A stretch of 42,502 nt of DNA from the NCBI GenBank assembly GCA_043820105.1, contig JBDREC010000049.1, positions 62,001-104,502 on the forward strand, written 5' to 3'. Below the pieces are notes generated by a model. That model was not told where the DNA came from and ran no database searches. It saw only the letters and a list, made by a program, of their open reading frames with translations. Shown here in pieces: positions 1-42,502 of the stretch. The translations under genes were made by a program, and so were the position numbers. Numbering within the stretch: the stretch's first letter is position 1; every line of letters begins with the position of its first letter. This DNA comes from Pseudomonadota bacterium (GTDB lineage: Bacteria > Bdellovibrionota_F > JAHFAK01 > JBDREC01).

Positions 1-18
1 GGTAGTTGAGGAGATTAA

Positions 19-942
19 ATGGTTCATAAGGTTATTATTCTTGGTTCAGGTCCAGCGGGTTTAACTGCTTCTATTTATTGCGGAAGAGCAAGATTAGAAC
101 CCATCTGTATTGCCGGGTCAATGCCTGGTGGACAATTAATGTTTACAACAAAAGTTGAAAATTTTCCTGGTTATCCTGATGGAATAATGGGTCAGGATTT
201 GATGGAGAATATGGAAAAGCATGCAACCAATTTTGGGACAAAGTTTATCAAGAAAAATGCAACAAAATTAGATTTGTCCAAGCGTCCATATAAGGTTTTT
301 GTTAGTGATGAAGAATATGAAACTGACAGTATAATTATTGCCACAGGAGCTTTTTCAAAAATGCTAGGTCTTCCCAATGAAAAAGATTTAATTGGAAAGG
401 GTTTATCAACTTGCGCTGTTTGTGATGGTTTCTTTTTTAGAGGCAAAGACGTTGCAATCGTGGGCGGTGGAGATTCAGCTCTTGAAGAAGCACTATTTTT
501 ATCTAGATTTGCTAATAAAGTTACCATTATCCATAGAAGAGATGCCTTTAGAGCTTCAAAGGCAATGCAAGAAAGAATAAAAAGAGACTCAAAAATTGAA
601 GTATTATGGAATAGTACTATTTCTGGGTATTTGGGAGACGAATACCTGGAAGGTCTAAAAATAAAAAATGTAAAAACAAGCGAAGAAAAAGACCATAATT
701 TTGATGGTGTCTTTTTGGCAATTGGTCATATTCCTAACACTGATGTTTTTAAAGATTCGCTGGAAACTGATGATGAAGGTTATATAAAGGTTAATAATGT
801 TACAAAAACTAATGTGTTAGGTGTTTTTGTAGCTGGAGATGTTAAAGACAGACATTATAAGCAAGCAATAACTGCAGCCGGCTCAGGTTGCCAAGCGGCC
901 CTTGATTGCGAGCGTTGGCTTGAAGAAGAATGCCTTTGTTAG
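19..942 (+). CDS. trxB: Thioredoxin-disulfide reductase
   Basis: GSGPAG FAD motif, CAVCDG redox pair, VGGGDSALEEA NADPH motif, QAITAAGSG C-terminus; GAGGAG RBS. Confidence 0.97.
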   Translation: MVHKVIILGSGPAGLTASIYCGRARLEPICIAGSMPGGQLMFTTKVENFPGYPDGIMGQDLMENMEKHATNFGTKFIKKNATKLDLSKRPYKVFVSDEEYETDSIIIATGAFSKMLGLPNEKDLIGKGLSTCAVCDGFFFRGKDVAIVGGGDSALEEALFLSRFANKVTIIHRRDAFRASKAMQERIKRDSKIEVLWNSTISGYLGDEYLEGLKIKNVKTSEEKDHNFDGVFLAIGHIPNTDVFKDSLETDDEGYIKVNNVTKTNVLGVFVAGDVKDRHYKQAITAAGSGCQAALDCERWLEEECLC

Positions 943-970
943 TTTTGATTTAAAATTTAGTTACTTTTTC

Positions 971-1000
971 TTGACACTTTTTGAAAAAAATAGATATTCA
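971..1000 (+). promoter_or_regulatory. Probable sigma70 promoter of tRNA-His
   Basis: TTGACA at 971-976, GATATT-like -10 at about 993-998, just upstream of the tRNA. Confidence 0.55.
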
Positions 1001-1013
1001 ACACACAAAATAT

Positions 1014-1088
1014 GGTGGGTGTAGCTCAGCTGGTTAGAGCATCAGATTGTGGTTCTGAGGGCCGGGGGTTCGAATCCCCTCACTCACC
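1014..1088 (+). tRNA. tRNA-His(GTG), CCA not encoded
   Basis: G-1 (1014) pairs with C1088; acceptor GTGGGTG/CACTCAC; anticodon arm TCAGA-TT GTG GT-TCTGA; T-loop GGTTCGAATCC; followed by TT rather than CCA. Confidence 0.97.
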
Positions 1089-1090
1089 TT

Positions 1091-1136
1091 ATAAAACAAA
1101 AGCCCTGAAGTGGAAACTTTAGGGCTTTTGTTTTAT
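1091..1136. terminator. Intrinsic, probably bidirectional terminator
   Basis: ATAAAACAAAAGCCCT...AGGGCTTTTGTTTTAT perfect 16-bp inverted repeat with extension. Confidence 0.85.
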
Positions 1137-1183
1137 CGTTCAATACTAAAAACCCAAACTCAATACTTCCCTTTCCTATTGAA

Positions 1184-1205
1184 CTTGATTTATAAACTCG
1201 ATCTA
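1184..1205 (+). repeat. CTNGRTCTA direct-repeat doublet (cassette A left end)
   Basis: CTTGATTTA (1184) and CTCGATCTA (1197), 13-bp period; nearly identical to 4344-4364. Confidence 0.65.
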
Positions 1206-1284
1206 AGATTTTGATTTTTATGTGTATTTTTTGAAAGTTATTATTTAAATTTGATAAATAGGCTGTATTTTAAAAAAATACTAT

Positions 1285-1719
1285 TTGGAAAAAGTCTTTA
1301 CGATTTTCAAATTATTTAGTATAGATTGTATTAGAGATGAAAATATTGCAAAAACAATTGTAAAGCTATTCAAAGAACATAATCGCATTTTAATTGTCTA
1401 TGGGGCAGGGCATTTAATTGAGCTGGATAGACTACTTGTTAAAATGCTTGCTAAACCGGTGCTTGAAGTTGCAAATCAATCTAAATTTAACCCAGTAAGT
1501 GATAAAGATTTTAGAAATAATAAAATACATAATAAGAACTACAAAAACAGTTTAATAATCCAAATAAAACAATCTAGCCTAGATATCTTCATCATAAAAA
1601 ACGAGAATAAATATTTTGTTAGGCACTATAAATACTATGATTTATTGGGAAAGAAACTCAATGAGTTTGAATTTGAATCGCTTCGAGAATTAAATGAGGA
1701 TTTGAAAAAGTGGTATTAA
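1285..1719 (+). pseudogene. Probable 5'-truncated TraB/GumN/ChaN-like fragment with unknown C-terminal part
   Basis: RDENIA...ILIVYGAGHL resembles the C-terminal motif of that fold; weak TTG start, N-terminal part missing. Confidence 0.45.
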
Positions 1720-1731
1720 TAAGCTAATTAT

Positions 1732-1818
1732 TTAAGCAGCTAACAATTCAAGCACCTTCCCAATTTCATTATAAACCTCATATCTCAAAAAGTTGCGATA
1801 TTCGTCAACAAGGGGACC
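1732..1818 (-). repeat. att-like scar 1, encodes start-less tail GPLVDEYRNFLRYEVYNEIGKVLELLAA*
   Basis: Shares the ATCTCAAAAAGTTGC core with 4245-4331, 5515-5601 and 15210-15299; open minus-strand frame to TAA. Confidence 0.85.
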
Positions 1819-1830
1819 TTTTTCGTGGTT

Positions 1831-1853
1831 CTAGGTCTAGTTGCTAGGTCTAG
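1831..1853 (+). repeat. Direct-repeat doublet (cassette B left end)
   Basis: CTAGGTCTAG at 1831 and 1844, 13-bp period. Confidence 0.6.
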
Positions 1854-1899
1854 AGCTTATTTCAAATACTTTTCATTATTATTTTAATTTATCTAGAAA

Positions 1900-3027
1900 T
1901 TAAAAAGTAATTTTATATTTTGTTTGAGGGCCTATTCCTAATTTTTGAATGAAAGATTGTTCAAGAAGAATGTTGATTGTATGAATTATTGTTCTTCTAG
2001 GAATACCCGTTGCTTTTTGAATATCATTGGTTGATAGGTTTATTTCAGGATTATCATTGAATGTATTATAAATTTTAAGTTGTGATTCTGTTAGTTTTTG
2101 TAGTTTAATAAATTTTTCATTATAAAAATCAATGTCAGATAGTACAGCTTGCTCAAACATTTTTATATAATATCTTAAAAGAAGTTCAATTTTATATTCT
2201 TTGGGATTTTGTTTAAATTTACCTTCAGAACACTTGCGCAAAATATAATAATATTCACTTTTTGTTTTTTCTATTTGTCTATCAACTGAAATGAATCTAA
2301 TTATTGTTGAAAGGTTTTTGTCAGTATTTTGCAAACAACCGAGAATAAATAAGGCTCTTGAAAGTCTTCCATTTCCATCCTGAAATGGATGAATTGCTAA
2401 AAATCTAAAAATGAATTCTACTAGTACGGTCAAAGCCCAAGGTTGCTCTTTGATTTCATTATTGTACCATGTAAATAAATCATTCATTGCTGAAACTGTT
2501 ATAGGTCCTGGATCTGCTGTTTTTAAAACTTCTGAAACAATTTTTCCATCAAGTCTTTCAACAACATTATTTGGGATAGTTTTATAATTTCCCAGATAAT
2601 ATGATGCTGGAGGATGGTATTGCAAAAGTTCTGAGTGCAATCCTCTTAAGTGATATTCTGATAATGGGAAAATATCTTTTGCCTGCGAAAAAATTATTTC
2701 TAAAACATTTCGAAGGCCAGCTACTTCCTGAATACTTCTTTCTTTGTCTTTTGAAAGCTTTTTTTTAATAAACGTGCTTTTATCTAAGTATGACGTTGTT
2801 TTAGAGTCGCCATTTAAAGTTTCATTAAGCCAATTAATTTCAGTATTTGTTAAAATTGCATTTTCAATTCTGGTGCTAGAACCTAAGGTGCTTATTTTTG
2901 CCATTTTATGAATATATTCTTTGCATTCAATATTCAAAAAATCTAGAAAAACAAGCTTTTGAGTAATTAACTCATTTAATTCCTTGAGTTTTTTGGTATC
3001 TTGATTTGATAAATTATATGAAAGCAT
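1900..3027 (-). CDS. Fic family protein (class II, C-terminal HTH)
   Basis: HPFQDGNGRLSR Fic motif; N-terminal STRIEN inhibitory motif; C-terminal wHTH-like segment (DIQKATGIPRRTI). Confidence 0.92.
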   Translation of the reverse strand: MLSYNLSNQDTKKLKELNELITQKLVFLDFLNIECKEYIHKMAKISTLGSSTRIENAILTNTEINWLNETLNGDSKTTSYLDKSTFIKKKLSKDKERSIQEVAGLRNVLEIIFSQAKDIFPLSEYHLRGLHSELLQYHPPASYYLGNYKTIPNNVVERLDGKIVSEVLKTADPGPITVSAMNDLFTWYNNEIKEQPWALTVLVEFIFRFLAIHPFQDGNGRLSRALFILGCLQNTDKNLSTIIRFISVDRQIEKTKSEYYYILRKCSEGKFKQNPKEYKIELLLRYYIKMFEQAVLSDIDFYNEKFIKLQKLTESQLKIYNTFNDNPEINLSTNDIQKATGIPRRTIIHTINILLEQSFIQKLGIGPQTKYKITF

Positions 3028-3041
3028 AGGATCAGTATATG

Positions 3042-3098
3042 TTATTGCGCATTAATGTGCAATAAAAAAAATAGCATATTGCACATTAATGCGCAGTA
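3042..3098. promoter_or_regulatory. Paired palindromic operators upstream of the Fic gene
   Basis: TTATTGCGCATTAATGTGCAATAA (3042-3065) and TATTGCACATTAATGCGCAGTA (3077-3098). Confidence 0.75.
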
Positions 3099-3304
3099 GA
3101 AATGTGATTGAGAAATATGTAAAAAATACAATGAGTTAGCTCGTTTCATTTTGCTCTGGTGCTACATGTCCAAAGCCAAAAACCCCAAAAGAGGCCCTTT
3201 ACTATATCCAAAAAATAATTTAAAACAATTGGTTAAGAGTTGTCTTGGTTCATTAGATAGAATTGATTAGAATACCAATTTGAAATTTCAAAAAGGAGAA
3301 ACAT

Positions 3305-3646
3305 TTGCTTTCCATTAAAATTAAAGTGATAAAAAATTATACATCGGCTTACCCTAATCCAATCAAAGTTAAATTAAATGAAATGGTTGAAATAAAGGAA
3401 AAAGAAACAGATTGGGAAGGATGGCTTTGGTGCAAAAATAAAAATGATATTGAAGGTTGGGTTCCAGAAAAAATAATAAAAAGAGAAGGCAATATTGGCA
3501 AGGTTTTAAGAGATTATGAAGCCACTGAACTAACTGTTGCAGCTGGCGAGGAATTAATGTTTTTAGAAGAAGAAAGTGGCTGGCTATTTTGTAAAAATTC
3601 CCAAAATCAAAAAGGCTGGGTGCCTGCTGAAAATACTGATTATTAG
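3305..3646 (+). CDS. Tandem SH3-domain protein
   Basis: Two GWxxC...GWVP SH3-like repeats, DYEATELTV; AGGAG RBS. Confidence 0.85.
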   Translation: MLSIKIKVIKNYTSAYPNPIKVKLNEMVEIKEKETDWEGWLWCKNKNDIEGWVPEKIIKREGNIGKVLRDYEATELTVAAGEELMFLEEESGWLFCKNSQNQKGWVPAENTDY

Positions 3647-3703
3647 CCACTTAAAGTGTAACTTTTTAATTAAGCTTTAAAAATATAAATTGGAGAAAGA
3701 ATC

Positions 3704-4129
3704 ATGGAGCCTTTAATTGACCATATTCAAATTACTGTTAAAAATCTTGAGAAAGCAGAAAAATTTTATGATTTATTTCTTCCCCTTCTTGGGTTTGATA
3801 TTATGAAAAAGGGGAAAGGTGAAGTTCCTGAACATGATTTTAAAGTTGTCGAATACTGTCATCCACGCTTATGTTTTGCAATTACATCACCAAGAAAAGC
3901 TTTTGCTGATGATGAAATACATAGAAGAAAACCAGGCTCACTTCATCATTTGGCCTTTAAAGCACAGTCAAGAGATGAAGTAGATAATGTATATAAAGAA
4001 CTTGTCAAAATTGGTGCTATAATTGTAACAGAGCCTAAAGAATACCCAGAATATACACCTCATGGATATTATGCTGTCTATTTTAAAGATATAGAAGGAA
4101 TTAAATATGAAATAGTACATGCACAATAA
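3704..4129 (+). CDS. VOC/glyoxalase family protein
   Basis: IDHIQITV, LHHLAF, YYAVYFKDIEGIKYEIV. Confidence 0.9.
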   Translation: MEPLIDHIQITVKNLEKAEKFYDLFLPLLGFDIMKKGKGEVPEHDFKVVEYCHPRLCFAITSPRKAFADDEIHRRKPGSLHHLAFKAQSRDEVDNVYKELVKIGAIIVTEPKEYPEYTPHGYYAVYFKDIEGIKYEIVHAQ

Positions 4130-4244
4130 TTTAATTATATTAGTTAAGGTTTCAGTAATTTATATTTTGACTGTTAAGTCAGTTCCAAAACCGTCCCCTC
4201 AGCCAATGCTTAAAACTTAATTACAATTTAGAAATAAAATTGGA

Positions 4245-4331
4245 TTAACTAGCCAATAATTCAACAACTTTCCCAATCTCACTATAAACCTCACATCTCA
4301 AAAAGTTGCAAAAGTCGTTTGCAGAGTGACC
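4245..4331 (-). repeat. att-like scar 2, encodes GHSANDFCNFLRCEVYSEIGKVVELLAS*
   Basis: Colinear and gap-free with scar 1 over 87 nt. Confidence 0.85.
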
Positions 4332-4343
4332 TTTTTTTATCCT

Positions 4344-4364
4344 CTTGATCTATAAACCGATCTA
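4344..4364 (+). repeat. Direct-repeat doublet (cassette C left end)
   Basis: CTTGATCTA and ACCGATCTA, 12-bp period. Confidence 0.65.
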
Positions 4365-4367
4365 AAT

Positions 4368-4471
4368 AAGTTATCATACAATATGGTAAATAATAACAGT
4401 AGTATGACAACTTTGTGTTTGACTTCAGTTGTCATACAAGGTATCATGATAGGCATATTGTATGATAACTT
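4368..4471 (+). promoter_or_regulatory. Sigma70 promoter embedded in four GTTRTCATAC operator half-sites
   Basis: Perfect 18-bp IR 4368-4385/4454-4471, perfect 11-bp IR 4402-4412/4427-4437; TTGACT (4419) N17 TATCAT (4442). Confidence 0.8.
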
Positions 4472-4483
4472 TTTGGAAGTTTT

Positions 4484-4804
4484 ATGGGTGTAATAAAATC
4501 GGTTTTAAAAGAAGAGCTTAATAATTATCTTAGTATGAAAAAAAATTACTAAAAGGAACTGAATAAACTACCAAAGGGAAGCTTAATTAAGAAAAAAGTG
4601 AAAGGTCATATCTATTATTATCTAACTTTTCGGGAAGATGGTAATATTAGGCAAATATATAAAGGGAAAACTATTTCTAAGGAAGAGATGAAAAAATACG
4701 AAGAAGCTAAAAAGCTTAGAAAAAAATATAGGATTCTATTATCTAAAGTCAAAAAGCAGATCAAATTTTTAAGGAGTACCTTGCGTGGACAAGAATCAGT
4801 TTAA
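4484..4804 (+). pseudogene. Small basic partner protein of the nucleotidyltransferase, with in-frame TAA at codon 23
   Basis: ATG 4484 is in frame with ORF 4598-4804: MGVIKSVLKEELNNYLSMKKNY*KELNKLPKGSLIKKKVKGHIYYYL; stop at 4550-4552. Confidence 0.75.
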
Positions 4805-5471
4805 TTTATGCAAAGAAGTTTTAATTCGCCTCGAGAACAAGGGTGTCTTAAAGCATGTAATATTAATAGGTAGTTGGTGTTTGCCATTTTATAAAGAGTA
4901 CCTTAAGTCAAATAAATATAATCCTTCTATTAGGACTAGGGATATGGATTTTCTTATTTCTTCTCCAAATAAAATAAAAACAAAGGTTGATATTCCAGAA
5001 ATGCTAAAAGATTTAGGATTTCTGGTTGATATAGGAGGGTCTAAGGGGGTTGTTAGGCTTCAACATCCAGATTTAATGATTGAATTTTTGGTGCCTGAAA
5101 AAGGAAAAGGTACAGACAAGCCATATCCATTACCAATGCTTGGAGTAAATGCTCAAACTATAAGATTTTTAAATTTATTAACTGAAAATACTATTACCAT
5201 TAAAATAAATACTGTAAACTTGATTTTGCCTCATCCTATTAATTGGGCCTTGCAAAAGCTTATAATTTATCAAAGAAGGGGAAGTAAGGATAAAGCTCAA
5301 AAAGATTTTGAAGCAGCGATTGGATTGTTGAAGGCTTTAATCACGAAAGGTGAATCTGAAAATATTATAAATATTTTCAAGTCACAGCCTTTAAGGTGGC
5401 AAAATAAGATAAGAAAAGGACTTGAAAAATCTGAAGAAAGTAAAGTTTTAAAGATATTTATGGAAGCATAA
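4785..5471 (+). CDS. Nucleotidyltransferase-fold protein (GSU2403-like)
   Basis: LIGSW...RTRDMDF Pol-beta-like motif, IEFLVP, QKLII...KAQKD. Confidence 0.8.
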   Translation: MDKNQFNLCKEVLIRLENKGVLKHVILIGSWCLPFYKEYLKSNKYNPSIRTRDMDFLISSPNKIKTKVDIPEMLKDLGFLVDIGGSKGVVRLQHPDLMIEFLVPEKGKGTDKPYPLPMLGVNAQTIRFLNLLTENTITIKINTVNLILPHPINWALQKLIIYQRRGSKDKAQKDFEAAIGLLKALITKGESENIINIFKSQPLRWQNKIRKGLEKSEESKVLKIFMEA

Positions 5472-5514
5472 TTGATGTTAAGCATAAATTTAAATTCAAT
5501 TTTAAATTCTTTGT

Positions 5515-5601
5515 CTAACTGGCTAATATCAAATCAATATTATTAACTTCTCTGAAAGAATTTAATCTCAAAAAGTTGCGATATTCGTCCACTAGGGGGC
5601 C
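5515..5601 (-). repeat. att-like scar 3, encodes GPLVDEYRNFLRLNSFREVNNIDLILAS*
   Basis: First 12 aa identical to scar 1 with only synonymous nucleotide changes. Confidence 0.85.
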
Positions 5602-5602
5602 T

Positions 5603-5646
5603 AAAAAATAAAGCCCTGAAACAAAAGTTTCAGGGCTTTATTTTTT
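5603..5646. terminator. Terminator hairpin homologous to the one after tRNA-His
   Basis: AAAAAATAAAGCCCTGAAAC-AAAA-GTTTCAGGGCTTTATTTTTT; shares AAAGCCCTGAA..AGGGCTTT with 1091-1136. Confidence 0.85.
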
Positions 5647-5656
5647 CCTCTACTTT

Positions 5657-5678
5657 CTCGATCTATTATCTCGATCTT
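5657..5678 (+). repeat. Direct-repeat doublet (cassette D left end)
   Basis: CTCGATCTA (5657) and CTCGATCTT (5670), 13-bp period. Confidence 0.65.
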
Positions 5679-5716
5679 GTTTTTCTTTGTAGCCTAGCTT
5701 CATATGATTGTTGATT

Positions 5717-6139
5717 TTATTTGATTAAATCTAATCTAAATAATCCCCTCTCTTTATGCAATTCAATGGGATTACATTTTCTTGTCATTTTTATAACTTC
5801 TTTGTTTGAAAAGAGCACTTCCCACTCTAAAAAACAATATCCCTTTTGTTTAGCATAGTTCAAACAGTGTAAAAACAGTTTATAACCTAAGCCTTTTCTA
5901 TAGTTCTGTTTTATATACAAGTCTTCTAAGAACAGGATAGGCTTTCCTTTAAAGCTAGAATATTTTGTATACAGGATTGCATAACCTATGTATTCCTCTT
6001 CAATTTTTACAAGAAAAGCTGCATGAAATTTATTAATATCCTTTTTTAAATTTTCTTTAACTTCGTCATTAATTTTCTGTTTCGTTAAATAGATTGAAAA
6101 TTCATCAACTAACTTTATTAATTCAGAAACATTTAACAC
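5717..6139 (-). pseudogene. GNAT acetyltransferase (SSAT-like), 5' end abutting or cut by an IS
   Basis: YSSFKGKPILFLEDLYIKQNYRKGLG; start codon lies at the putative IS end, native N-terminus appears lost. Confidence 0.7.
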
Positions 6140-7425
6140 CGATTTTCACAGTTAAGAAAAACGTCATAGTGGCACCCTAACTAGGCAGTCCAGTTAAACT
6201 CAATAGTTTTATTATCAAGCCAAGGAACTTTGAAAGGAGCTTGTAGTTTATTTACACCAAGCAGAATAGGAGTGTGGGCACGTTTCCTTATTTTTATTAT
6301 AAATTTATTGCCATCATAAACTACTTTACCCGGCATATCGATAAATTTTCTAAATATTGTTGGTGCAAGTTCTTTTTCAAAACGTCTTAAATCCTTTGCA
6401 AATATGTGATACAAAGTATCAGCTATCATTGTCCATAGAATATCAAAATGTATTCTTATCATTATTGGAGATGATAAAGCATTTAAATTAAAAAAAGCGA
6501 CCAGCTCTGATAATTTATTTTCAATTCTCCAGCGTTTTGCATAGACTTCTAATATATCCTTGATTGATAGTTTATTGTTGTTAGTAATTACATATGTTGG
6601 CTTCTTGCGACCATGATCCTTGATTGTAATTTGACGAAACTCATTGTGACACCCTGCTAACAGCACTTTTTCTTCATAAATGGAAACCTTTTTATATTTC
6701 CTTTTGGGAATATTAACAAATGCTTTCTGCCATTTCTTTTTTGCAATCCTTTGAGTCGATTCCAATAAAGATGCATTTCTTTTTCTTAAAGTAATGAATT
6801 TAACATGATCATCTGCAAGTTCATCTAATGTCCCATAGCTTGTAAACTTGCAGTCGAAAACAAGTGTTTCATTAACTTTTCTTTTCTTAATTTTCTTCCA
6901 AAAAGAAACAAATTTTTTGACCTCATTTGATTCTTCACTGCGTAAAATATCTGCTCTTGTATATAAAACAGCATTGCTTTTGCTATCCTGAGCAAAAACA
7001 GATGTTGCCCCTTTTAATGTTTTACCCCTTGAGCCACACCATATCTTTTCCATTTCTGATTCTTCACCATAATGAGGAATAGAATGAAAATCTAAATTGA
7101 TAAATTCACTATCATAAAATCTAGGATATTGCTTTTTTAATTGAGCTAAAATCTTTTCTTGTAAATTCATTAAGTCAGCTTCTGACATACGACATGAATA
7201 GGTGCCCATATAAGTAGATTTTGGCAAGACATTCAAAGATGCAAAAGTACCTAAACCTATTTCTTTATCAAATGCTCCGATATGGCTTAATCTTTTATTT
7301 CCAATCAGTTTGAGAAGTAGCATAGACAAACAGGCATTTATTGATCCAATTTCACTTGATTCAGGAAGCTTACATTTTTTTACAATATCCAAAATGCCTG
7401 ATTCTATAATATAAGGGAGGAATAT
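6139..7425 (-). mobile_element. Truncated IS with DDE transposase (IS4/IS1380-like); coding part 6181-7425 lacks its N-terminus
   Basis: DFHSIP, FDCKF, YAKRWRIENKL (YREK-like); frame extends to IFLPYIIESGILD then TAG at 7426-7428; putative end CCGATTTTCACAG at 6139. Confidence 0.8.
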
Positions 7426-7443
7426 CTATGACGAAGATAATTT
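7424..7443 (+). repeat. Single inverted copy of the 11439-11522 transposon-end repeat
   Basis: ATCTATGACGAAGATAATTT is the reverse complement of the AAAGTTACCTTCGTCATAGA-type units. Confidence 0.7.
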
Positions 7444-7591
7444 AATTTATTGACTTGCAGCTATTTGCTTATATTTAGTGGAGAATTTTGTTGAGGTACT
7501 AGGTTAAATAAACAGTTTATTGTTGTTTTATGGTTCAATACTGCGGAGTTTAGTAATGTTGTTTTTTAGCTAAGTGATCAAGAGTTTAGTG

Positions 7592-7828
7592 CTAGTGGCG
7601 ATAAGCTATATCAAACTTTTTTAAATTCTCAAGAGTTACAATACTGGAAACTTTTTTTCTAATGACATTAAACAAGTCTTCTATAGATCTAGATATTTCA
7701 TTTTGAGATTCTTTTTTCCATATATCAGAAAGTTTCTGGCCTGGATGACATACTTTAAAGAATGTTGCTCCTGCTTCTAAGCTTGCTTTTCTTTCAGAAT
7801 TAGCATCTCCAAAAACGAATATTTCAAA
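7592..7828 (-). pseudogene. 3' fragment of a HAD-family hydrolase
   Basis: Start-less frame EIFVFGDANSERKASLEAGATFFKV...RH* resembles the HAD motif IV region. Confidence 0.6.
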
Positions 7829-8002
7829 TTATAATCTCATAAACAGTTTTTCAGAATTTGTAATCCAGTTTCTGGAATCTGGAATTCGTTAATTATTAAA
7901 GCGATATATAAGCTCTTCATATTATTAGGATTGAAGGTATCGGTATAGTTCTTGCAGTAATCTATTTTTTTTATAGCAATTTATTAATAAAAGGAAACTA
8001 AC

Positions 8003-8644
8003 TTGAAATCAGAAAAGATTGAAATTGATATCGATTTTAGAGAAAGAAAAACAAATTTAATAGATATATTAAAAGAAAAATATAAATTTGATGTAAAAGA
8101 AAAGTTCTTAAAAATTGGAGATTATTGTATCGGAAATCGAATTATCATTGAAAGAAAGACCTGTAAAGATTTTATAGTATCTATAATTGATGGGCGACTT
8201 TTTAATCAAGCAAGTTTATTGAAAAATTCGAATCAGCTTTGTCTCTTTATTATAGAAGGAGAAGGGCTTTATAATACAGGTTTAGAGATGAGCAATAATT
8301 CAATAAATGGTGCATTAATCAGCTTATCTTTATTCTGGCAAATTCCAATATTGTTTACTAAGGATATTTATGAAACAGCATTATTTTTAAATTTAATTGC
8401 TTCCCAATATTATGTTGAAGTAAATGACATATCCTTTCGACCTGGAAGAAAGCCTAAGGGTAAGCGAAAAAGACAATTATATATTTTACAGGGCTTGCCA
8501 AATATTGGTCCTAAGTATGCTAATAAATTATTGGATCATTTTGGTTCTGTTGAACAGGTTTTTACGGCATCTGTTGATGATTTAAAGAGTATTGACGGAC
8601 TTGGGAAAAAAAGAGCAGAAAAGATTAAGGAGATTATTTCATGA
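8003..8644 (+). CDS. ERCC4/XPF-family nuclease with C-terminal helix-hairpin-helix
   Basis: IDFRE, GDY...ERKTCKDF catalytic motif, LPNIGPK and IDGLGKKRA HhH motifs. Confidence 0.9.
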   Translation: MKSEKIEIDIDFRERKTNLIDILKEKYKFDVKEKFLKIGDYCIGNRIIIERKTCKDFIVSIIDGRLFNQASLLKNSNQLCLFIIEGEGLYNTGLEMSNNSINGALISLSLFWQIPILFTKDIYETALFLNLIASQYYVEVNDISFRPGRKPKGKRKRQLYILQGLPNIGPKYANKLLDHFGSVEQVFTASVDDLKSIDGLGKKRAEKIKEIIS

Positions 8645-10563
8645 TAGAGAGCAAACTTAAAGAACATTTCGGATTAAATAATTTTTTACAAGGTCAAAAA
8701 GAAGTAATTGAATTGATTGTAAAAGGTGAATCAGCTGGAGCGATATTTCCAACTGGAGCAGGTAAATCCTTGTGCTATCAATTGTCAGCAGTGCTTTTAC
8801 CAGGAATAACCTTGGTTGTTTCACCACTTTTATCCTTAATGAAAGATCAAATTGAATTTTTACAACGCAAGAATATTAAGGCAGCAAAACTTGACTCAAC
8901 ACTAACAAAGGAAGAGTATAATAAAGTTTTAAATGATGCTAAGACGGGTCAAATTAAAATATTAATTATATCTGTTGAGCGATTTAAAAATGAACGGTTT
9001 CGAATTCAACTTAAACAAATGCAAATTTCATTGTTGGTTGTGGATGAAGCTCATTGCATTTCAGAATGGGGACATAACTTTCGTCCAGATTATTTAAAGA
9101 TTCCATATTATAAATCAGAATATAACATTGAACAAATATTACTCTTAACAGCTACTGCTACACCAAAAGTAACGACTGATATGTGTGATAAATTTAAAAT
9201 CCCAATGGAACATATTGTTATAACAGGTTTTTATCGAGAAAATTTATTTCTAAAAGTTAGAGCTATAGATGCTGATGAAAAAGAAAGCTTAGTGCTAGAT
9301 ATAATTAGTAAAAATCCAGATGACTCGACAATTGTATATGTAACATTGCAAAAGACAGCTGAGGAAGTAGCACATTTTTTGATAAATCAGGGATATAAAG
9401 CTTTGCCATATCATGCAGGTATGGATAATGCAGAACGAGAATTAGTTCAAAATAAATTTATGGATGGAAGTGCTTCAATAATAGTAGCAACAATTGCATT
9501 TGGAATGGGAATAGATAAAAAAGATATAAGAAAAGTTGTTCATTATGATTTACCTAAGTCCATTGAAAACTATAGTCAAGAAATTGGTAGAGCTGGACGA
9601 GATGGCTTGCATGCCCAATGTGAAGTTTTAGCAAATTTAGATAATGTAACTGTTCTTGAAAATTTTATTTATGGGGATACTCCAGAAAAAGTATCTATTG
9701 AAAAATTTGTAAAAAAGATAAAAAACTGTGAATCAGATTTATTAGAAATAAAAGAATATTCATTATCTTATGAGCTTAATATTAGAATGCTTCCTCTTAA
9801 AACATTATTAGTTTATTTAGAAATAAAAAATATCATTAAATCTAAATTTACATATTTTGAAGATTATGAATTTAAATATTTAAAGGAATCTTCTGACATT
9901 GTTAAGGAATTTATTGGAGAAAGAAAAAGGTTTGTAAAAAACATCTTTGAGCATTCTGAAACAGCAAAAATATGGACAAAACCTGATTTTAATAAAATTA
10001 ATAAAAGTTATAAAGTAGACAGAGAAAGGATCATTAAAGCTCTTGAATATTTTGATGAAAAAGGATGGATTGAACTTAGAGCTAGAAAATCAGTTGATGT
10101 TTATGAGATTCTTAATAAAGGATTTGAGGTTTGCAAGTTAAGCAATAGTCTTTTTAATATATTCAAAGAAAAAGAAGAAAATGAAATAAATAGAATTTCT
10201 AATATGATTCAATTTTTTGAGTCAGATGCATGTTTAAGCAATTCTCTTTCGTTATACTTTGGTGAAACAATAAATAAAAGATGCAATCATTGTTCCTTCT
10301 GCGAAAATGGTAAGATTCGATTGCAATATTCTAGCGAATTGAAACCATTGTTAGATATTTATTTTAAAGATTTGATTCGTGATTTGTTAAAAGAAACGCA
10401 GAATTATAGTTTGTCAAATCTTACGATAACAAAGTTTTTATGTGGAATTAATACACCTTTTATTAGTAGAATGAAATTAAGTAAAATTAATGGATATGGA
10501 AGTTTGAAAAACTACCCATTCCTAGAGGTAAAGAGTTTAGTAGAGAAAGAATTCCATAGATAA
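8641..10563 (+). CDS. recQ: RecQ family ATP-dependent DNA helicase (no HRDC domain evident)
   Basis: PTGAGKSLCYQ, DEAHCISEWGHNFRPDY, ATIAFGMGIDK, QEIGRAGRDG, Zn-binding C..CNHCSFC; ATGA overlap with the ERCC4 gene. Confidence 0.93.
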   Translation: MIESKLKEHFGLNNFLQGQKEVIELIVKGESAGAIFPTGAGKSLCYQLSAVLLPGITLVVSPLLSLMKDQIEFLQRKNIKAAKLDSTLTKEEYNKVLNDAKTGQIKILIISVERFKNERFRIQLKQMQISLLVVDEAHCISEWGHNFRPDYLKIPYYKSEYNIEQILLLTATATPKVTTDMCDKFKIPMEHIVITGFYRENLFLKVRAIDADEKESLVLDIISKNPDDSTIVYVTLQKTAEEVAHFLINQGYKALPYHAGMDNAERELVQNKFMDGSASIIVATIAFGMGIDKKDIRKVVHYDLPKSIENYSQEIGRAGRDGLHAQCEVLANLDNVTVLENFIYGDTPEKVSIEKFVKKIKNCESDLLEIKEYSLSYELNIRMLPLKTLLVYLEIKNIIKSKFTYFEDYEFKYLKESSDIVKEFIGERKRFVKNIFEHSETAKIWTKPDFNKINKSYKVDRERIIKALEYFDEKGWIELRARKSVDVYEILNKGFEVCKLSNSLFNIFKEKEENEINRISNMIQFFESDACLSNSLSLYFGETINKRCNHCSFCENGKIRLQYSSELKPLLDIYFKDLIRDLLKETQNYSLSNLTITKFLCGINTPFISRMKLSKINGYGSLKNYPFLEVKSLVEKEFHR

Positions 10564-10600
10564 AAATTGCTATTGTGTTAATTAATTAAACAAGAAAGAA

Positions 10601-11359
10601 TTAATCAAATTTTTCTTGATCTTCGATTTCATCCTTTCCGTTTTTATCATAATCAATAATTTCAATTTTATCTGAATAATACCATTCAAACATGTCTCGT
10701 CTAAGCTTTGCCATACATGTTTGGCCTTGTTCTTTTCTTTTTAGATTGTAAAATATTACACCTTCAGCGAAAACTTTTTCGTCTAATCCTTTTTTTGATG
10801 CAATTTTTGTGAACAACCTTGAATGGAGCCAATCTTTAAACCATGAACTCCAATTATCAAAATTTCGTTCATGATCATGAAATGACTTGTATCGAAGATG
10901 GTTAATTGCTTTTTCAAATGGATACCATAAGTGTTGATCAAGTTTATACGGATTGCCTTGAACTTTTGGACCTATGAGTTCCCCTGCTTGTTCACCATTT
11001 AATTCTACATATCCTTTATCTATTGATTGAAAAATGCCCTCTATAATAAAAGTTTTGCCTTTCATTATTTGAAGTGGGTCAATAACATTAAGTCTGTTTT
11101 GACAAGCAATAAGTCTTCCATTTTCTGTTAGAATTTTAACATTTGTTCCATCAAGTTTTTCAACAGCAAAAGTGTCAGGATCTTCAAAAACCCATTCATA
11201 ACCAGGATTAATTTTGTTAACTGCTAGATAAACCTCTGGACTTCGAAGTTTTAATTGACTTCCATGTTTTTTTAAATGGTCTCTATTTACTTTAAATGTT
11301 TGCCGTATAAATGGGCATTGAAGTTTGGGAAAATCTGATAATCTTGCTTGTTGTTCCAT
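10601..11359 (-). CDS. RNA ligase family protein (RLIG1/DUF5565-like)
   Basis: EKLDGTN motif I, GELIGPKVQGNPY, EGVIF, MAKLRRDMF; ATG 11359 preceded by GGAGG. Confidence 0.75.
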   Translation of the reverse strand: MEQQARLSDFPKLQCPFIRQTFKVNRDHLKKHGSQLKLRSPEVYLAVNKINPGYEWVFEDPDTFAVEKLDGTNVKILTENGRLIACQNRLNVIDPLQIMKGKTFIIEGIFQSIDKGYVELNGEQAGELIGPKVQGNPYKLDQHLWYPFEKAINHLRYKSFHDHERNFDNWSSWFKDWLHSRLFTKIASKKGLDEKVFAEGVIFYNLKRKEQGQTCMAKLRRDMFEWYYSDKIEIIDYDKNGKDEIEDQEKFD

Positions 11360-11438
11360 GGTATTTAACCTCCAAACGATTAAGGTGCTAAAAAAATTAT
11401 ACATTATCAAGGTTTTTAAAATTTGCAACAAATCATAA

Positions 11439-11522
11439 AGAAAAGTTGTACCATCGTCATTAGAAAAGTTACCTTCGTCATAGAAAGTCTAGCATAGAAA
11501 GTCTCCTTCGTCATAGATGACA
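11439..11522 (+). mobile_element. Probable transposon end with 3-4 tandem ~20-bp transposase-binding repeats, ending TGACA
   Basis: AAAGTTGTACCATCGTCATTAGA, AAAGTTACCTTCGTCATAGA, AAGTCTAGCATAGA, AAGTCTCCTTCGTCATAGA then TGACA (5'-TGT on minus strand). Confidence 0.65.
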
Positions 11523-11648
11523 GATCTATGTTTAGGATAATATCTTTTTTTTAGTAAAACTAGTTCTGTTTATAAAAAACAAAATATGGTTATTTCAATT
11601 TTAGGATTCTAGGGGAAATGAGATTACATTTAGGATAATAGCTTTTAT

Positions 11649-12176
11649 TTAAAATTCTTCCTGATCATTTTCATCAAGAATTATTCTTCCCAGTTCATCT
11701 TTATGAACTTTGGTGATACCAGGATTGGTTTTTTCTATATCATCAAATAATTTATTTAATTTTTTCATACTATTGGTTAAAATTCTATTTTTTAAAATTA
11801 TCGTTTTATATTCTAAAGCTCGTTTAACAGCTATTCTTATTTCATCTTTTTCCCAAGGTTTAAGCATAAACATATATAAAACAGCCCTGTTAACGGCATC
11901 AACTGCCATTTGAAGGTCAGCGTTTCCTGTTAATAAAATGCTGGGAATATCTGGATAATTTTTTGATACAATTTCTAGAAAATCAATCCCTGACATTCAT
12001 GGCATTTTAAAATCTGAGATTATTAGATCTATCTTTGGGTTATTATCAATAATTTCTAAGGCTTTTTCACCACTTTCAGCTTTAATAATTGAATAATTCT
12101 CATCATTTAATGTTCTTTCTAAAGTTTTTAAAACATATTCTTCATCATCTACCAATAATATTTTATAATTTGGCAT
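11649..12176 (-). pseudogene. Receiver-domain response regulator with in-frame TGA
   Basis: ATG 12176 MPNYKILLVDDE...IISDFKMP*MSG; TGA at 11997-11999 replaces Gly of MPGMSG. Confidence 0.85.
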
Positions 12177-12190
12177 ATTTTTTCCTTTCT

Positions 12191-14224
12191 TTAAAGAGGT
12201 AATGTAATAGTAAAACTTGTTCCCTGACCTTCTTGGCTTTCTACAATTATTTCTCCACCATGCTTTTTAATAATTTCAAAACTTATACTCATACCAAGAC
12301 CTGTGCCTTTACCTGTTTCTTTCGTTGTGAAAAATGGTTCAAAAATTTTATCAATGTTTTCCTTTTTAATGCCTGATCCAGTGTCCTTAATTAAAATCAT
12401 TACATTCTTATTGTTTGCCCAGGTTTTAATATTAATTGTGCCTTTGTCTGTTATAGATTGAGATGCATTAACTAGAAGATTTAAAAAGACTTGGCCTAGT
12501 TGCTGAGGGTTGCAGTTAATATTTGGAAAATTGCCATAATCCTTTTTAAGTTCAGCTTTATATTTTATTTCGTTCCAACAGATTTTTAGAACGGATTCTA
12601 AGATGTCATTTATATTAGCTTCAGACATTATATTCTCATCTTTTCTTGAAAAAGTATTTAATTCTTTTATTATTTTAGAAATCCTTTCAACGCCTTCCAT
12701 AGACTCATTAATCATATCATCCAAATCTACTAGAATGTCTTTAAAATCAATTTTATGGTAATGTTTTATAATTTCTTCTTGAATTTTATCAATTTCTATT
12801 TTGTGTTTATTTTCAAATGAATCTTTTAATTCATTATATTTTAACATTATTTTAAAAATACTTTGTGTGTGTTCTTTTAAAATTGAAATATTATTTTTAA
12901 CAAATGCCAAGGGATTATTAATTTCATGGGCTACACCTGAAGCTAATTGTCCAATTGCTGCTAGTTTTTCAGATTGGAGCAGTTTTGACTGAGTCTCTTT
13001 TATTTTATCATCAGCCAACTTCTTCTTGATAGTTATTGCTAGAACATTTGATAAAGCATTAAGAAGATCAACTTCTCTTTTATTATATTCATGCCCCTCT
13101 TTAAGATAGAGATTTAAAACACCTAACACATCATCTTCTATTTTTATTGGCATACAATAATGGCCATGATTAACGATTCCATCATAAGTAATGTCATGAC
13201 TACTATCTAAATTGCTTCGATAAACCAGTTCTCTTGATTTAGCTGCTCTACCACACAAACAAGTACCAAAATCAACTTCTTTACATACAGTTAATAAAGC
13301 ATTGTTTAAATTAGATTGGGCAATCATTTTTAATTTGTTTTCATTTGGTTTTAAAAGAAAAATAGCACCTTTTTCTTCAACTGAAAACCAGTGTGTATTT
13401 ATTATTTTTTCAAGAATCTTTTGCAAAGTTTCCTTTAAAGAAAGAGTGTCAATTGAAATCAGGAGAATCTGATTTATTAGATCTCCAGCCAGATTGCTCC
13501 TTTCAAGGGTATCCTGTGTATCCTTGATATGAGTAACCATTGAATTAAAGGCTCCAGCTAACTCGCCAATCTCATCTTTCGATCTTATTTTTATCATATG
13601 ATCAAATTTACCCTGTCCAGTTTTTTTAACAGAGATTAACAATTCACGTAATGGATTTGTTATTGCACTTGAAAAAAAGAATGCAGCTATAATACCTAAA
13701 ATAAAAATCAAAGCCACAATAAGGATTAAAGTAGTTGTTAAATAAAAAATATTTTTATAAATATTTTCTTGAGAGAATCCAATGTGAATTTGCCCTAAAT
13801 TCCCATCAGATATTAATGCAATAATGTGAAGTGCTCTTTCATTATTAGCTAATATTTCTTGGCTATAAGGGGATTTTTTTTCTTTGTCGAATTGAATATT
13901 GCCCAAATCGGCAGGGAAACCATCAGTAAAAGTATGTGAAATAATTTTATCTTTTTCATTTTTAATAAAAATATATTCTATTTCAGGATCAGATTCTTTA
14001 ATATCAATAATATCCATTTTTAATTTAACGCGATTTTCTGTTAAAATTGGATTAACAACCATCTCGGATGCATGAGTAGTAATAAATTCGCATTTTTCTA
14101 AAAGTTCTATTTTATAATATTTAAGGAGAGTTGTGTGAACAAAAATGATCACTGCTGTTCCCAGGATTGTAACAAGCAATGCAGCCCCTAGTAGGATTTT
14201 TATTCTTAAATTAATATTTTTCAT
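12191..14224 (-). CDS. Sensor histidine kinase (2 TM, HAMP, GAF, HisKA, HATPase)
   Basis: DEIGELA HAMP, CLCG GAF, AHEINNP H-box, NLLVNA, DTGSG, FFTTK, GTGLG. Confidence 0.93.
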   Translation of the reverse strand: MKNINLRIKILLGAALLVTILGTAVIIFVHTTLLKYYKIELLEKCEFITTHASEMVVNPILTENRVKLKMDIIDIKESDPEIEYIFIKNEKDKIISHTFTDGFPADLGNIQFDKEKKSPYSQEILANNERALHIIALISDGNLGQIHIGFSQENIYKNIFYLTTTLILIVALIFILGIIAAFFFSSAITNPLRELLISVKKTGQGKFDHMIKIRSKDEIGELAGAFNSMVTHIKDTQDTLERSNLAGDLINQILLISIDTLSLKETLQKILEKIINTHWFSVEEKGAIFLLKPNENKLKMIAQSNLNNALLTVCKEVDFGTCLCGRAAKSRELVYRSNLDSSHDITYDGIVNHGHYCMPIKIEDDVLGVLNLYLKEGHEYNKREVDLLNALSNVLAITIKKKLADDKIKETQSKLLQSEKLAAIGQLASGVAHEINNPLAFVKNNISILKEHTQSIFKIMLKYNELKDSFENKHKIEIDKIQEEIIKHYHKIDFKDILVDLDDMINESMEGVERISKIIKELNTFSRKDENIMSEANINDILESVLKICWNEIKYKAELKKDYGNFPNINCNPQQLGQVFLNLLVNASQSITDKGTINIKTWANNKNVMILIKDTGSGIKKENIDKIFEPFFTTKETGKGTGLGMSISFEIIKKHGGEIIVESQEGQGTSFTITLPL

Positions 14225-14226
14225 AT

Positions 14227-15180
14227 CTAATGAGAACTTTCATTTTTTTGCATAATAAATGATTCCATTTCACGAATCGAATTGTAAGCTGAATCTTCAA
14301 TAATAACAAATTTATCAATAAGCATATTATCTAATATCTTTTTTCCATTTATATCGTTATGCATATTTAAAAATAAATCTTTTAACTTGTTTTTTAAGTT
14401 TTTATCAAAGTTTGGACGAATTATAACAGGTGGGATACCATATGGATCTGATTTTTTGATAATCCTTGTTTTTGATGTGTATTTAGGATCTTTCCGAGAA
14501 GCATATTCCCAAATAAGGCTATCTACAGCTGCAGCATCAATAATCCCTTCAGCTACAGCTTGAATCGATTTATCGTGAGCATAAGTATAGGTGAATTCTT
14601 TGAAATATGATTTTGGTGTCTGGCCCATTTTAGCCAACATATAAGTTGGAACTAATTTGCCCGTATTAGACATAGGATCGGTGAAGGCAAAACTTTTACC
14701 TTTAAGTTCACTAAAATTTTTTATCAGACTATTTTTATTAACTATTATATAAGAGTAATAAACAGTTTCTCCAAAAGCTTGGGGAGCAACAAGTAGCTCC
14801 ATCCCAAATTCGTCATGCCCGTCAACATATGGTTTTCCGCAGACAAATGCCAAATCAATTTGTTTATTTAAAACGAGATTATTAACATCCTTATAATTTT
14901 CTCTTTCTATAAGTTTTACAGGACGTTCAAGTTTTTCCCCGATATAATCCACCAACTGTCGATAAAACGCATATCCTTGTTTCGGTGTTATCATTGATCC
15001 AATGGCAATTTTAATCGGTTCTAATTTATTAAAAGGTTTGCTCTCTTGTTTTATGATTTCTCTTTTACTTAGGTCAATTTTCTTAACATTTTTATTTTTA
15101 TCACAATTTGTCAGTAATAAAATAAATAACATTAATTGAAAAATAAGATGCTTTTTATTTAGACTCATATTAATACCCAT
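14227..15180 (-). CDS. PhnD-fold oxyanion-binding lipoprotein, AioX/ArrT-like
   Basis: LTNC lipobox, DLAFVCGKPYV, FAFTDPMSNTG, AHDKSI; directly upstream of a kinase with no ABC permease or ATPase. Confidence 0.8.
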   Translation of the reverse strand: MGINMSLNKKHLIFQLMLFILLLTNCDKNKNVKKIDLSKREIIKQESKPFNKLEPIKIAIGSMITPKQGYAFYRQLVDYIGEKLERPVKLIERENYKDVNNLVLNKQIDLAFVCGKPYVDGHDEFGMELLVAPQAFGETVYYSYIIVNKNSLIKNFSELKGKSFAFTDPMSNTGKLVPTYMLAKMGQTPKSYFKEFTYTYAHDKSIQAVAEGIIDAAAVDSLIWEYASRKDPKYTSKTRIIKKSDPYGIPPVIIRPNFDKNLKNKLKDLFLNMHNDINGKKILDNMLIDKFVIIEDSAYNSIREMESFIMQKNESSH

Positions 15181-15209
15181 TTAATTTATTATTTAATAAA
15201 GTATAAATA

Positions 15210-15299
15210 TTATGAAATATTTAGATAATATTCAATCAATTTTGTGTTAATGTGAGGTTCACATCTTAAAAAGTTGCGAAACTTGTCCACGGAGTCACC
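15210..15299 (-). repeat. att-like scar 4, encodes GDSVDKFRNFLRCEPHINTKLIEYYLNIS*
   Basis: ACATCTTAAAAAGTTGCGA core; terminal TCCACGGAGTCACC matches tRNA-His end TCCCCTCACTCACC at 10 of 14 positions. Confidence 0.8.
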
Positions 15300-15367
15300 C
15301 TTGCTAGTCCAGTGGATTAAAAAAAAATATCCCCTTATCTAATACTAGCTAGGGGGATTATATTTTT

Positions 15368-16060
15368 TCAAATTAATCTAAATATATAAATAAGTGAATA
15401 ATAAATGCCTACTAAGATAAATACAATGCCTGTGATTTTTCTTGCCCAAATTTCAAACAAGGATATTTTATTAAAAATCTTACTGATTGATTTTGAACCA
15501 AAAGCTATTAATACTGCAAATACAATCACAGGAATGGAAGTGCCAATTCCATAAAATAGAGGCAGCAAAAGTCTTGAGTTTTCTTTAATAGCAAGGGGTA
15601 TTAAACCGCCAAAGAATAGTCCAGCTGATACGGGACAAAAGGATAGAGCGAATAAAATTCCAATAAAAAATGATCCTGATATTCCATGTTTTTTAATTTT
15701 ATTTTGGAAAGTGCTTGAGATATTTAATCCAGGAAGAGATAATTTTATTAATTCTAAAAGAATCATTCCAGCAATAATCAGAATAGGTCCTAAAAGCATA
15801 TTCATATATGTTTGTAAAAATTGGGCTAATTGTGAAGATGACATTATGGATGTAACAATTACGGTGCAAATTAAAATATAAGTAAGTGACCTGCCAATTG
15901 AATAGAAAATCCCAGAAAGAAGAACTATCAGTTGATTCTTAAAGTCTTTGCTTATGTATGTGATGGCTGCGATATTTGTGGCTAATGGGCATGGGCTTAT
16001 TGATGTTAAAATGCCAAGCCATAGAGCATAAAATATTGCAATATTTGTTAAAGTTGTCAT
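15368..16060 (-). CDS. arsG: ArsG-like membrane protein (CcdA/DsbD-type)
   Basis: SISPCPLATN and SFCPVSA Cys pair; gene context. Confidence 0.75.
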   Translation of the reverse strand: MTTLTNIAIFYALWLGILTSISPCPLATNIAAITYISKDFKNQLIVLLSGIFYSIGRSLTYILICTVIVTSIMSSSQLAQFLQTYMNMLLGPILIIAGMILLELIKLSLPGLNISSTFQNKIKKHGISGSFFIGILFALSFCPVSAGLFFGGLIPLAIKENSRLLLPLFYGIGTSIPVIVFAVLIAFGSKSISKIFNKISLFEIWARKITGIVFILVGIYYSLIYIFRLI

Positions 16061-16683
16061 TTAATTAAAAACTTTTCTGTTTCATTTTTAATGTATTTTA
16101 CAAACTCTTCTTTATTTCGTACAAACTCCCAAATGCGATCAAGATTTTCCCATTTAAGTTCTTTATCATCTTTCAATTTTGATAATACAAAAGATTTTGT
16201 ATTAAGTTTGTAATCTTGAATGAAGTGTTTGTTTTCAAGTTCATCTACATTTAATGTTGAAAATATGAGCTTTCCATCTGCTATATCTTTTGAAAAATAA
16301 GTTGTGATAGTTTCATTGATATACTTTTCCATTGTTTTGCAAGTTTTGCACCTAATTGTAGTGTGAAAGTAATATGCTTTAACGCCAGTAAAAGATATTT
16401 TATCTATCATTAGTTCATTTTTAGTTTCTTTGAAAGCTTCACTTGGGATCACTTTTACTTCTTTAGTTTCTTTGAAAGCTTCACTTTGGATGATTTTTAC
16501 TTCTTTAGTTTCTTTTAAAGCTTCACTTGGGATCATTTTTACTTCTTTAGTTTCTTTTAAGACTTCATTTGGGATCACTTTCACTTCAATTTCATTAGAT
16601 GTTCTTTCTTTTAAAATAATAAAGATCAGGCTAAGTCCAACAAAAAGAAGTAAAAATATTGTAATAATATTTTTAATAGTCAC
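16057..16683 (-). CDS. arsF: ArsF-like CxxC protein with a repeat linker
   Basis: YYFHTTIRCKTCKTME, N-terminal TM anchor. Confidence 0.72.
   Translation of the reverse strand: MTIKNIITIFLLLFVGLSLIFIILKERTSNEIEVKVIPNEVLKETKEVKMIPSEALKETKEVKIIQSEAFKETKEVKVIPSEAFKETKNELMIDKISFTGVKAYYFHTTIRCKTCKTMEKYINETITTYFSKDIADGKLIFSTLNVDELENKHFIQDYKLNTKSFVLSKLKDDKELKWENLDRIWEFVRNKEEFVKYIKNETEKFLIK
16420..16587. repeat. 4 x 42-bp in-frame tandem repeat inside arsF
   Basis: Unit TTTAGTTTCTTTGAAAGCTTCACTTGGGATCACTTTTACTTC, encoding EVKVIPSEAFKETK. Confidence 0.93.
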
Positions 16684-16705
16684 TTTTTCTCCTAGATTGA
16701 ATATT

Positions 16706-16939
16706 TTATTTTAATAATTCCTCAATTTCGCTAACAGTTAATACTTTTCCAGATGTTTTTATAACATCATTAATTGCTAAAGCAGGTGTTATCATTACAC
16801 CAAAATTTGTGATTTCAGTAATATCTTTTATCTTTATAATTTCATATTCTATTCCAATATTTTTGGCTGCTTCTTCAGCATTTTTAGCCAAATTCTCACA
16901 TTTTGAGCAACCTGTGCCTAGTATTTGTATTTTTTTCAT
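16706..16939 (-). CDS. arsE: Small thioredoxin-like protein (MTH895/ArsE family)
   Basis: ILGTGCSKC, GVMITPAL. Confidence 0.8.
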   Translation of the reverse strand: MKKIQILGTGCSKCENLAKNAEEAAKNIGIEYEIIKIKDITEITNFGVMITPALAINDVIKTSGKVLTVSEIEELLK

Positions 16940-16963
16940 TATGTTTTCCTTTCTTTAAAAATA

Positions 16964-18262
16964 TTAAAATAAACCGCCATAGATAATCCCTGAAATAGTA
17001 GCCATGACTATTACAAGTGACACATAGACTATTGTTTTTTTAGTTCCCATTACACTTCTAATTACCAGCATGTTGGGTAAACTTAAAGCAGGACCAGATA
17101 ATAAGAGAGCAAGAGCGGGACCTTTTCCCATGCCATTTCCAATTAATCCCTGTAATATTGGAATTTCAGTTAAAGTTGCAAAATACATAAATGCACCAGC
17201 TATTGATGCAAACAAGTTTGAAAAAAATGAGTTTCCACCGACTGCCCAATAAATCCATTTTGAAGGTATTAACCCTTCACCTTGCGGTCTTCCTAAAAGT
17301 AAACCTGCAATCAATACTCCTATAAACAAAAGTGGCATTATTTGTTTAGAAAATTTCCATGTTGATTCTAGCCACTCACTGTTTTTATTCCCACTTGTAG
17401 CTAGTAATATGCTTATGCCAATAATTGCAATGACGAAAGGGATGATAGGATTCTGGGAAAAGAAAAATGAAGTCAGAGTAACCATTATAACTAATACAAA
17501 CATTTTATATATTTTGATTTGATACCAAAGAATGAGAATTATGCCAAAAAGAATTGCAAAAATAGATGTTATTATCCATTTGTTTAAAAATAGAAAATGA
17601 AAAATTCCGCTTTGCTCATCAGATTTTCCAAAATTTGCAAAAACCAAGATTGCTATCATTGATCCAAAATATAAAACAAGTTGCCAAAGAGTTTTATAAG
17701 AATCCTCATCGGGGAGGACCATTTCTTGTCTAGCGTTTTCTACTTCTTCCTTATAGAAAATAAGATGCATTAAAAGACCAATAACAATACTGAAGACAAT
17801 CGCACCAACGGCTCGTGCAATTCCAAGCTCAAATCCTAAAACTCTTGCTGTTAGTATAATAGCTAACACATTTATAGCTGGTCCTGAATATAGAAACGCG
17901 GTAGCAGGACCAAGGCCTGCACCCATTTTATATATTCCTGAAAATAAAGGAAGGACTGTGCAAGAACAAACCGCCAAAATAGAGCCAGAAACAGATGCTA
18001 CTGCATAAGCAATAATCTTATTAGCCTTTGCCCCTAAGTATTTCATGACAGAAGTACTGCTTACAAACACCGAAATTGCTCCTGCGATAAAAAATGCAGG
18101 GATAAGGCATAGGATTACATGTTCCCTTGCATACCACTTTATGAGATGAAATGATTCCATCAAGGCATTGTCAAATCTTGAATTTCCTATGGGTAGATAA
18201 AAACATAAAATAAATGTAGTAATTATTAAACTTAAGCTTTTCCATTCACTTTTAATATTCAT
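16964..18262 (-). CDS. arsP: ArsP-family permease
   Basis: AVCSCTVLPLF, FLYSGPAIN, MYFATLTEIPI, GPALSLP. Confidence 0.85.
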   Translation of the reverse strand: MNIKSEWKSLSLIITTFILCFYLPIGNSRFDNALMESFHLIKWYAREHVILCLIPAFFIAGAISVFVSSTSVMKYLGAKANKIIAYAVASVSGSILAVCSCTVLPLFSGIYKMGAGLGPATAFLYSGPAINVLAIILTARVLGFELGIARAVGAIVFSIVIGLLMHLIFYKEEVENARQEMVLPDEDSYKTLWQLVLYFGSMIAILVFANFGKSDEQSGIFHFLFLNKWIITSIFAILFGIILILWYQIKIYKMFVLVIMVTLTSFFFSQNPIIPFVIAIIGISILLATSGNKNSEWLESTWKFSKQIMPLLFIGVLIAGLLLGRPQGEGLIPSKWIYWAVGGNSFFSNLFASIAGAFMYFATLTEIPILQGLIGNGMGKGPALALLLSGPALSLPNMLVIRSVMGTKKTIVYVSLVIVMATISGIIYGGLF

Positions 18263-18324
18263 TTAAAATCCCATCTAGTTTTGCCTATTTTCCTAATTAA
18301 CTAAATTGTGTTTAAATATTATTA

Positions 18325-18642
18325 TTAAATTAAATTTTTCGCATCTTTAACATTTGTCTTGATAACATCTTCAACACAAGTAAAAAAATTAACAACACAA
18401 GGGCATTTTAATTTATAGTATACACTGGTTTTTCTTTTTTCTGAAATTATAATGCCAGCTTCTTTTAAAACTGCCAGATGTTTAGAAACTGTGGATATAT
18501 CAGCTCCAATCATCTTTGTAAGTTCCTGTACACATTTTTCTGATTCAGCCAGTTTATCTATAATAAATAGCCTTGAAGGATGAGCCATAGCTTTCACTAT
18601 TTTAGCTCTTGCCTCATATTGAGCTTTGGTTTTGTTTTTCAT
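18325..18642 (-). CDS. arsR: ArsR/SmtB transcriptional repressor
   Basis: KAMAHPSRL, STVSKHL, C-terminal CPC..C; ATG 18642 has an AAGGA RBS. Confidence 0.88.
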   Translation of the reverse strand: MKNKTKAQYEARAKIVKAMAHPSRLFIIDKLAESEKCVQELTKMIGADISTVSKHLAVLKEAGIIISEKRKTSVYYKLKCPCVVNFFTCVEDVIKTNVKDAKNLI

Positions 18643-18666
18643 TATTAATATCCTTTTATATTTAAT

Positions 18667-18699
18667 TTGGTTATTATGCCAAATAACCAATATCGTCAA
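18667..18699 (-). promoter_or_regulatory. ArsR operator overlapping the promoter
   Basis: TTGGTTATT-N6-AATAACCAA perfect IR at 18667-18690; TTGACG -35 on the minus strand at 18699-18694. Confidence 0.65.
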
Positions 18700-18950
18700 G
18701 AATTTATTTTTGGAAATTGTTTTCTACGATAACTGATAGTTAGTATTCATCTTTTTTATATGATGTTATCCTTTAAATGAAATTCAATATACAGCTCAAG
18801 TAATAGAAGTCGATGCATTTACAGAAGAAGGAAATTAGATTTTTATTTAGTATTTAGTAATGGCCCGTCTTGCAACTTATTTACAGCAGCCAGTTCCATG
18901 CAAGCGATTCTAACGTCGTCTAAACCTGTACATTTTCTGTTTTAATTAGA

Positions 18951-19786
18951 CTAAAAATAAAGCAAAACTCTAGGTTTAGCCTCTGCTTCGTTATCAATCT
19001 CAGGGTTGCATAGAAAGAGGCGTTCGGCATTAATGCCTTGTTCCGAGAGGTACTCGTAAATTACTTTGGAACGCTCCTCGGCCATAGGCAGTAATTTGTC
19101 CTTATTGTTTTTTACCTTATCCGAATTAAGTAAATCAGCATCAGTAGCAATGCCACAAATTGTTAACCGTAATTCAATTTTTTCATTCATTAACTTTTTA
19201 ACGATTTCAAGATATTCTTTTATCTGCTGATTTACATTCGTGGATCCGGCATCAAATAAGATGGGGTCAAGTTGGATTCTGGTAATATAATCTCCACCCA
19301 TTTTTGCAAGTTTAACAACTGTAATTAATGCTCCATAGGGCTGAAATAGGTTTTTCAAAATACTGACAGATGCCATTTTAAGAGCTTTCCCAAGTGTTTT
19401 GAAAATGATACTATTAATATTAAAATCCGGATTTTCAATATTACCAGTAATTGGAAGAGAAAGTTTTACATCATTGTTTTTATCCCGCAAAATGGAAAGT
19501 GCATAATCCAGTGGCATTGTCAGTTGTTTTGTAAGTTGTTTTTTATTGAAAATCCCTTAATTACAATTTTCCCAGAAAAAATATTAATATCAATGTCTTC
19601 AATTTTAACATTTTGTGCGCCATTATCTTGTAGATAATTAATTGCGGTGTATTTTATTGCTACTGGTAAGATAGCTAAAAGTAAGAAAGTTGATAAAACA
19701 GGAATTGTAATTTTTTTTTGCCTAAAAATCATTGTTTTGAATTTTGCATAACAATATTTATAGAGAAACAGCATAAACTTCTCCAA
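18951..19786 (-). pseudogene. DUF748-like protein, internally deleted (N- and C-terminal stubs)
   Basis: IEDIDINIFSG N-terminal piece and MPLDYALSILRDKNNDVKLSLPITGNIENPDF plus OmpA-like C-terminal piece, in different frames. Confidence 0.7.
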
Positions 19787-19905
19787 TATGTAATAATTAG
19801 TACATTCAAAAGACTAACTAGGGTTTATCCAAAAACTACTTTTTGCCACAATTGGCTACAGAAGATATTAAGTTTTCTTAATCCTATTTTTTTAGTTATA
19901 GCTTC

Positions 19906-20038
19906 ATCAATTATCCAGTAATAATCTTATTCGTTCTTTGTTACCAGAAAAATTAGATCTGGCCTGAGCCTCTTTGATTTGAGCTTTAATATTTAAAAGA
20001 AACTCACAATATTCTATTTTACTTATTATTTCGTTCAT
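19906..20038 (-). pseudogene. DUF1016/YhcG N-terminal stub
   Basis: MNEIISKIEYCEFLLNIKAQIKEAQARS...NKE resembles the DUF1016 N-terminus, then breaks off. Confidence 0.5.
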
Positions 20039-20192
20039 AATAATCTTATCATTGTAAAACAGATAATCACATATTTACCTGATTTTGTCTACCGAAGAAA
20101 AAAAAATAGAAGACGACTCTTCCCTAACAGGCAAGAAATTCTCAGCAAATGAATATAAAATCTGGAAATAAAGGTTCGTTTTGCTTTATTGC

Positions 20193-20627
20193 TTATTTAA
20201 CCCTTTCAAGTTCCATTAGTCCTATCTTAGAATTATGGGATTCATCACCATCATTCATCAAGACAAGCTCAATCGATCCGTCAGCTAAAATATCACCGAA
20301 TAGAATATCCTCATTATGATCAACCATATAAATACGTTTTCCGTTTTTGGAAATTACACCAGAAAAACCTTCTGTTATTTTGTCCTTACTGACTTGAACT
20401 TTTATATAAGTACGCTCACCACTGAATAATCTTCCATGTTGCTCTTTAATTATCCACTGGCCATTAGCTTTTGAGTTAGTAAAAAAACCGTCTTTTTCAT
20501 GATGATGAGTATAAGTTTTAGATTGCCATTTTCCTTTCAAATCAGGCACATTTGATTCTGCAAAAATTGTCCCTGTAAAAAAACACATAAACATAACAAG
20601 CACACCAAGTAATAATAACTTTTTCAT
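20193..20627 (-). CDS. Secreted hypothetical protein
   Basis: Signal peptide, VPDLKGKW; AAGGAG RBS. Confidence 0.75.
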   Translation of the reverse strand: MKKLLLLGVLVMFMCFFTGTIFAESNVPDLKGKWQSKTYTHHHEKDGFFTNSKANGQWIIKEQHGRLFSGERTYIKVQVSKDKITEGFSGVISKNGKRIYMVDHNEDILFGDILADGSIELVLMNDGDESHNSKIGLMELERVK

Positions 20628-20679
20628 AAAGTCTCCTTATGATTTAAAATACTTTGAAATAATTAATTGAATATATAAA

Positions 20680-21672
20680 TTATCTTTGGGTTTTTTTAAT
20701 GTCAATTTCTTTTATAATTTCAAATCCTAAATTGTCAAATTCACCAGGATAAAAGTCATCTTTTATTTCAGGAACACTAGAGTTTGCCAATAAACAAACT
20801 GAAATATTTTTATCATAATTAAATCCCCAAAAGGATCTAAAACCAGGTGTAATTCCATCATGCCAATAAATATTTAGAATGGGATGATATTTCCATCCAA
20901 GACCAGTGTGATAGTTGCTAGTAATGATTAATTTGTTTTCAAGACATTGTTTTAAGGCAGGAGTAAATTTATTGTCACCGAAAATAACATTACGAGCGTA
21001 TTTTGTTAAATCACTGGTACATGAAACTAATCCACCACCGCTTCCTAAAAAAGCATTTTTATCCCAATAAATACTGGAGACAGGATTTTGATTATCATAA
21101 CCTGTAAGCACTGATTCTATTTTCTTAGTTCTTAACACTGTTTGTTTTAAATCAATGTGTTTAAAAAGAAAGTCCAGATATATCTCATCCAGAGATGAAG
21201 AAAGTTTTTCCTTTAAAATTGTTCCTAAAATGCCATATCCAAAATTAGAATAAGAATAATCTGAAGATGGGTTTAATTTTGTATATTGAATAAGCTGTTT
21301 AAGTGAATTAAAAGTCACTTGCCTTCTAGGATTTGGACAATGTTGAATATCTGGATTTTTAGGTAATCCAGATGTATGTTGCAGAAAATTGATAACTTTT
21401 TGATTTCCTAAAGGTGAAGTTGATGAAAAAGGTGATAGAATCTTATGTAATTTATCTGAGAGATTTATAACGCCGCTTATTGATAAATCAGATATTGCCA
21501 GAGCAGTAAAGGTCTTGGTTAATGATCCAATTTCATATAGACTTTCAGGTGAAGATTTGCTTTTTCCTAATTGGTAATAAATTTCGGAACTAGAATCAAA
21601 AATGCCAAGGGAAATAGTTTTATATTGATGAATCTTATCATGGTTCATTATTATTGAATTTAGTTTGTACAT
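20680..21672 (-). CDS. Serine hydrolase, class C beta-lactamase-like
   Basis: GSLTK (SxxK), YSN, HDG motifs. Confidence 0.85.
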   Translation of the reverse strand: MYKLNSIIMNHDKIHQYKTISLGIFDSSSEIYYQLGKSKSSPESLYEIGSLTKTFTALAISDLSISGVINLSDKLHKILSPFSSTSPLGNQKVINFLQHTSGLPKNPDIQHCPNPRRQVTFNSLKQLIQYTKLNPSSDYSYSNFGYGILGTILKEKLSSSLDEIYLDFLFKHIDLKQTVLRTKKIESVLTGYDNQNPVSSIYWDKNAFLGSGGGLVSCTSDLTKYARNVIFGDNKFTPALKQCLENKLIITSNYHTGLGWKYHPILNIYWHDGITPGFRSFWGFNYDKNISVCLLANSSVPEIKDDFYPGEFDNLGFEIIKEIDIKKTQR

Positions 21673-21860
21673 TCAAAATATTCCGAATGCTTTGTTTTCA
21701 TTCAAATCTAGGTTCATACCTAATAAAAAATAGTTTGATTTGAAATTGTTTAGTTAAATCATGCATAAAAGGCAAGTAATAATGGAGCTTCGCATTAGGG
21801 ATAAAAAAATGTATAGACACTTGAAAATATTTAATTACTATTATTATTTAAGATTCATAG

Positions 21861-22034
21861 GAGGTTAGCTCTGGTCAGATAAATTATGAGCGAAATCATT
21901 TGCTGAAGAAATTGGAAAAAAGAAATCCTAAACTGTTCAATAAATACAGAGCTGAAATTACATTTTATCCTAATCCAATATTTTGTGTTGTTAAAGGAGA
22001 TATTGAGCCCTGGGAAATTGTGAAAAAACCCTAA
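21861..22034 (+). pseudogene. 3' stub of a pyrimidine-dimer DNA glycosylase-like gene
   Basis: Start-less EVSSGQINYERNHLLKKL...PIFCVVKGDIEPWE*. Confidence 0.6.
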
Positions 22035-22127
22035 GATAACGTTATAATATAAATATAAAATTAATTATATATACATTCCATATTCTATAACATACGTATT
22101 AACAATAATTAAAATTTTGAGGAAAAA

Positions 22128-22718
22128 ATGAATAAATTAACGGTGTTTTTACTTTTAATAATATCATTATTCCTAAGCTATAATTTATTAGCAAATGAAT
22201 CTAAAAGAATTAGCTTTGGATCTCATTTAATGTTTGGAGGAAGATATGATAATTTAAGAATGTGTGTTGGTTCGCCTGCAGGAACGCCTGGTGGTCCAAT
22301 TGCGGATATTATGTTTGATGCTAAATTTAAAATAAATGAAATATTAGATATCACTGTAAATCTGCCAGTAGCAAGACCTATACTTTTTGCTCTAGCCTTT
22401 GATATGCTTCAATTTGAACCAAGTGTTACTTTTGAATATAGAAAGAACCTTAAGGAGAATTTAGATATAGTTTATGGACCTGGACTGGGCTTAAGTTTTC
22501 ATTACGGTCCTGATTATAATTCTGACATGGATAATCGTGGAGCTAACTTTTTTGCCATAGGACCAATAATAAATATAATGGCTGGTATAAGCTTTGAAGG
22601 AATGTTTAAGCAAGAAAACATTTTTGGGATAAGAACCTTTTATACACCCCTTTTTGCTGAGAACAGATCAAATGGAACTGTTTTAGGTGGGGCATTAGAA
22701 TACTATATTTATTTTTAA
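22128..22718 (+). CDS. Secreted or outer-membrane hypothetical protein
   Basis: Signal peptide, C-terminal aromatic YYIYF. Confidence 0.7.
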   Translation: MNKLTVFLLLIISLFLSYNLLANESKRISFGSHLMFGGRYDNLRMCVGSPAGTPGGPIADIMFDAKFKINEILDITVNLPVARPILFALAFDMLQFEPSVTFEYRKNLKENLDIVYGPGLGLSFHYGPDYNSDMDNRGANFFAIGPIINIMAGISFEGMFKQENIFGIRTFYTPLFAENRSNGTVLGGALEYYIYF

Positions 22719-22739
22719 AAGCACACAGGGAGAATTAAG

Positions 22740-23210
22740 ATGCTAAAAAAAGGTGATCGCATTCCAATGGACATTAAGGTTTTAGACATTGATGGAAAAA
22801 AGGTTTCATTGAAAACTTTTGAAGGCAAATACCTTGTCGTTTATTTTTACCCTAAAGACAACACTCCTGGGTGCAACAAGGAAGCCTGCTCTTTTCGAGA
22901 CAATTATAAAAACATCACATCTCTTGGAGCCGATGTTGTTGGCATTTCTAAGGATTCTGTTTCATCCCATGAAAAGTTCATGAGCAAATTCAATCTCAAT
23001 TTCCATCTATGGTCTGATCCAGATAAGGAACTTTTCCAGGCATTTGGGGCTTGGGATAATAAAAAGCTGTTAGGAAATACCTTTTTAGGAGCGATTCGTT
23101 CTACTTTTGTTATCAATCCTAAAGGTATTATTATTAAGGTCTGGGAAAAGGTTAATGTTAAAGACCATGCAGAGGAAATATATAGTTTTTTAGAAAAAGA
23201 GATAAAATAA
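22740..23210 (+). CDS. bcp: Peroxiredoxin Q (BCP)
   Basis: YFYPKDNTPGCNKEACSFRD. Confidence 0.93.
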   Translation: MLKKGDRIPMDIKVLDIDGKKVSLKTFEGKYLVVYFYPKDNTPGCNKEACSFRDNYKNITSLGADVVGISKDSVSSHEKFMSKFNLNFHLWSDPDKELFQAFGAWDNKKLLGNTFLGAIRSTFVINPKGIIIKVWEKVNVKDHAEEIYSFLEKEIK

Positions 23211-23261
23211 AAAAAGCCTTTAATATCCGAAATAAGAATAATTAATAACTGATTTCTGCCT

Positions 23262-24335
23262 CTAATATTTTTCTTTCTTTTTATGCTTCATAACATTTTT
23301 GCAAAATTTACCAAAAGCCTTATCTTTCTTTTTTCTTTCAAGGCTATTCATTTCATAAAAATCTGTTTCTTTTTTTAGCTTAATATAATTATTATATTTA
23401 TCTTTGCTTAATTCTTTTGCTTCTAGTGCCTCTAAAACAGCACAACCTGGCTCATGAATATGTGTGCAATCTACAAATTGGCATTTATCAGAAAGCTTTT
23501 TAATTTCATCAAAGGTGATATTAAGACCATTTGATGAATCAGTAAGGCCTAGTTCTCTCATTCCGGGATTATCAATTAATATGCCACCGCTTTCTAAAAC
23601 AAAAAGCTGCCTATGGGTTGTGATGTGTTTTCCTCGTGATGAATAATCGCTAATTTGGCAAGTCTTTATTTGTGCCTTGCCTAGTAGAGTGTTTATTAAA
23701 GAGGATTTGCCAACTCCAGATGATCCTAAAAAGCAGTAAGTTAATCCTTCTTTAATTAAATTATTTAAAGAATCTATTCCGTACTTTGAAACTGTACTTG
23801 TTGTCAGAAATTCAATTTCAACAAATCGATCTTTTAACTCTAATATTTTATCACTAAGTTCTTGTTCTGTAATTAAATCGATTTTATTGAGAACTAAAAT
23901 TGGGTCGATTTTAGCCTGTCTTGCAATGACAACATATCTTTCAAATCTATTTAAACTATAATCTCTTCCAAGTGCTTGAACAATTATTGCTTTATCAATA
24001 TTTGATGCAATGATTTGGCTATTTCCTTTTTTTCTTATAGCTTTTCTTTTTAAGTAAGTCATTCTAGGTAAGACCTGTTTGATTATTGCTTGATTTGAAT
24101 CGATTATTTCTATAACAAGCCAATCTCCAACAGCTGGATAATCTTCTGAGCTAGTGGCTTCAAACATCATTTTTCCTGTTATTTGAGCACTGTATTCACT
24201 ATTGTCATCTTTAATAATGTATAATTCTTTGTGCTGAGCAATAACGCGAGCAATTCTATCTAAAGGAATATTAATTTCAGATTTAATTCCTTCAGAATAC
24301 CTTTTGAAACCTAGGTCATATCGTGAGGATTTCAT
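23262..24335 (-). CDS. rsgA: Ribosome small subunit-dependent GTPase A
   Basis: AVGDW, NKID, GSSGVGKSSL, DNPG, CQFVDCTHIHEPGC. Confidence 0.93.
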   Translation of the reverse strand: MKSSRYDLGFKRYSEGIKSEINIPLDRIARVIAQHKELYIIKDDNSEYSAQITGKMMFEATSSEDYPAVGDWLVIEIIDSNQAIIKQVLPRMTYLKRKAIRKKGNSQIIASNIDKAIIVQALGRDYSLNRFERYVVIARQAKIDPILVLNKIDLITEQELSDKILELKDRFVEIEFLTTSTVSKYGIDSLNNLIKEGLTYCFLGSSGVGKSSLINTLLGKAQIKTCQISDYSSRGKHITTHRQLFVLESGGILIDNPGMRELGLTDSSNGLNITFDEIKKLSDKCQFVDCTHIHEPGCAVLEALEAKELSKDKYNNYIKLKKETDFYEMNSLERKKKDKAFGKFCKNVMKHKKKEKY

Positions 24336-24524
24336 TTGTATATGGCTTTCAAATAATTTGATTTTTTACTAAAATACTTTGCTATTGAAAGATTGATCAA
24401 AAAGCAAGTTGGAATATTGTGTGCATTTAATGAACTAAATATAAATTGTTGCTTTAGAATATTTTTGCATATATTGATTTAAATGATCCGCTGGATATTT
24501 TCATTAATAACTATTAGGTGAAAA

Positions 24525-25541
24525 ATGGAACTATTAATTTTTATAGTATTTTTAACTCTTACAATTTCTGGTTTTTGTTCTTTATTTGAAGCTGTGCTTT
24601 ATTCATCTAATGAAGGAGCTATTGAAGCTGCTAAGACTAAAAAAGGTCAAAAGTTTGTTGCATCGAAATTTTTGGATCTTAAGCATAATGTTTCAAAACC
24701 TATTTCTGGAATACTTATTTTGAATACTGTGGCAAATACTGCTGGTGCAACTATTTCTGGGATGTATGCTGCCAATATTCTGGGTAAAGATAAGGTGTTT
24801 ATTTTTTCAATATTTTTAACATTAGGTATTTTAATATTTTCAGAAATTATTCCAAAGACTATTGGTGCAATACATTGGCGAAAACTCTGGCCATTTGTTA
24901 CGATTCCAATTTCAACAATTAAGACTATATTTGCTCCTTTTATTGTTTTAACTCACTACTTATCTAAAGCCATAAGTGGCAAAGAAAAAATCCCAACAAT
25001 TACTCAAGAAGAAATATTAGCCGCAGTTAAAATGGGTGTAAGCGAAGGCGAAATATTGAAAAAAGAAAATACAATATTTACTAATTTGATTAATTTAAAA
25101 GGCACCCATATAGATGAAATAATGACTCCAAGGAAAGTTATCTTTTCATTGAATGAGAATTTATCAATTTATGATGCTTTGGAAAAAATAGGTGATCAAA
25201 GGTTTGGTAGAATCCCAATTTACAAGAATAATGATGAAAATATTATCGGATATGTTAGAATTCATGACCTTGCCTCAACTAAAAAAATAAAGGATAAGTT
25301 TTCTATATTAAGAGATATCTCCAGAAAAATAAGATTTGTTCCAGAGACAATGAACTGTCTTTATCTTTTAATTCACTTTCTAAAAACAAAGGAACATATT
25401 GCAATAGTAGTTAATGAATATGGTCAGGCAGTCGGACTTGTAACATTGGAAGATGTTATTGAAACAATGCTTGGTGATGAAATTATAGATGAGCATGATT
25501 TTGCAACAGATTTAAGAAAATTTGCACTAAAGAAGTTATAA
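24525..25541 (+). CDS. CNNM/DUF21-CBS membrane protein
   Basis: CSLFEAVL, SEIIPK, IMTPR, GLVTLEDVIE. Confidence 0.9.
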   Translation: MELLIFIVFLTLTISGFCSLFEAVLYSSNEGAIEAAKTKKGQKFVASKFLDLKHNVSKPISGILILNTVANTAGATISGMYAANILGKDKVFIFSIFLTLGILIFSEIIPKTIGAIHWRKLWPFVTIPISTIKTIFAPFIVLTHYLSKAISGKEKIPTITQEEILAAVKMGVSEGEILKKENTIFTNLINLKGTHIDEIMTPRKVIFSLNENLSIYDALEKIGDQRFGRIPIYKNNDENIIGYVRIHDLASTKKIKDKFSILRDISRKIRFVPETMNCLYLLIHFLKTKEHIAIVVNEYGQAVGLVTLEDVIETMLGDEIIDEHDFATDLRKFALKKL

Positions 25542-25588
25542 TTTCAATATTCGCTTTTTTTTTAGCTTGTTTATTCACCTTGTTATTA

Positions 25589-25966
25589 TCAGGTACATTT
25601 AAAAAAATCATAACAGTCTTTTCTAAGCTCAGAAGTAAATTTATTAATTTTATCTTCTGAGATTAAATAATCCCTTAATCCCCTTGTATAAATCTCAATA
25701 GATGTTTCAAATTCTTCGGATATAACTTGACTTGCACCTAACTCAAAAAGTTTTTTAACTTCATTTGAATATGGTGTTCTGACTATAATATCTGTTTGAG
25801 AATTTAGTTTTCTTGTAACTTTAATAATTCTTCTTGTAGCTATTGGATCATTTATTCCAATTGCTAAAAATTTAGCCATATTTATATTGGCGTGTTTCAA
25901 AATTGTGATGTGACTAGCATCCCCATAAAATATTGGAATATTATTTTTTCTTTCTTTTCTGACAGC
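25589..25966 (-). pseudogene. TrkA-N/KTN stub of a KefC-like antiporter
   Basis: IFYGDAS...LGASQVISEEFETS; membrane domain absent. Confidence 0.7.
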
Positions 25967-26018
25967 ATAATGCAAGTGTACGGAGGTGTGAAGATAGTGG
26001 ATCATTTTTTTAACTTCG

Positions 26019-26753
26019 TTACAGGTCTGTATGCAATACGCTTGTCTCACTTATAAAATATTCACTATAATGACTGTTTGAATAAACAGTTATTATAGAA
26101 TTTTGCCTTACAATAAATTCACTTAAGCCAAAATCTGAATCTTCTTTTCCCCAGTCATATGTATAACCAAGGCCAGTCCATGGATAGCATATATCTTCTT
26201 CAAAAGCTTCATTTTCTTGGTTTTCAAACCATGTTATATGCTCTTCAGTAGTAGAATCATCGAAAGTTAATTGTGCTACATTATCTGTGATCTCCGGATC
26301 AGGTGAAGGTCTAAAAAGATCATCAATATTCACCCAGAATTCAACAATATATTCTTGTGTCGAATCAGGAGGAAGTCCCAAGATTTCAATGATTCTTTGG
26401 TGATATGATTCTTGAGAAATGTTTTCTGCTAATATTTTATCTTTTAATTCAAAAGCGACCGTGACCCATGTTTCACCCCACCAGGTTTCTAGAGTTTCAG
26501 CTATTGGATAACTATCAGGATAGTTTGTGAATGTTGTAACTAGTAAAGATTCTTCGCTGTTAGAATCAAACCATGTAAGGTTTGTATTATCAGAAACTAT
26601 TGCAGTAAGGGTGTTAGCAATTTCTTCTTCTTGCCTAAGTTCAGCATCAATACATGCACTCTCATATCTTGCATCATAAGTCATGTTATCCCAGTTGCTG
26701 ATATTTCCACAGCTGGATATTAAAACAATTAAGAGTATTAGAAATCGCTTCAT
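26019..26753 (-). CDS. Acidic lipoprotein, unknown function
   Basis: ISSC lipobox, LFRPSPDPEI, YPWTGLGYTYDW. Confidence 0.75.
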   Translation of the reverse strand: MKRFLILLIVLISSCGNISNWDNMTYDARYESACIDAELRQEEEIANTLTAIVSDNTNLTWFDSNSEESLLVTTFTNYPDSYPIAETLETWWGETWVTVAFELKDKILAENISQESYHQRIIEILGLPPDSTQEYIVEFWVNIDDLFRPSPDPEITDNVAQLTFDDSTTEEHITWFENQENEAFEEDICYPWTGLGYTYDWGKEDSDFGLSEFIVRQNSIITVYSNSHYSEYFISETSVLHTDL

Positions 26754-26792
26754 ATCAATTCACCGTGATTATAAATTTCATCCTTATTGTTA

Positions 26793-27713
26793 TTAGCATC
26801 CATCCCATTTATTATCATAACTATAGGGTTGATTCCAATCATTGTTATTTAATTGATCAATTATGTTTTTTACATCACAATTAGGAAGTTCAAAGTTCCA
26901 GCAAATAAAAAATCTTTCTGCTGGACCATGGGCTAGTTTTGGCATTTCTAAATTAATTAATCCTTCATTCTCAACGATAAAGATTTCGCTTCCAACATAT
27001 GTTAGAGACGGGAAATTTATCTCCTCTAAGGTTGTTGTATAAAAAATAGATATATTATTGGTGATGGTGGTTAAACTTGAAATACTTAGGCTTGTAAAGG
27101 CTACATCTTCTATCAAATATAGATTCGCTAAACTCGTTAATAAAGGTGTTGTGATTGTTGTTAAGGCTAAATTGTCACCAATACTTAGTGTATTGGCTGA
27201 GCTTAGTTTTGGGAAATTAACTGATTCAAGGCTATTTTGAAAACTTAAGTTAATATCCCCTCCTACTGTTTTCAAATTTAGAAAACTGAGACTTGTTATG
27301 GATGTTTGAGCAAATGGTAAAATGAAAGATCCGCCAATCTCCTCAATAGAGCCATTTTCAATACCAGAAAGAGTAGTTGTATTAATAACCAGACTTCCTG
27401 TTATTTTCGTTAAGGAAGCAACATAATTATTGTCCTCTAATGTTTCTAATGTATAACTGCCGACCCAGGTGGTCCCTTCTTGATATCCATAAGTGTTTGT
27501 AGGAACAGAAATGCCAGGAATTCCTGCTTCAATATATGTGCTTAAATCAATCGTTTCAGTGACTCCATCAGGGCAGGTATATGAGTAGGTATCATCATTG
27601 CTATTTACTGGTGTACAGTAATTTTCATCTTCAAAACAAGAGGAAATTAGAAGCAGAATAGCACTGCATAGAAGAATAATATTTATTAATTTTAGCTTGT
27701 TTATTAATTTCAT
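26793..27713 (-). CDS. Lipoprotein with receptor-L/LRR-like repeats
   Basis: ISSC lipobox; repeated LxxLxFPxLxxVGG-type units. Confidence 0.7.
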   Translation of the reverse strand: MKLINKLKLINIILLCSAILLLISSCFEDENYCTPVNSNDDTYSYTCPDGVTETIDLSTYIEAGIPGISVPTNTYGYQEGTTWVGSYTLETLEDNNYVASLTKITGSLVINTTTLSGIENGSIEEIGGSFILPFAQTSITSLSFLNLKTVGGDINLSFQNSLESVNFPKLSSANTLSIGDNLALTTITTPLLTSLANLYLIEDVAFTSLSISSLTTITNNISIFYTTTLEEINFPSLTYVGSEIFIVENEGLINLEMPKLAHGPAERFFICWNFELPNCDVKNIIDQLNNNDWNQPYSYDNKWDGC

Positions 27714-27793
27714 TCAAATCCTTTAATTGCAAAAGGTATATTTAAGATTAACTTATTTGACATAAAAACAGAGAAAGTCTAAACTTTATAATA

Positions 27794-29071
27794 ATGAATC
27801 TCAATAAAAAACAACAATCGTTTCTGACAATTAAGCCTGGTGAGGGGTGTTTGGTTTTTACACTCTTTTTGCAATCGGTTCTTTTTGGTTCAATTCTGAT
27901 ATTTACTAGGACAGCATCTTATGCACTGTTTCTGGACTCTTTTGATGCAAATATGCTGCCGATTGCATATATGTGTATTGCTTTTTCAGGAACCTTTTTA
28001 AGCTATACTATTTTAAGGTTCAATCGAATTTTTAAGTTTACAAGATTAATTTTGGGGCAGATTTTTTGTATATTATTAATTCTTGTTCTCATTAGATTTT
28101 CTCTGGTTTTCTTTTCTACAAAATGGGAATATTTTATTCTTCCAGTGTTTTATGAAACTTTGTTTATATTGGGCAGCATCCTACTTGCTTCCATATCTGC
28201 TCACTTTTTGACGGTCAATCAGAATGAAAGACTTCTTGGCATCATTATTTCTGGAAAATTTGTTGCAGAAATTATTAGTGGTATTTTAATAAAATACTAT
28301 GTGACCTGGATTGGAGTTAAAAACTTTTTTATTATTGCCGCTGTTTTTACATTTCTATATTTTATTGTTGTAGGTATTGCTTTCCAAACCTTTAAAAGAC
28401 CTAAGGATGAAGCGGAGTTTCAGCAAAAAGAAAAAAGAGAAATATCCTTATTGTCTGTACTTAAAAACAGATATTATCGACTTATAATTTTTTTCAGTCT
28501 TTTTTTCATTATCTCTTTCTTTTTTATAGAAAATGCTTTCTATGGTCAGGTAGCACTCAATTTTATAGCTCAAGATGAAATGGCAGGCTTTCTTGGGCAG
28601 TTTGCTTCTGTGAGTTCATTTATAACGCTTTTATTTCTTGTTTTTATAACAGGGAATGTTCTTAATAGGTTTGGTTTATTGACTGGTCTATTAATCTTTC
28701 CTGCCCTGCTGTTTGTAACAATTGTTCTTGTTGAAGTTTCAGGTAGGCTTCCAGGATTGTATTCCTATATTTTTTGGTTTACAGCTCTAACTCAACTAGC
28801 CAAAGAAGTATTAAACTACTCCTTTAATCATCCAACAAGAATAATTCTTTTTCGGGTAATTCCAATTTCAAAAAGGTATAGTTTGCAGACGATTTCTTAT
28901 GGTTTAGTTGATCCATTGTTTTGTGCGATTGCAGGAATAATTCTTTTTATTCTTATGACGGTTTATGGGATAGGTTCTGTAAATCTGCTTTTGATTTTAA
29001 TTCCAGTTTTGATTTTATGGATGGGTTTAATGATTTTGATTTATAAGGAATACAAGGCGCTTAGTAGCTAA
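27794..29071 (+). CDS. MFS-type transporter, Npt/TLC-like
   Basis: About 12 TM segments, IKPGE N-terminus, ASYALFL..F, RFGL motif. Confidence 0.65.
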   Translation: MNLNKKQQSFLTIKPGEGCLVFTLFLQSVLFGSILIFTRTASYALFLDSFDANMLPIAYMCIAFSGTFLSYTILRFNRIFKFTRLILGQIFCILLILVLIRFSLVFFSTKWEYFILPVFYETLFILGSILLASISAHFLTVNQNERLLGIIISGKFVAEIISGILIKYYVTWIGVKNFFIIAAVFTFLYFIVVGIAFQTFKRPKDEAEFQQKEKREISLLSVLKNRYYRLIIFFSLFFIISFFFIENAFYGQVALNFIAQDEMAGFLGQFASVSSFITLLFLVFITGNVLNRFGLLTGLLIFPALLFVTIVLVEVSGRLPGLYSYIFWFTALTQLAKEVLNYSFNHPTRIILFRVIPISKRYSLQTISYGLVDPLFCAIAGIILFILMTVYGIGSVNLLLILIPVLILWMGLMILIYKEYKALSS

Positions 29072-30015
29072 TATATCGGTCTGCTCATGCATCTTGGACC
29101 ACCGCGTCCCTTTGCAAGCTCTCGACTACTAACAGAAACGGTTTTGAAACTATCAATTTCATTCGAATTTTTAAGGATTTCAAGAGAATGATCATACATA
29201 ACGAGATTGTTGTCACCCAGGCAGAGTATATTGCAGGCTTGTTTAAAAATTGATTCTTCTTTGCTTACAGTAATTATTGAAAAGCCATTCTTTTCAAAAA
29301 ATAGAAGAGGGTCAATTTTTTCTTCGCCTTTTGCAGTTACAATAAAAGCAGAAAGCAGGCTTTCAGGATGGGCAACAATTGTGCTTTCATTTATTGGAAC
29401 ACAGCCACCATCTAGGTTTATTCTCCAATCTGCAAGTTTTATTCCAATAATTCCATCCAAATCTTTTGGCATTAACTGCTTTTTAAGAAAATGGATAGCG
29501 GATTCACTTGTTCTTCTTTCATAGCCTACAAGTAAAAATCGTTTTCCATCTAGAATTATGGGAATTACATCCCCTCCCTCTATAAAAAGATCAGTTGGCG
29601 TGAAGGAAATTACTTCAAGTCCGAATATGTTAGCAACCTCACGCATAACTATAGATTCTATTCTTCGGATGGGTTCACGCATCCTTCCAATTATGCATTT
29701 GCCAGGAAGCCATGGTATAGTAATCATTGCATCTCGAGTGTATATCTGATTTGGATTAACATTAATGAGATGAAGAAGTTGATACATTTCTTTACTCTTT
29801 TTTATTATGTCAGTTAATTCAATGACTTCAGTACCATTTAATGAAACGGCCTTTTTGAAGGTTTGATAATCATTTTTAAAAACTTCGATATCTGGATTGC
29901 CTAAAAAAAGAAACCCTTCACGATTTTTTTCACTAATAAAATTTAATGAATTGGTAAGGGCTGGATTATGGATTATAATTTTTGAGGGTTTAGAATGATA
30001 TTCAGAATAATTCAT
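29068..30015 (-). CDS. Amidinotransferase/arginine deiminase superfamily protein
   Basis: YTRDA, IEGGD, GGPRCMS. Confidence 0.8.
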   Translation of the reverse strand: MNYSEYHSKPSKIIIHNPALTNSLNFISEKNREGFLFLGNPDIEVFKNDYQTFKKAVSLNGTEVIELTDIIKKSKEMYQLLHLINVNPNQIYTRDAMITIPWLPGKCIIGRMREPIRRIESIVMREVANIFGLEVISFTPTDLFIEGGDVIPIILDGKRFLLVGYERRTSESAIHFLKKQLMPKDLDGIIGIKLADWRINLDGGCVPINESTIVAHPESLLSAFIVTAKGEEKIDPLLFFEKNGFSIITVSKEESIFKQACNILCLGDNNLVMYDHSLEILKNSNEIDSFKTVSVSSRELAKGRGGPRCMSRPIY

Positions 30016-30151
30016 CTGTTCTCCAATTATTTATCTGTCTTAATAGTAAAAGTAATTTCGCTTATTTTTTATTTAAAAAGCAAGAAAAAGACTTTATTAT
30101 TTTTTAAATAAAAATTAGGATAATCCATTATTACATAATTATAATAGTAAT

Positions 30152-32257
30152 ATGAATAAACTAAATCGAAAATTAATAATATTACTTTTTGCACCACTTT
30201 TTCTGACATGCTTGTCACCAGAAGGAAACTATAAAATTGGTGTTATGCTGCCTCTATCAGGAGACTATATTACATATTGGGAAGAACCTCTTGAATGGGC
30301 TGTGTTAAACGTAAATAGCGCAGGTGGCGTAGCAGGTAAAAACATTGAACTTGTTTATAGAGATCTAAATGTTTTAGATGTTGAAGATGTTGCTTTAGAG
30401 TTTGCAAATGATGAATCCATAAAAGCCGTAATTGGCCCCTTTTATTCATCTGATGCATTTGATGTTGCATCTTATTTTATTAAGGCTAAAAAACCGATGA
30501 TTACACCCTCTGCCTCCTCTGATGAAATTATAAGAGCCTATGGAGGCAAAAAATATATATGGAGAACAGTTGAGTCTGACATAGCTCAAACAAAGATGTT
30601 GCTGCTGCTTGCATTAGAAAATCAAGCAGAAAAAGTCTCTTTGTTAACCTCAAATGATCTTTATGGAGGTACCTTTTTTAACTGGTTTGGTTTTTTTGCA
30701 ACAGAACTTGGAATCGAGGTCGCTTCAGTTGTTAGATACGATCAATTTAATGAAAATGATTGTACTTCCTATTTTGAAGAATCTCTGGAAAATAATCCAG
30801 ACACACTAATTGCAATTACTCTGACTACAGAGTCAACTCTTTGTGTTGCAGAAAAGGTGTCTAATTTGGCAAGCCCTGTTCGTCTTTTGTTCAGTGATGC
30901 TGCAATGACTGATTCATTGATAGATGGACTTGGTGACGCTGTTGAAGGATTGCAGGGCACAGCGATATCTTATTCGAATTTAAATGGCTTTAAGGAGGTT
31001 TATCATTCCACTTTTAATGAGCTCCCGCATCCTTTTGCTGCCAATTCCTATGACGCGGTTTTGCTCCTAGCTTATGGTCTTGAACGATCAAATGGTGAAG
31101 GGGGTGAAGCTTTAGCAAATGCAATGATAGAGGTTGTTGACGCAAGGGGTGATGATGTAAGCTGGTATGCACAGGAAGTTTCAAAAGCAATTGAAATGAT
31201 TCGGGCCGGAAATCTTCCAGATATATCAGGAGCGACCGGATCCCTTGATTATGATGAGGAGCTGCACACTGATCCAGTTGACTCAACATATGGGTTTTGG
31301 GAAATATCTGAAGGTGAATTTGTAACTTATGATTATATTTTAAGCAGTGAAGAAGATAATGAAATCATTCGTTTTGGTTCTTCAATATTTAGAACAGCTG
31401 CTTCAGCAGCTGCTAAGCAGACCTTTGATAATTCTGAATTATACAGTGTTGAAGATAGGGAAAATATTTGGGCGTTCATAATGGCCGGTTCATCAGGATG
31501 GATAAATTACAGACACCAGGCTGATGCTCTTGCCCAATATCAGCTTTTGAAAAACAATGGTGTTTCCGATGATCGGATTATCTTAATAGTAGAAGATGAT
31601 CTTGCTTATAATGAATCTAACGAAGAGCAAGGGGTTATTAGGAATATTGCAGGAGGAGAGAATCTTTATCATGATCTTGAGATAGATTACAAACCAAGTG
31701 AACTTACTTCAGATGACATTATTTCAATATTAACTGGAGTAAAAAGTGAGAATATTTCAGAAGTTATGGAATCTTCCGTAAATGATAATATATATGTTTT
31801 TATTGTAAGTCATGGATATAAAGATGGAGTAGCTTTTGATGGAATCTTGGCTGATGATGCATCAGACAGTTATGCTACGTTCACCCCTGATGACATCTAT
31901 GAATCATTAAATTACCTTTATGAAAATGAACTTTACAGAAGAATATTTATTGCAATTGAGGCTTGTCACGGTGGGGTTATGGGTGAAGCCCTTGATCTTC
32001 CAAGGATATTAATGATGACAAGTGCAAATGGATACGAAAATTCTTTAGCTGCTAATTACGATACTGAACTTCGTGCTTGGCTCGCTGATCAATTTTCCTA
32101 TCAGCTATTTACCGCAGCATCATCAGAACAAGAATATACTTTCAGTGATCTATATGAAGAAGTGTATGTTGATATAAACGGTTCACATGTAAATGTTTAC
32201 AACGCAGAAAATTTCGGAGATTTGCATTCAATTTACTTAAATGAATTTTTTGAATAA
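30152..32257 (+). CDS. Lipoprotein: branched-chain amino acid SBP fused to a C13 (legumain-like) peptidase
   Basis: KIGVMLPLSG SBP start; GWINYRHQAD, SHG and EAC catalytic dyad motifs. Confidence 0.85.
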   Translation: MNKLNRKLIILLFAPLFLTCLSPEGNYKIGVMLPLSGDYITYWEEPLEWAVLNVNSAGGVAGKNIELVYRDLNVLDVEDVALEFANDESIKAVIGPFYSSDAFDVASYFIKAKKPMITPSASSDEIIRAYGGKKYIWRTVESDIAQTKMLLLLALENQAEKVSLLTSNDLYGGTFFNWFGFFATELGIEVASVVRYDQFNENDCTSYFEESLENNPDTLIAITLTTESTLCVAEKVSNLASPVRLLFSDAAMTDSLIDGLGDAVEGLQGTAISYSNLNGFKEVYHSTFNELPHPFAANSYDAVLLLAYGLERSNGEGGEALANAMIEVVDARGDDVSWYAQEVSKAIEMIRAGNLPDISGATGSLDYDEELHTDPVDSTYGFWEISEGEFVTYDYILSSEEDNEIIRFGSSIFRTAASAAAKQTFDNSELYSVEDRENIWAFIMAGSSGWINYRHQADALAQYQLLKNNGVSDDRIILIVEDDLAYNESNEEQGVIRNIAGGENLYHDLEIDYKPSELTSDDIISILTGVKSENISEVMESSVNDNIYVFIVSHGYKDGVAFDGILADDASDSYATFTPDDIYESLNYLYENELYRRIFIAIEACHGGVMGEALDLPRILMMTSANGYENSLAANYDTELRAWLADQFSYQLFTAASSEQEYTFSDLYEEVYVDINGSHVNVYNAENFGDLHSIYLNEFFE

Positions 32258-32261
32258 TTTG

Positions 32262-32408
32262 TATGGAATCGAATACTGGAATGCTAAAAATTCCTGGGGT
32301 AGAAGTTGGAGTGCCAATGGTTATTTCAAAATAAGATGCGGTGTAAATGAATCCGGAGTAGAAGAAGACATCATCATGCACAAAGGAACCTGTCTGAACT
32401 GTAATTAA
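32262..32408 (+). pseudogene. 3' stub of a papain-family (C1A) cysteine protease
   Basis: YWNAKNSWGRSWSANGYFKIRCGVNESGVE. Confidence 0.8.
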
Positions 32409-32458
32409 GTTCTAAAAGAGTTTTAATTTAATATTTGGGTTATTATATAAGACAGCAC

Positions 32459-32926
32459 TTATTCGACAGTGCCTGATCCTACGGATCCGCATTCCATGCT
32501 GCAAGCGGATACACACAGGTAACTAGTGTCTGAAGCGCAGTTTTCAGAATAACAAGCCTGAATACAATTATTATAAACGGTTTGTTCATTTGTCCAGACG
32601 AAATTTTCGGGAGTTTTTTCAGTAAATACTACTTTTAAGGTAGTATCTTCATTGTTCATGTTTACTTCAATTGTTTCATCTTGACTGTAGAGCTCATCAT
32701 TTAAATACCAACCATCAAATTCATACTCTTCTTGCAATAAAACAGTAAAAACCGGATTGATGTTTTTTTCTAGGATCCATGCTTCATTTTCATTTATTTC
32801 ACCGCTGGCGACTGATGAAAGAACTGCTCCTTCTCCTTCTATTACCAAGGATAGGTTGATTTCATCATCACCAGTACAAGTAGACAAGAAAATGAGTGTT
32901 GAAATAATAAGTAATAATTTTTTCAT
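32459..32926 (-). CDS. Lipoprotein with InlB-B-like repeat and Cys-rich tail
   Basis: LSTC lipobox, YEFDGWY, seven C-terminal Cys. Confidence 0.65.
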   Translation of the reverse strand: MKKLLLIISTLIFLSTCTGDDEINLSLVIEGEGAVLSSVASGEINENEAWILEKNINPVFTVLLQEEYEFDGWYLNDELYSQDETIEVNMNNEDTTLKVVFTEKTPENFVWTNEQTVYNNCIQACYSENCASDTSYLCVSACSMECGSVGSGTVE

Positions 32927-33013
32927 TTTATTAACTCCTGTTAAATGTTCATTCTATTGCTTAGCCTTTTCATTATAGTGATAAATTATTAAACATATAA
33001 AAATAAGTTTAAA

Positions 33014-33766
33014 TTAATTCAGTAAGAGTTTTCCAAAATGAGATATTTTAACCTCATTGCCTGACAATCTTAAACAATCCCACGCCTGGGCTTGATTGCT
33101 GGAAATTACCGGTTTGTTAATTTTATTTTCAATCCTTTCAATAATCGATGAAACCCAAAGGCCTGTGCAAGAAATAAAGATACTATCTACTTTATCACAG
33201 TTAAGTTTAATAGCGGCTTTATAAACAGATTCAGGATCAACCCTGTTCATCTCTGGGTCTCCTGGGAGATTAAAACTTCCACATTTACTTATCTCGAACC
33301 CATTTTGTATTAAATAATTTGCAAGTATTTCATTTAATTCATTTAAATAGGGTGTAATAAGAGCTGGTTTTTTACAATTCATAGCTCTCAAGCCCTTTAT
33401 ACTTGCTGTCATGGGGTTGGTAACAGGAATGTCAGGTTTTATCTTAGTAATAATACTTTTGAGTTCATCAAGCTCAGTAACAATTGAACCAGTTGTACAG
33501 CTAAAGCTAATAACATCTAGTTTAATGTCAGAGGGAAAAAGTTCTACAGCTTTTGAAAAATTATTCTTAAGGTTTTTTAAAGTTTCTTTTGTAGCAATTT
33601 TATTCATTGCAATACGACTTGCATATAGATTTGCACCAGATTGATACAGAAATCTGTTCATCTCAGGTTCACTACACATATCTTCTGAAAGAACAATTAG
33701 GCCAATAGAATATTGAGATGCCTTTTTTTTAAAATCGTAAGATAAAGCTTGCCAGTTAGTGTTCAT
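33014..33766 (-). CDS. Maleate isomerase/Asp-Glu racemase family protein
   Basis: FSCTTGS and ISCTGL Cys pair, ITPY, PVISSNQA. Confidence 0.85.
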   Translation of the reverse strand: MNTNWQALSYDFKKKASQYSIGLIVLSEDMCSEPEMNRFLYQSGANLYASRIAMNKIATKETLKNLKNNFSKAVELFPSDIKLDVISFSCTTGSIVTELDELKSIITKIKPDIPVTNPMTASIKGLRAMNCKKPALITPYLNELNEILANYLIQNGFEISKCGSFNLPGDPEMNRVDPESVYKAAIKLNCDKVDSIFISCTGLWVSSIIERIENKINKPVISSNQAQAWDCLRLSGNEVKISHFGKLLLN

Positions 33767-33950
33767 AATAAATATTAAATTAAGTTGTTTTATTGTTTAA
33801 AGTATAATCTATTTTCGAAGAATATTAAGTCAATGCAAAAACATTTTATATTATATAGTAACAAGAACATATTTGATTTTTTTTTAAATATTATTATTCT
33901 GAAATAGAATTTTATTAGCAAAAACATGTAATATAAGCAAAGGAGCCAAA

Positions 33951-35483
33951 ATGCCATATCCAATACTTAGTAAGAATGATATGAATGGATATTTTGCTTT
34001 GCTGGCTGACAATTTAGCCAATTTTATCATTGTTGCTTCATTTTCGAAATATGTTTTAAATTTTCCAGATTCTATTGTGTTTGGTCGCATTTTTCCGGGG
34101 CTTGGTGTGGCTTTGCTATTGGGCTTAAGTTATTACTATTATCTAGCGAGGAAGCTTGCTAAAAAAGAAAACAGAAACGATGTTACTGCCTTGCCTTACG
34201 GAATCAGTACTCCAATTTTATTTGTCTATATTTTTGCAGTAATGCTTCCTGTTTATATAAAAACAAAGGATCCGATTTTTACCTGGCAAGTTGGAATAGG
34301 AGCAGCTTTTATAGGTGGTATAATAGAAATGTTGGGATCCATTATTGGTCCATTTCTTAGGAGGGTTACTCCGCGTGCTGGAATGCTGGGAACTCTTGCC
34401 GGAATTGCAATTGTATGGATTGCCACAGTACCAATGGCTGAAATATTTGAACATCCGGTGATTGGTTTTACTTGTTTGACTTTAATTTTTATGGGCTTGC
34501 TTGGAGGCTTTAGGTTTCCATTCAATATTCCAGCTGGTTTGCTGGCCATTATTGTGGGAACTATATTAGCACTTTTCATGGGTGTTTCTAAAGTTTCCAT
34601 ATCAGGAGTGAGTTTTAATATTCCTATACCTGTTATTGAAGATGTAATTAAAGGCATAGTTCATATATTTCATAATCCTGAAATCTTTGCAATAATTCTG
34701 CCTATAGAAATATATAATTTTATGGAAACTATGAATAATGTTGAATCAGCAGAAGCTGCAGGGGATAAATATCCCCTAAGGTCTTGTCAGATCATGGATG
34801 GGCTTGGAACCTGTGTTGGTTCTTTGTTTGGATCCTGTTTTCCAACAACTGTATATATTGGTCATCCTGGTTATAAAAAGTTAAAAGCTCAGGCAGGATA
34901 TGCATTGTTAGTTGGAATTACTTTTTTCTTAGCTGCCATACTTGGTTTGATTTCATTTTTTCATGAATTGATTCCTGTGGCTGCTGTTGCTCCAATGCTT
35001 GTTTTTATTGGAATTGTTATTACTGCGCAGGCATTTTCAGCCACTGATTCAAAGTATGCAATGGCAGTGGCTGTTTCTTTGATTCCCCATGTTTCAAATA
35101 TTATTTATTCAAAAATGGGTTCTTTAGCAAGTGTTGTAAATTCAACTTACCATCTGAATATTTCTTTAAGTGAGAATTCTTTTGTTGAAACAATGCTTGG
35201 AAATGGAATTCATTATATGGGACATAGTGCTCTGGCCAATGGATCAATAATAACAGGGCTTATCTGGGGAGCAATTACTGCTTATATAATAGATGGCAAT
35301 TATAAGAACTGTTTTTTATTTGCAATAACAGCTTCAATTTTAACTTTTTTAGGTATAATTCATTCCTCAACAATGGGCTTTTATTTTACTCCAATCACAT
35401 TAGCTTATACTGTAATGTCCGGACTTTTTTTAGTAAGCTATGCGTGGCAGAAAAAAAGTTGGAATAAGAGCTTAAAGTCTTAA
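33951..35483 (+). CDS. NCS2/AzgA-like permease
   Basis: TALPYGISTP, NNVESAEAAGD, PTTVYIGHPGYK. Confidence 0.8.
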   Translation: MPYPILSKNDMNGYFALLADNLANFIIVASFSKYVLNFPDSIVFGRIFPGLGVALLLGLSYYYYLARKLAKKENRNDVTALPYGISTPILFVYIFAVMLPVYIKTKDPIFTWQVGIGAAFIGGIIEMLGSIIGPFLRRVTPRAGMLGTLAGIAIVWIATVPMAEIFEHPVIGFTCLTLIFMGLLGGFRFPFNIPAGLLAIIVGTILALFMGVSKVSISGVSFNIPIPVIEDVIKGIVHIFHNPEIFAIILPIEIYNFMETMNNVESAEAAGDKYPLRSCQIMDGLGTCVGSLFGSCFPTTVYIGHPGYKKLKAQAGYALLVGITFFLAAILGLISFFHELIPVAAVAPMLVFIGIVITAQAFSATDSKYAMAVAVSLIPHVSNIIYSKMGSLASVVNSTYHLNISLSENSFVETMLGNGIHYMGHSALANGSIITGLIWGAITAYIIDGNYKNCFLFAITASILTFLGIIHSSTMGFYFTPITLAYTVMSGLFLVSYAWQKKSWNKSLKS

Positions 35484-35563
35484 ATTTAAGGTAAAATAGC
35501 TTAATATTGTCTTGCAATATAAGACCGTCTGACGCTTTCTTTTTAAAAAAAATTCGCTTTTAA

Positions 35564-35880
35564 TTATTCAATTTCAAAGATGCTATTGTCTAAACTTTTT
35601 AGAAAAGGGAAATTGTCCAGTAATTCTTCATATTGAAGATTTGTCCAATATTTTTTTAGCATGCTTACTAAAGTATGTCCTTCCTTGTTTTGGAATTTAA
35701 GATCAAAATCTATGTGTCCTGTTTCATAAGCTGAAAGAAGTTCACACATTTCAAGTTCATGTTGTGGATAACTGGCAAGATTCAATAAAAAAGGATTGCC
35801 ATCTGGCTCTGCAATATTGAAATTATATTTTAACCTTCCAGCTAGTATATCTGCTATCAAGCCTTCAAAAATTATTATAT
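35564..35880 (-). pseudogene. 5'-truncated third copy of the ankyrin-like paralog family
   Basis: LKYNFN...GNPFLL..DFDLKFQNKEG..FLKSLDNS aligns with the C-terminal third of the adjacent paralogs. Confidence 0.75.
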
Positions 35881-35881
35881 A

Positions 35882-36889
35882 TTACGGGGTATTAAATGTG
35901 CTGTTGTCCAAAGTCCTTAGAAAGTGATAATTTTGCTGTAATTTAGTATAACTGATATTTCCCCCATACCTTAGAAGCAAAGTTGATAAAGTATCTCCAT
36001 TTTTGTTTTTTAAATTGGGATCAAAAGAAATTTTATTGTTTTTATAAGCATCTAATAAATGTATCATTTCATCTGCACCATACGGAAAAATACGTGCTAA
36101 ACGCATTATAAAATTGTCACCATTATCATATATATTTGCATCAAAATTATATTTTAAACTGCCATCCCTTAGTGCATACGAAATTTGTTCAAAATTATCC
36201 TGTTGGGGAAATTTTTGACTTTCAAAAGCTAAGTCTATTAAGGTTTTACCATCTTTGTTTTTAATATTAGCGTCAACACTAAGACCTTTGTATCTAATAG
36301 CAGCTACAAATGATTTTAAGACATATGAATTAGGATATTGTGCTGCTTCCATTATAGCAGTATTACCGGTTTCAGGATCTACAGCATCAATATCTAATTC
36401 GATTTCTTTTTTTAAATAACTTTCTAATAGCTCGTCAACTATAATGCGGATTTCAATTGATTCACTATATTTTGCAGCTTGTATTAGAATTGGCAAATCA
36501 TCTGCATCATATTTTTTTGTGGCATCAAGAGTAACAAAATCCATTGCATTTGCGTGTAATAAAGCAGATAATTTTGCATAGTCTTTATTGTAAACTAATA
36601 TTTCAAGTAGAGATTCATGTAGTAAACAATCTTCCTTTTGTGGATTTATAACATGTACTTCTCTTGCCACATTCACATCTATTCCAGTCCTTAAAGTTGC
36701 GATAAATACATCCAAATCATCAGTTTCCAATGCTTCCCAAATATTACTTTGTGCAATTGTTTTTAGATTTATAAATCTTACAATATGTGATATTATTCCT
36801 GCCTCTTCTCGATCTGCATATAATCCATTTATTATTAATAAGTTCAAAGTCACAATAAAGAGAAAAAAGTATTTTTTTGAAGATTTCAT
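35882..36889 (-). CDS. Secreted ankyrin-like repeat protein (paralog B)
   Basis: Signal peptide; GNTAIMEAA, GKTLIDLA, GDTL repeats. Confidence 0.75.
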   Translation of the reverse strand: MKSSKKYFFLFIVTLNLLIINGLYADREEAGIISHIVRFINLKTIAQSNIWEALETDDLDVFIATLRTGIDVNVAREVHVINPQKEDCLLHESLLEILVYNKDYAKLSALLHANAMDFVTLDATKKYDADDLPILIQAAKYSESIEIRIIVDELLESYLKKEIELDIDAVDPETGNTAIMEAAQYPNSYVLKSFVAAIRYKGLSVDANIKNKDGKTLIDLAFESQKFPQQDNFEQISYALRDGSLKYNFDANIYDNGDNFIMRLARIFPYGADEMIHLLDAYKNNKISFDPNLKNKNGDTLSTLLLRYGGNISYTKLQQNYHFLRTLDNSTFNTP

Positions 36890-36925
36890 TATTAGAATTC
36901 CTTACAATGATTTATAATTTTTATA

Positions 36926-37933
36926 TTATTGAGTAATAAATGTGCTGTTGTCCAAAGTCTTTAGAAAATTAAATTTATCTTGTAATTCAGTATATTCGGA
37001 AGATTCCTCCATATAAACTCGAAGCAGAGTTGATAAAGTATCTCCATCGTTGTTTTTTAAATTTAGATCAAAAGAAATTTGCCTGTTTTGATAAGCAACT
37101 AATAATAATCTTATTTCATCAACAAAAGTAGGAAAACGTGCTAAACGCATTATAAAATTGTCACCATTATCATATATATTTGTATTGAAATCATAATTTA
37201 AAAAGCCATCTCCTAATGCATATAAGATTTTTTCAAAATTATCATTATTGTCATATCTTTCACTTTCAAAAGCTAAGTCTATTAAGGTTTTATCATCTTT
37301 GTTTTTTATATTAGTATCAACACTAAGACCTTTGTATCTAATAGCATCTACAAACGATGTTAAGACATATGAATTGGGATATTGTGCTGCTTCCATTATA
37401 GCAGTATTACCGGTTTCAGGATCTACAGCATCAATATCTAATTCGATTTCTTTTTTTAAATAACTTTCTACTAGCTCGTCAACTATACTTGACATTGTAA
37501 TTGATTCACTAGATTTCGCAGCTTGGATTAGAATTGGCAAATCATCTGCATCATATTTTTTTGTGGCATCAAGAGTAACAAAACCCATTGCATTTGCGTG
37601 TAATAATGCAGATAACTTTTCTGTGTCCTGATTATTTACTAATACCTCAAGTAGAGATTCATTCCGCTCATAAGTTCCCGATCTTGGATCTATAATATAT
37701 ACTTTTCTTGTCACATTCACATCTGCTCCTGATCTTAAGGTAGCGATAAATACATTCAAATTATTAGTATTTAACGCCGTCCAAACATCAATTCTTGCAA
37801 GCATTTTGTTTGATATAAATCTTTTAATTTTAGCTTGTAGACTTGGCTCTTCTCGATCTGCATATAATCCATTTATTATTAATAAGTTCAAAATCACAAT
37901 AAAGAGAAAAAAGTATTTTTTTGAAGATTTCAT
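36926..37933 (-). CDS. Secreted ankyrin-like repeat protein (paralog A)
   Basis: Same 335-aa length as paralog B with near-identical blocks. Confidence 0.75.
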   Translation of the reverse strand: MKSSKKYFFLFIVILNLLIINGLYADREEPSLQAKIKRFISNKMLARIDVWTALNTNNLNVFIATLRSGADVNVTRKVYIIDPRSGTYERNESLLEVLVNNQDTEKLSALLHANAMGFVTLDATKKYDADDLPILIQAAKSSESITMSSIVDELVESYLKKEIELDIDAVDPETGNTAIMEAAQYPNSYVLTSFVDAIRYKGLSVDTNIKNKDDKTLIDLAFESERYDNNDNFEKILYALGDGFLNYDFNTNIYDNGDNFIMRLARFPTFVDEIRLLLVAYQNRQISFDLNLKNNDGDTLSTLLRVYMEESSEYTELQDKFNFLKTLDNSTFITQ

Positions 37934-38046
37934 TTTTTGCTTTCCTTCTAATTGTTCATAATTATCGTTATCAGTGACTAAACGAAAACTAATCCTCTGC
38001 TTCTTTAACCGCGTCGTCCATCACCACAAAGTGCAGGAAGTACGCC

Positions 38047-38979
38047 TCACTTTTCACTTCTTGTCGCCTTGTTTTCGAGCAGTTTTAGATCCTCCGTGCT
38101 AATTACTGGGGAACCAGGTTTTGGAGGCTTTATTACGTCAAAGGCGCCGGATTCGCTTTCGTTTTGGAATCTTCCTGTTAAAATGTCATAAGCTAATTTT
38201 CCTTCTCTGTTTCGTATTCGTTTGCTTACATTTAGATCATTCTCAGTAAAAAGCGCTAAAATTTCTTGGATTTCTGGTAATTCTTTAGTTTGGGCAGCAA
38301 TCATTAAAGCAGTATTTTTAGCTTTATTTTGTTTATTTGGATCTAATCCTATTATAATTCTTGAATAATGCTTATTTAACAGGGAATTTGTATAATAGTT
38401 ATTATCACTTTGAACAGCTTCCATTAAAGCTGTATTGCCGTGTCTTGGATCTGTATCATTGAAATCTATTTCTCTTGGATAATATTCTATTAGCAAATTG
38501 AATATCTCTACATAATCTTTTTTTATTGCTGTAATTAATATTGGATTTGTTAAATACGGATCATCTCGATAATTTATGTCATAATAGTTATTATATCTAT
38601 TATATTCTCTTGCTGATTCAAAAAATGCCCTTAGAAACTTGGGTTTGTTGTTATATACTAATACTTCAACTGTGCTACATGATGGTATATTCCTAGAACA
38701 ATTTATATCAGAACAGCTCCCGCTTAAATTTAAATCATCGATTTCAAAATCTTTGAAGGGACCATCAAATAAAGAATCTAAATAAAATTTAAATTCTTTT
38801 ATCTGATTTTTATCATATGCATCTCTTATGTAGCTATATAATGTTTCCTTGTAAGAGAGTTCTCTATTCCCATTGCTTAAATCGTCATCAGCGAATAGAA
38901 ATGAAAATAATGTTGAAGTAACAAATAAAATAAAAGCTATTATTAATGTTACTAAATTTTGTTTTTTAATTTTATTCAT
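38047..38979 (-). CDS. Secreted ankyrin repeat protein
   Basis: GNTALMEAV, NTALMIAA, GKLAYD; signal peptide. Confidence 0.75.
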   Translation of the reverse strand: MNKIKKQNLVTLIIAFILFVTSTLFSFLFADDDLSNGNRELSYKETLYSYIRDAYDKNQIKEFKFYLDSLFDGPFKDFEIDDLNLSGSCSDINCSRNIPSCSTVEVLVYNNKPKFLRAFFESAREYNRYNNYYDINYRDDPYLTNPILITAIKKDYVEIFNLLIEYYPREIDFNDTDPRHGNTALMEAVQSDNNYYTNSLLNKHYSRIIIGLDPNKQNKAKNTALMIAAQTKELPEIQEILALFTENDLNVSKRIRNREGKLAYDILTGRFQNESESGAFDVIKPPKPGSPVISTEDLKLLENKATRSEK

Positions 38980-39341
38980 ATTTCACCTTATTAAGTAGTT
39001 ATTTTAATTAATTTGATTGGAAAATATTAAAAGCAAATCCTATGCCATGCATAGCGATAAGATTTGTTTAATTAAAACAATGAATTATCTTCGTCCAGTA
39101 AAACTATATATTAAATATGAGGAAATTTGTCCGCTTTGATGTAGAATGTAAATACCAGCTTCTACTATGAATTGGCATTTGAGCAGTCTTTATAGGTGGC
39201 TTATACTGTAAAAAACCTAATTCAGTGAATAAAGAAAGGTGTTTTTTCTTGATCTCTTGTTCCCTTGCGCTCCTGTTCCCTAAGTTGACTGGGGCTCTAT
39301 TGTTTAGGTATTCAAATTAGAGTTGATCCTAAAATTTATTC

Positions 39342-39785
39342 CTAGTTATTTAAAGCCCTTAAATTAGCGTGAGCTATCCATTGCCATTTGCCATCGGTTT
39401 CTAAAAATACAGTTAATCTTTCTGCTTTTTTCTTTTCTAGCTTTTTTCCATCAATAGTTTCTGCACATTTTACAAAATATGTGACTAAAAGAACTGGTCC
39501 ATTTTGAGTAACTTTAATATCTGAAAATTCATAATCACTTAAATTTAAGCCTTTCAACAATTTCATCTCATCAGTTTTTGTGTTTGCTCCATTTGTGTGA
39601 ACTGCCTGAAAACCCTCTGATATCATTTTATCAAGAGCATCGATTTTTTTGTCTTTCATGTTAGACCAAATTTCATTCAAAAGTTCTTTGCCCTTTTTGT
39701 CAGCATCAAATTTTTTATCAGTAGCGATTGATAAATTTGATGAAAAAGCAGCAATAATAAAAAGACTAATTAATATTTTTTTCAT
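39342..39785 (-). CDS. Secreted NTF2-like (DUF4440-type) protein
   Basis: Signal peptide, RLTVF...GKWQWIAHAN; AGGAG RBS before ATG 39785. Confidence 0.75.
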   Translation of the reverse strand: MKKILISLFIIAAFSSNLSIATDKKFDADKKGKELLNEIWSNMKDKKIDALDKMISEGFQAVHTNGANTKTDEMKLLKGLNLSDYEFSDIKVTQNGPVLLVTYFVKCAETIDGKKLEKKKAERLTVFLETDGKWQWIAHANLRALNN

Positions 39786-40043
39786 TTTGGCTCCTTGTAT
39801 ATTTAACAAACATTAAAAGAAATATATTATAAGAATAAAATTTTATAAGGCAAGTTTTCAAGACAAGGAATGTCCCAAATACTGATTATTTTGTTAATAA
39901 TTCCTCCTTTTGAAAAAAAGAATCCAAACAATGCAAGGAATAAGTGTTTGTTTTAAATGGATTTTGTATGCTTTGATAATTTGGACCTAAATTTGCTTTA
40001 ATTAAGGAAAAAATAAATATTTAATATATAAGGATTCTAAATT

Positions 40044-40520
40044 ATGAAAAAAAAATGTGCCTGTATCTTTTTGAAGATCTTATTAGTAGCAATTATACTA
40101 CTTCTTTGTTCATTTTCACTCTATTCAAAAGAAAACAAAAAACCCATACGCCTTCAAAATGAAATAATTGAAAATAGTGTAACTATTGCATTAAAGCAAT
40201 TCATTGCAGAGAAGAAATGGAAGTATAATAAAGCTGGACAAGGCCCCTTGTTGGATGAACCAGTAAATATAATAATTAAAGAAGAATATCAATTTAGTAT
40301 CATAGGAAGAACTTATTTTAATTATAATGGCTCTGTAAATAGCTTTTTAATTAAAGCAGACTTTCCATGTAGTTCAGAAAAAGATGAAGTAATTGCAGCT
40401 GGAAGTTGTAATATTATTGCACTTCAGAATCATGCAAATAAAACTTGGAAATCTTATATAGACTATGATACCTGTGTATGCGCTTATTATTACAATTATG
40501 AAAATGAAGAGAGTGAATAG
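40044..40520 (+). CDS. Secreted hypothetical protein
   Basis: Signal peptide, 158-aa ORF. Confidence 0.6.
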   Translation: MKKKCACIFLKILLVAIILLLCSFSLYSKENKKPIRLQNEIIENSVTIALKQFIAEKKWKYNKAGQGPLLDEPVNIIIKEEYQFSIIGRTYFNYNGSVNSFLIKADFPCSSEKDEVIAAGSCNIIALQNHANKTWKSYIDYDTCVCAYYYNYENEESE

Positions 40521-40582
40521 ATTATAGAATATATATTATGCAGCCACCAACAGTTTGATAAAAAAGAGCACCCCATCTTTTT

Positions 40583-42259
40583 TCAATAATCAGAGATGGT
40601 AAACAAACTTAAGTTCCCTTCTTCTCCTTCACGATAATAATATGTAATATAGACATTTCCATTGGCGACATCTATGGAAGATAATGATTCTGTGTAATCT
40701 CCGGCCGATCCAGCTATCGCCGTTGCCCAGAAACCATAGACGTTGTTTGCATATCTTATTACATTATTAGCAGAATCATAAAAGCTAACATGGAAATATC
40801 CGTTTTCATCCATTGATACCGCTGGATTAAAGGAAACAATGTTTTCCCGGGTTGCAAAAACTATTGAGCTTACCCAATCACCACTTGCATTTGTGGTGCA
40901 TAAAAGTTTTTTGAGTTGATTTGTGTTGTATTGATAGAAAATATAAATATTTTCATTTGCATCAAGCTTGATAACTGGAAAGATCCCATTATCATCATTT
41001 GTTTCATCAATAATCTCGGTTGACCATGCCTGGCTGGTGGCATTAAAATAGGCATATTTTAAGTGTCTGTCGCCTTCAGTGTTGCTTTGGTAGGCAACAT
41101 GCAGATTATCATTTGCATCAATAGCCATTGATAGACCCATGTCAGCGACATCACTTGTGTCAATGCTCTCGGCCGTAAAGCCTCCCTGATAGTCTCCATA
41201 TGCGTAGCCCAAAGAATTAACACCCTCAACTTTTTCCCAATACACAATATCTGTATTGTCTGAGGAATTAATAACAGTCGCTGTATGTTTCCCGGAATTT
41301 GATCCATCTGCAACGGTGCTTGCAAAACTGCCCTGACTGTTTGTGGCATAAACAAGGGACTTGGTTCCTGATCTTCTATAAGAAAGGTGAGCGGCTTCAC
41401 TATCGTCAAGAACTAAAGAAACATGGGTTCCAGGATTATCAATTGTATCCACATCACTTGTTACTGTTTCTTCAGTGCTGGTATTATAAATCATATATTT
41501 TAATTTAGAATTTGTTTCATCTTTATATGCGATGTGCAGGTTATTGCTTGAGTCATGTGTTAAAGCATTAAATTGACCATTATCTCCTGCATCGTCTAAG
41601 ATGCTTGATACACTCGTGATATTTTCAGTTGTAAAGACAATTTCAGTTGCTTCAGCTGCATTTCCATTAGCATCTGTGACTAGTGGGCTTACTGTTATTG
41701 TATAGCTTGTATTATAGTCTAAATATACAGGTGTTATGCTTAAAATGCCTGTTTCTGTGTTAAAATTAATTGTTGCAGGAATGGTCTTTAGGGCTGCATT
41801 TTTCAATAGCACACCTGAATTAAGAGTAGAGACCTTTACTTGACCAGATAAAGTTGCTGTTATACTAGTATCTAGACTGACATCACTTGCTCCATCTAAA
41901 GGTGTGGAGCTTGTAACTGTAGGCCCTGTTACGGTGCTGTTATTATTGCTGTTTCTTCTGTTTGCTCGGGTGCTATCTGAGCTTGTTTCTGAGCTTGCTT
42001 GCAGCTCTGTGCTATCATCAACAGACTCAATATCAACTAAATTATCATCTGATATTTCTCCAAGATCAATGGTTTCAGCTGAGTCTTCAGTTATAGCGCC
42101 ATCTGGTGCATCTGCTTTATTTCCCGCTGATTCTGCACAGTTTGTTAGAGAAAATATAATAATTACAAATATTAAAGGTAAAATATAAAGATAATCTTCA
42201 ATTCGATATGCTTTTTGAAGGCTAATGGCTCTTGTTTTAGATTCATTTTTTTGATACAT
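40583..42259 (-). CDS. Surface lipoprotein with Ig-like (Big_5) domain and beta-propeller-like repeats
   Basis: LTNC lipobox, PTVTSSTPLDGA...VTDANGN Ig motif, repeated SLAxDxxxxxHIAY blades. Confidence 0.75.
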   Translation of the reverse strand: MYQKNESKTRAISLQKAYRIEDYLYILPLIFVIIIFSLTNCAESAGNKADAPDGAITEDSAETIDLGEISDDNLVDIESVDDSTELQASSETSSDSTRANRRNSNNNSTVTGPTVTSSTPLDGASDVSLDTSITATLSGQVKVSTLNSGVLLKNAALKTIPATINFNTETGILSITPVYLDYNTSYTITVSPLVTDANGNAAEATEIVFTTENITSVSSILDDAGDNGQFNALTHDSSNNLHIAYKDETNSKLKYMIYNTSTEETVTSDVDTIDNPGTHVSLVLDDSEAAHLSYRRSGTKSLVYATNSQGSFASTVADGSNSGKHTATVINSSDNTDIVYWEKVEGVNSLGYAYGDYQGGFTAESIDTSDVADMGLSMAIDANDNLHVAYQSNTEGDRHLKYAYFNATSQAWSTEIIDETNDDNGIFPVIKLDANENIYIFYQYNTNQLKKLLCTTNASGDWVSSIVFATRENIVSFNPAVSMDENGYFHVSFYDSANNVIRYANNVYGFWATAIAGSAGDYTESLSSIDVANGNVYITYYYREGEEGNLSLFTISDY

Positions 42260-42502
42260 TTCCCAACTCTTTAATATTATTATTAAAAAAAACAAACATT
42301 TTTCTTAATACTAGATAATTATAACATAGTTACATCTGTTTTAAAAGTGATTTATATCACAACCAGCGATTCCGCAACGAATTATCTAAGGGTTCAAATT
42401 TAAAAGAAAAAGGCCTGCTTTTACAAAAAATCAAGTTCTCACGTTAAAAAAAATATAATATTTAAGATAAAAATGAGCATTAATTTCAAGAAATTGAAAA
42501 AA

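Follow-up and report, generated by a model that had tools for sequence, protein, structure and literature searches.

Four head-to-tail units with conserved ends beside a tRNA-His gene look like a known kind of element array with unusual ends

In integron arrays and integrase-less attC clusters, sites of one orientation part unrelated accessory cargo, and little identity is needed at the crossover. An integron cassette is typically one promoterless ORF, the cassettes mostly sharing one orientation, and attC sites are imperfect palindromes (R''-L''/L'-R'). Staphylococcal SCC composite islands at rlmH (orfX) contain recombinase-less pseudo-elements in tandem, with repeats derived from the 3' end of the gene; integration that brings a replacement tail is known for SCC elements at rlmH and for ICESt3 at fda. 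Classical tRNA-targeting integrases leave a repeat of at least 15 nt, while Xer-dependent elements (IMEX) and dif modules use a 28-bp dif-like site made of two 11-bp arms and a 6-bp centre. IS200/IS605 elements have a short target word 5' of the left end, and the subterminal hairpins of their two ends resemble each other. The accretion of decayed elements that keep attL and attR is a documented process (PMC5704250, PMC3146451). One of these accounts covers CIMEs and ICE/IME accretion in the ICESt1/ICESt3 family of Streptococcus thermophilus, where integration and transfer genes are lost and the left and right sites are kept (PMC5704250). The other covers the Dehalococcoides ssrA islands, which are multiple and tandem and lie downstream of a single-copy tRNA-like gene (PMC3146451).

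The window, i.e. the whole 42,502-nt stretch of DNA analysed here, contains the single tRNA-His gene of the assembly, immediately left of four head-to-tail blocks with unrelated cargo in each. This gene (GTG; 1014-1089, plus strand; ARAGORN, Rfam 66 bits) is the only tRNA-His among the genome's 44 tRNA/tmRNA genes and anchors the array on its left (B arm). It encodes G-1 and not CCA, and its discriminator C73 lies at 1088. Because the upstream genes are housekeeping genes (rlmE-like methyltransferase, thrS, rplL20, thrC, thrB and trxB), the left side is core chromosome. Four repeats, e1 to e4, delimit blocks of 0.73, 2.5, 1.27 and 9.7 kb; both the partition and the sizes agree with an earlier sequence-only reading, which had proposed serial insertion of non-autonomous, integron-like cassettes at the tRNA end. 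The array ends at 15299. The following flank (15300-15367, plus strand), which may be the original chromosomal side (B') of the tRNA-His site, enters the 3' end of a DsbD_2/thioredoxin/ArsP-permease/ArsR cluster; the DsbD_2 gene ends 68 nt right of e4, with no gene body there.

The repeats form the right ends of the blocks and lie in the same orientation on the plus strand at 1732-1818 (e1), 4245-4331 (e2), 5515-5601 (e3) and 15213-15299 (e4). The four ~87-bp copies were confirmed where they had been placed, with the start of e4 corrected from 15210 to 15213. The repeat search of the window returned a 92-nt repeat three times and a 32-nt repeat four times, in register. The core ATCTYAAAAAGTTGC had exactly four window matches at up to 2 mismatches, all on the plus strand (1782, 4295, 5565 and 15263), while shuffled sequence gave a mean of 0.88 matches and reached four in 1 of 100 shuffles. 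At 0-1 mismatch, the 113-contig assembly contained the four copies and one match in an unrelated coding frame on contig C39. With an nhmmer profile of e1-e4, only those four were recovered from the 3.8-Mb assembly (E 4.9e-21 to 1.7e-17; next best E 2.8). The genome-wide scatter of the motif, which the sequence-only reading had named as evidence against itself, was not seen, profile matches being confined to this locus. Pairwise identity among e1-e4 is 60-78% overall, and the copies are mosaic: e1 and e3 are 92% identical over the right 37 nt and 44% over the left 50 nt. Such mosaicism is expected from different members of one element family, not from local duplication.

The right edges read ACC at 1816-1818, 4329-4331 and 15297-15299 and GCC at 5599-5601, in register with A71-C72-C73 of tRNA-His at 1086-1088. 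One base further on, the tRNA, e1, e2 and e3 all have T and e4 has C; the four-letter edges reported before (ACCT, ACCT, GCCT and ACCC) are correct when read one base beyond the end coordinates given with them. The segment shared with the tRNA is ACC only, and a duplicated stretch of the target gene end is absent from the sites. Counted by eye over the final 14 nt, the tRNA is matched at 10 positions in e4, 7 in each of e2 and e3 and 6 in e1, the 10/14 of e4 being not significant with ACC set aside. Eight single-strand DNA folds (four elements, both strands) gave z values of -0.4 to -2.4, with no hairpin common to the copies and none spanning an element; a small hairpin 9 nt before the end of e is weak and differs in register among the four copies. 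With no shared folded hairpin and only ACC in common with the tRNA, the sites are neither attC nor tRNA duplications, as had been claimed.

A second conserved module (LE), characterised by a T-run and two direct 7-mers 12-13 bp apart, is present right of the tRNA, e1, e2 and e3. LE1, the left end of block 1 (1090-1206, plus strand), has a 42-nt hairpin at 1093-1134 and then a direct 7-mer pair at 1187-1206. LE2 (1819-1853, plus strand) consists of a T-run and the pair GGTCTAG/GGTCTAG at 1834-1853, and LE3 (4332-4365, plus strand) of a T-run, CCTCT and the pair GATCTAT/GATCTAA at 4347-4365, each pair lying 16 nt from its junction. LE4 (5602-5679, plus strand) has a 42-nt hairpin (5603-5646, terminator-like), CCTCT and a 7-mer pair at 5660-5679. 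The 7-mers are spaced one helical turn, with the 42-nt hairpin ahead of them in units 1 and 4. Hairpins occur near the start of LE1, LE2 and LE4, two of the LE hairpins being terminator-like, and the CCTCT box of blocks 3 and 4 has a looser CCTAT-type counterpart in block 1 and none in block 2. The LE1 hairpin is 74% identical to 5604-5645 after e3 (local alignment z 4.6), the homology starting 0-3 nt past the junction; LE1 1184-1207 matches 4344-4366 in the e2 flank at 22 of 23 aligned bases (z 4.3). The paired 7-mer pattern, which was defined post hoc after the flanks were seen, had 8 plus-strand matches in the window, 5 of them within the four flanks right of the tRNA, e1, e2 and e3, and 0 on the minus strand; its 215 genome-wide matches on both strands correspond to a chance of 0.003 per given 110 nt. 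No word resembling the consensus XerD arm, which may differ in this lineage, was seen in e or LE by eye. After 15299 there is no 7-mer pair, so the e4 flank is without an LE module, as expected for the chromosomal side. The presence of LE right of the tRNA, e1, e2 and e3 and its absence after e4 match the prediction of serial site-specific insertion at one anchor. LE is thus an addition to the earlier observation, and it strengthens the insertion reading.

The units are therefore bounded by related left and right ends in direct order, with four copies of e and four of LE. We consider it somewhat better than an even chance that four decayed integrative elements of the cis-mobilizable type accreted in tandem at the 3' end of the tRNA, with a crossover within a few nt of ACC|T. 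In each unit LE is the conserved left end and e, of ~87 bp, the conserved right end. The internal junctions e(i)|LE(i+1) would then all be attP-like composite sites, tRNA|LE1 an attL-type junction and e4|flank an attR-type junction. Comparison of the outer with the inner junctions places the crossover about 0-4 nt from ACC|T, at discriminator C73. The array would have been made by a recombinase that acted in trans or was lost by decay, and a tyrosine integrase is favoured solely for the tRNA target. The action of this recombinase, its trans action or loss and its type are inferred, as would be any ability of the units still to move.

The search for a recombinase agreed with the earlier claim that none is encoded in the window: Pfam found no site-specific recombinase among 40 window ORFs, a set outside which four larger ORFs at 36.9-40.5 kb fall, and contig C49, which carries the array, had no PF00589 or PF00239 match. 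Likewise, no tyrosine or serine recombinase was found by Pfam in the 10 ORFs of the 16 kb upstream. The genome has 11 PF00589 matches and one PF00239 match, all on contigs other than C49, and e- or LE-like ends were not found on the three recombinase-carrying contigs C67, C97 and C100. Integrase and transfer genes are absent inside the units, where an IS4-like DDE gene is the only transposase.

The cargo is typical accessory or defence-type material. Its earlier description (Fic/SH3/VOC; nucleotidyltransferases; GNAT, repair genes and a sensor system) largely stands, with corrections in three places, namely the block 1 fragment, the supposed nucleotidyltransferase pair and a missed IS4-like transposase. 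Block 1 holds a 144-aa ORF (1285-1719, plus strand) that keeps no more than the C-terminal part of a TraB/PrgY/GumN-like gene (positions 217-251 of the 263 in the PF01963 profile, E 0.007; positions 180-251 of 380 in TIGR00261). Block 2 (1900-4129, mixed strands) has three genes, encoding a SoFic-like Fic protein (1900-3027, minus), a tandem-SH3 protein (3305-3646, plus) and a VOC/glyoxalase-fold protein (3704-4129, plus). In block 3 (4484-5471, plus strand), downstream of palindromic operator-like repeats at 4365-4474, the pair proved to be one GSU2403-family nucleotidyltransferase (4785-5471) overlapped by a small ORF upstream of it (4484-4804) that contains an in-frame TAA. Block 4 (5717-15180, mixed strands) carries GNAT, the IS4-like DDE transposase (6181-7392), repair genes (an XPF/Hef-type nuclease and a RecQ-family helicase), an RNA-ligase-like protein, a response regulator with an in-frame TGA, a GAF/HAMP histidine kinase and a PhnD-like binding protein; this 9.7-kb block may be partly native chromosome. 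The cargo is thus partly broken: one gene is reduced to a fragment, two reading frames are interrupted, by TAA and TGA, and an IS has inserted. Its codon usage is within the genome's own range and so gives no sign of recent foreign origin.

Related loci were sought in public data. Exact-pattern scans for e-like sequence gave one match in 185,579 species genomes and one in 241 million metagenome records, each inside an unrelated coding frame. Two scans of IMG/VR gave 0 and 1 chance match, the plasmid and phage collections gave none, and a sequence profile run against each of the phylum's 4 genomes returned the window's own copies only. Hence there is no empty site, alternative cassette order or autonomous relative to compare.

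Other explanations were weighed against the accretion of decayed elements. The foremost of them, which we nevertheless regard as unlikely, takes the e copies for substitute 3' ends of a protein-coding target gene, with a family whose normal integration point lies 28 codons ahead of the stop and which supplies a new tail for the gene; the array would have formed at that gene and later been moved or rearranged, or the tRNA-His end would have been used as a secondary site. In all four e copies the minus strand is open for 28-29 codons from the junction (in e1, for 32 codons to the stop at 1732-1734) with a common aligned stop (e4 within one codon). Of six frames only this one is stop-free in every copy; it starts at the exact recombination boundary, its motif NFLR is invariant and its hydrophobic positions are kept. 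However, a given frame is open in about 25% of random 84-nt windows from the genome, the e1/e2 differences are not enriched at third positions (5, 7 and 7 at positions 1, 2 and 3, by eye), no gene body lies right of e4, and what stands at the leftmost junction is the tRNA and not the former tail of a gene. Moreover, neither the genome (69,585 six-frame ORFs, by regex and HMM) nor a 5.8-billion-protein index yielded a protein with this tail, Pfam and PHROGs gave no match, a profile search of 1.84 billion representatives had 0 matches at E <=0.001, and the other 60 genomes gave three weak matches (E 0.13 to 0.67). Next in order, and also improbable, is that the elements are immobile, being local cis elements (terminator/operator modules, regulator binding sites) or relics of old local rearrangements. 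Native codon usage, the lack of a recombinase, the absence of copies elsewhere in the public data searched and the two terminator-like LE hairpins all fit this. Yet regulation hardly accounts for an 87-bp element that is conserved at both edges, keeps one orientation and has a second module to its right. The tRNA end takes the element's place at the first position, no consistent terminator or promoter was found in the e copies, and the neighbouring genes differ in strand and function.

A possibility to which we assign a lower probability again is that the composite e+LE site (~125 bp) belongs to a working tRNA-anchored platform, in which an unlinked recombinase joins it to the last bases of tRNA-His with ~3 nt of identity. 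If true, the locus would capture, stack and exchange small multi-gene cassettes (defence, toxin-antitoxin, repair), none of them with its own enzyme, and would represent a new type of cassette platform, from a bacterial phylum with very little sampling so far. More doubtful still is an integron-like platform, in which e+LE sites would stand in for attC and the tRNA end for attI, with a dedicated but unlinked recombinase shuffling cassettes. Its geometry is identical to that of accretion, very little core identity is shared, which is also true of attI x attC recombination, and some of the cargo (GNAT, VOC and a toxin-antitoxin-like pair) resembles chromosomal integron cassettes. Against it, there is no intI beside the array or on the contig and no attI platform, and the attC-type folded structure is absent. 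The units number only four, and the blocks are multi-gene, of mixed strands and up to 9.7 kb, with their own regulatory palindromes. The locus has neither an adjacent integrase nor attC folds nor mostly single promoterless ORFs in one orientation; it is not an integron on the favoured reading, and the "integron-like" part of the sequence-only reading was not borne out. The least probable, and very unlikely, explanation treats the blocks as passenger-carrying single-strand elements (HUH, IS200/IS605- or IS91-like) mobilised by a Y1 transposase encoded elsewhere, inserting 3' of a short target word (xACC) that the right end recreates, so that new copies stack behind old ones. The genome does have 13 Y1_Tnp matches elsewhere, the ends are not mutual inverted repeats and have no long flanking duplications, the shared "target" is only ~3 nt, and small hairpins lie near the end of e and near the starts of LE1, LE2 and LE4. 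But the e hairpin is weak and not in one register, the left- and right-end hairpins are dissimilar, unlike those of IS200/IS605, blocks reach 9.7 kb, and e-like and LE-like ends were seen at this locus only, with none beside a Y1 gene or elsewhere in the genome.

Read as an accretion of decayed integrative elements, the array looks like a known kind of structure with unusual ends. Compared with integron arrays and integrase-less attC clusters, it has no intI, attI or Pc platform and no attC-type imperfect palindrome, and its units are multi-gene and bidirectional. The gene-3'-end repeats of SCC islands find a likeness in the open minus-strand frame of e, which in every copy looks, from its sequence, like a displaced gene 3' end, although no parent gene was found; the SCC target is a present, intact protein-coding gene, whereas none adjoins the array here and the anchor is a tRNA. 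CIMEs stack head-to-tail at one chromosomal target as this array does, with later arrivals entering the resident site (PMC5704250). The CIMEs described there have a clear repeat of the target gene end and a known integrase-bearing relative, whereas here the target overlap is ~3 nt, no autonomous relative is known, and the conserved arms measure 87 bp (e) and 35-120 bp (LE). The Dehalococcoides ssrA islands are bounded by a 20-bp direct ssrA repeat, and 16 of them have a CcrB-like serine integrase module beside attL (PMC3146451); here there is no tRNA repeat, no unit has an integration module, and the units are small (0.7-9.7 kb), unlike those islands. In the same account, some of the islands are without an integration module and are proposed to be cis-mobilizable, and ~85 bp of extra conservation around each boundary, part of which is a motif without alignment to the target gene, resembles what is seen at this locus (PMC3146451).

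The array belongs to a 3.81-Mb assembly of 113 contigs (32% GC, 92.9% complete) in which the window forms the final 42.5 kb of contig C49. Its lineage is barely sampled, as the reference set holds only four species-level genomes for the entire phylum. The window opens with trxB (19-942), followed by tRNA-His(GTG) at 1014-1089, and the assembly's 44 tRNA/tmRNA genes include no other tRNA-His. The 16 kb upstream of the window contain housekeeping genes and no recombinase. TrxB shares 47-51% identity with the nearest genomes (three compared), in none of which a tRNA-His adjoins trxB; tRNA-His was located in one relative, where a four-tRNA cluster houses it. Four blocks of 0.73, 2.5, 1.27 and 9.7 kb run head to tail from tRNA-His, and right of them lies a DsbD_2/thioredoxin/ArsP-permease/ArsR cluster, then ordinary genes. 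Between the DsbD_2 and thioredoxin-like genes, ORF 16057-16683 (minus strand) encodes 208 aa without a Pfam match, and a 42-nt unit repeated four times in tandem (16420-16587, 91% matches) gives the protein a 14-aa repeat.

Each block ends on its right with one of four same-orientation repeats, e1 (1732-1818), e2 (4245-4331), e3 (5515-5601) and e4 (15213-15299). Their core, ATCTYAAAAAGTTGC, occurred four times in the window at no more than two mismatches, always on the plus strand, against a mean of 0.88 in shuffles, where four was reached once in 100. The copies stretch to about 87-92 nt, and an nhmmer profile run over the whole assembly recovered these four only (E 4.9e-21 to 1.7e-17; next best 2.8). 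Thus the four-copy repeat described in the sequence-only reading was borne out by both the pattern count and the genome-wide search; e is not a genome-wide repeat, and no scatter of the motif across the genome was seen, the outcome that would have told against that reading. At 0-1 mismatch, the core matched the four e sites and one further position in the assembly, on C39 with a Y1 gene about 1.2 kb away, which was rejected as part of an unrelated coding frame. Pairwise identity among e1-e4 is 60-78% with a mosaic pattern, e1 and e3 being 92% alike over the right 37 nt and 44% over the left 50 nt. Hence the copies are diverged members of one family rather than recent local copies.

The right edges are in register with the tRNA end. 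tRNA-His terminates in A71 C72 C73 at 1086-1088, CCA not being encoded, while the repeats end in ACC at 1816-1818 (e1), ACC at 4329-4331 (e2), GCC at 5599-5601 (e3) and ACC at 15297-15299 (e4). The next base is T for the tRNA, e1, e2 and e3, and C for e4. As counted by eye over the last 14 nt, e4 matches the tRNA at 10 positions and the other copies at 6-7; the likeness beyond ACC is slight and not significant with ACC set aside. At the first junction the tRNA end stands where an e would be, and the array stops at 15299. Comparison of the outer junctions (tRNA to LE1, e4 to flank) with the inner ones places the point of exchange at most about 0-4 nt from the ACC/T junction.

A second conserved module, LE, is new here: the DNA directly right of the tRNA, e1, e2 and e3 (LE1 to LE4, respectively) is mutually related. 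A 42-nt hairpin at 1093-1134 shows 74% identity to 5604-5645, which begins 0-3 nt past the junction (local alignment, z 4.6; 0 of 200 shuffles equally good), and 22 of 23 aligned bases match between 1184-1207 and 4344-4366 (local alignment, z 4.3). Each of the four flanks also has a pair of direct 7-mers, G[AG]T[CT]T[AT][ATG], spaced 12-13 bp and with starts at 1187 in LE1, 1834 in LE2, 4347 in LE3 and 5660 in LE4; in both hairpin-less units the pair lies 16 nt from the junction. As this pattern was defined after the flanks had been seen, its statistics are indicative only: 215 matches genome-wide on both strands, equal to a chance of 0.003 per 110 nt, and in the window eight matches on the plus strand, five of them in the four flanks, with none on the minus strand. 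Of all 44 tRNA/tmRNA genes, tRNA-His is the only one with the pattern in the 400 nt that follow it. The module was absent from the flank right of e4. With LE right of the tRNA and e1-e3, and e at the other end, each block therefore possesses a left end and a right end.

The blocks differ in cargo. Block 1 holds only a fragment of a TraB/GumN-like gene, and block 2 encodes a SoFic-like Fic protein, a tandem-SH3 protein and a VOC-fold protein. Two adjoining 22-nt palindromic boxes (3043-3098, 95% complementary to each other) sit upstream of the Fic gene and look like an operator. Block 3 carries a GSU2403-family nucleotidyltransferase whose homologues share 52-61% identity, those with a named source spanning several phyla. 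It is preceded by strong palindromes, namely nested, perfect or near-perfect inverted repeats at 4365-4474 (21 nt at 95%, 11 nt at 100%), and downstream of these by a small ORF (4484-4804) whose codon 23 is an in-frame TAA and which overlaps the nucleotidyltransferase gene. The two genes resemble a toxin-antitoxin-type pair under autoregulation, the first gene being damaged.

Block 4 holds a GNAT gene and an IS4-like DDE transposase gene (6181-7392), the latter with a single copy in the assembly when compared as nucleotides. At 8003-10563, a stand-alone XPF/Hef-type nuclease (ERCC4 + HhH2; top NCBIfam match archaeal Hef, C-terminal part) is translationally coupled to a RecQ-family helicase, which also matches the DpdF and PsyrT defence models. 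A convergent RNA-ligase-like gene lies downstream of this pair, and the stretch may be a defence or repair module. Short tandem repeats of ~19-21 nt (2-3.6 copies) occupy 11433-11517, just upstream of the RNA-ligase-like gene. The block further encodes a histidine kinase, a PhnD-like protein and a response regulator (11649-12176, minus strand) with an in-frame TGA (11997-11999) in the receiver-domain motif ...KMP*MSG..., the halves on either side being otherwise one continuous frame. Although tRNA-SeC is present in the genome, the TGA is probably a pseudogene mark or assembly error, since other long ORFs are normal under table 11. The GC profile and codon-usage distance were unremarkable. A foreign composition was thus rejected, the codon usage of the cargo being native, so the array is either old or was exchanged within the lineage.

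No related locus was found in the collections searched (genomes, metagenomes, viral contigs, plasmids, phages and the phylum's four genomes). Exact scans of genome, metagenome and viral contig collections with the e pattern returned chance coding matches only, in a bioA-like gene, an LRR protein and a phage ORF; BLAST of e against plasmid and phage collections returned none. A sequence-only covariance model applied to the phylum's four genomes recovered the window's own copies alone. The RNA-family search placed only the tRNA above threshold, with sub-threshold matches on the hairpins, and a known RNA identity for the elements was rejected.

Scans with PF00589 and PF00239 detected no tyrosine or serine recombinase on contig C49; the 11 and 1 matches, respectively, were all on other contigs. 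C67 (9.7 kb) encodes two divergently oriented tyrosine recombinases of ~385 aa and C100 (6.8 kb) a 559-aa serine recombinase, and either contig could be a mobile element left unplaced. Neither e-like nor LE-like ends appeared on the recombinase contigs C67, C97 and C100, and the C-termini of eight recombinases bore no resemblance to the e peptide. Other candidate recombinases of the genome are a 378-aa protein on C6 and an Xer-type pair. Three very long open frames of 1961-1976 aa, at C64:45673, C27:6902 and C10:95358, each matched the phage-integrase profile weakly and partially, over its first ~120 positions.

The minus strand of e could be read as a displaced or substitute 3' end of a target gene, since it has the appearance expected of one: it is open for 28-29 codons from the junction, its stops align across the copies (in e4 to within one codon), none of the other five frames is stop-free in all four copies, and its peptide keeps an invariant NFLR and its hydrophobic positions. 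However, for a given frame one in four random 84-nt windows is free of stops, e1/e2 differences show no bias to third codon positions, no gene body lies right of e4, and no protein with an e-like tail was found in any collection searched. Regex and HMM searches of the genome's six-frame ORFs gave no parent gene, and neither did searches for the e peptide in this genome and 60 others, word-index searches for longer proteins carrying the tail, a profile search of 1.84 billion proteins, or comparison with Pfam and PHROGs. A look-alike at 32219 was a chance match, antisense within a peptidase gene. We consider this explanation improbable and, as a rival or an add-on, not our main reading; e may derive from a gene tail carried by the element family in another host.

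An HUH-type single-strand element would account for the short target word and some of the hairpins, and the genome has 13 Y1_Tnp matches, but the hairpins are weak and mutually unlike and such ends are absent outside the array locus, near Y1 genes or elsewhere, which leaves this origin very unlikely. Single-strand folds of e (n = 8) gave z from -0.4 to -2.4, with no common hairpin and no attC-type fold. An integron was rejected, there being no intI, attI or such fold and the units being multi-gene and bidirectional. Accretion at the tRNA end, as proposed in the sequence-only reading, stands as likely, while its label 'integron-like' does not. The best fit, held at slightly better than even confidence, is that members of one element family would have inserted serially and site-specifically at the tRNA-His 3' end and then decayed to recombinase-less units; the enzyme type, its action in trans and present-day mobility are what we infer.

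tRNA-gene arrays of recombinase-less elements show how genomes retain accessory genes after their vehicle has decayed. As its sites do not copy the tRNA, this array would be missed by standard island finders that rely on tRNA-fragment repeats plus an integrase. A cognate enzyme, if one exists, would pair a minimal core with recognition of long, dissimilar arms, a matter of interest for recombinase specificity; if none exists, four successive insertions are cleanly preserved here as a fossil record. An accretion route is described for cis-mobilizable elements (PMC5704250) and proposed for the recombinase-less units of Dehalococcoides tandem ssrA islands (PMC3146451). The tRNA-His array would share this route with both, and differs in having no target-gene repeat, an enzyme in no unit or relative, and long conserved arms. 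The ssrA islands likewise have a zone of extra conservation, of ~85 bp, around each boundary (PMC3146451).

Follow-up and report, generated by a model that had tools for sequence, protein, structure and literature searches.

The tRNA-His gene of an uncultured groundwater bacterium is followed by four related modules of about 90 nt, and each of these holds a short open frame without a start codon. The question that this locus raises is what these modules are, and whether their frames record the end of a protein that was severed by integration. The original prediction, made within the 42,502-nt stretch of DNA that was analysed (the window), answered that attP lies inside a gene, probably that of a large serine recombinase, whose possibly destabilising tail is swapped for a tRNA-antisense stop. 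From our analysis, we consider it reasonably probable that four related integrative elements, now recombinase-less, are stacked at tRNA-His and that the modules are their distal-arm junctions (attR-type, P-arm).

In the whole 3.8-Mb assembly, nhmmer recovers four copies of the module and no more (E 1e-16 to 3e-21; next match E 2). All are on one strand and inside 1732-15302, a region that opens 643 nt past tRNA-His (Table 1). The array spans 14.2 kb and begins at the 3' end of this tRNA gene (...CACC|T), which we propose as the attB; the first arm part, a hairpin, adjoins the tRNA from 1093 and the first module follows from 1732. Each segment is bounded by repeats in the same orientation, with a repeat-pair arm after three of the four modules. 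Their behaviour is that of junctions of site-specific recombination beside tRNA-His, a part of the original prediction that is retained here.

Table 1. Features of the array in window positions; assignments to arms and to elements E0-E3 follow the proposed tandem accretion.
Feature	Positions	Strand	Remarks
tRNA-His (GTG)	1014..1089	+	ARAGORN; Rfam tRNA 66 bits; proposed attB
Hairpin T, terminator-like	1093..1134		First part of E0 proximal arm; 74% identical to 5604-5645
Direct-repeat pair 0	1183..1206	+	CTTGATTTAT / CTCGATCTAA, period 13; ~21/24 vs pair after s2
Module s1, E0 distal arm	1732..1821	-	Reads KGPLVDEYRNFLRYEVYNEIGKVLELLAA*; junction ...GACC|T at 1818|1819
Element E1	1819..4331		Fic protein 1900-3027(-), SH3 protein 3305-3646(+), glyoxalase-family protein 3704-4129(+) (Pfam)
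Direct-repeat pair 1, E1 proximal arm	1831..1853	+	CTAGGTCTAG twice, period 13; 12 nt past s1 junction
Module s2, E1 distal arm	4245..4334	-	Reads KGHSANDFCNFLRCEVYSEIGKVVELLAS*
Element E2	4332..5601		68-aa ORF 4598-4804(+), NTP_transf_8 protein 4785-5471(+) (Pfam)
Direct-repeat pair 2, E2 proximal arm	4347..4364	+	GATCTA twice, period 12
Module s3, E2 distal arm	5515..5604	-	Reads LGPLVDEYRNFLRLNSFREVNNIDLILAS*
Element E3, 9.7 kb	5602..15299		GNAT, DDE transposase, ERCC4 nuclease + RecQ-type helicase, further cargo
Hairpin T', homologue of tRNA-His terminator hairpin	5604..5645		Directly past s3 junction
Direct-repeat pair 3, E3 proximal arm	5656..5677	+	TCTCGATCT twice, period 13; ~11 nt past T'
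Module s4	15210..15302	-	Reads KGDSVDKFRNFLRCEPHINTKLIEYYLNIS*; junction ...CACC|C at 15299|15300
Proposed original tRNA-His flank (B')	15303..15367		19 nt, then bidirectional terminator hairpin

The four copies are 57-78% identical to each other. The outermost, s4, is the most diverged module and would be the oldest, and it was found by a profile built from s1-s3 alone (leave-one-out; E 1e-5 with DNA and protein profiles alike). The likeness is not uniform along the modules. The heads of s1 and s3 are the same at 19 of 22 positions, the tails of s1 and s2 at 39/48 (other pairs 18-26/48), the core is kept at 14-15/16 in all pairs, and the flanks follow a third pattern, with the s2 flank matching the tRNA flank at about 21/24. 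Judging from these alignments, such a mosaic of head, tail, core and flank patterns is as would be expected of recombining att arms. The likeness among modules ends at ...RCC|T. Two other identities were considered for the modules and rejected. As structured RNA, they showed no consensus structure on either strand, no Rfam family, a module consensus fold of -0.4 and -1.7 kcal/mol and no conserved imperfect palindrome. As displaced tRNA halves, their local alignments gave p 0.44-0.996 against shuffles, and no tRNA match was obtained on them at E up to 10. The tRNA-His antisense strand does read G-E-*-G-D-S-N in register, as had been claimed, but its alignment to the modules is thus at chance level.

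The other side of the junctions is also built on a common plan. The exact repeat pairs, with periods of 12-13, start 12-15 nt past the s1 and s2 junctions; the pair at tRNA-His is imperfect (7/10) and located 94 nt from the tRNA rather than 12 nt, and a clear repeat pair was not found at s4. Among 3000 random 250-nt windows, ~3-5% contain repeats as long as those at s1 and s3 (at least 9-10 nt). Hairpins T and T' are the sole two with that stem in the genome. The idea that they merely share a common terminator motif was discarded: an 11-mer of this motif occurs 16 times, and only these two sites form the hairpin; therefore, the homology of T and T' stands. No coding sequence lies upstream of any of the four tails or beside the tRNA, and the DNA at these places is homologous between junctions. 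Upstream of s1-s4, all three frames meet stops within 6-33 codons, and an ATG is present in the s2 flank alone, at a distance of 15 codons. A frameshift at the A-run of the junction that would hide a longer gene was also rejected, as the upstream open stretches cover 13, 33 and 30 codons in differing registers. Downstream of the tails there are convergent cargo genes or a PhnD-like gene, and no adjoining integrase gene.

Under tandem accretion, the elements would have been inserted successively at the 3' end of tRNA-His, each newcomer displacing the older ones from the tRNA. On the + strand, the order would accordingly read tRNA-His, hairpin with repeat pair, cargo and s1; repeat pair, cargo and s2; repeat pair, cargo and s3; hairpin with repeat pair, cargo and s4; and the original flank with its terminator. 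In this arrangement, the internal junctions would be attP-like hybrids, whose P arm (the module) belongs to one element and whose P' arm (the repeat pair) belongs to the element after it. A 16-nt block that is nearly identical in all copies (ATCTYAAAAAGTTGC, + strand) carries the ATCTNA motif of the repeat pairs and is probably an arm-type protein-binding site. The terminator hairpin of the putative original flank is common to a convergent membrane-protein gene (15368-16060(-)). In the three other genomes of the phylum, the trxB homologue has no tRNA within about 1.5 kb and the 15368-16060 protein has no match, and synteny gave the original flank no confirmation. Four sequencing runs contain 6-17% of the sampled words, the organism reaches ~2-3x in two runs, and the run contigs over the region are short and of low depth, with no reliable joints (the listed joints have 21-32-nt sides below 95% likeness) and no sign of excision or of variant arrays. 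A 151-nt contig of run X2 spans 5555-5705, including hairpin T', with 0 differences.

The agent of integration, presumably a tyrosine integrase, can only be inferred, because no integrase, excisionase or other recombinase was found within 1-17000 (ORFs, Pfam). Likewise, the crossover at ...RCC|T is proposed rather than proven, since the identity common to tRNA-His and this position is only about AGGT/RCC|T; a direct repeat of the tRNA-His 3' end of at least 11 nt was not found. Such a short shared identity may be a local rule, because four other tRNA-integrase loci of the genome and tRNA-Phe are likewise without a long tRNA direct repeat. The layout of tRNA, usually a hairpin, a repeat pair and a convergent tyrosine-integrase gene or fragment is likewise observed in this genome at tRNA-Leu (C6), tRNA-Arg (C67), tRNA-Pro (C97) and tRNA-Met (C9). 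The Phage_integrase model has 11 matches elsewhere in the genome, nine of them over the family cut-off, and none is linked to the modules.

Regarding the frames themselves, the four minus-strand readings of the original prediction were recovered exactly, all lacking an in-frame ATG. The gap-free alignment that it described holds for s1, s2 and s3 over 28 aa, but one gap is required to fit s4, which has an additional codon. From stop to stop, the ORFs cover 1735-1830 (32 aa) in s1, 4248-4349 (34 aa) in s2, 5518-5637 (40 aa) in s3 and 15213-15338 (42 aa) in s4, all on the minus strand; within them, the 28-29-codon frame opens no more than one codon from the junction and closes at a stop common to the copies. 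TTG and GTG codons are present in frame only at internal positions. Only one of the six frames is free of internal stops in all four copies, and it is the one originally read. Between s1 and s3, the first 12 codons differ only by GGT/GGC, CTT/CTA and GTT/GTG, all synonymous, also as originally described. In a permutation test that asked, per pair, how often a position-shuffled null gave no stop together with a BLOSUM score at least as high as observed, p was 0.0000-0.0003 for s1-s3, 0.0003-0.0006 for s3-s4, 0.005-0.006 for s1-s4, 0.005-0.014 for s2-s4, 0.015-0.03 for s2-s3 and 0.04-0.08 for s1-s2, and this frame had the lowest p of the six in 6/6 pairs. The changes per codon position, summed over pairwise comparisons that are not independent, were 38, 37 and 55. 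These substitution patterns favour a coding history of the module frame, with a signal that is moderate, protein-type and frame-specific, which bears out the frame constraint first suggested for these repeats. The present copies would not be expressed as protein because they have neither a start codon nor an upstream body. We infer that, in the 28-29-codon frame, the arm carries what is left of the 3' end of a gene.

Which gene this could have been leads to the first alternative. If the crossover took place ~28 codons before the stop of any element gene spanning attP, such as a recombinase (as in the SSV-type 'suicidal' integrases) or a repressor (as in phage BPs), the tails would be remnants of decayed elements, possibly degrons that were exchanged for a tRNA-antisense end. 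We regard this as unlikely, even though several features fit it: the frame starts within one codon of the junction and has a shared stop, the coding-type substitution signal is confined to the module frame, the tRNA antisense in register leads to a stop after two codons, and the LAA end of s1 is like the host tmRNA tag (ADENLALAA). The length of the tail, 28-29 aa, is also close to the 33 aa severed from gp33 of BPs (PMC4557955). On the other hand, none of the five junctions has coding sequence in the arm where the gene body would be expected, and this arm is homologous between them. A 63-codon open stretch that runs from ~1285 into the tRNA antisense has no listed start, is out of register with the modules and was judged to be a chance occurrence. 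The ssrA-like character of the ends also holds only in part: s1 ends in ...LLAA, and s2 and s3 in ...LLAS and ...ILAS, as had been noticed, but s4 ends in ...LNIS, and the canonical LAA is present in one of the four, leaving three tails without it.

The genome does not offer a gene of this kind either. No recombinase in it has such a tail or reaches a tRNA; the tRNA-adjacent ones, all tyrosine-type, end 76-228 nt short of it, those intact are not split, and the single serine recombinase, on contig C100 without a tRNA, has a C-terminus different from the tails. The recombinase gene running into a tRNA that had been anticipated elsewhere in the genome is therefore absent from it. Relatives of the tails had been expected at recombinase C-termini, and no protein or DNA relative was found in any collection, whether at a C-terminus or elsewhere; peptides matching nothing at all were the outcome that the original prediction itself set against its model, although a 29-aa query has low power in all these protein searches. 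Among 1.84 billion protein representatives, the tails gave only two repetitive chance matches, none a C-terminal relative, and 0/3373 and 0/105 word-sharing candidates had a related C-terminus. Phage and plasmid records contained 0 tail relatives, no Pfam or PHROGs family was matched, and no ORF of the window or the genome ends with a related tail. DNA pattern scans gave one match in genome contigs, unrelated and in gene-like sequence, 23 loci in metagenome contigs, none module-like, and 76 matches in viral contigs, none confirmed. Across 41 genomes, the matches outside the genome of the window were only at E 0.2-0.9, of which three fell within long ORFs, and the module is present in 0/3 other genomes of the phylum. 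Two near-identical start-less 28-codon frames ending in ...MAA/...IAA (C49:433-522(+) and C76:19945-20034(-)) were considered as a fifth and sixth copy and dropped: their tblastn E was 0.2, the protein profile placed them at E 14-19 amid noise, and the DNA profile gave no match. With the flanks non-coding and the tails without relatives, the proposal of attP inside a serine recombinase gene with an exchangeable degron tail is not supported. It is similarly unlikely, although the geometry would allow it, that integration of intact relatives would exchange the tail for the two-codon tRNA-antisense end, the four tails then being fossils of a switch of the BPs kind.

A second alternative, to which we give somewhat less credence still, is that the open frame is coincidental and the module is a pure DNA element, namely an attP P arm with arm-type and bending-protein sites that was never translated. 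This would agree with the absence of a start codon, homologue or upstream body, with the weak codon-position bias, and with the most conserved block, which keeps its synonymous positions too (14-15/16 nt in all pairs). This is the 16-nt block with the ATCTNA motif of the repeat pairs. It also agrees at 8/9 specified positions with the IHF-type consensus WATCAANNNNTTR and is a candidate for a site of this type. Nevertheless, one of six frames stays open across four copies that are only 57-78% identical, conservative replacements exceed the position-shuffled null in the module frame alone, and all three differences between the heads of s1 and s3 are synonymous.

Replacement of the 3' end of a host gene is known for ICESt1 at fda and for SCC elements at rlmH. 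A family that inserts into a protein-coding gene of the host at its 3' end and supplies the last 28 codons anew, with the host gene lost here or tRNA-His used as a secondary site, would account for coding constraint without a start codon and for the sharp 5' boundary, and CIME/IME accretion is described as giving tandem arrays in which each element has one such repeat (PMC5704250); it is nonetheless very improbable, as a terminator hairpin rather than a gene body is located upstream of the outermost module, s4, no ORF of the window or genome has a related tail, and the repeat-pair arm adjoins the tRNA as in the tRNA-linked integrase loci of this genome, pointing to the tRNA as the target.

The cargo between the junctions is typical of islands, with a SoFic-like Fic protein, the NTP_transf_8 pair, GNAT, an IS transposase and ERCC4 with a RecQ-type helicase, and it looks defence-like. 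The Fic protein of E1 (1900-3027(-)) matches the SoFic model (E 1.4e-26), the 68-aa ORF and the NTP_transf_8 protein of E2 look like a toxin-antitoxin pair, and the helicase next to ERCC4 in E3 matches PsyrT/DpdF models. Further E3 cargo comprises an RNA-ligase-like protein, a split response-regulator-like ORF pair, a histidine kinase and a PhnD-like binding protein, names that were read from translations alone.

Among known systems, the SSV-type 'suicidal' integrases of archaea have the recombination site inside the recombinase ORF, leaving fragments at both element ends; both fragments are recognisable integrase pseudogenes (PMC7253208), whereas the tail matches no integrase family here. These systems are archaeal, and the present organism is bacterial according to its tmRNA gene. 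Mycobacteriophage BPs and Clusters G, I, N and P present integration-dependent immunity, in which a tail of ~30 codons is severed by integration and left at the prophage end, as could have happened here, and the BPs tail ends ssrA-like (PMC4557955). The repressor body of BPs directly adjoins the attP core, and its integrase gene is located after the tail; at tRNA-His, neither a body nor an integrase is present, the flank is non-coding and three of four tails lack LAA. The literature that we found on integration-dependent immunity concerns actinobacterial hosts throughout, and the present genome comes from another, barely sampled phylum. If the tails were indeed severed from a gene spanning attP, integration-dependent switching would extend beyond actinobacterial phages to an uncultured bacterium from groundwater, with a BPs-type protein switch and four natural tail variants as candidate degrons.

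The array also resembles integron cassette arrays in its promoter-less cargo segments of 0.7-9.7 kb, all in one orientation and each closed by a diverged repeat that is about as long. Unlike integron attC, the modules have no conserved palindrome and no single-strand fold on either strand (-0.4 and -1.7 kcal/mol), and, unlike in integrons, the segments hold several cargo genes each, these genes use both strands, the surroundings have no integron integrase and the array starts at a tRNA.

A close parallel to the tandem accretion favoured here is offered by the ICESt1-type arrays, where tandem elements and decayed CIMEs share one attachment site and a newcomer enters a resident att site (PMC5704250). 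In contrast to their short identical direct repeat, the repeat here is ~90 nt long and 57-78% identical, the 3' end of the tRNA that serves as target shares hardly any identity, and there is no active element or integrase. In both cases, tandem elements are each bounded by a copy of the att repeat, and integration genes are mostly lost. The array at tRNA-His would be a clean and dissectable example of how an island grows at a tRNA by accretion, in a bacterial phylum that has barely been sampled. Its arm architecture is compact: on one flank of the junction there is a repeat pair at a distance of 12 nt, and the opposite flank holds an arm of 90 nt. This architecture is found again at further tRNAs of the genome and could help to delimit islands there, although tRNA direct repeats are too short to be seen.

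Downstream of its tRNA-His gene, the window (C49:62001-104502) holds four diverged copies (s1 to s4) of a module of about 90 nt, each with a minus-strand frame of 28-29 codons; the genome (3.81 Mb in 113 contigs, 32% G+C) contains no further copy (nhmmer E 1e-16 to 3e-21, next match E 2). Copy s4 is recovered by the s1-s3 profile at E 1e-5, with the DNA and protein profiles alike. The copies are mosaics, with a head common to s1 and s3 (19/22 positions), a tail segment common to s1 and s2 (39/48) and a 16-nt core common to all pairs (14-15/16). Their similarity ends at ...RCC|T on the plus strand, the inferred crossover point, and the sequence after each junction is conserved in kind. Genome-wide, only the hairpins after tRNA-His and s3 share their stem. 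Since tRNA-His and the modules adjoin the same kind of arm, tRNA-His holds the position of a module. A minus-strand stop-free stretch of 63 codons (1090-1285) also runs through the first repeat pair and hairpin and terminates at a TGA within the tRNA-His antisense; it has no listed start-codon ORF, does not share the modules' register and is probably due to chance.

Features of the tRNA-His region (window positions)
Feature	Position	Strand	Remark
tRNA-His	1014-1089	+	
Hairpin after tRNA-His	1093-1134		74% identical to s3 hairpin
Repeat pair beyond this hairpin	1183-1206		matches s2 flank at about 21/24 positions
Module s1	1732-1823	frame on -	direct repeat
Repeat pair after s1	1831 and 1844		CTAGGTCTAG x2
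Module s2	4245-4336	frame on -	direct repeat
Repeat pair after s2	4347 and 4359		GATCTA x2
Module s3	5515-5606	frame on -	direct repeat
Hairpin after s3	5604-5645		
Repeat pair after s3 hairpin	5656 and 5669		TCTCGATCT x2
Module s4	about 15210-15302	frame on -	direct repeat, most diverged copy
Proposed element E0	1090-1818		
Proposed element E1	1819-4331		
Proposed element E2	4332-5601		
Proposed element E3	5602-15299		
Fic protein, SoFic-like	1900-3027	-	SoFic model E 1.4e-26 (PADLOC)
DDE transposase (DDE_Tnp_1)	6181-7392	-	inside E3
ERCC4 nuclease and adjoining RecQ-type helicase	8003-10563	+	

The 14.2 kb from tRNA-His to 15299 probably represent an accretion array of four elements, each with its proximal arm first (repeat pair with or without hairpin) and its module last as distal arm, and attP-like hybrids would make up its internal junctions. 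Beyond the outermost junction, s4|CTTGC..., come a bidirectional terminator and then a convergent gene, which we infer to be the original neighbourhood of tRNA-His. The array retains no recombinase. The relatives (three other genomes of the phylum) are not numerous or close enough for a synteny comparison to inform.

The original prediction placed attP inside a gene, probably of a large serine recombinase, whose possible degron tail would be exchanged upon integration for a stop in the tRNA antisense. Because the frame begins at the junction, the geometry fits an attP-spanning gene, and such genes are described in the available text of PMC7253208 (SSV-type integrases) and PMC4557955 (the BPs repressor, with an ssrA-tagged tail of 33 residues). 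However, the arm expected to hold the gene body is non-coding at every junction, and it is homologous between junctions, so that the common ancestor of the four elements was already without a gene body there. The residues proposed to match the tRNA antisense do so no better than chance and, of the LAA/LAS ends, LAA itself is found in only one of the four tails (the peptides read from the modules), which counts against the switch. The assembly contains a tmRNA gene, with the tag ADENLALAA. Because of the non-coding homologous arm, the chance-level match and the single LAA, the switch is held as an unlikely, minority reading. A frameshift hiding a gene in the junctional A-run was also considered, and allowing one uncovers none.

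This model expected relatives of the tails at recombinase C-termini, and their absence counts against it, although a 29-aa query has low power at these database sizes and the result is an absence of evidence. A profile search of 1.84 billion representatives retrieved two proteins within E 0.001, each internally repetitive and matched in 3-4 stretches, none of them C-terminal. Word-indexed searches gave no match among 3373 candidates of 75-2000 aa (E up to 10) or 105 of 17-74 aa (E up to 1), and tblastn gave none in phage and plasmid records (E up to 10); none of five peptides matched Pfam, and PHROGs gave a single match (E 0.38). Exact-pattern DNA scans returned one unrelated match in genome_contigs and 23 loci in metagenome_contigs, none module-like, while 76 peptide-pattern matches in viral_contigs included none confirmed by tblastn. 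The 41 sampled genomes yielded only chance-level matches outside the window's own genome.

Regarding the frame itself, the four peptides are exactly those first read, the reported lack of ATG is borne out in frame in all four modules, and every other frame is interrupted by an internal stop in at least one of them; the stop-to-stop ORFs span only 32-42 codons. The observed substitutions of each pair were re-placed randomly within head, core and tail segments, and the chance of no stop together with a BLOSUM62 score at least that observed was 0.0000-0.0003 (s1-s3), 0.0003-0.0006 (s3-s4), 0.005-0.006 (s1-s4), 0.005-0.014 (s2-s4), 0.015-0.03 (s2-s3) and 0.04-0.08 (s1-s2), for pairs that share sequences and are therefore not independent. 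Over six frames, this frame gave the lowest p in every pair, with the exact antisense frame second in 4/6. Summed over pairwise comparisons, codon positions 1, 2 and 3 carry 38, 37 and 55 changes, a weak third-position excess. A coincidental frame in a purely protein-binding arm appears quite improbable. A role of the tails as surrogate 3' ends, for a host gene since lost, is very doubtful. Judging from these sequence comparisons, a coding history of the module frame is likely, though not proven.

A repeat of about 150 nt that occurs twice, on the window's contig (C49:433-522, +) and on contig C76 (19945-20034, -), has a sharp 5' boundary and a start-less 28-codon frame, WRQVHAYRTFLLQNEFVEFNDIKRL[MI]AA and a stop, with a terminator common to both copies behind it. 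Its form recalls that of the modules, but homology is unsupported (E 14-19). A tRNA-Phe is found about 3 kb from the C76 copy, in a region with AbiE-like, GNAT and RhuM-like ORFs named from translations. Elsewhere in the window, four to five tandem 42-nt repeats (16406-16615) lie inside an ORF (16057-16683, -) whose product repeats a 14-aa unit of the KETKEVKxIPSEAx type, and three adjacent ORFs of 105, 339 and 364 codons (35564-38020, -), with similar C-termini (...LQ-F-FL+-LDNS-F...), look like tandem paralogues.

The same layout is observed at other tRNAs of this genome. Those for Pro (contig C97) and Met (C9) have the full set of hairpin, direct-repeat pair and convergent tyrosine-integrase gene or fragment behind them; at those for Leu (C6) and Arg (C67) a repeat pair precedes a convergent integrase gene, with no clear hairpin seen. 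The integrase-to-tRNA gap is 228 (C6), 76 (C67), 85 (C97) and 97 (C9) nt, and at none of the four loci does the integrase run into the tRNA. These loci show no tRNA 3'-end repeat of at least 11 nt; short crossover identity thus seems to be the rule in the genome. Exact repeats of at least 10 nt with a period of 11-14 are found downstream of 10/42 tRNAs versus 96/3000 (3.2%) random windows, so arms or remnants of elements may be present at many tRNAs. Many tRNAs also have short repeats, direct or tandem (period 11-14, or 6-7 abutting), within the stretch about 15-120 nt downstream.

The cargo of the array looks defence-related from its sequence (the Fic protein; the RecQ-type helicase with ERCC4), the helicase matching the PADLOC models PsyrT (E 1e-104) and DpdF (E 2e-123). 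It also includes an SH3 protein, a glyoxalase-family protein, an NTP_transf_8 pair, a GNAT, an RNA-ligase-like protein and, named from translation only, a two-component pair and a PhnD-like protein. The organism is present at low depth in groundwater metagenomes (Logan contigs). In two anchialine metagenome runs, contigs cover 6225-7416 with a few differences; the DDE_Tnp_1 gene is the best-represented part of the region there, the remaining array being barely present, which suggests that the IS in E3 circulates more widely than its host. The proposed arrangement of the array fits the tandem accretion and the decayed cis-mobilizable elements described in the available text of PMC5704250.
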